Source of the DNA: a virus | Lineage: Duplodnaviria; Caudoviricetes | Virus record (IMG/VR): IMGVR_UViG_3300003969_000010 | Coordinates: 1-37,288 of that record | Length of the DNA stretch: 37,288 bases | Strand: one strand, 5' to 3' | Part shown: positions 1-37,288 of the stretch, one piece after another | Position numbering within the stretch: the stretch's first letter is position 1 | Layout of the letters: each line of letters begins with the position of its first letter | The notes under the pieces: model-generated | The model's database searches: none | The model's input: only the letters and a program-made list of their open reading frames with translations | What the model was told of the DNA's origin: nothing | Program-made: the position numbers and the translations under genes

Positions 1-120
1 CTACTTACCCGCCCTCTCAAGCACCCGAATGCACCGCGCCACCACTTCTGCGTCCCCGGTCTTCTCCTGCTTTTTCAGCATCAAACGATAGGCCCGCAGA
101 GCCTTAATTGCTTCTGTCAT
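1..120 (-). CDS. Small hypothetical protein (39 aa)
   Basis: Read by hand: MTEAIKALRAYRLMLKKQEKTGDAEVVARCIRVLERAGK*. The ATG overlaps the stop of the o-spanin (ATGA); TAG at 1-3. Confidence 0.55.
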   Translation of the reverse strand: MTEAIKALRAYRLMLKKQEKTGDAEVVARCIRVLERAGK

Positions 121-338
121 TTGACGCCCGCAGCCGCGCGGCATTGGTAGTAAATCCCGCTCACCTCCACCAGCTTGGCCGTTACCGCGCCAAAGGTGTC
201 ATCGCTTAGGGGCGTCAGCACCGGGCAGCTTGCCACCGCCAGGGGCTTCGGCTCCACCGTTGAGGGCTTGGTTAACCAGGCGCAGGCTGTCAGCAGGTAA
301 CTTGCAGTCAGCAAAAACAGTATTTGTACGAATTTCAC
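117..338 (-). CDS. Outer-membrane spanin (Rz1-like lipoprotein)
   Basis: GTG start at 338, hydrophobic signal with lipobox LTAC, Pro-rich mature part; overlaps the 3' half of the Rz-like gene in another frame. Confidence 0.75.
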   Translation of the reverse strand: MKFVQILFLLTASYLLTACAWLTKPSTVEPKPLAVASCPVLTPLSDDTFGAVTAKLVEVSGIYYQCRAAAGVK

Positions 339-546
339 GCTGCACCTCGTTTTGAATGGTGGTGTACTTTGGTTTGATCTGGGCAATGGCTTGCGCTGCC
401 GCCGCGTTGGCCGCGTCCACTGCCTCGGCAATGTGGTTTTGCTCGCGGGCTTGGGCCGCCAACTGGTGATCTGCACCCAGCTTGAAGCCCCCAGCGCCAG
501 CACCCAGCGCGACCAACATCGCGGCGATGATCAGGTAAGGGTTCAT
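199..546 (-). CDS. Inner-membrane spanin (Rz-like)
   Basis: MNPYLIIAAMLVALGAGAGG N-terminal TM, then an Ala/Gln helical region; ATG overlaps the upstream stop; overlapping lipoprotein gene. Confidence 0.75.
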   Translation of the reverse strand: MNPYLIIAAMLVALGAGAGGFKLGADHQLAAQAREQNHIAEAVDAANAAAAQAIAQIKPKYTTIQNEVQREIRTNTVFADCKLPADSLRLVNQALNGGAEAPGGGKLPGADAPKR

Positions 547-749
547 TTTGTTTTTGGCTGGTCGACCAGCCGCCCAAGGATGCCGAACACCAGCAGCCCC
601 ATGGTGATCATGTAGACGATGTTGGGAGGAACCCCGGCACGTAAATCTTCTGGGAACATCACCCACGTACCTTGTATTGCCGTGGCCAATGCCATAGCCT
701 GCACCGACAACATGCGGTAAGCCTTCTTCCAGTTAGCTATGAGTTTCAT
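543..749 (-). CDS. Holin-like small membrane protein (68 aa)
   Basis: MKLIANWKKAYRMLSVQAMALA... two hydrophobic segments and a basic C-terminus; located in the lysis cassette. Confidence 0.65.
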   Translation of the reverse strand: MKLIANWKKAYRMLSVQAMALATAIQGTWVMFPEDLRAGVPPNIVYMITMGLLVFGILGRLVDQPKTK

Positions 750-1324
750 GGTGTGCCTTTCGAGCAAATAGTCACCACCCGCGCAACTCCGTACTCGGCG
801 CGAATGTCGCCCAGCGTGGCCGGGGCAGTTGGTTTAGTGAGGTCACACACAGCACCCACGGGCGCACGCGCAACGATGACGGTGCCCACAACGCCATTGG
901 TCAGCGAGTAAGCTGGCCGGGTTGTGGCGGTGCCATTGGCTTTGACGCGCCAAACTGGAGGCTTGAGGATGGCCGCACGCTCTGCGCATAGGGCAATGGC
1001 TGTCGCGTCGGGTGGAGCGTCACAGCTCCAAGGCAGGTAGGTCTTGACTGCCGCCGCATATGCCGCCTCCCGATCCGCAGCGGTGTAGATGCTTGCGATC
1101 ACCCCGCCGAACTTGGCAGGGTCACACACAGCATGGGTGCAGCTCAAGCCGATATGAGTGCCGCCCACGCATGGCACGTAGAGATGCTTGCCAAGCGTGC
1201 CAGTCTCCCAGCGCACCGGGCCTGGGACGACTTCACAGGAACCCGCACGCGCAAAGTTCACGCCAGCGAATGACAGCAGGCAGAAGACCACCAAGCCGAG
1301 AATGAATCGAGCGCCGAAGTTCAT
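746..1324 (-). CDS. Putative secreted Cys-rich protein (192 aa)
   Basis: ATG at 1324 overlaps the endolysin stop; signal-peptide-like N-terminus ending ARA; 8 Cys in the mature part. Confidence 0.7.
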   Translation of the reverse strand: MNFGARFILGLVVFCLLSFAGVNFARAGSCEVVPGPVRWETGTLGKHLYVPCVGGTHIGLSCTHAVCDPAKFGGVIASIYTAADREAAYAAAVKTYLPWSCDAPPDATAIALCAERAAILKPPVWRVKANGTATTRPAYSLTNGVVGTVIVARAPVGAVCDLTKPTAPATLGDIRAEYGVARVVTICSKGTP

Positions 1325-1779
1325 GCAATCCTCACTATTCCCACGGCCAGCCCTTTGTCGGTGATGGTCAGGATTCGATTGACAGCCTTCTCTGGGGAGC
1401 GCGTGGACACATGCACCCACTGCTTGCCCTTCACGCCTTCCAGAATTAGCTGACCTATACCCAGCACGCTCACCAGCGGGGCCAAGGCTTCGGCCACATC
1501 TGACGCGGAGCCATAGGCCGGGGCCACAATGTCAGCGGCATGGCCTTGCGTGTGGTCGGAGCTGGTGACGCCACCCACGGCGCGATTCACCGGGGGGCTA
1601 CGGTAGCCGCTGGTCACGATCACAGGGGTCTTGAGCGTGGTACGTATGCGCTCCAGCAGCTCGGCCAGCAAGATCAGCGGGGGCAACAGCTCGGACGGTG
1701 GCGTGTTCTTGAGGCCAAGCTGCGCGGCTTTGTTGCTTGCGGTCAGCTCTGCCAGGGTGAAGTGCGGCGAGAGTTTCAT
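1321..1779 (-). CDS. Endolysin, peptidase M15A (D-Ala-D-Ala peptidase-like)
   Basis: LSPHFTLAEL, SGYR, SDHTQGHAAD and WVHVS Zn-peptidase motifs. Confidence 0.9.
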   Translation of the reverse strand: MKLSPHFTLAELTASNKAAQLGLKNTPPSELLPPLILLAELLERIRTTLKTPVIVTSGYRSPPVNRAVGGVTSSDHTQGHAADIVAPAYGSASDVAEALAPLVSVLGIGQLILEGVKGKQWVHVSTRSPEKAVNRILTITDKGLAVGIVRIA

Positions 1780-1976
1780 GGCGCCTGCTCCGGTGGTCTA
1801 TTGCGGCCATCCCACTCTTTGCGCAGCCGGAAACAAATCTGAATCAGCACCCAGAGGATGGATACGATGTAGAAAATGTCTTGCCAGTTCACCAATCCGG
1901 TGATGCTCGTGACAAACACGGCAGCCGGGGGGATGGAAGCCACCTTCTCAACTACTGTCATGGCGTGGTCGCTCAT
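1776..1976 (-). CDS. Putative holin (66 aa)
   Basis: Small, hydrophobic (IFYIVSILWVLIQICF), charged tail; directly upstream of and coupled to the endolysin. Confidence 0.65.
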   Translation of the reverse strand: MSDHAMTVVEKVASIPPAAVFVTSITGLVNWQDIFYIVSILWVLIQICFRLRKEWDGRNRPPEQAP

Positions 1977-2332
1977 GCCGATATCCCCGATGCTGTTACA
2001 AAAAGCGCGTCCACTTGCCCCGCTGTTAGTCCGAGCAGCGCCGCAAGACCTGCAACCGTGGGGGATGCGCGCTCAAAATCTTGGGTCTCAGTCCAAGCCA
2101 GCTTGGTAACCATTGGCGTGTCAGGCAGGGCCATGTACACCTCTACCTGCTCAAGCAGGCCAGCACCCAAAAGCGCGGCTTTTGCTTGAAAACGGCTTAC
2201 ACGTTGTGGCACTGCTGGCGCAAGCGTGGGCGCATCATCCTCAATCACATAAGGCATGCCGGGTTCGTAAAACTCCTCATTCGGACCGAAGGCCACGGCC
2301 ACGCCGTTGACGCGCACTACTTTGAAACTCAT
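1973..2332 (-). CDS. Tail-fibre-associated hypothetical protein
   Basis: VSRFQAKAALL...LF..A pattern typical of the small phage proteins that follow fibre genes; coupled to the fibre gene. Confidence 0.6.
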   Translation of the reverse strand: MSFKVVRVNGVAVAFGPNEEFYEPGMPYVIEDDAPTLAPAVPQRVSRFQAKAALLGAGLLEQVEVYMALPDTPMVTKLAWTETQDFERASPTVAGLAALLGLTAGQVDALFVTASGISA

Positions 2333-3156
2333 GGCAAATACTCCTTAATCGTGATGCGCGAAGCAATGACGCCGTTGTAGAACTGAGCTGCGCTCACGCC
2401 GTTGAATGTGAGTGTCGAGCCTGACGAAGACCCTGCGCGAACGGAATAGGTGCGCGCTGATGTAGACCCTGCCGAAACCAAGTGTTTAAGGGGAACCGAC
2501 ATAAGGGACAGTGAACCCGGCGCGTGCCCTGCTGCTGATAAAGCATTTGCAGTACCAACTTCAAAAAGTGCTACGGTTGTTGTGCTACCAGCTCCGTTTG
2601 ATCCGATCCATTCAACATCTATTTCCAGTGTGCTGCTGGCGTTGGTAGGCGTAAACGCAAGGCTTAGATATTGGTCGCCCTCCGTGATTTGGGGGATGGT
2701 GTTGTCAGCGGGAATGGTTGTTGTGCCGACTGACATAGTGCCAGTTTGGAATGTTTGAATCTGGGCTATTACTCGTCCAGACACCGACAAAGTACCAGCC
2801 GCAAGCGTTAGACCTGCACCGATGCTGATTTCTTCCACTGCTCCCGTGGATGCCGTAGTCCGTCCAAGCATGCGCGCGGTTGTCTGCGTGAGGCCGGATG
2901 CAGTTACAAGACCGGATGCTGCTGCGCCTGTGGGCCGCCCAGTACTCAGCGTCAGCACATCAATCCAAGCCGAGTTGGCCGCGTTGCGTTGCTTCAAGAT
3001 GCCGGCCGTGGTGTCGGCCCACCACATGAAGGCAAAGGTGGTGGCGGGCGCGGTGGCTCCGCTGTTGTTGCTGACCAGGGCTTGCAGTGCGCTGTTCGCG
3101 TCTGCCCTAAACGCGGCGCCACTCGCGTTGGCCAGGCTCATGTCGTTTTGGCTCAT
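2329..3156 (-). CDS. Tail fibre / receptor-binding protein (275 aa)
   Basis: N-terminal FRADANSALQAL...MWWADTTAGILKQRN fibre-anchor pattern; Thr/Ser/Gly-rich; follows the tail tip gene. Confidence 0.7.
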   Translation of the reverse strand: MSQNDMSLANASGAAFRADANSALQALVSNNSGATAPATTFAFMWWADTTAGILKQRNAANSAWIDVLTLSTGRPTGAAASGLVTASGLTQTTARMLGRTTASTGAVEEISIGAGLTLAAGTLSVSGRVIAQIQTFQTGTMSVGTTTIPADNTIPQITEGDQYLSLAFTPTNASSTLEIDVEWIGSNGAGSTTTVALFEVGTANALSAAGHAPGSLSLMSVPLKHLVSAGSTSARTYSVRAGSSSGSTLTFNGVSAAQFYNGVIASRITIKEYLP

Positions 3157-3165
3157 ATGCCTCCT

Positions 3166-5718
3166 TTAAACCGGGTTTTTCACGTCCACACGCAGGGTGC
3201 TGACGGCAATGTTGTGGGCGTTGTCGCCGCTCAATAGGTCGAGCCGGAACTTCAAGGCCCTGCACGTTACGTCCGCCACAAAAAACGGCGTCCACGGCCC
3301 CCACACGGGCGTGCCTGCGGGGTTGTCGTTGGTGGCGGCGTAGTACAGGGTTACGTCGCAGTCGTTCACCACGCCGCCGTCTATGTCGTCCCAGGTGTCT
3401 ATCAGCTCGGTCTTCGCGTCAATCAGTGCGCTGGTGTCAAAACTCAGCGCCTTAATGTCGGCCTCCACGCGGCGGGTGGCCACGGTGGTCATGTCCAGGT
3501 AGGTGGTGAAGTCGTAGCTTGCGGTGAGGCCGCTGGTGATTTGCAGCGCGCTACTCACCACCGTGCAGTTGGTCTTGGTGCCACTGAATGCAGGGTCTTG
3601 CGTGCTGTTGGCCACCGTAGTGAACCCGGTGACCAGCCCTTCGGTGGCCACAAAGCTGGCGGCGTTGGTGCTGTAGGTGGCCGTGGAGTCTTTGGCCTTG
3701 ATCATGTAGGTGCCGGTCATGAGGGGCAGCAGGCCGCTCACGCTGTCGCCCGCAAATTCCTCCAAGATCACACCATCCGCCCACGTAGCGCCCGTGGTCT
3801 GCGGGCTGTGGCGCACCACTACGCGCCCGCCAATGCGCACATCCAAGTCGCCCGTGAGCGCCCAGCTACCCAAGGCCACGCCGCCCACTTTGGTGACGCT
3901 AAAGCCCGCCACATCGCCCGGCGCGGCGGTAAGGCCCAGCAGCTCTTTGGTGGTGGTGCCGCTGTACGCACTGCGCACACCCAGCGTGCTGACGGCGCGC
4001 AGCCGGAATTGGTAGATGCCGGGCGCCAAGTCAGGCAGGTCTACGGTGTTGGTGCGTACCTCGGGCAGCAGGGTCCAGGTGGCATCTGCGGCCAGTTTGT
4101 AGTCCACCAGGTAGCCAGTGACAAACACATCGGATACGGCAACCCACTCCACAGTGGCGCGGCTCTTGACGCCTGCACTGCCTGTGGTTTGGTACAGGCT
4201 CTCAGTTACTGTGGGCGCTCCAGGTACTTGCACCAGCAGCGGGTCGCCCAGGTTGGTGTCTGGCGCGGGGTCCACCACGGTTTGCAGGCCGCTGTTCCAG
4301 TTGTAGCTGGCGGCGGTTTCCTCTTGCAGCACCAGGTCCACGCCGCCCTCGGGCGCAAAGGTCCATTCAAGCACCTTGAATTCTTTTGCCGCCCAGCCGA
4401 GTTGTGGCAGCGTGACCATTACCGTGTCCAAGGTGGCCACCTTGAAGGTGGTGAGTTTGGCCGACATTTCCACGGTGATGCCCTGTCTAGAGCGCTCCAG
4501 CATCAGCTTGGCAATGCGCTGGGCCGTGGCGCTGGATGTGGTGAACGGCAGCGACACATCGCGCCAAATGACTTGCCCACCGTCTTGCGTGGCGTAGGCG
4601 CTGTTGCTCACGGTGGGGAAGTCCGTTGGCTGCCAGAACACGCTGGGGCTCACAAACGTGCCGCGCACCGCGTTGTACAGATCGCGCCTGCTGATACGGG
4701 GGCGCACACGCACGGGGCCGCGCAGGTCGTCTGCGGTGATGGTGACAGCAGGGGCGCTGTACGCGCCGGGGTAAACCAAATACTTGCCACCCGACCACAC
4801 GACGAAACCAGCCATTGCAGAGAGCAGTGCCTCGGTGATGCTGCGGGGGGTGTCGCCCAGGTCCACCACGCCGTTGCCGGTGTAGCGGGCCTCGGTGCCG
4901 CTGGGCAAGATGGCCACAGATTCGTCGCACACGTTAGCCGCTGCTATCACCAGCGTGTCATCAATCTCGGCGCCAGTGGCCTCCAGCCCGTAGTTGCTGG
5001 TGAGGTAGTCGCGCACTTGCAGGGCCGGGTTTGCGCTCCACACAGTGAGGCCAGTGCGGGGGTCGTACAGCTTTTTGCCGCGCACGATGCACTTGACGTT
5101 GGGTATGCCGGTGGGAAACACGTCCTGGTTGAACGTGAGCTTCACCACCAGGTAGGCCACGCCGCTCAAGGTGTGCGCAGTAGTCCAGCCAGCGCCCAGT
5201 GCTACCAGCTCGGCGTTGGCAGCCTGGCCAGCGGTGCCGCTGTGCAACGTGAAGTTGGCGCGGCCTGCATAGGCTCCGCTGGCCACGTTGGCCGTGGGTG
5301 TGCCGCTGGTGAGGGCAATGCCCAGGGCCACTTCGTTGAAATAGATGTCCTCTATGCCGTCGATCTCGTGCCCGGCCAAGGGGATGACCAGGTGCAGCGT
5401 GCCGTTGCTGGCGCCACTGCTGGCGGCAAACACTAGCGGGCCGGACACCATAGCGCGGCCATACACGATAGTGCGGTTTGCCACGCCGCTGCGCACGATC
5501 TGGTCGCGGCCCTGCGCCTGGGCGGTGAAGCTGGAGCCACCGCCACCACTGCGGCCGCCGCCCACGGCGTTGCGCAAGGCACCGCCCACCACCATGGACA
5601 CGGCTGCGCTGGTGGCCACGGCAAACCAGGTGCCCGCCATGAAGGTGCCCCACACCGCTGCAGACGCGGCGGTGCCGGCTGCGGATGCTACGGCGGCTAT
5701 TGCTACAGATACCGGCAT
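3166..5718 (-). CDS. Tail tip / host-specificity protein J-like with FN3 domain (850 aa)
   Basis: IVYGRAMVSG, GKKLYDPRTG, WSANPAL motifs; FN3-like YQFRLRAVS. Start set at MPVSVAIA (5718), overlapping the upstream stop. Confidence 0.85.
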   Translation of the reverse strand: MPVSVAIAAVASAAGTAASAAVWGTFMAGTWFAVATSAAVSMVVGGALRNAVGGGRSGGGGSSFTAQAQGRDQIVRSGVANRTIVYGRAMVSGPLVFAASSGASNGTLHLVIPLAGHEIDGIEDIYFNEVALGIALTSGTPTANVASGAYAGRANFTLHSGTAGQAANAELVALGAGWTTAHTLSGVAYLVVKLTFNQDVFPTGIPNVKCIVRGKKLYDPRTGLTVWSANPALQVRDYLTSNYGLEATGAEIDDTLVIAAANVCDESVAILPSGTEARYTGNGVVDLGDTPRSITEALLSAMAGFVVWSGGKYLVYPGAYSAPAVTITADDLRGPVRVRPRISRRDLYNAVRGTFVSPSVFWQPTDFPTVSNSAYATQDGGQVIWRDVSLPFTTSSATAQRIAKLMLERSRQGITVEMSAKLTTFKVATLDTVMVTLPQLGWAAKEFKVLEWTFAPEGGVDLVLQEETAASYNWNSGLQTVVDPAPDTNLGDPLLVQVPGAPTVTESLYQTTGSAGVKSRATVEWVAVSDVFVTGYLVDYKLAADATWTLLPEVRTNTVDLPDLAPGIYQFRLRAVSTLGVRSAYSGTTTKELLGLTAAPGDVAGFSVTKVGGVALGSWALTGDLDVRIGGRVVVRHSPQTTGATWADGVILEEFAGDSVSGLLPLMTGTYMIKAKDSTATYSTNAASFVATEGLVTGFTTVANSTQDPAFSGTKTNCTVVSSALQITSGLTASYDFTTYLDMTTVATRRVEADIKALSFDTSALIDAKTELIDTWDDIDGGVVNDCDVTLYYAATNDNPAGTPVWGPWTPFFVADVTCRALKFRLDLLSGDNAHNIAVSTLRVDVKNPV

Positions 5719-6137
5719 TACGCAACCCTCACAGAACACACCATGCCGCTGTGGCTGGTGGGCAGCAGTGCCAGGCCGTGGCGTTGCAGCACGGCCACGT
5801 GGGCGCCAGTGCACACGCCCAGGTGCTGGCCGCCAGCGTCGGCAAACACCACCACATCACCCCGGCGGGCCAGCAGCACGGGCGCTGGCTCTTGGCCCAG
5901 CACACGGCACACGGCCTCTTGTAGGGTGGGCGCGATGGTGTGGATCTTGTCTTGCGCCTCGCGCAGGGTGGTGTAGCCGCTGAATTGCGGCCAGAAGTCA
6001 ACCCCGCACATGGCGGCGATGCACTGGCAAGTGAAGCGCAGGCAGTCGTGCTGGCCCAGCACATAGGGCTTGGCTTGCGCGGCGGCTACCTGGGCGGCAA
6101 GCTGCTCGGGCCAGTCTTGGTGGCGGGTAAGCATCAT
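5718..6137 (-). CDS. Tail-tip NlpC/P60-like protein (gpK position)
   Basis: GQHDCLRF (Cys), RRGDVV and HLGV motifs; position between the gpL-like and J-like genes. Confidence 0.7.
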   Translation of the reverse strand: MMLTRHQDWPEQLAAQVAAAQAKPYVLGQHDCLRFTCQCIAAMCGVDFWPQFSGYTTLREAQDKIHTIAPTLQEAVCRVLGQEPAPVLLARRGDVVVFADAGGQHLGVCTGAHVAVLQRHGLALLPTSHSGMVCSVRVA

Positions 6138-6138
6138 G

Positions 6139-6696
6139 TCAATAGCCCCAGCGGATGGATTTCTCTACCATTTGCGGGACAAACTCAAAGCCTTTGTCCG
6201 ATGGGTAGCTGATGTTTTGGTCGGCGCTGTTGTAGCGGCGCACGCGGGGGCGGTCCCAGTCGGCCAGGCGGCTCTCTGCGGCCACGGTGATGCTGGCGGT
6301 GGTGCCCAGCTCTACGTCCATCGTGTCCATGCGGCCACTGAATACGAGATACGGGTCGGCCACCACGGTGTAGTCTTCATTTAGGGCGGCAAACCAGACC
6401 CGGCAGGCGCGGCCCTGGTACTGCTGGCCCAGTGCAATGGCAATGCTGGCCGGGTCTACCCCGCTGATGGAAAAGCGCAGGCCACGGGCCTCTAGCGTCA
6501 TGCCCTCGGTGATGGGCTCGATGCTGCCAATCCGGCCTACGCCCAGCCATTCCAGGCTGTTCCACTGCATGTTTTGCGCAGAGTTGTTCATGCGCAGCAT
6601 TCCGCTGGGGAAGTCCATCTCTACAAAGACCACGGCACGCACTTGGCTTGCGGCCAAGGCGTTGTTGGTGGCGGTGGTGGTGGCGCGGTTTGCCAT
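6139..6696 (-). CDS. Tail-tip / baseplate hub protein (gpL position)
   Basis: W.GVG.IGSI..., F.GRMD, DQ...YPSDKGFEFV pattern; synteny. Start MANRAT at 6696. Confidence 0.7.
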   Translation of the reverse strand: MANRATTTATNNALAASQVRAVVFVEMDFPSGMLRMNNSAQNMQWNSLEWLGVGRIGSIEPITEGMTLEARGLRFSISGVDPASIAIALGQQYQGRACRVWFAALNEDYTVVADPYLVFSGRMDTMDVELGTTASITVAAESRLADWDRPRVRRYNSADQNISYPSDKGFEFVPQMVEKSIRWGY

Positions 6697-6700
6697 GTGA

Positions 6701-7306
6701 CTACCAGGCCTCTGTGCAGGCAATGCTCACGGAGTCCAGCCCGGGCGCAGTGGTGATGGAGCGGGCGGAGTCTTCGTCCATCTTGAAGATGGCGGTGGGC
6801 CGGGTGGTGACAATGGCCGAGCCGTTGGCCGGGCTGTTGCGCAGCGGTGGCTCAAAGGTGAGTGTGGAAATGCCAGAGCCGTTGCTGGCTGCGTCGGCCA
6901 CCAGCATCTTGAGCTCGCCACCCACGCCAATGAAATCGCCCACGCGCAGAATGCCTGCGGTGCTGGGTGTCCAGCCGCTGGTGGTGAGGATGTTGCCGGT
7001 CTGCCCTGCCCCGCTGACCACGGGCGTGCCGGTGGCAATGCCGCGCGGTGTGGGGCGTGCCATGTTCCACAGCGTGAAGCGGCCCGACTGGCCCCGGAGC
7101 TGGGCGCACCAGGCGCGCCACACGGCGGCGTCGTTCGCATCGAGCGCATTAAACGAAAACTGCGCAGCCCAGCGGGCGCCAGGCATCTCCACCGTTTGCA
7201 CGGCCCCAGACAATGGCGACTGGAATGACTGGGTGTTGCTGATGAGCTGCCAATCAAAGCTGGCGGGCAGCTTGCGGCTGAGGGTGGGCCAGGTGAGGGT
7301 TGGCAT
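6701..7306 (-). CDS. Distal tail protein-like
   Basis: Immediately after the tape measure gene; SPLSGAVQTVEMPGARW, FEPPLR motifs. Confidence 0.65.
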   Translation of the reverse strand: MPTLTWPTLSRKLPASFDWQLISNTQSFQSPLSGAVQTVEMPGARWAAQFSFNALDANDAAVWRAWCAQLRGQSGRFTLWNMARPTPRGIATGTPVVSGAGQTGNILTTSGWTPSTAGILRVGDFIGVGGELKMLVADAASNGSGISTLTFEPPLRNSPANGSAIVTTRPTAIFKMDEDSARSITTAPGLDSVSIACTEAW

Positions 7307-9312
7307 TATGCGAACGCCCCCCCGCGCTGGCGGCTTTGCAAAATCTCGGCCTTGGCCATTTCTTTGGCCCGGTGCATGGCGGCCATGATGGTGGCTTGGT
7401 CTGATCGGCTGTCGATGTGCACGGTTTGGTTGATGACCACCGCACCGCCGGCGCTTTGGCCCTTGGTGTGGTCCACCACGGTTTCTTGCGGGTGCAACAT
7501 GGCCATGAAGCCGCCTTTGCCATCCAGGCCACCGCTGCGGGGGCCGCTGCCGGTGGAGCCACCGCCGTCGAAGCTAAACAGGTTGCTGAAAAAGTCTCCA
7601 ATGCCACCGCCACCACTGCCCAAGGCGCTGGTGCCCACTTGCTGCAAAGCGGCCTCTGCCAGTGCGTCGGCCAACGCTGTGGCTGCGCGGGTGAAGACAA
7701 CGTTTTCCAGCGCATCGCCAAAGGCCTTGAGCGGGTCTTGCGAGTCGCGGAAGGCGGCGCTGAAGGCGCCCTTGAGGTCATTGTTGAGCGTGGTGGCAAA
7801 TTCTTTGCTGGCGCGTTCGGCGTCTTTCTTGCTGTCGGCGGCAGCGTTTTTGATTTGGGCACTGGCGGTGAGCTCGCGCTGCTTTTTGAGCAGCTCGATC
7901 TTTTGCTCCAGGATGGCCACCTCTTCGTAGCTCAGGCCGTTGGCATACGCAGTGGCCCGGGTTTGCTCGAGCTGGGCCACGGTGTCATCCATGCGCGCCA
8001 GGCGCAGGGCGCCCAGCTCTTGGGTGGTGAGGCCTATTTCTTCCAACTGCAGGGCCATGGCCTGGTTGCCTTCGGCCACGGCGTTGACATCGGCTTGCAG
8101 GCCGCGCAGGTAGTCGGCGGTGCGCTTGGCGTCGTTTTCGGCCAGGCGGGCCTCTTCGGCCACCATCTTGTTGTACATGTCGTTGCCCTCTTCCACAGCC
8201 TTGCCCAAGGCGGTGGCCAGCTCGCGCCCGGCGCGGATGCGGTCGTCTTGCGCACGCTTGGCGGCGCTGGCTGCACCCTTGAGGGCAGAGGCGGCGCCCT
8301 TGTCGTCGGCGGGGATGTCGCCGACACTCCTTAATGAGCTAGCTAGTTTGCGGCTGATGGCATCACTGTTGTCGCCCTGCAATGCCAGTATTTTTTGCTG
8401 GCGCAGCGCTTTCAAATACGCGGCCTGATTCTTGAGGTCTTGAATCTGCTTGTCGTTACCCTTCATCACTGAATCAGATGTGATTCTCTTGGCGCGATCT
8501 TCCAAAGCACCAATTTGCTGCTCCACTACTTCCAAATTTCCTTGGATATTTTTGGAGTAATCAAGCCGACCATACAGGGCCAACACCTCCAAAAAACCAC
8601 CCGCGCTGGTGTAGGCCAGTTTGAACCGTTCAACGCTCTCGTTGATGCTGGTGAGTAGCGGGCCTGACACTATGCGCGCTACATCGAGCGCGTTTTTCTT
8701 AATCTCGAAGAGTTGCTTGTTGAACTTCTCTGCGGCCTCGGCCTGCTCGGTGGTGACCTTGCCATTGAGCTTGCCCTGCTCTGCCAGGTCTTTCAGGAAT
8801 GCGGCCACCTCTTTGGTGCTCTTGCCAAACAGCTCTTGCGTCAGGCGTGCCTTGTTGCCATCGTCTGCAAAGCCTGCCAAGGCCACGGCGGTCTGGCGCA
8901 GGGCCTCTGCCGGGTCTACGGCTTTAAGTGCTTCGGCGCTGAGGCCTATGGCTTCCAGCGCTTTGGCGGTCTTGCTGCCGCCCTCTGCACTGTTGAGCAC
9001 CTGGTTGAACTTGATCAGGCTGGTCTGCACGGTGTCAAAGGTGCCGCCGGTGCGCAGGGCTACGTCTTCCAGGGCGCTGATGTTCTCGATGCTGGCGCCG
9101 GTGGCGTCTTTGAGGTCGTTCATGGCGTCGATGCCATCCACCACGCTCTTGGTCATGACAGCAAGGCCGCCCAGGCTTACCCCGCCAATGAGGCCCAGGG
9201 CGCTGGTGAGCGCGGTGGCCGAGGCTTGCAACTGGCCCATGTTGGCGCGCACCTGGCTGAGTACGCGGCTGGCGGCGTCGTCTGCAGAGATTTTGATTTT
9301 TACTTCAGACAT
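7306..9312 (-). CDS. Tape measure protein (668 aa)
   Basis: Long Ala-rich helical protein with C-terminal FDGGG.TG.G.RSGGLDGKGGF.AMLHPQE motif; follows the chaperones. Confidence 0.9.
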   Translation of the reverse strand: MSEVKIKISADDAASRVLSQVRANMGQLQASATALTSALGLIGGVSLGGLAVMTKSVVDGIDAMNDLKDATGASIENISALEDVALRTGGTFDTVQTSLIKFNQVLNSAEGGSKTAKALEAIGLSAEALKAVDPAEALRQTAVALAGFADDGNKARLTQELFGKSTKEVAAFLKDLAEQGKLNGKVTTEQAEAAEKFNKQLFEIKKNALDVARIVSGPLLTSINESVERFKLAYTSAGGFLEVLALYGRLDYSKNIQGNLEVVEQQIGALEDRAKRITSDSVMKGNDKQIQDLKNQAAYLKALRQQKILALQGDNSDAISRKLASSLRSVGDIPADDKGAASALKGAASAAKRAQDDRIRAGRELATALGKAVEEGNDMYNKMVAEEARLAENDAKRTADYLRGLQADVNAVAEGNQAMALQLEEIGLTTQELGALRLARMDDTVAQLEQTRATAYANGLSYEEVAILEQKIELLKKQRELTASAQIKNAAADSKKDAERASKEFATTLNNDLKGAFSAAFRDSQDPLKAFGDALENVVFTRAATALADALAEAALQQVGTSALGSGGGGIGDFFSNLFSFDGGGSTGSGPRSGGLDGKGGFMAMLHPQETVVDHTKGQSAGGAVVINQTVHIDSRSDQATIMAAMHRAKEMAKAEILQSRQRGGAFA

Positions 9313-9553
9313 TGCTTCGTATTTCCTGCATCAGTTCAATCAAAAGGTGCCAGTCACTTACTTCGTACAAGGAGCCATAAACCACCCAGCGCTCTGGCGC
9401 CCAGCCGCCGCAAAAGTGCCAGCAGTGGCGGGCTTGCTCGGCCAGTGCGTCCAGCACCGGGGGCTCTGCGGCCAATCCGCCAAAGCCTGCCGCTTCCAAC
9501 TTTTTGGCGTCTGCCTGGGACTTTTGCCACCCAAGCAGGCCGGTTAGTTTTTT
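9305..9553 (-). CDS. Tail assembly chaperone GT, frameshifted C-terminal part
   Basis: Open -1 frame (KKLTGLLGW...IRSNV) starting at slippery A AAA AAC just before the G stop and ending overlapping the tape measure start. Confidence 0.75.
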   Translation of the reverse strand, partial: KKLTGLLGWQKSQADAKKLEAAGFGGLAAEPPVLDALAEQARHCWHFCGGWAPERWVVYGSLYEVSDWHLLIELMQEIRSNV

Positions 9554-9948
9554 GCGGCTGTATCCTTTGCTGCCTTGCGCTCGGCCATGCGCTCCATGAG
9601 TGCGTTGCCCAGCGTGTGGGCCCAGTCGGTTTGCGCATCCAGCAGCAGCTCTGCGGCGCCTGCGGACCACTCCAGCGGCTGGGCCGCTTCGGGGTGGCCT
9701 GGCAGCACATCGCCCACCACTACACCGGCCCAGGCCACCATGGCCAACTGGAGCAAGGCGCGCTGCAGCACGATGTGTGCGGCGGCGTCTTCCTCCACCC
9801 CGTGCAGGCCACTGCGGCGGGCCGCCAGCACTACTTCGTGCTGGGTAGGCAGGCGCAGGGTGATGTGGCGCGGCGCGTCTTGCGCACCCACGGGCACCGC
9901 AAATTCACGGGCTGCGATGGCGTGGCGCTTGAGGTCTGACAGGTCCAT
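9544..9948 (-). CDS. Tail assembly chaperone G
   Basis: Between tube and tape measure genes; ends GCA AAA AAC TAA. Confidence 0.8.
   Translation of the reverse strand: MDLSDLKRHAIAAREFAVPVGAQDAPRHITLRLPTQHEVVLAARRSGLHGVEEDAAAHIVLQRALLQLAMVAWAGVVVGDVLPGHPEAAQPLEWSAGAAELLLDAQTDWAHTLGNALMERMAERKAAKDTAAKN
9547..9553 (-). other. -1 programmed ribosomal frameshift heptamer A AAA AAC
   Basis: X XXY YYZ heptamer in the correct phase; the -1 frame is the ORF ending at 9305. Confidence 0.75.
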
Positions 9949-9972
9949 GGGTGTGCTTTGGCTGGCTGCGGT

Positions 9973-10623
9973 TTAGGTGGCGTAGCGGGTGGCCAGTGCC
10001 AGGCCGCTGAAGGTGATGTTGTTGGTGAGTGGCGCATTTACAGCCACGGCAGGCGCGCTGTTGATGGACCAGTAGCCGTTGATGACCATGCGCGAGTTGT
10101 TGGCAAACACGATGCGGAAGGCGGCCGGGGTGGACAGGTCGCTGGCGGCTTGCACCGCGATCTGGCCTGCGAGGGCGGCGTCGTCAAACACAGTCATGCT
10201 CAGGGTCTGCGGGCTGCGCGTGGTGGGCACCTGCTTTTGCGTCCGGTCGGTGATGGTGGTGATGTCAGCAAAGCTGAGGTCGCCGCCCGATGTGTCGAAG
10301 CTCTGCACCTGGCTGATAGTCGTCCAGGCGGTGATGCGGCGAATGGTGCCTGTGCCTGTGCCAGCGGGGTAATTGGTGACGTTGGTGGTGTTGATACCCT
10401 CAAACGTGATGTCGTTGGTGGACACGGCCGACACGCGCACGATGCGGGCGTTGAGCAAGTCCCAGCCGGAGGTAACTTCCAGAAAGTCGCCCACGATCAC
10501 GCCATGGGCTGCGGCCAGTGTGGCTACGGCTGCGGCGGCGTTGGTGATTGCGGTCATGTTGACGGCAGCGCCGTAGGTGCTGGCGATGCTGAGCGTGGTG
10601 CCGGTGGCGAGGGTGATGGCCAT
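9973..10623 (-). CDS. Major tail tube protein
   Basis: 216 aa; MAITLATGT...AITNA..AVAT, GD.LEVTSGW, W..I.QV pattern of siphovirus tube proteins. Confidence 0.85.
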   Translation of the reverse strand: MAITLATGTTLSIASTYGAAVNMTAITNAAAAVATLAAAHGVIVGDFLEVTSGWDLLNARIVRVSAVSTNDITFEGINTTNVTNYPAGTGTGTIRRITAWTTISQVQSFDTSGGDLSFADITTITDRTQKQVPTTRSPQTLSMTVFDDAALAGQIAVQAASDLSTPAAFRIVFANNSRMVINGYWSINSAPAVAVNAPLTNNITFSGLALATRYAT

Positions 10624-10638
10624 GATGGAGCCTCTTGT

Positions 10639-11085
10639 TTAGGTAACGATGGTGTCTGGCGCCCCGGGGAGCACCAGGTAGGAAAACTCCCACGTCTGCA
10701 CGCGGGCGGCCAGGAGTCGGTCGGTGTCGCCATCGGCCGTGGGGCGGCTGCTGGTGATGCGCCTGCCTTGGGTAGCCAGCAGGGCCAGGGCCGCGCTGTT
10801 GGCAATAAGCACCTCTGCGGCCAGCCCAAACTCACGCGCTTGTGCAGCGGCGGTGGTGGTGTGGGCAATGACGCAGTGCACTTGCACTTGCAGGGTGCGG
10901 CGCTCCAGTCCGTTGACGACAAATGGCTCGGCGGTCTCGCCGTCCTCTTGCAGCACGATGGCGGGAAGATCGGTGGGCTGCAAAGGGTCCACACGGTCCA
11001 CCAGCACCCTCGTGCCAGCCACAGTGCCGCCAGCGGCAAGCAGGGTTTGCAGGGCGTTGAGAATGAGCTGCTGCGCGTGGGCCAT
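10639..11085 (-). CDS. Tail terminator / completion protein (gpU-like)
   Basis: Start MAHAQQLIL at 11085; R..P....LPAIV motif; synteny. Confidence 0.65.
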   Translation of the reverse strand: MAHAQQLILNALQTLLAAGGTVAGTRVLVDRVDPLQPTDLPAIVLQEDGETAEPFVVNGLERRTLQVQVHCVIAHTTTAAAQAREFGLAAEVLIANSAALALLATQGRRITSSRPTADGDTDRLLAARVQTWEFSYLVLPGAPDTIVT

Positions 11086-11087
11086 GG

Positions 11088-11372
11088 CTATGCGTTGCGC
11101 AGTTGCAGCAGGCTCATGCCTGTGCCGTCGGGCTGGTGCTCGACTACGGTGTAAGACACCCCGTTGCACACCACAGCCACGCCAACCGGGTTGGCTGGCA
11201 GGCTGGCGGTGGCAAGGGTGAGCGTGGGGCCGCTGCCCGATGCGCCGAAGGGCCCCACGTTGCCCAGTGCATAGCCCGCATCGAACAAGGCCACTGCAGC
11301 CACCCCGTTGAGGGTGCACGCTGTGCCGAATTCGGACACGTTCATGAAGGGGCTGAGGTCTTCGGCAAACAT
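11088..11372 (-). CDS. Head-tail joining protein (gpFII-like)
   Basis: 94 aa, MFAEDL..F...EF and YTVVEHQPDGTG motifs; follows the capsid gene. Confidence 0.75.
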   Translation of the reverse strand: MFAEDLSPFMNVSEFGTACTLNGVAAVALFDAGYALGNVGPFGASGSGPTLTLATASLPANPVGVAVVCNGVSYTVVEHQPDGTGMSLLQLRNA

Positions 11373-11380
11373 GGCGTGGC

Positions 11381-13249
11381 TTAGGTAGTGAGGGCGTCCA
11401 CCATGGTGGCGAAGCTCTCGGTGTTGCGGATCGCAACGTCTACGTCTTGCAGCACCACGGTGCGCAGAGTGCCAGCGGTAGAGCCTGTGTAGGGGTCTAC
11501 GATGATGTCAGTGCCGCCCCACATGCCAATCACCAGGTCAGCAAAGTTGCCGAAGATGATGGCCGAGCACACTGCGCCACTGGTGCCTTTGACCAAGTTG
11601 CTTGGCACGGCGTTGGTCACGGCGGCGTTGTAGCCGTTGACAGGAGAGGAGCCACCGTCCCACACGGGCATGCCGTTGGTGCCGGAGAACTTTTGCACTG
11701 TCTTCAGGCGGCCACGCACACGGGCGTTGGTGAGGTAGGCCATGGAGCCCACATCGGCATTGCCGATAGCGACGTTGGTTTCCAGGTCAATGATGTTTTG
11801 CCATGTGGGCGCCAAGCCGTTGGTGCCGCCAAGCACTGTGCTGGTGATGGCCGTCAAGATGCCGGAGGGCTGGTTGGATGCGCCCGTGCCGCTGATGGCG
11901 GCTTGCTGGATAGCCAGGCCCACGATGGTGGCCAAGTCAACCTGCACCATGTTTTCAACGTCGATGCTGGATTGCAGCAACAGGCGGCGAGACACATCAG
12001 TGAACGCGCCAACGGTCTTGGGCGTCATGGTAATCTGGGCAATGGTTTGCTGGCTCTCAGCGGGTGCGGAGTTTTCAGCAACCCAGAAGGCGCTGGCTGC
12101 AGCCGACTGCTTGGGGATGGCAATGTTGCCTTGCAAGCCTGTGAGCATGCGGGTGCCCAGGCCATTGATGACCATGGCGTTGCGCAGCACGCTGATGAAG
12201 TCGCCGGCCAACATGTCCGTGGCCACGGTGAAGCCGCCCTGGTTGCCGGTGCCGGCTGTCAGGTCACGCTTTTGCACATCTGTTGGCAGGTAGAAGCCGC
12301 GTGCGGCCTTGCCCATTTTGTCGCCCACGGCTTCGGAGCACTCGCGCTCAAAGCGGGCAGCCTCTTGGGCGGCGCGGTCTTGCGGGTTGGCCATGGCGTT
12401 CATGGCACGCAGCAGGCTGTAGCGCTTGACTTCTTTTTTGTCCATGCCAATGTCGCTGGTGGGCAGTGGCTTGGTAGAGAGCTTTTCCAGTGCTTCGCGC
12501 TGGAATGCTTCCACGGTGAGGCCGCGCTGGATAGCGGACATGGCAAGGTCAGCACCACCGGGGATGGTGGCGGCGATTTTGGAGATTTCGGCGGCGTGGT
12601 TGCGCTGCTCGGAGACGACGATTTCGGTCATGGTTTTTTCCTGAGTAAGGGAAGGAAGGGGGGTAGGTGCAGAAAGGGGCGCGGGCTCGGAGCTGCTTTG
12701 CAGCGCTTCGGGCTCGATGGGGTCGGCGCTGGCGCTGCGGCCAATGCCAACGGTGGCATCTGCTGGTACGGATACCAGCGAAACTTCAAAGGGTTCCCAG
12801 TCGGTGACGCGGTAGGTTTCCAGCCCATCCTTGGTCTCAACTAGCACTGCCTTGTGGATCATGTAGCCGACGGATACGTTGCGGCGGATGCCGTCACGCA
12901 CGTCTTGCCACACTTCTTCTGCGCGAGCGCTTTTTCCAAAACGCACTACGGCGCGACCTACCCGGTCGGCGCCGATGTCTACAGAATCAATAACGCCCAC
13001 GACGTCTTTGCTGTCGTGGTCGCATAAGAGGTTGGCACCGCTGCACAGGCGGCCTGTGCGCATGGCGCTGGCGCTGCAGTCCAGCACTTCAACACCCCAG
13101 TAGCGCTCGTAGGGCTGCTCGCTGGCAAAGGCCAGGGTGGCGGTGCGGTTGGTTTCGTCTATGGCCTGACGCTCTACCAGCAGTGCACGTTCGGTGCGCC
13201 CGGCGGCTAGGTGGCGGTGCAGGCCATCAGGGATGGGTTTGGTGCTCAT
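11381..13249 (-). CDS. Fused prohead protease + HK97-fold major capsid protein (622 aa)
   Basis: N-terminal protease motifs (LLCDHD, VSVGY, WEPFEVSLVSVPAD), Pro/Ser linker, then capsid motifs (GGFTV, WVAE, FGNF). Confidence 0.92.
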   Translation of the reverse strand: MSTKPIPDGLHRHLAAGRTERALLVERQAIDETNRTATLAFASEQPYERYWGVEVLDCSASAMRTGRLCSGANLLCDHDSKDVVGVIDSVDIGADRVGRAVVRFGKSARAEEVWQDVRDGIRRNVSVGYMIHKAVLVETKDGLETYRVTDWEPFEVSLVSVPADATVGIGRSASADPIEPEALQSSSEPAPLSAPTPLPSLTQEKTMTEIVVSEQRNHAAEISKIAATIPGGADLAMSAIQRGLTVEAFQREALEKLSTKPLPTSDIGMDKKEVKRYSLLRAMNAMANPQDRAAQEAARFERECSEAVGDKMGKAARGFYLPTDVQKRDLTAGTGNQGGFTVATDMLAGDFISVLRNAMVINGLGTRMLTGLQGNIAIPKQSAAASAFWVAENSAPAESQQTIAQITMTPKTVGAFTDVSRRLLLQSSIDVENMVQVDLATIVGLAIQQAAISGTGASNQPSGILTAITSTVLGGTNGLAPTWQNIIDLETNVAIGNADVGSMAYLTNARVRGRLKTVQKFSGTNGMPVWDGGSSPVNGYNAAVTNAVPSNLVKGTSGAVCSAIIFGNFADLVIGMWGGTDIIVDPYTGSTAGTLRTVVLQDVDVAIRNTESFATMVDALTT

Positions 13250-13269
13250 GGCCGCTACTGTGCGGCGCA

Positions 13270-13305
13270 GGGTGTACGGTTTTTAAGACAAAAAAGCGGA
13301 CGGTT
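13270..13305 (-). promoter_or_regulatory. 36-bp element copy 2, putative activator-dependent late promoter for the capsid operon
   Basis: Identical to 20142-20177; ends about 21 nt upstream of the capsid ATG. Confidence 0.7.
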
Positions 13306-13311
13306 TTGCAA

Positions 13312-13509
13312 TTATTTGCGGCGCGGGTGGCGCGCGCCAATGCGCATGAAAACATGGTTGGAGGGGCCATCTACCCGGCGGTTGTAAATGTTGTTGGCAA
13401 TGGCTTGGTAAGCATCTATCTTGGGTGCCGCGGCGGGTGGCGTGGACTCGGTTGGCCCCCAGGCATTGCCCCACGCCTTACCCCAAGACTTGCCCCATGC
13501 GCTGGCCAT
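13312..13509 (-). CDS. Small hypothetical protein with WG repeats (65 aa)
   Basis: MASAWGKSWGKAWGNAWG...; ATG directly abuts the stop of the 1511-aa gene. Confidence 0.6.
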   Translation of the reverse strand: MASAWGKSWGKAWGNAWGPTESTPPAAAPKIDAYQAIANNIYNRRVDGPSNHVFMRIGARHPRRK

Positions 13510-16500
13510 CTACGGATTCCAAGGGTCTAGATCCGTCCCAGTGCCGCGGATCGTGATGGCGTTTACCTGCTCCACGTTTGACGCAATCGGCGTGGCCGTG
13601 GCCGCATTCAGCACCGCTGCGGCGATGGCCGCCGAGGTGGGCGGTGTTGTCGGGGCGGTGTACCCTGCGCTGGAGAGGCGGCTGCTGATAGTTGCATCCA
13701 CGCGGGCCAGCTCTGTCGAGAGCTCTGCCCTCACTGCTGTGGCAACGGCGGCAGCAGACGGTGCGCTGCCTGCGCTCACGGAGCTAACGGCTACGTCCAG
13801 GCGGGCCAGCTCGGTGGCCAGGTTGCTGCGCACGGCGCTGGCGTTGCTGCCTGCGCTGGGTATTGCCGCCAACACGGTGGACACATCCCCGGTTATCACG
13901 TTGACCCCGCCCACAGTGACGATGGAGTAATCGGGCACGCCCGAATAGTCGTTGTGGATCGAGTAGCTGCTGGGCGCGATGATGCTGGAGCCATCGGAGC
14001 GGTACAGGCGCACATCGGTATCGGTAAAGCGCAGCGCTGTGGCCGCGTTCACGTTTTCGATCATGATGTTGGCAATGTCCACGTTGATGCGGATCTCGCT
14101 GGCTGACAGGTAGGTGACGCCGCCGTAAAAGTTGGTAATGCCTATGCCAGTGGTAAGCACCCAGCTATACCAAGCACCTAGGCGGGTCTTTGTGGTAGCA
14201 CCGTCCAGGTCGTTGGCGTCGATGTAGATGTGGCCGGTCACATCGCCCGTGAATTCGGGGATGTTGCTGCCGTCTATGCCCCATGTTGCGTAAATCGGGT
14301 CTACGGGCTGGCTGACCAAGAACGTGAGGCCTGTCGCGGTCCAGATACCGAACGCCTCGCCCGCAATACGCCCTAGCTTGCACGCACGCAGCCGCACGGT
14401 GTCGCCAACCGTCACACCACTGGACACCACAAAGCTGTAGGCCGTGCCGGTCACAAAGGCGTTGTTGAGCTCGGTGCCGGTGGTGACGTTGAAAAGCTGC
14501 ACCCGCGTGTCTTCCAACACCGTGGCGGTGGCCGCAGCCGGGAAAACTGGCACAAAGGTGGTGCCATCGTCGGCCATGTGGCTTGTAAAGTCCGGGTGTT
14601 GGGCCCCTGCGTAGGTGACTACGCGCACACCCTTCAAAGCTGCGCCAGTGTCGCCGTAGACAGGGCCGCGAATGGTCTTAAAGCTGCTGCCGCTGGTCTG
14701 CACCAAGTCATGCCAGTTGAATGCGGGCTTGCCTTGGAACGTGCCACCAAGGCCGAGGTTGTAGCGAATCCAGCGCATGAGCGTTTGGCCCGTGTTGCCT
14801 GCTGCTGAGTCAGTAATGGTGATGCTGTAGGGTCGGCCATTCCACGTTACCGGGCTTGCGCCGTGGTCGGTGATGGCGGGTGATCCGTTCACCGTGGGCG
14901 CGCCAGTGGGCAAGCCGTTGGAAACAGGATTCAAGCCAATCACGTATAGCTGGTCTTCCAGGGCGCCGTATGTTGCGATCGCATTGGTTTCAGCCTGGTC
15001 GAAGCCGTCAGCCTGCACCTTGAGCGTGAGCCAGTTCCTGCGGTCAAAGTTGCCGTGGGTTGCATCGCCAAAGACTTGGATAAGCTGGTCAATCTGTCCG
15101 GTGGTGGCCGCGTTGGTCGTGGTGCCGCCGTCCGTTTGTTGGTAGCGGATTTGCAGCCCTGCGGCTGTGTCTACCGAGTACAGGGCCGCATAGATCATTG
15201 TTGCCACACCGGAAGCCGTGTAGCGCAGTCCGTCCCGGCTCAATAGGTTGACGCCTGCGGAGAATTCCCAGCCTTCCAGCGTGAAGCTGTTGGGCCCGTT
15301 GCTGGATATGGGGAATGCCCGGTTACGCAGAGCGCTCTGAGCGATCCAGCTTTCAATCATGAAGCTGTACCAGTTCTGCACGGTGGTGGCTGTCGTTACC
15401 GTAAATCGGCTGGTCCCCGTGTTGACCGTGGCCGTGGTGCCGAAGTTCAGCCCCGTGGACGCCACATAGGAGCGGTCCACCACTTGCGAAATGGGAGTTG
15501 TAACTACTGCGCTGTTGACCACCAAGCCCGTCACACGAATGGGCAAGCGCCCTGCGCGCATGACGGTGTAATCCACAGTCGTATCTGAGCCACCAGCTTG
15601 GCTCCAATTGAATGTGGTTCCGCTGGAGTTGGTTCTGGCTAACTCGTTGGTAGTGCTGCCTGCAGTGTAAACCACCACTTGAGAGCCTGCAACCAAGCCG
15701 GTGAAGGCCAGGCCCTGCGTGACCGTTGGCACATCCACGGTGATGTTCAGTGCTGCCAGTGCCCCGCCTGTTGGGGTGTAGCTGGTGCCTGCGGGTAGCT
15801 GCACAGTCACTGCGCCGCCGCTTGAGTTTGCCAGCTCCACCGTACCACCAAAAGACGTTGCGCCCATAGCGTAAGTGCCAGTGGCTTGAAACTCAATGAC
15901 CGTGCCCGATAGCTTGTAGGTGTGCGTTCCGGCAGCGGCAAGCAACAAACGACCGCCCACCAGCGTGCCATCAGCGCCCATACCGGGCCAGCTCAAGCGG
16001 CAAGTGGTCGGCAATGCAAAGTTGTTGCCGTCTGTGCTTGTGAGTAGCACCGGGCCTGTCAAGTTGGCACAAGCCCATGCCTGTGTGTAGTCGTAGAGTC
16101 GGCGGAATGTATTGGCAGTGCCTGCGCCTACGGTGATCTGTGGTGTAACCGTGTTGATGGTTACGCCTGTGTAAGCAAATGCCGTAGCCTCTACGGCCTC
16201 TTGAATGGCCGGATTGACCACGCGCACCGGGTTGGCTTCGTCAAAGGTAAAGCCGTAGTGCCTGCACTTGGTCACGAATGGGTTATCTGGCACGCCATCA
16301 AAGTACACCACGTTTGTCAGGCCGCTGGAGCTTGTGGCGGTGTAGGTCAGCACGAAACTACCATCGGCCCCGCTAGAGTTGGTGACGTTGCCCGTGTCCC
16401 ATAGCTGCCAGCTTGTGTTGTTTGCAGCCGTGAAGCCTCCCCACGCACTGCCCAAGCCCGTGATCGCCACCGTTGCAGCCACGTTGGTGGCATGACTCTT

Positions 16501-18045
16501 CTGCACATAGCCAACAATCCGCACGGAGGAGCCAGCCGCGCACGGGATGGATAACGTGCGCTGACTGGGCGTAGCCAGCTTGGTTGGCCCGATGGCGATG
16601 CTTGAGGTGCTTCGGCGCTTGATGGTGTTCTCGCGCTTGATGCTCATGAACGGGCGGTAAATCTCCTGCACCGTAATGTCACCCCCACGATTGACGAATG
16701 TAAGGGCGTGAGCCGCAATGCAGTTGCCAATGTCGGTAAGCGCCAACGTTTGAGAAGAACTGTCGGTAAGGGTGTTGCTGACAATCAGCCCGTGTGTGTC
16801 TGCACTGCCGTTGGTCGTGGTGCTACCGTTGACGGCGTTGAAGGTGCCCACGTTCATGCGAGCGCCAGCGATAGTGCCGTTGTTGTGCCTGATGCCCACA
16901 AGGTTGGAGTAAATCTCCAAGTCTCTGGCCACTGTACCTGTACCAACAAGGTTGAAGCCCACACCAGACGCACCAGACACAAAGCCATCATTGAACGTCA
17001 CACCAGCATCAGAGCCGCCAATGCCGCCATTTGCCGATCCGCCAGTTGCGCGAAAAATTCCAAAGTCGGAATAAGTCGTGCCTGTTGAGTTCGTGCCAGC
17101 GGCCTGCATCGCGTTGTAATCGTCAATCATCTGCGTGGAGTAGAAGATGTTGCGGTTAAACGTAAACGGGGAACCAACTTCACCGAGGCCGAAGCCGTGC
17201 GTGACGTTGTTGTAAAACGGGCAGTCGTTGATTGTGATATTCAGAGAATTTGGTGAAACGCGCTGTTGGTCACGTATGGAGAGTGTGGCGCGTGATTCAT
17301 AGTCGTCGTTGCGCATTCCCTGAAAAAGCACGTTTGAGAATGTCTTTGCGTTCAGCGTCCCTGAATAGGACAGCTCATTCATCACATGGGCGCGGCCTGA
17401 CTGCGCCGGGGTTCTAAAAACCACGTTGCTGGTGAAATTGCCAACATGCCCACCTATTGCGTGAGCAAAGGCTGCGCTTCCTGTCCATGAAATAACACCT
17501 GTGCCAGTGTTCACGGCAGTCAACACAACTTCGTCAGTGCGCGGTGTTGCGTTGTAGGCCTGCGTAGTGCCAAAAACAATCCGGTCGCCAACTTGCCAGC
17601 CCGTGGCGTTGGCTACCGTGGCAGTGGTAGACGTTCCGCCGGAAGTGGTGATTGCTGTCAGAAGCGTGGTCTTGCGCCTGCGAGAAAACCCGCTGAGAGT
17701 AACAATGGAAGTGCCCCGATAGCCAAGGCGACGATCATCCGTGGTGCCTGCGTTGTTCAGCACAATCTCAGAGGTGATGGACGCGCTACCCGTCATGTTG
17801 ACTGTGTGCGTACCGAAAACCCTTCCACCGTTCTGCAAGGTCAGTCGGTTACTGGCCACGGTGGAAGCCACCAGCGAGCCACCCTCATCCACGGTAAGCG
17901 TGAGGCCCACACAAGATGTGTTGTCTTGCGTGACTACGTGAGGGCTGGCAATTACTACATCGTCAGCAGCGGTGGGAACTCGGGCCAAATCCCAAGTGCC
18001 TGCTGCGCTCCAGTTGCCACTTGCGGCGGAGGTTATGGTTGGCAT
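13510..18045 (-). CDS. Large beta-rich protein (1511 aa), possible virion fibre/adhesin with G8-like N-terminus
   Basis: Long uninterrupted ORF starting 3 nt after the portal stop; SGNWS...TW...VPTAADDVVI start; Thr/Gly/Asn-rich. Confidence 0.75.
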   Translation of the reverse strand: MPTITSAASGNWSAAGTWDLARVPTAADDVVIASPHVVTQDNTSCVGLTLTVDEGGSLVASTVASNRLTLQNGGRVFGTHTVNMTGSASITSEIVLNNAGTTDDRRLGYRGTSIVTLSGFSRRRKTTLLTAITTSGGTSTTATVANATGWQVGDRIVFGTTQAYNATPRTDEVVLTAVNTGTGVISWTGSAAFAHAIGGHVGNFTSNVVFRTPAQSGRAHVMNELSYSGTLNAKTFSNVLFQGMRNDDYESRATLSIRDQQRVSPNSLNITINDCPFYNNVTHGFGLGEVGSPFTFNRNIFYSTQMIDDYNAMQAAGTNSTGTTYSDFGIFRATGGSANGGIGGSDAGVTFNDGFVSGASGVGFNLVGTGTVARDLEIYSNLVGIRHNNGTIAGARMNVGTFNAVNGSTTTNGSADTHGLIVSNTLTDSSSQTLALTDIGNCIAAHALTFVNRGGDITVQEIYRPFMSIKRENTIKRRSTSSIAIGPTKLATPSQRTLSIPCAAGSSVRIVGYVQKSHATNVAATVAITGLGSAWGGFTAANNTSWQLWDTGNVTNSSGADGSFVLTYTATSSSGLTNVVYFDGVPDNPFVTKCRHYGFTFDEANPVRVVNPAIQEAVEATAFAYTGVTINTVTPQITVGAGTANTFRRLYDYTQAWACANLTGPVLLTSTDGNNFALPTTCRLSWPGMGADGTLVGGRLLLAAAGTHTYKLSGTVIEFQATGTYAMGATSFGGTVELANSSGGAVTVQLPAGTSYTPTGGALAALNITVDVPTVTQGLAFTGLVAGSQVVVYTAGSTTNELARTNSSGTTFNWSQAGGSDTTVDYTVMRAGRLPIRVTGLVVNSAVVTTPISQVVDRSYVASTGLNFGTTATVNTGTSRFTVTTATTVQNWYSFMIESWIAQSALRNRAFPISSNGPNSFTLEGWEFSAGVNLLSRDGLRYTASGVATMIYAALYSVDTAAGLQIRYQQTDGGTTTNAATTGQIDQLIQVFGDATHGNFDRRNWLTLKVQADGFDQAETNAIATYGALEDQLYVIGLNPVSNGLPTGAPTVNGSPAITDHGASPVTWNGRPYSITITDSAAGNTGQTLMRWIRYNLGLGGTFQGKPAFNWHDLVQTSGSSFKTIRGPVYGDTGAALKGVRVVTYAGAQHPDFTSHMADDGTTFVPVFPAAATATVLEDTRVQLFNVTTGTELNNAFVTGTAYSFVVSSGVTVGDTVRLRACKLGRIAGEAFGIWTATGLTFLVSQPVDPIYATWGIDGSNIPEFTGDVTGHIYIDANDLDGATTKTRLGAWYSWVLTTGIGITNFYGGVTYLSASEIRINVDIANIMIENVNAATALRFTDTDVRLYRSDGSSIIAPSSYSIHNDYSGVPDYSIVTVGGVNVITGDVSTVLAAIPSAGSNASAVRSNLATELARLDVAVSSVSAGSAPSAAAVATAVRAELSTELARVDATISSRLSSAGYTAPTTPPTSAAIAAAVLNAATATPIASNVEQVNAITIRGTGTDLDPWNP

Positions 18046-18048
18046 GGG

Positions 18049-19551
18049 TTAGCCCCCCGCTGCGGCTGCAACTTTGGGAGGACTTTGCTGCGCGCCTGGT
18101 GTGGGGTCGTAAGCGGTGAGCTGCACGCCAAGATTGGCGGCCTGGTCTTGTGCGTATGCAATGGCGGTGAGCACGTCGTCAAAGTCGTAGCCCATGGAGG
18201 ATGCCAAGTCTTGCGGGGACATGATGCCGGCCTTGACGGCGAGTATTTTGGCTTCCATGTCGCCTTTGGGGTCTACCCACTCCCAGCGCCGGGGTTGCCA
18301 GTCGTGCCGGGAAAACTTGGCCAGCTTTGAGGCGGGCAGCGGGCTGCCGTTGGGCATGGTGATGGCGCCCATAAGCAGCGCGGTTTGCAGCCACGCCTGG
18401 TACACGGGCTCCATGAAGGCGGCAATGAACCATTCCTGGTCGTCGCTCCAGCGGTCGCGCTCTTCCAGGCTGCCGCTGCGGATGCTGCTGTAGCTCACGC
18501 CCTCCAGGTCATTGGCCAGGCTGTGATAGGCCACGCGCCAGCCGGAGGCGATGCGCTGCAAGGTGGTTTTGACGAAGGGGCCAAAGACTTCGTTGGGGTA
18601 TTTGCTTTCGTAGGCCTGAAACCCCACGCCGCTGGGCAGTGTGTCAAACGTGCCGGGCTGGCTGGCGGTAACGGTGACGCCAGCCTCATCAGTGCCAAGG
18701 GGGCTTTGGCCGTCTGGGGTGGTAAAGAAGCCGTAGTGGTTGGCGCCGTGCTCGGCAGCCAGCAGCGCAGACAGCTTGAAGTTGCCCAGGTGGTGCAGGC
18801 TGATCATGCCGGGCGCCATCCATGGGATGCCGCGCAGTTGCTCGGCGCGCTCCACTTTGAAGCGGTGCAGGGTGTCGTTGATGTCCAAGCGCATGCGCTG
18901 GCGGCTGCTGGTGGCGCCGTCATTGGGGTGCGCCACAAACAGGTGCAGGGCCACGGGGCGGCGGTACGCGTTGACTTCTACGCCCATGATGACGGCGTTG
19001 CTGTTGGCGGTGGCGCCCTGGTTGTAAGAGGTGTCTATGCGGTCTACATCAATGATTTGCAGGGCGAGGCCGTATTTGTTGCCGGACTCTTGGCCACGCA
19101 CCATGCGCACCAGGAATTCTCCGTCGGCCGGCAGGCCACCCACCAAAGTTGCGCACATGTCGCGCAGGGTTTGCTGGCCGGTAATGTCGCAGTGCTGGCC
19201 CCAGTCACGCCAAGCGGCCTCTATGGCTGCGTTGGCTAGGCGGTCGGGGCTGCCAGGTTTGTCTTCCACCCGCACTTGCAGGCGTATGCCACCGGGGCCA
19301 ATGATGTTGTTTTTGACCATACCCACAAATTTGGTGGCGTAGTCGTTGTTGAGCGCCAGGTCGCGGCCGCGCGCACGGGTGCGGTTGAGGTCGTTGCGCA
19401 GGTCTTGGTTGATGGACTGCTCGGTGGCCATCCAGTCACCAGTGAGGCGGTCTAGCCGAGCGGCTTGCAGGCGGCGAAACTGGGGCGCCGGGGAGCTAAA
19501 TACGCGCGCAAGACTGGTACGGGCGCGCTGCAGTAGGCTGGGTGTTTTCAT
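18049..19551 (-). CDS. Portal protein, lambda gpB family (500 aa)
   Basis: RARGRDL..NNDY, GVEVN.Y.RPVA, Q.RGIPW, YSSIR, WVDP motifs. Start MKTPSL at 19551. Confidence 0.92.
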   Translation of the reverse strand: MKTPSLLQRARTSLARVFSSPAPQFRRLQAARLDRLTGDWMATEQSINQDLRNDLNRTRARGRDLALNNDYATKFVGMVKNNIIGPGGIRLQVRVEDKPGSPDRLANAAIEAAWRDWGQHCDITGQQTLRDMCATLVGGLPADGEFLVRMVRGQESGNKYGLALQIIDVDRIDTSYNQGATANSNAVIMGVEVNAYRRPVALHLFVAHPNDGATSSRQRMRLDINDTLHRFKVERAEQLRGIPWMAPGMISLHHLGNFKLSALLAAEHGANHYGFFTTPDGQSPLGTDEAGVTVTASQPGTFDTLPSGVGFQAYESKYPNEVFGPFVKTTLQRIASGWRVAYHSLANDLEGVSYSSIRSGSLEERDRWSDDQEWFIAAFMEPVYQAWLQTALLMGAITMPNGSPLPASKLAKFSRHDWQPRRWEWVDPKGDMEAKILAVKAGIMSPQDLASSMGYDFDDVLTAIAYAQDQAANLGVQLTAYDPTPGAQQSPPKVAAAAGG

Positions 19552-19565
19552 GGCGGTGGGAGTGC

Positions 19566-20120
19566 TTAGGGGCCAAAGCGCACCAGGACGCGCCGTTTGT
19601 CTGGTAGGCCACGGGCTACGTTGGCGGCGGCGTCTTCCCGCATCACTTCGCCCCGGTATTTGTCGCGCAGGGTCAGCAGGTCTGGCAGGCTGATGCGTTG
19701 CAGCTTGCGCCCAGCAATCTCGTAGCTGGCAGCGGTGAGGTTGGCGCTGTTTTCCAGGTAAGCCTCGATGTTGGTGAGGGCTTTGCGGGCGTGGCTGCGG
19801 CCATCTACGGCGGTGCCAAAGCTGGGCTGCACGGTAATGCTGCCGGTGGCCACGGTGAACACTTGGCCCGAGAGGCTGACCTGCGCGCGCCATTCGTAAG
19901 CACCAGGCGCCCACCCGGCTGTGGTGGAGGCGGCTACGTTGACTAGGTAGTCGGTGCCACTGGTGGTGGCGGCAAAGTTGATGCGGTTGGCTGCTCTGAC
20001 CAGGGTGTAGCTGAGCACCCAGCCTTCAGTGGCGGGGTAGTCGGGCACGGTTTTGAGCCACCTGGCGGTGTCGCCAGCCAATAAGGTGATGGGCTCGGTG
20101 GTGGGGGTGATAGCAGCCAT
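19566..20120 (-). CDS. Head completion protein (gpW-like C-terminus with N-terminal extension)
   Basis: C-terminal YEIAGRKLQR..L.DL..LRDKY motif; directly upstream of the portal. Confidence 0.7.
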   Translation of the reverse strand: MAAITPTTEPITLLAGDTARWLKTVPDYPATEGWVLSYTLVRAANRINFAATTSGTDYLVNVAASTTAGWAPGAYEWRAQVSLSGQVFTVATGSITVQPSFGTAVDGRSHARKALTNIEAYLENSANLTAASYEIAGRKLQRISLPDLLTLRDKYRGEVMREDAAANVARGLPDKRRVLVRFGP

Positions 20121-20141
20121 GTGGCGTGACTATCAGGGCCG

Positions 20142-20177
20142 GGGTGTACGGTTTTTAAGACAAAAAAGCGGACGGTT
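20142..20177 (-). promoter_or_regulatory. 36-bp element copy 1, putative activator-dependent late promoter
   Basis: Minus strand AACCGTCCGCTTTTTTGTCTTAAAAACCGTACACCC, between the Mor-like gene stop and the head operon ATG (20120). Confidence 0.7.
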
Positions 20178-20180
20178 GCG

Positions 20181-20507
20181 CTAGGACTTGATGATTTCCC
20201 ACAGCCGGGTTTTGCTCAGGCCGTAGCGGCGCTCCAGGAGCGGGATGCGCTCGCCGTGCTGCCAGTAGTCGCGCTTGATAGCCAGGTTGCGCGAGCTGGT
20301 GCCGTCGCCCGCGCGGTGGGCAATATAGGGTCGATCCCCAGCCCAGGCTTGGCGCTTGGCGTGTTTGATTTTTTCCAGCTCGGCCTGGAACTGGGGAGCC
20401 ATGGCGATGACGGCGGCAAAGATGTCCTCAATGATGTCGTTCTCATGCACCTGAGCGGCGGGCTTGGCAGCGGCTGGGCGTGGCTTGCTGTCGGGTTTGG
20501 TCACCAT
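20181..20507 (-). CDS. Mor/C-family transcriptional activator-like protein
   Basis: G.RPYI...RN.AI.RD...G..I..L.RRYGLS..R.WEII C-terminal HTH pattern of the Mu Mor/C family. Confidence 0.7.
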   Translation of the reverse strand: MVTKPDSKPRPAAAKPAAQVHENDIIEDIFAAVIAMAPQFQAELEKIKHAKRQAWAGDRPYIAHRAGDGTSSRNLAIKRDYWQHGERIPLLERRYGLSKTRLWEIIKS

Positions 20508-22513
20508 GATGGCCTTGATGGAGTGCGAGGTTGAGAGGGGCGGGATAACGGGGGGCGCGGAGTGGTTTTTTGCGCCCGTGGAACTGCTTGCAATTGCTGC
20601 AAGGCCGGTGGCTCTGTGGGTGTTGCGGGTTCTTGTTTAGACTCTTTTGGATCCGGTGGTGCCACTTCGTCTGTCTGCTGCGCTGGCAGCTCGCTGGCAA
20701 ATAGATTGATTTGATTTGGGTTCAGGGCAGCCGCCAACTTCTCCCAATGCGGCTCAGTGAGTTTGTGCAGCCCAAGATAGTGCGCTGCCGATGTGTTGTA
20801 GACCATTAAGTCCAGGGCTTCGTTGCGGTCGGCCTGCTTTTTCTCCCAACGGCTTACTCGGTGGCCATGCTTCCAGAGGGTCACCCGGTATTCAGCGGTG
20901 ATCTGCTTGTAGAAATCCTCGGTGAGGTCACTACTAAAGTGGATTTGGCCAACGCCTGTTTTTACGCGCCAGCGGTTTGCAAGGTAGTCTTTGGCGGTGT
21001 CGGTCCCAACAAACCAAAGCTCTGCGCCATGCGGCTCTACCCGACCATTCCAGCGCACCTCTACTTTGCTAGGCTTGCTGCTAAGAATGGGGCGGCCTGG
21101 TCGGCTTGCGCCCTTGATGGCGTAGATGTGGCGGTGGCGCCGGATTCTGGTGTAGTTGTAAACCTCTTGTGTTGCATTTCCACCAGAGTCCACAAATGCA
21201 CAACGAATGGGCATTGTTTGGCCGTAGGCATGGGAGTAGCGGGCTTGTAGTTTTTCATCCAATTGCCGCCAGGTGGCAAGGTCAGCTGGGTCACCGCGGA
21301 TTATTTGGTAGTCAACAACCCACGCCTCCATTCCGCGCCCCCAAGCAATCACCAGCATCTCAAGCCGATCAGCCTGCGTATCAACGGCAGCAGTCAGGAC
21401 CAAGCCAGCGGCTGGGACAAAGCCAAGCTTGTAGGGCTCGGCTCGGGCCAGCAATTCATCGGCCTTGGTTTGCTCTTTTTGGCGCTCCCAGCTCTTGGCA
21501 AGTCGCGTGTTGTAAAAAGCAATCATGGCTTCCTCAGAGCCCTCATCCAGTTTGGCTTTGGCCTTTTTGTACTCACGCATCAGCGCAATCCACGGCAGCC
21601 AGCCGTACGGCAGAAACATGCCGCTGATAGTGAAGCTCTCCGTCTCGCCATCGCCACCCACCCCATCAGTCCACGCGCCACGGGCAAACATGCGCGGCTT
21701 GTCGCTCTCGGTGTGAATGCCGCCGCAATGCATGCAGGGGTAGAGGGCCGCCTGTCCATCCTCACTGGCAATCAAGCGCTCAAAATCCATCGTCTGAGCC
21801 TCACCACAGTGCAGGCAATCGGCCAAAGCTTGGCGCTGGGTGCCGCGCAAATACAAGCGCTCAACAATACTTTCGTCTTTGATGGTGGGAGAGCTGGGGA
21901 AGTAGCTTTTTCGGTTTCGCTCGAACGTAGTCTGCCGGGCCTCGGCCAACGCCACCGGGTCACCCTCCCCGTTCACATTCAGTTCGGCTCGGTCTACCTC
22001 ATCAAACAGAACGCGCCGAGCAGGCACCTCGGACAAGTTGGCAGCGGCACCGGCGGTCACAATGAAAAGGCTGCCGCCTGTGTACTCTTTGGTTTCTAGG
22101 GTGTTGACGCTATCGCGGCTGCGTGGAGCAGCAACGCGCTCGGCTACCTCTGGCACGGCTGCAATGTTTTTGGCAATACGGGTACTGGCACGCTTGGCGA
22201 GCTTGCCGGTGGGCAGGATCCACAGAAAATTAGCTGGGCTCTGGTGGATGCTGGACATGAGCCAGTTGAGCCCGGTCTGGGTCTTGAGCATCTGGCTGGC
22301 ACCCATCAGCACCACGCGCTTGCAAGGATGGTGATCGCTAAGTGCTTGCATCACCATGCGGGCGTGCGGGGTACGACTAGTGCGAAATTTGCCGTACTCA
22401 TTGGCCCCAGAGTCTTTGGGAATGACCTGGTACGTGTCTGACCATACATCAACGGGCAGGTCTGGATCAGGCTCCAAGCTGGCAGCCAGCGACTCGAGCG
22501 GGTGCAAACTCAC
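20501..22513 (-). CDS. terL: Terminase large subunit, GpA family
   Basis: RTPH, ASQMLKT (Walker A variant), VLFDE (Walker B), SSPT, CxxC pairs, nuclease AVDTQ/DSGG/NEALD. Confidence 0.95.
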   Translation of the reverse strand: MSLHPLESLAASLEPDPDLPVDVWSDTYQVIPKDSGANEYGKFRTSRTPHARMVMQALSDHHPCKRVVLMGASQMLKTQTGLNWLMSSIHQSPANFLWILPTGKLAKRASTRIAKNIAAVPEVAERVAAPRSRDSVNTLETKEYTGGSLFIVTAGAAANLSEVPARRVLFDEVDRAELNVNGEGDPVALAEARQTTFERNRKSYFPSSPTIKDESIVERLYLRGTQRQALADCLHCGEAQTMDFERLIASEDGQAALYPCMHCGGIHTESDKPRMFARGAWTDGVGGDGETESFTISGMFLPYGWLPWIALMREYKKAKAKLDEGSEEAMIAFYNTRLAKSWERQKEQTKADELLARAEPYKLGFVPAAGLVLTAAVDTQADRLEMLVIAWGRGMEAWVVDYQIIRGDPADLATWRQLDEKLQARYSHAYGQTMPIRCAFVDSGGNATQEVYNYTRIRRHRHIYAIKGASRPGRPILSSKPSKVEVRWNGRVEPHGAELWFVGTDTAKDYLANRWRVKTGVGQIHFSSDLTEDFYKQITAEYRVTLWKHGHRVSRWEKKQADRNEALDLMVYNTSAAHYLGLHKLTEPHWEKLAAALNPNQINLFASELPAQQTDEVAPPDPKESKQEPATPTEPPALQQLQAVPRAQKTTPRPPLSRPSQPRTPSRPSW

Positions 22514-23130
22514 TGCGCTACCTCGGCATCGATCTTGACACTATGCCGAAGCGCCTGCGCAAAACTGGAAAGAGCTGCACGATGCTCCCGGTCAATCACA
22601 GCCTCACACTCTTCTGCCGTGGTCAATCCCGAAACCTCCGCTCCTATACGGCGAGCGCAATTGGTCAGGTTGTCGCGCAGCATGCGGCCGGCGTTAAATA
22701 GATGCCGCTCAAACTCAGCCTTTACGATGTAAGTGCCACGCAGAGCCGCCTCTTCAATCTCGGCCAAATTGGCGGTTGCAATTTTTTCCCGGGTCCGGGC
22801 CGTATCAAAGTCCTCACCAAGCGCATAGCAATCCTGTTGCGCATGGTGCGCACGAATCATTGAAGTGAATTCATCGCCACCAACGCTCTGAAAATTTGCT
22901 TGCTCACGGCTTTCGACTTTGGGCTTTGGAGCGGGCTTGCGCTGGGCAATGTTGGTGTGAGCCTTGTGCCAGGCACGCGCAGCCTCCACAGAATGCATGG
23001 GCATACCTGCCGCTTTGTGCTTTGTCATGGTCGATGGAGCCAAGCCCAAAACCCGGCCAATGGCCGCCTGAGACAAAGCCTTACCCTCTATTCCTTCACC
23101 ATTCACATCCATAAATTCACCGTTCACCAT
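22510..23130 (-). CDS. terS: Terminase small subunit (Nu1-like)
   Basis: N-terminal HTH (SQAAIGRVLGL...GMP), ARTREKIA.A.LAE helix; stop overlaps the terL GTG. Exact start uncertain. Confidence 0.8.
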   Translation of the reverse strand: MVNGEFMDVNGEGIEGKALSQAAIGRVLGLAPSTMTKHKAAGMPMHSVEAARAWHKAHTNIAQRKPAPKPKVESREQANFQSVGGDEFTSMIRAHHAQQDCYALGEDFDTARTREKIATANLAEIEEAALRGTYIVKAEFERHLFNAGRMLRDNLTNCARRIGAEVSGLTTAEECEAVIDREHRAALSSFAQALRHSVKIDAEVAQ

Positions 23131-23243
23131 TCATAAAAGTTGGCAGCTAGCGCATTCACGCGCCTGAACGAACCCCCGGCCCGTTTGCCTCTGGAAGTAC
23201 CTTGACAGGGGGGTATGGCGGTGGTGTTCATGGCGTCCGACAT

Positions 23244-24017
23244 TCACTTGACCGCACCACGCGCAGCGAGGCGCACCAGACTTTCATTGATTGCCCGATC
23301 TATCTGTGCCCGCGCCATGGTCTGCACCTCTTGCACATTGGCGCGGCCCATCAAGCTCAAGCGCCGCTTGTAGCTGACTGAGTTCTTAAACAGGAAGATG
23401 GCTTTGCGGCTACCAGATGGCATGCGCTCATAGATACCAGCCGACACACGAAAGCGCGTTGCCTCCTGTGGGCTGACTGCAATGTATTGACGCCCGTGCT
23501 TGGCCTGCGCAGCCAGCCGCTTATCTGCGCTCTTGCTGATGGTTTGCTGATAGCCAGGCGAGTATTGAGCACCAAGCGCACGAATGACCGCGATCAATTG
23601 CCCGCGCGACACGTTGCCATTGCCATCCAGCTTGGCATGCTTGCCAGGCACCGTGAGATAGCCCGATGGCATAGCACCAGAATTGATCAACGCCTGCTCA
23701 AATTTCTTGAGCAAACGATTGCCGCCAAACTCCTGGGGCGCAAGGTAATCGGCTGGAGCCGTACCACTCATGCGGTCTTTGAGGAACACAGCAGCCTGTA
23801 GATTTGCTGCGTTAGCGCCAGTGAAGGCCACCGCCTTCGATGTACGCGCATTGGGGCGATCTATCGACTTATTCACATCCGCCTGCCAATCCCCGGAAAC
23901 CGCCTTTGCCGTGCGCGTGAGTCCCGCAGCAATGGCAGCACTCATGCGCCGCTCAGAGAAGTCTTTGAGACTTGCCTGAAGCTCCTTCAAGCCAGTGATG
24001 TCAACCTTGATCTGCAT
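23244..24017 (-). CDS. Phage protein (257 aa), basic; function uncertain
   Basis: Clean ORF upstream of terS; A.A.GLTRTAK...IDRP, YL.PQ..GG.R pattern recalled from lambdoid morphogenesis proteins. Confidence 0.6.
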   Translation of the reverse strand: MQIKVDITGLKELQASLKDFSERRMSAAIAAGLTRTAKAVSGDWQADVNKSIDRPNARTSKAVAFTGANAANLQAAVFLKDRMSGTAPADYLAPQEFGGNRLLKKFEQALINSGAMPSGYLTVPGKHAKLDGNGNVSRGQLIAVIRALGAQYSPGYQQTISKSADKRLAAQAKHGRQYIAVSPQEATRFRVSAGIYERMPSGSRKAIFLFKNSVSYKRRLSLMGRANVQEVQTMARAQIDRAINESLVRLAARGAVK

Positions 24018-24031
24018 AGCCCTGACTCAGC

Positions 24032-24307
24032 TCAGAAGAGTTGCACTGATGAGCCCAGCTTTGACACCGTGCTGCAGCTCGGCTTCACTGAGTCGGGTGC
24101 CGAGGCGTGCACGCTCAGCAAACCAAGAATCACGGATCGAGGCGGGCTCAGCTTGTAGCGGGCTATCGCCGCCAACATCGCCGCTGCACGTGCCTTGTCC
24201 GGCCTGGTGGAAGCCACCAATCGGGCGCAACATGGGGCGCATGCGAAGTTGTAGACGCCGCAAAGCGGGTTGGCTGATGTGGCCTGACATTGACGACATA
24301 GGCTCAT
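24032..24307 (-). CDS. Cys-rich hypothetical protein
   Basis: CxxC...CxxCC; ATG overlaps the stop of the replication gene. Confidence 0.55.
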   Translation of the reverse strand: MSLCRQCQATSANPLCGVYNFACAPCCARLVASTRPDKARAAAMLAAIARYKLSPPRSVILGLLSVHASAPDSVKPSCSTVSKLGSSVQLF

Positions 24308-25344
24308 GCTCCTGCTGTTTCATGCTGCGACTCAAGCGCCAGGCGCACCCGCTCGGTGTAGGCCGAAAACAACTCCTGCACCGGGCTACCGCACCACATG
24401 CCAAGCCCAAGCCGAACCCCCGTGGCCTCGATGCTGGGCCGATCGTGGTCCCACTGCACAGCCCCAGGAGCAGGCACGGAAGACAGCCCAGCCGCATCCG
24501 ACAACTGACCCGCCAAAACCCCGACGGCATAGGCAAACCCCTTGCCCTTGGCTACACTTTTTGCAGCAGCATCCCCAAAGGCAGCAGGGGAAACACCCTT
24601 GTCGATCAACGCCAACAACTCTGGATGACCAACCGCTACACCTGGCAAACCTGCCCTCGCCATCGCTTGCACCGCATGCTGAGCCGGAGACAGCTTTGGG
24701 CTTTCGGCTGTTGAGTTATCCACAGCACGCGCTTGCGATTTGGGTGCTGCACCCCCTCGACCTCGCGGCAGAGATAGGTGCGTGTTGTTTTGAGACGGAG
24801 ACGGAGACGGAGACGGAGACGGAGACGGAGACGGAGACGGAGACGGAGACGGAGACGGAGACGGAGACGGAGCATTGCTACTTTGATGCTGCTTGTCTGC
24901 TACTAGCATGCTAGTAGCATTGCTATTAGCATTGCTGTCAGCATTCCTACTAGCAGCAAACTCGGGAACAAGTCGATCAGCCTCAGCAGGGCCGTGATGG
25001 CGCTTAGCAGCATTCCAGCGAGCCTTAGCACTGCGCATATCAGCACCAGCGGCCCACGGGTTATGCTCATGCCAATCGTGCAAAACATAACGACCATCTA
25101 CCCTGTCCAAAAACCGAACCTCGGTCAAAGCTGCTACAAAAACACCCTCATCGCCCGCCCAATCCGAGGCCAGTTCGATATCTTCCTCAGACATTCCTCC
25201 CAGGTCGCCATCGCTGCGATTTGCGGCAGACCACAAGATCAGACATACCAGATTCCAGGCCGCAGCCTGCCCAAGGCGCTTAATCAGCTTCTTGGTCTTG
25301 GGGTGAGTCGGCAAACCAACCGCCAAGCGTGCGTCAACTGCCAT
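24304..25344 (-). CDS. Replication initiator, lambda O-like
   Basis: HPKTKKL, LHDW.EHNP N-terminal domain, internal iteron-like repeats, SP linker; position after the CII-like gene. Confidence 0.75.
   Translation of the reverse strand: MAVDARLAVGLPTHPKTKKLIKRLGQAAAWNLVCLILWSAANRSDGDLGGMSEEDIELASDWAGDEGVFVAALTEVRFLDRVDGRYVLHDWHEHNPWAAGADMRSAKARWNAAKRHHGPAEADRLVPEFAASRNADSNANSNATSMLVADKQHQSSNAPSPSPSPSPSPSPSPSPSPSPSPSPSQNNTHLSLPRGRGGAAPKSQARAVDNSTAESPKLSPAQHAVQAMARAGLPGVAVGHPELLALIDKGVSPAAFGDAAAKSVAKGKGFAYAVGVLAGQLSDAAGLSSVPAPGAVQWDHDRPSIEATGVRLGLGMWCGSPVQELFSAYTERVRLALESQHETAGA
24792..24872 (+). repeat. Perfect hexamer tandem repeat (GAGACG)x13.5, encoding (PS)13
   Basis: Counted directly: 81 nt with no mismatches. 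Confidence 0.97.
24871..24948. other. Putative replication origin (iterons and palindrome)
   Basis: AGCATTGCT at 24871, 24916, 24928 and AGCATTCCT at 24940 (12-bp period for the last three); perfect 22-bp palindrome at 24898-24919. Confidence 0.6.
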
Positions 25345-25401
25345 AAATCCTCCGACGCATAGCGCACAGAGCTACGATATCAAGGCAAGAAATGGCCGCC
25401 A

Positions 25402-25722
25402 TCATGCAAACATCCTTCCCTGCACCACTGGCACCGTGAACGGCTGCACAGAGGCTTTGGACAGCGTGCAGGCCCGCTTGGCACCATCGTGTCGCACCAG
25501 GCGGCCCACGGCCACCAGGTCGTGCACCACACGGCTAATCACATTCATATCCATACGCATGTCATAGCGGCGGGCCAGCAGGTCTTTCAGCTCCTGCATG
25601 CTCAAGTCCTTGGTGCCGCTGGTCACAGCCGTGCGCACCACACCCTCAATAAAGTCTGCCTGCGTACGGCGGCGGCGCTTCGATATCGTTGCAGCCTCTG
25701 GGGCCAAGGTTGCGTCCATCAT
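25402..25722 (-). CDS. Hypothetical protein, possible winged HTH
   Basis: DLSMQEL...ISRVVHDLV..GRL pattern; coupled to the CII-like gene. Confidence 0.6.
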   Translation of the reverse strand: MMDATLAPEAATISKRRRRTQADFIEGVVRTAVTSGTKDLSMQELKDLLARRYDMRMDMNVISRVVHDLVAVGRLVRHDGAKRACTLSKASVQPFTVPVVQGRMFA

Positions 25723-26096
25723 GCTGTGATCCCTGCCTGGCGCATCAGTGGCGCCAACTGAGCCAAGATAGGCCCCAGCTGCGCCATCGCCTGCGCCTGG
25801 GTGTTGGCCTTGTCCTGCAGAAACTTGTCGATCAGGTAGTGGATGGGCGTCACATCGCCCGTCTTGCTGATGTAAGACTCCAGGCTATCCACGCTGAAAT
25901 GGCGCGTAGCGTCCTCCGACAACTCAACGCTCAAATTACCCGGCGCCTTGTTTAAATCGATGGCCACACGGCCCAAACCACGCTGGTAGACACCACTAGC
26001 CACGCAATCGCGCAGACTCAAATGCCGCTCAGCCAAGCCCGGCTCAAACACCAGCGTGAGCTGGTTGTCAGGGGGCGTGATAACTCTTGATTTCAT
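25719..26096 (-). CDS. CII-like regulatory protein
   Basis: QLTL.FEPGL..., VAIDL...PGNLS..L, TGD.TPI.YL; position downstream of cro. Confidence 0.6.
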   Translation of the reverse strand: MKSRVITPPDNQLTLVFEPGLAERHLSLRDCVASGVYQRGLGRVAIDLNKAPGNLSVELSEDATRHFSVDSLESYISKTGDVTPIHYLIDKFLQDKANTQAQAMAQLGPILAQLAPLMRQAGITA

Positions 26097-26229
26097 CGTG
26101 TATCACTCCTTATCAGCCATGTACAAAAAAATAGAGACATGGAAAACACCACCACGAAAAATGCGAGCTCCCCCAAAGGCAGACAATGGGAGCTTCTCAC
26201 CACCACCAACGCCACCACAGGGGGAACTC

Positions 26230-26445
26230 ATGCAACTTTTGAATCCACGCATCACCATCCAGAACACCGACACAGCGGAATACCTGGTCACCGTGGAACA
26301 CAACTTCTCGGACACAGAGCGCATATCTCTCACAGTGCGCGTGGATCGGCAGGCGCAGACGCTTGCACAGATTCAGGGCGCGGCAGTAAAGAAGAGCTTG
26401 GAACTGCTGACCTTGCTCGATCACAGTCTCGACTCCCACAAATAA
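26230..26445 (+). CDS. Hypothetical protein (71 aa), oriented against the cro operon
   Basis: GGGGGAACTC RBS before ATG 26230; protein-like sequence MQLLNPRITIQ... Confidence 0.55.
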   Translation: MQLLNPRITIQNTDTAEYLVTVEHNFSDTERISLTVRVDRQAQTLAQIQGAAVKKSLELLTLLDHSLDSHK

Positions 26446-26540
26446 CCATCTGGCAGGCATCAGCGATCAAGGTCACGTCAACCAACTGGCAGGTGGCCGA
26501 GCAACTAACTTCAGACAATGAAGGAACTCGACTAGTCACT

Positions 26541-26756
26541 TCAAACCCCTCGGGCCGGTTCTGGCATGTAAATGTCATTGAACGTCAGCACATGACCCAG
26601 ACTAGCGGCGTAATCGATCAAGCGCCTGGCCACGTCGGGCGGCATGCCCTGCCCACGCTCGTAATGCCCCACGTTACCCTGCGTGCAGCCAACGCCCTTG
26701 GCCAGTTCAGTCTGGGTGACTCCCAGGCGGGTTCGGATTGCTTTGATGTTGCTCAT
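26541..26756 (-). CDS. cro: Cro-like HTH repressor (71 aa)
   Basis: IRTRLGVTQTELAKGVGCTQGNVGHYERG XRE-HTH; divergent from cI. Confidence 0.88.
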   Translation of the reverse strand: MSNIKAIRTRLGVTQTELAKGVGCTQGNVGHYERGQGMPPDVARRLIDYAASLGHVLTFNDIYMPEPARGV

Positions 26757-26762
26757 TACCTC

Positions 26763-26830
26763 ATTATGAGTGGCACTGATAATCAATGTCAACATTGGCG
26801 CTGTTATTTTTTTATAACAGTTGCGGTGAT
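26763..26830. promoter_or_regulatory. OR-like control region: three 15-bp operators and the cro promoter
   Basis: ATGAGTGGCACTGAT (26766), AACATTGGCGCTGTT (26791), AACAGTTGCGGTGAT (26816), spaced 25 bp; minus-strand TTGACA (26792-26787), 18 nt, CATAAT (26768-26763). Confidence 0.75.
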
Positions 26831-26839
26831 GATTTAGAT

Positions 26840-27244
26840 ATGGTCAACAAACCGAGAAAAGCCAAGGTCACACCGGAAACCATTGCGGAGTCGAAGAAAC
26901 TCAAAGAAATCTGGGACGCACAGGAAAAGCGGCCGTCTCAAACAATTTTTGGCGAAACCTATCAAATCGGCAGTCAATCAGCGGTAACGTCGTTTCTGAA
27001 TGGGAAAACGCCGCTGAGCCGAAAGGCGGCCAAAGGTTTCGCCGCTGGCCTTGGATGCAAAGTTTCCGACTTCAGCCAGCGCCTCGCTGCGCTTGAAACA
27101 ACATGGCCTTTTGAGCTTGTAGACCGGGAGCTGTACGACGCACTAAGCCCCGCGCTACAGCACCGCGCCCAGTTGCGCATGAACGACGAGATTAAGCTGA
27201 TTTTTGATGAGCAAGCCATCAGGGCAAACGGAACCAGCAATTGA
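26840..27244 (+). CDS. cI: CI-like repressor, no S24 peptidase domain (134 aa)
   Basis: Lambda-CI-like N-domain (LKEIW...SQ...SQSAVTSFLNG..PL......FA..LGCKVSDFS.RLA) with a short C-terminus. Confidence 0.82.
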   Translation: MVNKPRKAKVTPETIAESKKLKEIWDAQEKRPSQTIFGETYQIGSQSAVTSFLNGKTPLSRKAAKGFAAGLGCKVSDFSQRLAALETTWPFELVDRELYDALSPALQHRAQLRMNDEIKLIFDEQAIRANGTSN

Positions 27245-27328
27245 GGTTGCCCTTTAGACCTTACCTTGCCTGGAGCCGCCCTGTAAATCCCCCAAACGGG
27301 TGAAATTAGTACAACTATGGGAGACAAC

Positions 27329-28114
27329 ATGTGGATTTTTTTGCTGTTTATTGCTGCAATAGTGGCTTGGTTGTTGCTAAAAAAACAAGGCGCACCCATG
27401 CCTCAAGCAACCCCCAAGATCGCCACCAGTTATTCGGCACCACAACACGAAGCCCAAGACAAAGACGCTTGGGAGGGCGCGTTCTATGACGTTGTTACCC
27501 AGCACAGTATCAACAAAAGCGTTCGTCTGCGCTACATTGATACGCATGACAACGAGAGTGAGCGCGTCGTTGACATCCGGGCTTTCGAGCCGGACCGGCG
27601 CGATGGGTTAGTCATTGCGTATTGCCACCTAAGAAATGCCACGCGCACCTTTCGGTTTGACCGCATGAAACAGGTAATTGACATGGAGACCGGGGAGATC
27701 ATCCCCGACCTTCAAGCGCAACTCAATGCCGAATGGAAGGCTTCACCTGAGCCCATACTTGATCAGTTGTACCGCGAGCACCACGACGTGCTCAAGTTAA
27801 TGCTCTACATGGCCAAGGCGGATGGATCGGTGCGGTCTGCAGAAATTGGTGTGATTGCGCGCTATTGCCAAGACATTACAGGCGATGCCCGCATTACGGC
27901 TGAATTGATAAAGAATTTGCTCAAGACGGTGGATGTGGTAACGATGACCACATTTACACGGGTGTACAACAAGCTGCGAAGAGAGCGGCCTGACGATGCA
28001 ATTAGAGCGGCGGATGCTTGCCGGGCCATTGTTGCCACGCAAAAAACTATTCACCCCAACGAGCAAGGGGCGCTTGATATTCTGGACAAGCCACTACCAC
28101 GCACCCCAGCATAA
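27329..28114 (+). CDS. Membrane-anchored protein with WYL-like and TerB-like domains
   Basis: N-terminal TM (WIFLLFIAAIVAWLLL); LRYID...SERVV...AYCHLRNATRTFRFDRM (WYL-like); LYMAKADG.V.SAE (TerB-like); GGGAGA RBS. Confidence 0.75.
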   Translation: MWIFLLFIAAIVAWLLLKKQGAPMPQATPKIATSYSAPQHEAQDKDAWEGAFYDVVTQHSINKSVRLRYIDTHDNESERVVDIRAFEPDRRDGLVIAYCHLRNATRTFRFDRMKQVIDMETGEIIPDLQAQLNAEWKASPEPILDQLYREHHDVLKLMLYMAKADGSVRSAEIGVIARYCQDITGDARITAELIKNLLKTVDVVTMTTFTRVYNKLRRERPDDAIRAADACRAIVATQKTIHPNEQGALDILDKPLPRTPA

Positions 28115-28123
28115 GGAGCCACC

Positions 28124-28387
28124 ATGGGCGCACTGCACTTTCTAGACCTTGATCCATTGCCTGACGCTCTGCGATCGGGCACAGTTCACCACCTGGAGTT
28201 GTATGAGACAGGGGGCGAACTGTTTATCAAGGTATCGCTAGCGGCACCTACAGGACATGACCAAGCCTACTGCCAAGACCAAACACCTTACACCGCACCA
28301 ATCACAGCATCAATGCGGGTAACCACCACCCAATTGGTGCAGATTGAGCGTGCGATGGCTGAATTACGCGCCCGTATAAGCGCTTAG
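28124..28387 (+). CDS. Hypothetical protein (87 aa)
   Basis: AAGGAG RBS; follows the WYL/TerB-like gene in the same orientation. Confidence 0.65.
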   Translation: MGALHFLDLDPLPDALRSGTVHHLELYETGGELFIKVSLAAPTGHDQAYCQDQTPYTAPITASMRVTTTQLVQIERAMAELRARISA

Positions 28388-28915
28388 CCAATGGCGCGCT
28401 GCCAGTGCATAGACTGCCATGTCTAGCTGCGGCGCGTCTAGGAGATGGCTAGGAAAGCAAGAGCTTAGCTCTGCCTGCATGGCTGCCACATCAACAAAAT
28501 ACACGGTAAACGACTGAGGGTGCACTACACCACCTTCATTAACGTCAACTAAGCGGGCGTGCATGGTTTCTTTACTTACAACCCCGTTAGCGAACCCTTT
28601 AACTGCAAGCAACCTCGGAAGTCCGGCGTTTTGATGCTGCATTACAAACCTGCAAACCTCGTGGGAAAAGTGGCCACCGCTGTCAATAGCTGCCGCTGAC
28701 ACTGGCATGCACGTAACCCCGTCCACACACACGGGTCTGGAGAGCTCGAACAACAACCGTTCCCACGGTATGGGCTGACGCGTATCAAAAAGCAAACGCA
28801 CACTACCAACACACATCGCGCCACTGCCGCCAAAAACCCAACAGCAAACATCTATATGGCCATGGCCCACTTCAACACCCGCGCAAACGCGCAGTTCTTT
28901 GCCAACAAATTTCAT
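28364..28915 (-). CDS. Stand-alone degenerate paralog of the GpA terminase nuclease domain (183 aa; alternative start 28936)
   Basis: Collinear motif matches to the C-terminal domain of terL in this window (see findings). Confidence 0.8.
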   Translation of the reverse strand: MKFVGKELRVCAGVEVGHGHIDVCCWVFGGSGAMCVGSVRLLFDTRQPIPWERLLFELSRPVCVDGVTCMPVSAAAIDSGGHFSHEVCRFVMQHQNAGLPRLLAVKGFANGVVSKETMHARLVDVNEGGVVHPQSFTVYFVDVAAMQAELSSCFPSHLLDAPQLDMAVYALAARHWLSAYTGA

Positions 28916-28961
28916 AAAACCCCCGTCCGGCGACATGCCGGTATAAATATTTTAATCAAAT

Positions 28962-29004
28962 ATCAGTGGCACTGTTGACATAAAATATAATTGCCACTAA
29001 TAAT
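28962..29004 (+). promoter_or_regulatory. OL/PL-like region: two operators and an early promoter
   Basis: ATCAGTGGCACTGTT (28962) and ATAATTGCCACTAAT (28987), 25 bp apart, matching the OR consensus; TTGACA at 28975-28980 with TAATAAT at 28998-29004. Confidence 0.75.
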
Positions 29005-29044
29005 TCACTCCAACCCGCCACATTTCGGCGGAAAGGAGTGAAAA

Positions 29045-29542
29045 GTGCAAACCACCACAATTCAGCGCAGCGAGGTCGAAGCGCTTCTCTACCGGGCGGC
29101 CACTGGCCTACTGGGTAACTTAGCTTTTGAGGCCGAGCGCAAGCACGACACTTACGACTTTTGGCAGGGCTATGCCAAAGCCCTGCGTGATCTGCAGCGC
29201 GGCGCTGGCCAAGGTCTGGCAGACAAAGATGCAGCGCTAGGCGGCTATCAGGGCGGTGGCATATTCAGGGCTGCAGCCCGTGTCTTGGGTAATGACCTCT
29301 ACGATTTGCCCCGTGCTGAGGTTGCGCAGCGCATAGCAAACGCTGGAATCAAGTTCTCCTTGCATGCGGTGTCCGATTGCGATGAGGCTGCCGCCTTGGT
29401 GGTCATAGACGGTGCAGTCGCCGCCATCGATTTGCACGACGAACATCCCATTTCGTTGGTTGATGCGGACGATAGTTCCCTTGACCAGCATGCTTTCTCT
29501 CCCGTTGATGCGGCCATTGTGGCGCAAGGCGGTGCAGCGTGA
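29045..29542 (+). CDS. First gene of early operon, hypothetical
   Basis: AAGGAG RBS, GTG start, GTGA coupling to the next gene; the 3' half overlaps an antisense ORF. Confidence 0.55.
   Translation: MQTTTIQRSEVEALLYRAATGLLGNLAFEAERKHDTYDFWQGYAKALRDLQRGAGQGLADKDAALGGYQGGGIFRAAARVLGNDLYDLPRAEVAQRIANAGIKFSLHAVSDCDEAAALVVIDGAVAAIDLHDEHPISLVDADDSSLDQHAFSPVDAAIVAQGGAA
29237..29491 (-). CDS. Hypothetical beta-rich protein (84 aa), nested antisense
   Basis: GGAGAG RBS before ATG 29491; MLVKGTIVRINQRNGMFVVQIDGGD... reads like a small OB-fold-type protein. Confidence 0.55.
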   Translation of the reverse strand: MLVKGTIVRINQRNGMFVVQIDGGDCTVYDHQGGSLIAIGHRMQGELDSSVCYALRNLSTGQIVEVITQDTGCSPEYATALIAA

Positions 29543-29961
29543 AGTTCTCAACCCTCCCACCGTTTCACGCGACTGGCAAGGTCCAAGTCTTCAAGCATGG
29601 GGACACCTCGCCAACCACCACCTTAGTGGTGGGCTGCTACGCCACTGATGCTTGGGCCATCGGCAGCGCCATGGAGCGCGCCGCCAAGTGGGCTTTGCAG
29701 TGTGTAGGCGCACCAGCGGCAGAGCTGGACAAGCTCTACTTTGAATACATCGGTACCGACACCCTGGTGGCGCTGGAGCCGCGTGGCGCCAAGCCCCGCT
29801 TTGATGGGAAGGTGGAAGCCTTCTTTGACTCGGGCCCAGACATGCCCAAGCGCGCCACCCTCATCCGCCAGCGCCGCCTGCTGCCCATCGAGCACCACGA
29901 CGCCCGCGCCATCTACGCCAAGCCAGCACCGGCAAAGCAAGAACCTGTGGTGGCCGCATGA
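29539..29961 (+). CDS. Hypothetical early protein
   Basis: Start/stop overlaps with both neighbours. Confidence 0.65.
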   Translation: MKFSTLPPFHATGKVQVFKHGDTSPTTTLVVGCYATDAWAIGSAMERAAKWALQCVGAPAAELDKLYFEYIGTDTLVALEPRGAKPRFDGKVEAFFDSGPDMPKRATLIRQRRLLPIEHHDARAIYAKPAPAKQEPVVAA

Positions 29962-30257
29962 GCCGCCCGATAGTTGACACCATCACAAGCTGGGCACTGG
30001 CGCTGCTCATCATCGGCATATACGCCGCCATGCAGCACCTAGACGGCCCCGCCGACCACCGCGCCGAGTGGGCAGCATCTGCAGCGGCGCAAGACGCTAT
30101 CAAAAACGAAGCTACACGCGCACGGTTTGCCAAGGCTGCAGCCCAAGTTTGTGGCAATGCCGACTTTGTGGAAGTGGACGCCACCACCATCGAATGCATT
30201 CCGCGCAAGGGCTCCAGCAAGGGCAGCGCAGTGCAAGTGGCGGGGGTAGCACCATGA
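29958..30257 (+). CDS. Hypothetical membrane protein
   Basis: N-terminal hydrophobic segment; ATGA coupling. Confidence 0.65.
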   Translation: MSRPIVDTITSWALALLIIGIYAAMQHLDGPADHRAEWAASAAAQDAIKNEATRARFAKAAAQVCGNADFVEVDATTIECIPRKGSSKGSAVQVAGVAP

Positions 30258-30490
30258 CCTGCATGCAAACCCGCTGTGACCAGCTTGGCATATGCCATTG
30301 CCCCGCACCTGTGCGCCAGCACCTAGCCCTGCACGCCGACGACGCCGAGCCGGGCCGCGACGTACTGCCTGACTACATGAGCAGTTGGGAATGGATAGCC
30401 GACCTAGGCCGCACCGTAGTTGCTGCGGTGGCCGTGGTTGCGGTGGTGGGCAGCGCCTTGGGTTACTTGTACGGGCGGTGGCCACTATGA
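30254..30490 (+). CDS. Hypothetical protein, Cys-rich N-terminus and C-terminal TM
   Basis: MTCMQTRCDQLGICHC...; ATGA coupling at both ends. Confidence 0.6.
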   Translation: MTCMQTRCDQLGICHCPAPVRQHLALHADDAEPGRDVLPDYMSSWEWIADLGRTVVAAVAVVAVVGSALGYLYGRWPL

Positions 30491-30684
30491 GCGACCACAA
30501 CATCAAAAGCATCGAGCAGATTGAGCGCGAAGCCCGCGCCGCTGCCAAGCAATACACCAACCTTGACGAAGCCTGCCCCTACAGCTTCTACACCGAAGCC
30601 GGGCGCACGTTTAAGCGCGCATTTCAGCAAGAGCGGCTGGCCATGGGCAGCAGCAAAACCACCGCAACCAAGGCCACCACATGA
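30487..30684 (+). CDS. Hypothetical early protein
   Basis: MSDHNIKSIEQIEREARAAA...ACPY; ATGA coupling. Confidence 0.65.
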   Translation: MSDHNIKSIEQIEREARAAAKQYTNLDEACPYSFYTEAGRTFKRAFQQERLAMGSSKTTATKATT

Positions 30685-31307
30685 GCTGGATACTAACCAG
30701 CGAAGCCCGCGAGCACCAGCTCGCCGGCGGCGCAGCCACCCACCCCGACAACCTGCCCGGCATACGCGAGATAGCGCACAGCCTGGCGCAAATCAACCGT
30801 TACACCGGCCATGCCAGCCGACCTTACAGCGTAGCCGAGCACTCGCTACTTGTGTGCATGCTGGCCAAGGCCGATGGCGCCCCCACCGAGCTGGTGCTGG
30901 CAGCTCTGATGCACGATGCGCACGAGTGCATTACTGGCGACACATCGAGCCCAGTGAAAGAGGCGCTGGGCGCCGTGTGGCACGAATTTGAATGGATGCA
31001 CCAGCGCCACCTGCTGGAAATGTATGAGTTGCTAGATACCTTTGTGCAGCACAAAGCAGATATCAAGAAATGGGATTTGGTAGCACTGGCCACCGAGCGG
31101 CGCGACCTGATGTGTTTTGACGCAGCGCTGCACCGCCCATGGCCGGTGATTGACACCCCCGGCCGCCAGCACCTGCCCGCCAGCGTCAACCTAAACACAC
31201 CCCAGCGCCGCATGAACACCTGGGAGACTTGGGCGTGGCTGTTTGAGAACGAAGCAAGCCTGCTGATGGAGCGGCGCATGGCAGCAAAGATGAAAGCTGC
31301 AGCATGA
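30681..31307 (+). CDS. HD-domain phosphohydrolase (YfbR/YfdR-like deoxynucleotidase family)
   Basis: IAHSLAQINRYTGH, YSVAEHS, LMHDAHE..TGD..SPVK, D...LATERRDL. Confidence 0.88.
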   Translation: MSWILTSEAREHQLAGGAATHPDNLPGIREIAHSLAQINRYTGHASRPYSVAEHSLLVCMLAKADGAPTELVLAALMHDAHECITGDTSSPVKEALGAVWHEFEWMHQRHLLEMYELLDTFVQHKADIKKWDLVALATERRDLMCFDAALHRPWPVIDTPGRQHLPASVNLNTPQRRMNTWETWAWLFENEASLLMERRMAAKMKAAA

Positions 31308-31540
31308 GCCAGCGCCCCATCATCCAGCCCGCGCCATGGCCCGGAGGCAAGGCCCGCAGCATGGGCGGTGCCTTTGATGAGCTTTACCGTGAGCGCGCAC
31401 CACTGCGTGCAAGCAAGGCCAAGAAGCGCAACGCCAACCAAAGCCACCAAGCCAAGGTGCTGCGCGATCTAGACAACAGCGCCCCTGCGTTCAACACCAC
31501 GCAAGCTTCACAAAACCGCAATAGGAGGATAAAGGCATGA
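31304..31540 (+). CDS. Hypothetical basic protein
   Basis: ATGA coupling at both ends. Confidence 0.55.
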   Translation: MSQRPIIQPAPWPGGKARSMGGAFDELYRERAPLRASKAKKRNANQSHQAKVLRDLDNSAPAFNTTQASQNRNRRIKA

Positions 31541-31770
31541 CCGAGCGCATCATCAACCTGGACATCAACGAGAAGGGCGCATGGCGCCGCATCACCAGCT
31601 TCGACCTGGACATGTTTGAAGACGGCGACCTGGAGCACTGTGCACACAGCCTGCTTGAGCTCAGCCAAAACAAAAACATCAAGGCCCGCCTGATCATTCC
31701 GGGCGACACCGCGCCGCTGATGTACTGGAGCCATGGCGATGGCTGGCAGGAATGGAGGGCTGCAGCGTGA
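31537..31770 (+). CDS. Hypothetical protein
   Basis: AGGAGG upstream; coupled start/stop. Confidence 0.65.
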   Translation: MTERIINLDINEKGAWRRITSFDLDMFEDGDLEHCAHSLLELSQNKNIKARLIIPGDTAPLMYWSHGDGWQEWRAAA

Positions 31771-32099
31771 AGATTACCGTGAAGCCCGTTGAAATGCTTT
31801 TGATTGAAGACCTGCCACGGCTTGACCCGGTACGTGTAGTTCTTGAGAACTTTGAGCCAGGCAAGGGCCGAATCATCATCGTCTGCTTTGACGCAGCATG
31901 GGTTGGCTACTGGGGCGCAATGGGTGGTCGGTCGGTGCAGGACTTCTTTGTAGGCTGCGATGCAGGATACCTAGCCTCAAATCTTTTAAGCGCCGGCAGT
32001 CTATCCAGAGCAAAGCGACACGAAACCTACTTAGTACGAATCATCGCGACTGTGCAAGAAGCGTTGCGCGAGCGTGCAAAGCAAGAAGGTGCGGCATGA
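31767..32099 (+). CDS. Phage hypothetical protein
   Basis: GTGA coupling; LDPVRV.LEN..PG.GRIII.C...AW..YWGAMG pattern recalled from phage early regions. Confidence 0.7.
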   Translation: MKITVKPVEMLLIEDLPRLDPVRVVLENFEPGKGRIIIVCFDAAWVGYWGAMGGRSVQDFFVGCDAGYLASNLLSAGSLSRAKRHETYLVRIIATVQEALRERAKQEGAA

Positions 32100-32467
32100 C
32101 GACATCCCCCTTCATCCACATGGCCTGCAGCCTCACCCTGCAGCCCGTTCGCACCTGGAAGGCCGAGGCCGATGCCATCGAGCCGGGCCTTAAGCGCACC
32201 GAGCGCATCCGCCGCCTGCTCAAGGCCACTGGCGCCGCCATGACCGACGCCGAGATTGCATGGGACATGGCCGACCACTTCCCCAACTTCGGCACGCACC
32301 TGGTGTGGCTGCTGCTCAAGCACGACATATCCAAAGGCCGCGTGCGCCAGATCAGGCCGGGCCTCTACCGCTGGAACGACGAATACGACACGGCCGAGGC
32401 CGCCGCCGTGCGCGACGCAATCAAGCTACTCAAAACCCACGGCTACCGAGTGAAAGCACCCACATGA
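32096..32467 (+). CDS. Hypothetical protein, possible winged HTH
   Basis: IRRLLK....AMT..EIA...GRV; ATGA coupling. Confidence 0.6.
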   Translation: MTTSPFIHMACSLTLQPVRTWKAEADAIEPGLKRTERIRRLLKATGAAMTDAEIAWDMADHFPNFGTHLVWLLLKHDISKGRVRQIRPGLYRWNDEYDTAEAAAVRDAIKLLKTHGYRVKAPT

Positions 32468-32964
32468 ACCACCGCCAACACCGCGCCCCGAGCGCACAAA
32501 AACGCCAATCCATCAACCTGGTGCGCAACCCGGTATGGCGCTGCCTGTCCAAGGCGCCGCTAGACCAGGCCAAGCAGACCAGCGTGCAGCTTGCAGGCGT
32601 CAGCGCGTTTGCAGAAATCATCCACGGCCATGGCAACCTGCACCATGTAGACGACTTGGCCATGGTCTGCAACGTCAGCACCATGCTATGCGAGGCAGGC
32701 CACCAGGCAGAGAGTGAGCTGAAGGTGCGCATGGCGCACGACGCACTGGTGCGCATGACGCAACGCCACGTGCAGCAAGGCAAAAGCCTGGGCTTTGACG
32801 GCCCCGGCGCACAAGCCGTGCGCGACCTGCTCCAGATCCACGACACCCAAACACTTACGGCAGGCACTGTGGCCGTAGCCGACGCCATTCTGGCCGTGCA
32901 CGCCCGCATTGATGCGGGGCACGTGGACCGCATCAGCACATCCATTCACTCCACCACCAACTGA
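32464..32964 (+). CDS. Phage hypothetical protein
   Basis: ATGA coupling; helical protein with GFDGPG.QAVR.LL.IHD.Q motif. Confidence 0.65.
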   Translation: MNHRQHRAPSAQKRQSINLVRNPVWRCLSKAPLDQAKQTSVQLAGVSAFAEIIHGHGNLHHVDDLAMVCNVSTMLCEAGHQAESELKVRMAHDALVRMTQRHVQQGKSLGFDGPGAQAVRDLLQIHDTQTLTAGTVAVADAILAVHARIDAGHVDRISTSIHSTTN

Positions 32965-32973
32965 AAGACACCC

Positions 32974-33573
32974 ATGAGCCACAACCTCACAATTCCAGTG
33001 ACCGCCTCCCTGAAGCTGGAGCTGGACAGTCCATCCAACGAGCTGCTGGCCCTGCTGCAGCGCATGCAAGGCGGCAATGCCGCGCCAGCCGCAGAGCCAC
33101 TGACCGGACAACAAACACCACCAGCGCACGGCGAATACTGGACCAACCAAGGCGGCCACTACATCTGCACCCTGCCCGCACTGATGGGCCTGCCCGCGCG
33201 GCACCTGATTGCCGGCAAAGAGCAAACCAAAGCCACATTTGGCCCCTACGAAGAAGTTACCGGGTGCAGCAGCCATATCGACGGCCCTGCCAACACCAAG
33301 GCATTGCTTGCCCACGGCGGCCACCCTGCAGCCCAATGGGCCGCAGCGCACACCGCAGACGGCCATAGCGACTTTCACCTACCCGCCAAGCTGGACCTGG
33401 TGATGGCCCACATCTGCGCCCCCCAGCTCTTTGACAAAGAGGGCTACTACTGGACCAGCACCCAGCTCAGCCGCGGCAGCGCCTTTGTTCAGGATTTTGA
33501 GCTCGGCAGCTCAGGTTGGAGCTACGAGGGCTACGAGCACAGGGTTCGAGCCTTCCGCTGGATTCCACTTTAA
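32974..33573 (+). CDS. DGR target protein 1 (DUF1566/CLec-fold-like, 199 aa)
   Basis: DG.ANT, GHSDFHLP, YWTSTQ, RVRAFR motifs; VR1 at the C-terminus. Confidence 0.9.
   Translation: MSHNLTIPVTASLKLELDSPSNELLALLQRMQGGNAAPAAEPLTGQQTPPAHGEYWTNQGGHYICTLPALMGLPARHLIAGKEQTKATFGPYEEVTGCSSHIDGPANTKALLAHGGHPAAQWAAAHTADGHSDFHLPAKLDLVMAHICAPQLFDKEGYYWTSTQLSRGSAFVQDFELGSSGWSYEGYEHRVRAFRWIPL
33460..33558 (+). repeat. Variable repeat VR1
   Basis: 99-bp ungapped match to TR; 15 mismatches, all opposite TR adenines. Confidence 0.96.
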
Positions 33574-33596
33574 CGCTTGACCACTTCACCCCTTAC

Positions 33597-33611
33597 ACCG
33601 GCGCAGCCGGT
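33597..33611 (+). other. Post-VR1 hairpin ACCGGC-GCA-GCCGGT (putative homing element)
   Basis: 6-bp perfect stem with a 3-nt GCA loop; identical copy after VR2; not found after TR. Confidence 0.8.
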
Positions 33612-33641
33612 TCGTTTTTAATTTTAACCAGGAGCAACTTT

Positions 33642-34157
33642 ATGAAACCTCACCCCATCACCCTCCCGGCCTTTGGAGCCCTTATTCCAGGCCAAGGCGG
33701 CTACTTTGCCGGCATTCTGCGCGGCCCCACTGTGGACGGTATTGAACAGCCGCCGTATGCCCTGCTGGTGTCAGACACCACCAAAGGCGAGTTTGAGGAT
33801 GTGCAGTGGGGCGAGTACGGCAAAAGCCTAGATGGCGCCATGCACCGCACAGACGGCAAGGCCAACACCAAAGCCATGGCGCAAGCGAAATGCCCTGCCG
33901 CCCTCAAGGTGCGCGACCTCACCATAGACGGCCACAGCGACTGGTATCTGCCAGCCCTAGGCGAAATGAACACCGCCCACGCCAACGTGCCCGAACTTTT
34001 TAGCACCAGTGGGTGGTACTGGACTAGCACCCAGCTCAGCCGCGGCTTCGCCTTTGTTCAGGATTTTGAGTACGGCGGCTCAAGTTGGAACCTCAAGGAC
34101 AACGAGCGCAGGGTTCGAGCCTTCCGCCGGGTTCAACTTGAACTCTTGAACGCTTAA
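33642..34157 (+). CDS. DGR target protein 2 (DUF1566/CLec-fold-like, 171 aa)
   Basis: AGGAG RBS before ATG 33642; paralog of target 1 (GQGGYF, DGKANT, GHSDWYLP, YWTSTQ, RVRAFR); VR2 at the C-terminus. Confidence 0.9.
   Translation: MKPHPITLPAFGALIPGQGGYFAGILRGPTVDGIEQPPYALLVSDTTKGEFEDVQWGEYGKSLDGAMHRTDGKANTKAMAQAKCPAALKVRDLTIDGHSDWYLPALGEMNTAHANVPELFSTSGWYWTSTQLSRGFAFVQDFEYGGSSWNLKDNERRVRAFRRVQLELLNA
34029..34127 (+). repeat. Variable repeat VR2
   Basis: 99-bp ungapped match to TR; 13 mismatches, all opposite TR adenines. Confidence 0.96.
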
Positions 34158-34167
34158 ACCCTTTAAC

Positions 34168-34182
34168 ACCGGCGCAGCCGGT
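34168..34182 (+). other. Post-VR2 hairpin ACCGGC-GCA-GCCGGT
   Basis: Identical to 33597-33611. Confidence 0.8.
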
Positions 34183-34202
34183 TCGCTCGATTTTTTGACA
34201 CC

Positions 34203-34577
34203 ATGGCAATCTACTCCGAACTCCCAATTTACAAGCACGGCTGCGACCTGTTGGCGCTGGCGCTGGATGTCCAAGTCCAGATGCCTCGCGCCTTTAAGCG
34301 CACCCTCGGTGAAAAAGTTCACGCCTTGTGCGTGGACATGCTGGAGCAGATGGCCATGGCCAACGCATCGCGCGGACTGGACAGGCTGGAGCAAATTGAC
34401 AAGCTGCTGCAACACCTGCGCGCCGCCACCGCCATGCTGCGTGTGAGCCACGACAAGCGGCTTATCTCACCCAAGCTATGGGCGGCATCCGTTGAGCTGC
34501 TGGACGCCGTTGGCGCACAGGCAGGCGGGTGGCGCAAGCAGACTTTGGCAACTCTTTCCGCAGCGCCTGCTGCATGA
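34203..34577 (+). CDS. avd: DGR accessory variability determinant (four-helix bundle)
   Basis: 124 aa, LPIYK...L, MPR.FK.TLGEK, C-terminal GGWRK; located between the targets and TR/RT. Confidence 0.85.
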   Translation: MAIYSELPIYKHGCDLLALALDVQVQMPRAFKRTLGEKVHALCVDMLEQMAMANASRGLDRLEQIDKLLQHLRAATAMLRVSHDKRLISPKLWAASVELLDAVGAQAGGWRKQTLATLSAAPAA

Positions 34578-35998
34578 CGGTCAAGGCCATCATGCCCGTG
34601 CGTTTAATGAATCCGGTCGGGCCGCTGCAGCCGTCCTTGTTTGACGACTGCACCGCCATGCGCACCACGGAGACCGGCGAGCCCCAGCAGCTCGCGCTTT
34701 GGTCCGGCGCAGTTTCCGGGCCCATCGGCGCAAGCCTTGAGCCCGGCGATGTAGATTGCCCGAACGAACCCAGAACAGCCGCAACAACGCCTTTGTTCAG
34801 GATTTTGAGAACGGCAACTCAAATTGGAACAACAAGGACAACGAGCACAGGGTTCGAGCCTTCCGCGGATTCATCCGCCCCGCCCAGCTGGGGTGGGGCA
34901 CCCTTTACTATTGAGCAACTGGTGCAAGCCTGGCTGGACTGTAGACGCAACAAACGCCAAAGCGATAGCGCCCAAGCTTTTGAGGCCAATGCCGAGGCCA
35001 ACCTGTGCGCACTGCGCAACGAGCTGCTAGACGGCACCTACAGCCCAGGCCAGAGCACCTGCTTTGTGGTTACACGGCCCAAGGTACGCGAAGTGTGGGC
35101 GGCCGACTTTAGAGACCGCATCGTGCACCATTTGCTCTACAACCACATTAGCCCGCGCTTCTACGCCAGCTTTGTGCATACCAGTTGTGCATGCATACCC
35201 GGCCGGGGCACGCTGTATGCAGCACAGCAGCTTGAGCACGGCGTGCGCTCCATCACCCAAAACTGGAGCCAACCCGCCCACTATTTGAAGATGGACTTGT
35301 CCAACTTCTTTGTGGCGATTGACAAAGCCACCTTGCGTGCGCAGCTGGCAAAGAAAGTGACAGAACCATGGTGGATGGCACTCACCGAAACCATACTGAT
35401 GCACGATCCACGCAGCCATGTGCAAGTGCGCAGCAGCGCCGATCTGCTGGCACAGGTGCCAGCACACAAGAGCCTATTTAACGCACCAAACGCCACTGGC
35501 TTGCCCATTGGGAACCTGAGTAGCCAGTTTTTTGCCAACGTGCACCTGGACGCGCTAGACCAGTTTTGCAAACACCAGATAAGGGCGCGGCACTACGCTC
35601 GCTACGTGGACGACTTTGTGCTGCTGCACCAGAGCCCACAGTGGCTAAACGCTGCGCTCGAACGCATTACAGCCTGGCTGCCAGAACACTTGGGCGCACA
35701 GATAAACCCACGTAAAACGATTTTGCAGCCCATAGCCCGCGGCGTGGACTTTGTTGGCCATGTCATCAAACCATGGCGCCGCACCACCCGACCGCGCGCC
35801 GTACGCACCGCCTTGCAGCGCCTGAGCTCCATGCCTGCCGAAGATGTATTTACAGCGGGAAATAGCTACCTTGGGCTGCTAACCCAAGCCACACACAGCC
35901 AACAAGACCGCGCCACCGTAGCCAAAGTGCTACTGGGGCGCGGCCACGCGGTTAACCATGAATTGACCAAGATTTACAGGAAGAAGACTAAAAAATGA
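34574..35998 (+). CDS. DGR reverse transcriptase (start uncertain)
   Basis: PK.REVWAADFRDRIVHH, YLKMDLSNFF, GLPIGNLSSQFFAN, RYVDDFV, GVDFVG. ATG at 34574 overlaps the avd stop; the conserved core begins near 34900. Confidence 0.93.
   Translation: MTVKAIMPVRLMNPVGPLQPSLFDDCTAMRTTETGEPQQLALWSGAVSGPIGASLEPGDVDCPNEPRTAATTPLFRILRTATQIGTTRTTSTGFEPSADSSAPPSWGGAPFTIEQLVQAWLDCRRNKRQSDSAQAFEANAEANLCALRNELLDGTYSPGQSTCFVVTRPKVREVWAADFRDRIVHHLLYNHISPRFYASFVHTSCACIPGRGTLYAAQQLEHGVRSITQNWSQPAHYLKMDLSNFFVAIDKATLRAQLAKKVTEPWWMALTETILMHDPRSHVQVRSSADLLAQVPAHKSLFNAPNATGLPIGNLSSQFFANVHLDALDQFCKHQIRARHYARYVDDFVLLHQSPQWLNAALERITAWLPEHLGAQINPRKTILQPIARGVDFVGHVIKPWRRTTRPRAVRTALQRLSSMPAEDVFTAGNSYLGLLTQATHSQQDRATVAKVLLGRGHAVNHELTKIYRKKTKK
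34768..34866 (+). ncRNA. DGR template repeat (TR)
   Basis: Adenine-rich master copy: 8 AAC and 1 AAT codons in the VR frame, 32 adenines in 99 nt. Confidence 0.95.
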
Positions 35999-36189
35999 CC
36001 ACAACAGAAAAAATACTCGTCCCCGCTGCCGAAGCGGCACAAATGTTAAGCATGGGCAAATCGACATTCTGGCGCGAGGTCAAGAAAAAGACCGTACCAG
36101 AGCCAATCAAGATCGGAGGGCTTACGCGCTGGCGGGTTGCTGACTTGATGCGTATTGCCCAGCCAGCCACTGAGCCCACCACGCCATAA
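35995..36189 (+). CDS. xis: Excisionase / AlpA-family DNA-binding protein
   Basis: 64 aa, EAAQMLSMGKSTFWR..K....PEPIKIGGLTRW; adjacent to the integrase. Confidence 0.85.
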   Translation: MTTTEKILVPAAEAAQMLSMGKSTFWREVKKKTVPEPIKIGGLTRWRVADLMRIAQPATEPTTP

Positions 36190-37288
36190 GCTCCCGGCGC
36201 TGGGGCAGGTACTCAGCCCGGTTGTAAGCGGCTCGCACGGCGTCAGTTTCCTTGTGGGATAGCTGGCGCTCGATCACATCATGGGCAAAGCCGGATTGCT
36301 CATTCAGCACACTGGATGCCAGCGCCCGGAAGCCGTGGGCCGTCATCTTTCCCCGATAGCCCAGCCGGTAGAGGGCAAACAGCAGCGTGTTTTCTGAAAC
36401 CGGGTGGCCGGGCTTGAGGGGCGAGGCCATCACAAACTCACTTTCGCCAGTGACCAGGCGAAGCTGGCCAAGAATCGCGCGGGCAGGCTCTGACAGCGGC
36501 ACAACATGAGGCAGGCGCAGCTTCATGCGCTCGGCGGGTATCACCCAGATCGCGCCATCTTCCTTTATTTCTGCCCAGCGCATACCGCGAAGCTCACCGG
36601 GGCGCACAAAGACGTGGGCCAATAGCTGCAACCCCAGCCGTGTCACTGGTTCGTCGTAGTCGTCAATGGCGCGAAGCAGCGCCCCCGCCTCTGATGGGTG
36701 AATGCTTGCCATGGGCTTTTTGGTTTTGCGGGCCTGAAGCACGCGCACCAGGTTCGAAGCTGCGTGGGACTTGATGATTCCAGCATCGAGCGCGTAGTCA
36801 AAAACCGCAGTAATGCGCCCCGCCACCCTGTGGGCAGTCTCCACCTTGCCGCCGTTTTGCGCCTTCTGCACAGCGGCCACCAGCTCGGTGCGTTCAATCG
36901 AATCTATGGGCATCTTGCCAAGCGTTGGGAATGCAAACCGCTCCAGCGTGTTTTCCACCTGTATCTGGTGCTTTCCGTTAGACAGGGTTGGCAGGTGCTT
37001 TTTTAGCCAAACCCGAGCGATAGCCTCAAACGTCGGTGCAATAGCCTTTGAGGGCGTGGCGGTGGATGGCTCGCGAGCAGCGGTGTGGGCCTTGCGGGCG
37101 TCTGCCAGGCTCAAGTCAGGCCAGCGCCCGTAGGTGCGCGTGGCTTGTTTTCCATCGCGCAGATAGTTGGCCCGCCAGCTCTTGCCGCCCGCCGGGGTGA
37201 TGAACAAATACAGCCCCGCGCTGTCGGCCAGCTTGTAGCCTTTTTCCCGTGGTTTGGCAGTTTCCACCGCCCGCACTGTCAGAGTCAT
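36122..37288 (-). CDS. int: Tyrosine integrase, P4-like with arm-binding domain
   Basis: YKLADSAGLYL..TP.G.KSW arm domain; catalytic R (VRPGELR), HGFR, LSH, AYNR. Confidence 0.95.
   Translation of the reverse strand: MTLTVRAVETAKPREKGYKLADSAGLYLFITPAGGKSWRANYLRDGKQATRTYGRWPDLSLADARKAHTAAREPSTATPSKAIAPTFEAIARVWLKKHLPTLSNGKHQIQVENTLERFAFPTLGKMPIDSIERTELVAAVQKAQNGGKVETAHRVAGRITAVFDYALDAGIIKSHAASNLVRVLQARKTKKPMASIHPSEAGALLRAIDDYDEPVTRLGLQLLAHVFVRPGELRGMRWAEIKEDGAIWVIPAERMKLRLPHVVPLSEPARAILGQLRLVTGESEFVMASPLKPGHPVSENTLLFALYRLGYRGKMTAHGFRALASSVLNEQSGFAHDVIERQLSHKETDAVRAAYNRAEYLPQRRELMAWWAQWLAGQYASSQQPASA

Follow-up and report, generated by a model that had tools for sequence, protein, structure and literature searches.

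Why would a temperate phage that encodes a complete terminase large subunit (TerL) also keep, in its immunity region, a free-standing copy of the nuclease half of that protein? The window analyzed here, a whole viral record of 37,288 bases, represents a temperate phage with an integrase gene at its right end and a control region of lambdoid type, whose elements are named after their presumed lambda counterparts (cI, cro, cII, PL, PRM and OL) on the basis of position and weak HTH matches. Its own intact GpA-type terL (20501–22513, minus strand; 670 aa, ATPase plus nuclease) lies next to a terS-like gene and the portal gene. At a distance of 5.85 kb, an ORF of 183 aa (28364–28915, minus strand, ATG to TAA) encodes P0003, the protein considered here; this gene and its relatives are referred to as minis. 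The original prediction had described it as a degenerate terminase nuclease domain about 6 kb from terL and divergent from PL, and the ORF indeed points away from a PL-like promoter. We infer a Comamonadaceae host because the closest cII-like relative among genomes (61%) sits in an Acidovorax MAG. The P0003 protein is recorded once, on a 102-kb contig, which suggests that the phage is an integrated prophage.

The mini belongs to the GpA nuclease family. It scores above the cut-off of 22.5 bits on Pfam PF20454 (GpA_nuclease), at 38 bits (E 1.4e-9), a significant profile match whose absence would have spoken against the original prediction, and matches the TerL profile phrog_15 with E 5.8e-8; other minis reach 62–80 bits against PF20454 in six of six cases tested. 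Similarity to the phage's own TerL alone is weak in pairwise BLASTP (29 bits), and a PDB sequence search with the mini returned nothing below E 0.38. All six motif pairs quoted earlier as shared with the C-terminal domain of that TerL are nevertheless present, collinear and in register, and the frame is open, yet highly diverged (22% identity), as had been noted. The ATPase domain is absent, as claimed: the 183-aa protein has no PF05876 match, and the DNA upstream is a promoter region. An alternative in-frame ATG exists at 28936, upstream of 28915; the latter is the likelier start, because a conserved hairpin contains the former, which in a second locus described below is not in frame. Models predict that the RNase H-like fold is kept: an AlphaFold2 model, built from a 15-row alignment including three full-domain rows, has a pLDDT of 89 and a pTM of 0.87, and an ESM Atlas model has a TM score of 0.82 to a GpA TerL. 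The best viral structure matches of the mini model are TerL proteins (E 1.1e-8), and its matches among solved structures have RNase H-like folds, with sugar kinases on top (Z 11.0), RuvC 4ld0 tied with them (Z 10.1, rmsd 3.8, 133 aligned) and terminase nucleases at Z 8.0–8.6. Homodimer predictions scored 0.00 in two runs whose controls were not folded, and they count neither for nor against binding.

Stand-alone relatives, for which the original prediction had proposed to search, do exist. A whole-library phmmer search with the mini gave 17 matches, including short full-length relatives at 48%, 39% and 37%, and two profile searches covering near-length forms gave 17 clusters, cut at 90% identity, with 40 sequences of 170–232 aa (mostly 170–192). 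Pairwise identity among minis has a median of 35% (range 22–88%). For 15 clusters the term stand-alone derives from the proteins' own N-termini, shared deletion and constant within-cluster length, while genomic context was at hand for two of the 17; P0035, P0027 and P0045, for instance, lie on contigs of 40.6, 29.6 and 28.3 kb. Against 48 TerL nuclease domains the minis form one clade in a quick tree (SH-aLRT 100), and the clade recurs on 155 shared columns when TerL is thinned to 34 rows (raw-tree support 100/100 on a branch of 0.73; a value of 81.8/92 printed with this tree is a label displaced by re-rooting). The 48-row set includes one row (L164, genome G147) that was left out of the rate, 155-column tree, charge and control-region comparisons and on which none of the conclusions depends. 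Thus, the trees point to a monophyletic mini family with a single origin, to which signal long-branch attraction may have contributed. Descent from this phage's own terL was rejected, given the 22% identity and the separate clade, and phrog_3028 was rejected as the profile of the family, with only 13.9 bits. Since P0008 and P0011 both retain the region deleted elsewhere, they were not counted as minis. P0008 (236 aa, on a 1.8-kb contig) carries the mini-type CAGVDVLADR signature together with the helix and the Glu; its hairpin is shortened, and the protein stops after the last helix. It may be an intermediate between TerL and the minis. In addition, P0013, P0018, P0027–P0031 and P0035–P0037 share an N-terminus of the M-T-D-E-K-K-P-P-Q type which, judged from the protein, appears to resemble an A-tract and GC stem, that is, an opposite-strand terminator read as codons.

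Several lines of evidence support the view that the mini is a maintained gene and no pseudogene. The mini tree is 10.4 substitutions per site long, over 17 lineages that keep length, fold core and invariant residues. The GC content of the mini by codon position is 0.64/0.44/0.52, and its other five frames contain 5–12 stops. When the ORF was mutated at random points in 1000 simulated runs, the frame stayed open in 1.5% at 48% identity, 0.5% at 35% and 0.1% at 25%, which is supportive rather than decisive, as databases show only open frames. That same bias could favor a decaying terL fragment without function, as could the long end branch of P0003, which has the most eroded first loop of the family, and the rarity of minis (one in 69 related viral loci, and none among 73 matches in 401 genomes). 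With length, core and invariant residues held in 17 lineages, and with such codon-position composition and stops in the other frames, we regard decay as very improbable; neutral decay in the homologs, raised in the original prediction as the outcome that would count against it, was not the pattern found in this family of open-frame genes.

What, then, has been maintained? The catalytic residues D401, D465, E586 and D589 of lambda gpA map to Glu15, Asp78, Pro162 and Asp165 of the mini. Accordingly, P0003 has two of the three catalytic Asp: the first position (own TerL D378) is Glu15 (codon at 28871–28873, minus strand), which bears out the earlier observation of an Asp-to-Glu change, whereas the second (TerL D442) and third (TerL D568) are Asp78 (28682–28684, minus strand) and Asp165 (28421–28423, minus strand). 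Pro162 stands in place of the Glu three before the last Asp, the counterpart of lambda E586, which we take to be needed for cos cutting. Across the 17 minis the first Asp is D in 14, N in two and E in one; it has changed in three minis on three separate branches against none of 47 TerL (Fisher p 0.016, with rows that are not independent). By site rate it ranks 37th of 155 positions in minis and third of 155 among TerL, and the valines on either side of it do not vary. The second catalytic Asp and Lys106 are kept in 17 of 17 minis, and the third catalytic Asp (in its column) in 15, as are Asp+4 and Arg+5, which are Gly19 and His20 in P0003. By contrast, no mini keeps the RNExLD Glu or the DxQ Gln, which are both invariant in all 48 TerL. 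Over the shared columns the median number of Lys plus Arg is 11 in minis versus 19 in TerL, and net charge is −6 versus +2; the rows are related, so that p-values for this comparison overstate the difference.

The minis have also lost a defined piece of structure. Between the last strand and the last Asp there are 10, 17 or 24 residues in the 17 minis, compared with 64–76 in the 48 TerL; for P0003 the linker is 24 residues versus 66 in the own TerL, so the 42 missing residues match the previous estimate of about 40 before the last helix. In a model of the own-TerL domain (pLDDT 93), the deleted stretch comprises a helix (H171–177) and a two-stranded hairpin (E180–197) directly before the last catalytic helix, and one more helix follows the latter. 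The stretch deleted in minis is therefore predicted to be the terminase hairpin, and minis lack both this terminase-specific hairpin and the C-terminal tail. The available text of studies on SPP1 and G20c describes such a hairpin as a terminase-specific element close to the active site, with a part in contacting DNA or in control (PMC2685612, PMC5389553). Taken together, the conservation pattern fits selection on shape more than on DNA cutting, and the mini is likely without catalysis, although three Asp persist in most of its relatives.

The position of the gene suggests when it might be expressed. The mini converges on genes downstream of the cI-like gene: a WYL-TerB gene (27317–28114, plus strand), whose product has a hydrophobic N-terminus and contains WYL and TerB-like domains, and an ORF of 87 aa (28124–28387, plus strand), which overlaps the mini 3' end by 24 bp. 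A candidate mini promoter, TCAACA-18-TAAAAT (28949–28978, minus strand), is recognized as a motif with 9/12 consensus positions in AT-rich DNA, where a promoter scan found three sites versus 2.5 expected in shuffles. It stands back-to-back with a PL-like promoter, TTGACA-18-AATAAT (28975–29004, plus strand; 11/12). Its spacer holds a perfect 11-bp palindrome, CAGTGGCACTG (28964–28974), a putative OL operator and the only perfect copy in the window; less strict matches hardly exceed chance (47 vs 33). Operator-related sites of CAGTGGCACTG occur at 26768–26778, 26793–26803 and 28989–28999. The cI-side and mini-side control regions are in register, each with an operator-like site, TGTCAACA, an operator-like site and a −10-like hexamer, and the PRM-like site (26789–26817) has the candidate mini promoter as its mirror image. 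Upstream of the mini start lies a conserved 16-mer hairpin with a 5-bp stem (28927–28942), a putative terminator of cI-side transcription, although in the window it folds no better than shuffles (z −1.4). In a lambdoid locus that has no mini (L044), this hairpin sits next to PL, where it forms a canonical U-tailed terminator on the cI strand. Transcripts from the cI side may therefore extend across the mini in antisense.

A second locus has a comparable arrangement. On an IMG/VR contig of 7.2 kb (L001), another mini, P0016, occupies the same place in the same orientation, and the contig ends short of its terL. The 16-mer is identical there, while three unrelated small genes, with no Pfam match, replace the WYL-TerB gene and the 87-aa ORF. 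The original prediction was right that the mini is a stand-alone copy of the nuclease domain, which now appears to be maintained, probably non-catalytic and no pseudogene, but its suggestion that the mini might be a component of the neighboring WYL/TerB-like system finds no support at this locus, where a mini sits at the same site without that neighbor. The operator in L001 is different, 14 bp long, and occurs twice at PL and three times at PR; one copy covers the mini −35 region. Because its pattern came from the very sites tested, the shuffle test is circular in part. At both loci whose context is available, then, an operator lies over a candidate mini promoter that is back-to-back with PL, and we infer that mini expression would be early-lytic and controlled by the repressor. 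As a separate observation, one protein among the cI-downstream accessory genes of L001 (1378–1653, minus strand) is small, has a signal-like N-terminus and no Pfam match, and presumably carries an HNH-like motif.

The mini travels in an exchangeable immunity cassette (26461–29005) with the cro-like gene, the cI-like gene, the WYL-TerB gene and the 87-aa ORF, because close relatives, whose flanks are mostly 95–99% alike, lack this segment and replace it by other DNA, which in one contig amounts to 2308 letters; none of the eight sequence runs compared covered the mini. Mini loci are rare. Among 69 cII-related viral loci, 48 of which had at least 3.3 kb upstream, one carried a mini. A scan of viral contigs with a single protein found no further mini locus, and an alignment-based scan found one, L001. 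A search of 401 family genomes (including G147), with eight candidates scored in each, gave 73 matches with no true mini seen; the best scored 98 bits versus 200–225 for true minis, none extended beyond model position 151 of 174, and 68 lay in frames of at least 433 aa, while one of the five short frames was inspected. In 67 genus genomes no mini was found at E 1e-30, in a search run without a positive control. Pattern scans of genomes and metagenomes produced 54 and 88 matches and no confirmed mini, a subfamily pattern found none in metagenomes, and the nine viral loci with a DSGG pattern were rejected as long TerL frames. The 16-mer hairpin occurred in 63 loci, nearly all by chance, with a mini only in L001 and a lambdoid immunity region in L044. 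Among the matches listed by tblastn against INPHARED and PLSDB, identity was at most 39% and the named ones were terminases; four of four minis had no match in NCBIfam and PADLOC.

We suggest, with a probability of about 40%, that the mini is an early-lytic, non-cutting mimic that binds defense proteins recognizing terminase. A shortened copy of the GpA nuclease domain, unable to cut DNA, would be kept repressed in the lysogen by the operator and released on induction, which fits an operator over a promoter back-to-back with PL. Made early in lytic growth, ahead of the real terminase, it would occupy host or co-resident defense proteins that recognize the terminase nuclease, for instance an Avs1/Avs3-like sensor or another terminase-binding defense protein. 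The narrower idea that a disarmed, phage-domesticated terminase domain acts as a PAMP decoy, occupying NLR-like sensors without firing them, is more tentative and somewhat unlikely. In support of a decoy, one clade of 17 clusters (40 sequences) has been maintained with its shape kept and its chemistry relaxed, and residues of the active-site face remain (Asp78 and Lys106 in 17 of 17; Asp+4, Arg+5 and the last Asp in 15). SeAvs3 recognizes active-site residues of terminase and binds the natively folded nuclease domain, according to the available text (PMC13601566), a mode of recognition that such a protein would fit. Segments for packaging partners, namely the N-terminal domain, the C-terminal helix and the portal tether as described in the accessible part of a lambda study (PMC9026076), are absent. 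However, several points argue against it. The ATPase domain, which activates EcAvs2 and Upx, is missing from the mini, and some nuclease domains suffice by themselves to activate KpAvs2 (both from the available text of PMC13601566), so that the mini could be a trigger and not a shield. The three Asp positions are still present in most minis, P0004 and P0013 among them (the first Asp in 14 of 17), which fits an enzyme too; P0003 has lost Asp+4 and Arg+5, part of the mimicked face, and is just 22% identical to its own TerL. The promoter is a 9/12 motif in AT-rich DNA, hardly above shuffles; the OR counterpart of its geometry is a PRM-like promoter, which would be active in the lysogen; and context covers only two of 17 clusters, with the L001 contig stopping before its terL.

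The kept active-site positions could also mean that the minis are active RuvC-like nucleases freed from terminase control, in which loss of the hairpin produced a small resolvase or a defense or exclusion nuclease. The three Asp positions and the Lys persist in most minis, and the deleted part is a predicted helix and β-hairpin before the last catalytic helix, whose SPP1 counterpart partially obstructs the catalytic site and does not occur in other RNase H proteins (PMC2685612, available text). RuvC is among the top solved matches (4ld0), but its tie with sugar kinases of the same fold indicates the fold only. The sources available on SPP1 (PMC2685612) and G20c (PMC5389553) describe the first Asp as essential, whereas in minis it is Glu or Asn on three branches, including P0003. 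In SPP1, moreover, H400, three before the last Asp, is required, and the isolated domain is inactive (PMC2685612, same parts), while the H400-equivalent residue is acidic in just four of 17 minis and the mini surface has turned acidic; on balance, an active nuclease is unlikely. A different role for a protein without catalysis would be that of a lysogen-expressed, dominant-negative inhibitor that, on superinfection by a GpA-type phage, would join the incoming terminase complex and prevent cutting or packaging. Between cI and PL, where the mini lies in its swappable cassette, is a usual place of exclusion genes such as lambda rexAB. The candidate promoter mirrors the PRM-like site; prophage blockers of packaging or assembly are known, such as TerI and Tai (the latter from the available text of PMC11364771); and lambda terminase protomers are proposed, in the part of the source available, to pair at cosN (PMC9026076). 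Yet the N-terminal domain, most of the distal helix proposed to mediate pairing and the portal tether are missing from the mini (PMC9026076, same part), the best operator lies inside its promoter spacer, a cI-side transcript would cross it antisense, and no cognate self-immunity gene is common to both loci, and an inhibitor of packaging is also unlikely.

The convergent orientation toward cI-side accessory genes in both loci would suit self-immunity or a tripwire, in which the mini neutralizes a convergent cI-side defense gene at induction, in the manner of Tai/Ati, or primes a host terminase sensor. Noncontiguous immune and counter-immune operons show such a convergent arrangement (PMC11364771), and nuclease domains can activate KpAvs2 (PMC13601566), both according to the accessible text, and the 87-aa neighbor is a weak look-alike of a WapI-like immunity protein. 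The neighbors are, however, unrelated between the two loci, which leaves no fixed partner, and lytic control would make a trigger harmful to the phage; this explanation is improbable. That the mini is a subunit of the adjacent WYL/TerB-like system is suggested by adjacency in the window, but the two genes are on opposite strands, three different small genes stand there in L001, the one further locus with context, and PADLOC found no match for four of four minis tested, so that we give this idea hardly any credence. For these reasons a decoy of early-lytic expression is the reading we prefer.

Compared with known systems, the minis resemble the GpA-type TerL nuclease domain (PF20454; lambda gpA and the own TerL) in profile match and motif order and share with it a predicted RNase H core and long internal hairpin. 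They differ in being free-standing, without ATPase, in a separate clade and located in an immunity region, in lacking the helix and hairpin before the last helix, the C-terminal tail and the invariant Gln and Glu, and, as a family, in their relaxed first Asp and acidic surface. RuvC resolvases are of similar size and have an RNase H-like fold without the terminase hairpin, but by sequence the mini descends from GpA TerL, and the catalytic set of P0003 is incomplete. T4 vs.8 and Ksap1/Ksap2 are stand-alone terminase-ATPase-like phage proteins that activate Avs2 (PMC13601566, PMC11564622, in the text available), and an anti-defense role for them was floated by their authors (PMC13601566, likewise). 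Like the mini, they are lineage-restricted, single-domain look-alikes of terminase with an open function; they copy the ATPase half and are proven Avs2 triggers in these accounts, whereas the mini copies the nuclease half and is known from sequence alone. TerI of a Listeria prophage and Tai/Ati are temperate-phage accessory genes acting on packaging or assembly, and Tai and Ati are paired under opposed transcription; in the available descriptions (PMC11364771 for Tai/Ati), by which we set them apart, derivation from terminase is nowhere mentioned, unlike for the mini. A literature search, with subscription papers largely outside its reach, found no description of stand-alone GpA nuclease paralogues or of a terminase mimic or decoy, and the main text of the EVADES preprint, as far as available, treats terminase solely as an Avs trigger. 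The mini family is thus real, a member of PF20454 but no terminase, and apparently undescribed; pipelines annotate its members as 'terminase large subunit GpA-like', which keeps it hidden. Terminase ranks among the core targets of bacterial pattern-recognition immunity, and a phage cannot easily alter it; if the decoy reading holds, minis would be the first described terminase-derived counter-defense family, a nuclease-side twin of vs.8/Ksap. They offer ready test proteins for whether decoys evade Avs-type sensors and for separating binding from activation, and they bear on the function of single-domain look-alikes of the vs.8/Ksap type. If instead they are nucleases, nature would have deleted the regulatory hairpin in them, and the family would put the SPP1 model of nuclease control to the test.

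Other features of the window deserve mention. The WYL-TerB gene is a candidate lysogen defense gene, short pieces of which occur in two other sequence runs, and the WapI-like resemblance of the 87-aa ORF has a score of 0.90, with recognition below the bar. Two small protein-like ORFs (29237–29491, minus strand; 26056–26445, plus strand) run antisense within early operons and have no notable Pfam, PADLOC or NCBIfam match. In a putative replication protein (24304–25344), a hexanucleotide-like repeat (24785–24878) encodes a (Pro-Ser)n run. Finally, a diversity-generating retroelement occupies 32974–35998 (plus strand), with a reverse transcriptase (34529–35998), Avd (34203–34577) and a template repeat (34768–34866); its variable repeats (33460–33558 and 34029–34127) form the ends of two tandem Lcl_C-like genes, so that its targets sit in the early region and not in a tail fiber.

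Follow-up and report, generated by a model that had tools for sequence, protein, structure and literature searches.

To our knowledge, receptor switching by the tail fibre is the only function of a phage DGR that has been shown experimentally. In the BPP-1 model, Avd-RT copies the template repeat (TR) into a cDNA that is error-prone at adenines and replaces the variable repeat (VR). According to PMC6199706 and PMC10907252, few DGR targets have been characterised. Architecture B1 of Wu et al. 2018, as far as the accessible part of PMC5758913 describes it, has the gene order TG-TG-AVD-TR-RT, VR class CLec2 and target code d1 (DUF1566), with members in Polaromonas sp. CF318, Burkholderia cenocepacia H111, Pseudomonas M47T1 and GM67; that part gives no function and does not place the cassette in an early arm. 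DGR clade 3 with target cluster PC_00009 of Roux et al. 2021 is proteobacterial and often prophage-borne, and its targets are rated non-structural or unknown (PMC8144416). For the DGR of the Burkholderia phage Magia (MT701587), the authors propose that it serves host range or adaptation; localisation is not discussed (PMC7883833). We found no statement of an early, intracellular or anti-defence role in the literature searched, which was mostly open-access and included part of the PMC8144416 supplement.

The DNA analysed here (the window, 37,288 nt) belongs to a temperate phage. Its TR (34768-34866, plus strand) contains 32 adenines and aligns to VR1 (33460-33558, plus strand) in the target gene T1 and to VR2 (34029-34127, plus strand) in the target gene T2. 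In line with the original prediction of one TR and two VRs, 15 mismatches were counted in VR1 and 13 in VR2, and all 28 fall on TR adenines, 25 of them in AAY codons, while the 67 other TR positions are identical in both VRs. The chance of every mismatch falling on the 32 adenines is 2.6e-9 for VR1 and 5.6e-8 for VR2. The mismatches change 11 and 8 residues, respectively, and the TR adenines could generate about 4e17 amino-acid variants per target. When both strands of the entire window were scanned with adenines masked, no third VR emerged (next best 37/67), and therefore no tail gene is a DGR target, in agreement with the original prediction.

Downstream of T2 lies the accessory gene avd (34203..34577, plus strand, 124 aa; PF22296 at 46 bits with a cut-off of 40, and NF033474 at 50.7 bits, under the cut-off of 80). 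The RT gene (34574..35998, plus strand, 474 aa) begins with an ATG that overlaps the avd stop. It carries the YVDD and GNxxSQ motifs, matches RVT_1 and phrog_1423 (E 7e-109) and has no internal stop, so it is intact. Immediately 5' of the TR we found an RT-15 structured RNA (34561..34770, plus strand; 162 bits, gathering threshold 82), and a search of the mostly open-access literature for a link between RT-15 and DGRs found none. The RT reading frame passes through both RT-15 and the TR, in contrast to BPP-1; we considered this as a novelty and dropped it, since it corresponds to DiGReF group 3. With an adenine-only TR/VR pair, an intact adjoining RT, avd and C-terminal VRs in CLec targets, it is practically certain that the element is a genuine DGR.

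In adenine-specific retrohoming, Avd, a C-terminal VR in a CLec fold and a hairpin after the VR, the element resembles mtd-avd-TR-brt of BPP-1 (PMC5758913 and our general knowledge). However, Mtd is a single tail-fibre adhesin with a CLec1 VR, whereas two CLec2-type proteins without a fibre part are diversified here, and neither a VR in the tail genes nor a match to Mtd, by profile or among the fold matches listed, accompanies their early-arm position. To the B1 cassettes, as shown in the accessible part of PMC5758913, the likeness extends to the gene order on one strand, two short DUF1566 targets, the adenine-only pattern and the stem-loop after the VR; the target on the Polaromonas contig NZ_AKIV01000010.1, which is also locus L116 of our survey, is 65% identical to T1. 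The RT of Magia is 61% identical to the one described here, and its short lectin-fold targets gp47 and gp57 are likewise flanked by the repressor region on one side and the integrase on the other, with RecT and nuclease neighbours, although one of the annotated targets is 7 kb away. Membership in clade 3 and PC_00009 would follow from host group and target type. Thus, the rarity implied by the original prediction did not hold: the architecture was already catalogued (PMC5758913 Table S1; Magia, PMC7883833), and non-structural or unknown targets are listed by Roux et al. The cassette itself is ordinary and of catalogued layout; what is added here are RT-less phages carrying the DGR-written small gene.

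A GC hairpin with a GCA loop follows VR1 (33597..33611, plus strand) and is itself followed by a T run; an identical GCA-loop hairpin follows VR2 (34168..34182, plus strand), and none was found after the TR. The hairpin is likely a cis target-recognition element and, together with its T run, is also terminator-like. Each VR would be marked for replacement by its own 3' end and hairpin. Comparison with the near-identical relative X1 revealed 51 substitutions over 2201 bp, at least 27 of which lie within the 198 VR bases. Twenty-five of these are at TR adenines, which is the VR variation among relatives on which the original prediction had depended; the other two represent a T-to-C change also carried by the TR of X1. 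In the X1 and X2 contigs, the change at TR position 27 was copied into both VRs. Therefore, the element has retrohomed. The raw reads of X21 gave mixed VR calls at a depth of about 4x, which is too shallow to show ongoing variation; these calls turned out to be VR1 reads cross-mapped onto VR2 and were rejected as within-sample variation. No reads of X22 mapped, and X3 left the VRs uncovered.

T1 (32974..33573, plus strand, 199 aa) consists of an N-terminal extension of about 45 aa, modelled at low confidence, and a CLec (Lcl_C/DUF1566-like) domain, while T2 (33642..34157, plus strand, 171 aa) is a lone CLec domain (pLDDT 94.5). The two proteins share 44% identity and match phrog_4245. Their scores for Pfam Lcl_C/DUF1566 (PF07603), 20.9 bits (E 5e-4) for T1 and 28.6 bits (E 2e-6) for T2, are under the curated cut-off of 34.9, and the AlphaFold models predict the CLec fold for both, with the VR at the C-terminus. 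This agrees with the description as small stand-alone CLec/DUF1566-like paralogs. The best PDB match of T2 is the C-terminal domain of Legionella Lcl (8q4e; Foldseek E 7e-5, TM 0.53 by query; profile comparison E 5e-8), and the Bacteroides pilin tip 4eps shares the fold (E 1.5e-4, TM 0.52 by query). Lcl and 4eps are exported surface proteins, whereas a crude hydropathy scan revealed neither a hydrophobic stretch nor a lipobox in T1 and T2, as expected from the prediction that signal peptides and transmembrane segments are absent. Mtd was matched neither by profile nor among the fold matches listed, no PADLOC family and no NCBIfam entry matches the targets, and in the ESM Atlas they fall with DUF1566 or hypothetical clusters only. 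The predicted T1-T2 complex scored 0.00, which we counted neither for nor against binding.

The cassette is part of an early arm of 16 co-oriented genes (29045..36189, plus strand), mostly joined by 4-nt stop/start overlaps and including an HD phosphohydrolase, the DGR and xis. This pL-type arm is headed by a Sigma70-like promoter, TTGACA-18-AATAAT (28975..29004, plus strand; 11/12 match), a site that is weak taken alone, as the promoter scan found 4 sites with 3.8 expected. The motif AGTGGCA occurs at 26769, 28965 and 28992 and is thus common to this promoter and the divergent cro/cI promoter region; its copies are likely operators. In the cro/cI region, an HTH protein gene without a peptidase domain (26840..27244, plus strand), which likely encodes a CI-like repressor, diverges from a cro-like gene (26541-26795, minus strand). 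The arm ends with an excisionase-like HTH gene (35995..36189, plus strand), and a tyrosine integrase gene (36122..37288, minus strand) converges on it, the window ending at the integrase start codon. The early-operon position is thus supported by an operon continuous from promoter to xis. In contrast, the distance of about 30 kb to the fibre gene holds in the linear prophage only: after excision and circularisation, only about 5.5 kb, and whatever length was trimmed from the ends, would separate the fibre gene (2329-3156) from VR2, the two being on opposite, converging strands with the integrase between them. A WYL-domain gene is present in the same prophage.

We surveyed 74 non-redundant related loci. 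Two to four small targets were found in 60 of 67 related loci, and the number across relatives varies from one to four. An integrase or excisionase lies downstream in 36 of the 40 loci with at least 4 kb available, and 26 of the 51 with 8 kb available have a CI-like gene upstream in the same orientation. Recurring neighbours are RecE, Erf, ParB, methylases and HD proteins. With the recurring neighbours annotated, none of the 74 loci has a target among annotated tail or head genes; the tail or baseplate genes of L054, L075 and L064 are encoded on the opposite strand, past the integrase. A VR was undetected in 4 of the 67 loci (L003, L013, L014 and L033), and the RT is apparently split in L013 and L014. 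The N-termini of the targets vary freely among relatives. Of 40 full-length genome loci that contain a target homolog, 16 lack an RT within 10 kb.

The same small gene, its tip written by a DGR, is also present in RT-less phages, namely the lytic jumbo phages of the PA5oct group and D3. PA5oct and D3 carry a single copy each; since single copies occur, an obligate heterodimer is unlikely, and the combinatorial diversity by hetero-oligomers proposed originally finds no support in relatives with one to four targets. Nine lytic jumbo phages retain the gene (GC 0.56-0.59), which in PA5oct forms a GC-rich island with AT-rich flanks; four VR allele groups exist among them, and a search of five of the nine for an RT gave none. 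Because lytic phages retain it, the value of the target does not depend on lysogeny. D3 and a jumbo phage carry near-identical target genes. We take D3 to be a siphophage and the jumbo carrier to be a myophage, so that their particles would differ. PA5oct gp104 is a homolog of the targets (HHalign 99.8%), with about 34% identity to T2 over 112 aa and 86% scaffold identity to target 1 of the Haboob DGR. It belongs to the gp34-gp105 block, of which "most" genes are transcribed early, and it is not among the 93 PA5oct virion proteins (PMC7318152), an absence to be read with the caveat that virion mass spectrometry may overlook low-copy proteins. By analogy, its early block and its absence from the virion list support a non-virion role in lytic growth. 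Thus, the claim of intracellular rather than virion proteins gains indirect support from gp104 and from fusions of homologs to cytoplasmic domains, and would apply to T1 and T2 themselves by analogy. The published proteomics of MIJ3 named four major proteins only and is uninformative on the target.

Based on these observations, T1 and T2 are probably non-virion early proteins. The repressor-controlled promoter would drive targets and mutator together, so T1 and T2 would be produced upon infection or induction, would function and undergo selection independently, and diversification would pay off in lytic growth. Their most likely ligands would be variable defence or immunity proteins, encoded either by the host or by resident prophages. 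As a whole, the reading that an early-arm DGR rewrote two lectin-fold genes whose products are non-virion cytoplasmic binders of such proteins is our leading candidate, held somewhat short of probable, and counter-defence as the job of the targets is a serious but slightly less secure possibility. The localisation evidence is common to defence and other cytoplasmic ligands and fits equally well with early binders aimed either at housekeeping machinery, where they would serve takeover or act as a host-range adaptor inside the cell, or at proteins encoded by co-infecting phages. In favour of this, a beta-clamp-like domain is fused to one homolog, and the PA5oct early genes were described as host-to-phage transition genes (PMC7318152), but for conserved ligands, about 1e17 variants and two to four separately diversified paralogs would hardly be necessary, and the turnover of alleles among jumbo phages that share a host species suggests a strain-variable ligand. 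We consider such housekeeping or co-infection ligands a less likely alternative.

Counting against our preferred reading, the target domain also occurs in long fibre-like proteins, and among solved structures its best relatives are surface adhesins. The same relationship would suit low-copy virion accessories (head or tail decorations, or secondary adhesins) that are encoded early and work like Mtd of BPP-1, a view left open by Roux et al. for non-structural classes (PMC8144416), the more so as three genes of the PA5oct early block encode virion proteins (PMC7318152). It is rather improbable, as the targets have no virion anchor domain and freely varying N-termini, none was annotated among the tail or head genes of the surveyed loci, gp104 is outside the virion list, and D3 and the jumbo phage share the gene despite presumably different particles. 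Service to the lysogen or release by lysis, as anti-phage sensors, soluble lectins or receptor decoys, is improbable: cytoplasmic CLec sensors were proposed for cellular DGR targets (PMC10907252), and the Lcl-like fold and the WYL-domain gene would agree with it, but no effector domain is fused or consistently adjoining, the targets are downstream of a likely repressed promoter, and lytic phages retain the gene. The loci without a nearby RT or without a VR could point to a selfish or decayed retroelement with targets of little function; given intact ORFs, a conserved scaffold, recent retrohoming and retention in RT-less lytic phages, this is very improbable.

The large clade among early genes points to a second, intracellular use of hypermutation. 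More tentatively, it is tempting to speculate that in this clade of proteobacterial temperate phages the DGR is an adaptive counter-immune system, which would supply early, antibody-like libraries of cytoplasmic binders against strain-variable defence, while RT-less phages, including lytic jumbo phages, might take up selected alleles through recombination, or prophage DGRs might rewrite their alleles in trans. Since phages in culture on a laboratory host carry either the element (Haboob, Magia) or single alleles written by a DGR (D3 orf68, PA5oct gp104, Paride), the question of the ligand is now testable.

The clade collected by the target profile comprises 885 clusters (50% identity, E up to 1e-30), long multi-domain proteins included. 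Fusion partners of close target homologs are a beta-clamp-like domain and DUF6378, and some long proteins combine the target domain with FN3, Ig, laminin G, collagen or peptidase S74 modules. A search of 72,556 plasmid records gave one weak match. P0002 (367 aa), considered as a T1-T2 fusion, has a scrambled junction and a single member and is likely a frameshift artefact.

The DGR cassette near the end of the window lies on the plus strand and begins with two genes for small CLec proteins, the targets T1 (32974-33573, 199 aa) and T2 (33642-34157, 171 aa). They are followed by avd (34203-34577), the template repeat (TR, 34768-34866), the RT gene ending at 35998, and then xis and a convergent integrase gene. 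As originally noted, T1 and T2 contain one VR each (VR1, 33460-33558; VR2, 34029-34127), all three repeats being 99 nt long. VR1 differs from the TR at 15 sites and VR2 at 13, every one of them a TR adenine, and the non-adenine TR positions are fully conserved (67/67 in each VR). Chance alone would confine every mismatch to the 32 TR adenines with a probability of 2.6e-9 for VR1 and 5.6e-8 for VR2; AAY codons hold 25 of the 28 mismatches. When the window was scanned on both strands with adenines masked, no third VR appeared, the next best match reaching only 37/67, in agreement with the original observation of no VR in tail genes. At six of the nine sites mutated in both VRs the base is the same, with four of the six at the 5' end (33466-33476 and 34035-34045), which suggests inter-VR conversion or short, 3'-biased retrohoming tracts.

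An identical hairpin with a GCA loop is located 3' of both VRs and is absent 3' of the TR. In related loci, a hairpin of at least 5 bp follows 72 of 148 VRs (139 of 740 shuffles), and a GNA loop was found after 19/148 VRs vs 1/740 shuffles and 0/68 TRs. Immediately before the TR there is an Rfam RT-15 RNA (34561-34770, plus strand, 162 bits), the 5' leader of the DGR template RNA, which is annotated also in phage Cruim01; our literature search found no paper connecting RT-15 with DGRs. The AlphaFold models of T1 and T2 are confident (mean pLDDT 88 and 94), and a fold search with the T2 model retrieved the C-terminal domain of Lcl and a pilin tip from Bacteroides.

Traces of retrohoming were found in related contigs. 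The 39.5 kb contig from sequencing run X1 differs by 51 substitutions across 2201 bp compared, and at least 27 of them fall in the 198 VR bases (13 in VR1 and 14 in VR2 among the substitutions listed). TR adenines account for 25 of these; the remaining two are T-to-C changes at TR position 27, present also in the TR of X1 itself. This is the expected trace of the TR being copied into both VRs. The contig from run X2, compared at VR2 without its TR, has 18 differences there, of which 15 affect adenines and one affects position 27, the remaining two being at non-A positions. Raw-read coverage was too low to reveal variation within samples. Both the DGR components and retrohoming into each target are shown, and the cassette is a genuine, recently active DGR.

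It is also an ordinary member of a class already catalogued, not a new one: TG-TG-AVD-TR-RT, CLec2, d1 elements are described in PMC5758913, one of them at the Polaromonas locus L116. According to the same source, 13% of DGRs have two targets and about half of the category d targets are DUF1566 alone. A DGR with short targets was reported for the Burkholderia phage Magia (PMC7883833). From 93 IMG/VR loci we removed three without RT and 16 near-duplicates, which left 74. In the 67 of these that extend 2 kb or more upstream, there are two targets in 44 loci, three in 13, four in three, one in three, and none detected in four. The 142 targets are 114-333 aa long (median 167), and TR-VR mismatches over related loci number 1834 at A vs 29 at other bases. 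Of 40 loci with at least 4 kb of downstream sequence, 36 have an integrase or excisionase gene there; of 51 with 8 kb upstream, 26 have a co-oriented CI-like gene on that side. ParB-like, RecE, Erf, methylase and HD genes recur among the neighbours (67 representatives annotated out of 102 clusters found in at least two loci). Nine cultured-phage records have an RT at least 60% identical, and two more are at 59.8%. Additional remote targets lie 3-7 kb upstream within the early arm at L002, L035, L045, L073, L079, L088 and L096; in Magia one of them is the first gene past the repressor region.

In the window, the stretch from the TR to the RT core contains no start codon. An ATG at 34574 overlaps with the stop codon of avd, and the RT frame 34574-34903 passes through the RT-15 RNA and the TR. 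After 123 loci were reduced to 80 non-redundant ones (85% RT identity), this frame proved open all the way between the avd stop and the core in 60, the other frames in 2 and 0, and shuffles in 6%. Further, of 40 ATGA overlaps, 38 share the RT frame across many spacer lengths. Because of this conservation and the in-frame overlaps, translation of the RT likely proceeds across the element's own template RNA. A TR overlapping the annotated RT ORF corresponds to DiGReF group 3 (PMC3521204), and Wu 2018 describes the TR as not translated (PMC5758913).

DGR-written alleles were found also in phages without a detected RT. Target 1 of the cultured phage Haboob has 13 differences from its TR, every one at an adenine. 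Twelve genes of other phages (162-163 aa; L094:3851-4342, which is PA5oct gp104, L098-L105, L095:5854-6342 in D3, L106 and L107) match it with 86-96% identity in the scaffold and 55-67% in the VR. Their VR differences from the Haboob TR are adenine-enriched (PA5oct 15/16, FBPa42 17/17, D3 15/19, weakest 20/33). Nine of the twelve come from PA5oct-group lytic jumbo phages and form four VR allele groups. The PA5oct copy sits within a stretch of about 0.55 GC, with flanks of 0.25-0.34. No RT was found in the eight genomes tested of the twelve, and the controls Haboob and Magia were recovered. Since the hairpin after the VR is missing in 10/12, these genes look like frozen, captured alleles; no paper describing such alleles in PA5oct or D3 was found in our literature searches.

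The genome in the window is lambda-like and temperate, is cut at the integrase start, and carries head, tail and lysis genes on the minus strand. An AGTGGCA motif is common to the divergent cro-like/HTH pair at 26.5-27.2 kb and a near-consensus promoter (28975-29004), behind which sixteen plus-strand genes run from 29045 to xis, most with 4-nt overlaps. Since the promoter scan was no richer than shuffles (4 sites vs 3.8 expected), we infer repressor control from the layout. The host is likely a comamonad, since T1 has its nearest named homologs in Rhodoferax, Polaromonas and Variovorax.

This early-arm layout fits the original proposal that T1 and T2 are intracellular early proteins, and indirect support comes from PA5oct gp104, which aligned with the T2 family at a probability of 99.8%. 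According to PMC7318152, most genes gp34-gp105 of PA5oct are early, and gp104 is missing from the 93 virion proteins reported there, among which proteins of 8-20 kDa were detectable. On the other hand, the same source lists three early-block genes encoding virion proteins, gp104 is only distantly related to T2 (34% over 112 aa), and the wider family takes in long FN3, Ig, laminin G, collagen and S74 proteins, all of which count against an intracellular location. We consider this location probably right. D3 orf68 lies directly downstream of the repressor, in an arm with a Lar-like gene; one close homolog (P0225) has the CLec domain after an N-terminal beta-clamp-like domain and another carries DUF6378. 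In published work, PC_00009 targets are rated non-structural/unknown (PMC8144416), phage targets are described as devoid of signal peptides and of unknown role (PMC6199706), and cytoplasmic CLec sensors were proposed in bacteria (PMC10907252); PMC7824862 and PMC6892783 yielded nothing further, and we found no paper stating early placement or an intracellular role for such targets.

The proposed hetero-oligomer is unsupported. T1 and T2 would be made along with the early arm and reside in the cytoplasm. Each would act on its own, because target counts vary from one to four and PA5oct and D3 have a single copy. That lytic phages keep the gene argues for a benefit in lytic growth. A ligand varying among strains of one host species would drive allele turnover; most simply, it would be a putative defence or prophage immunity protein. 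Target function can be tested in cultured phages.

Elsewhere in the window, a Thr/Gly/Ala-rich ORF of 1511 aa (13510-18045, minus strand) between the portal and major capsid genes had no match in Pfam, PHROG, NCBIfam or PADLOC and is possibly a virion appendage or adhesin. A stretch of lower GC (27317-28936; 0.515 measured over 26740-29044) separates the HTH gene from the early promoter and encodes a membrane-anchored WYL/TerB protein and, on the opposite strand, a stand-alone terminase-nuclease-like ORF, which may be moron or defence genes. A tandem repeat of GAGACG hexamers (24780-24878) within the replication initiation gene is a possible origin or length-variable tract.
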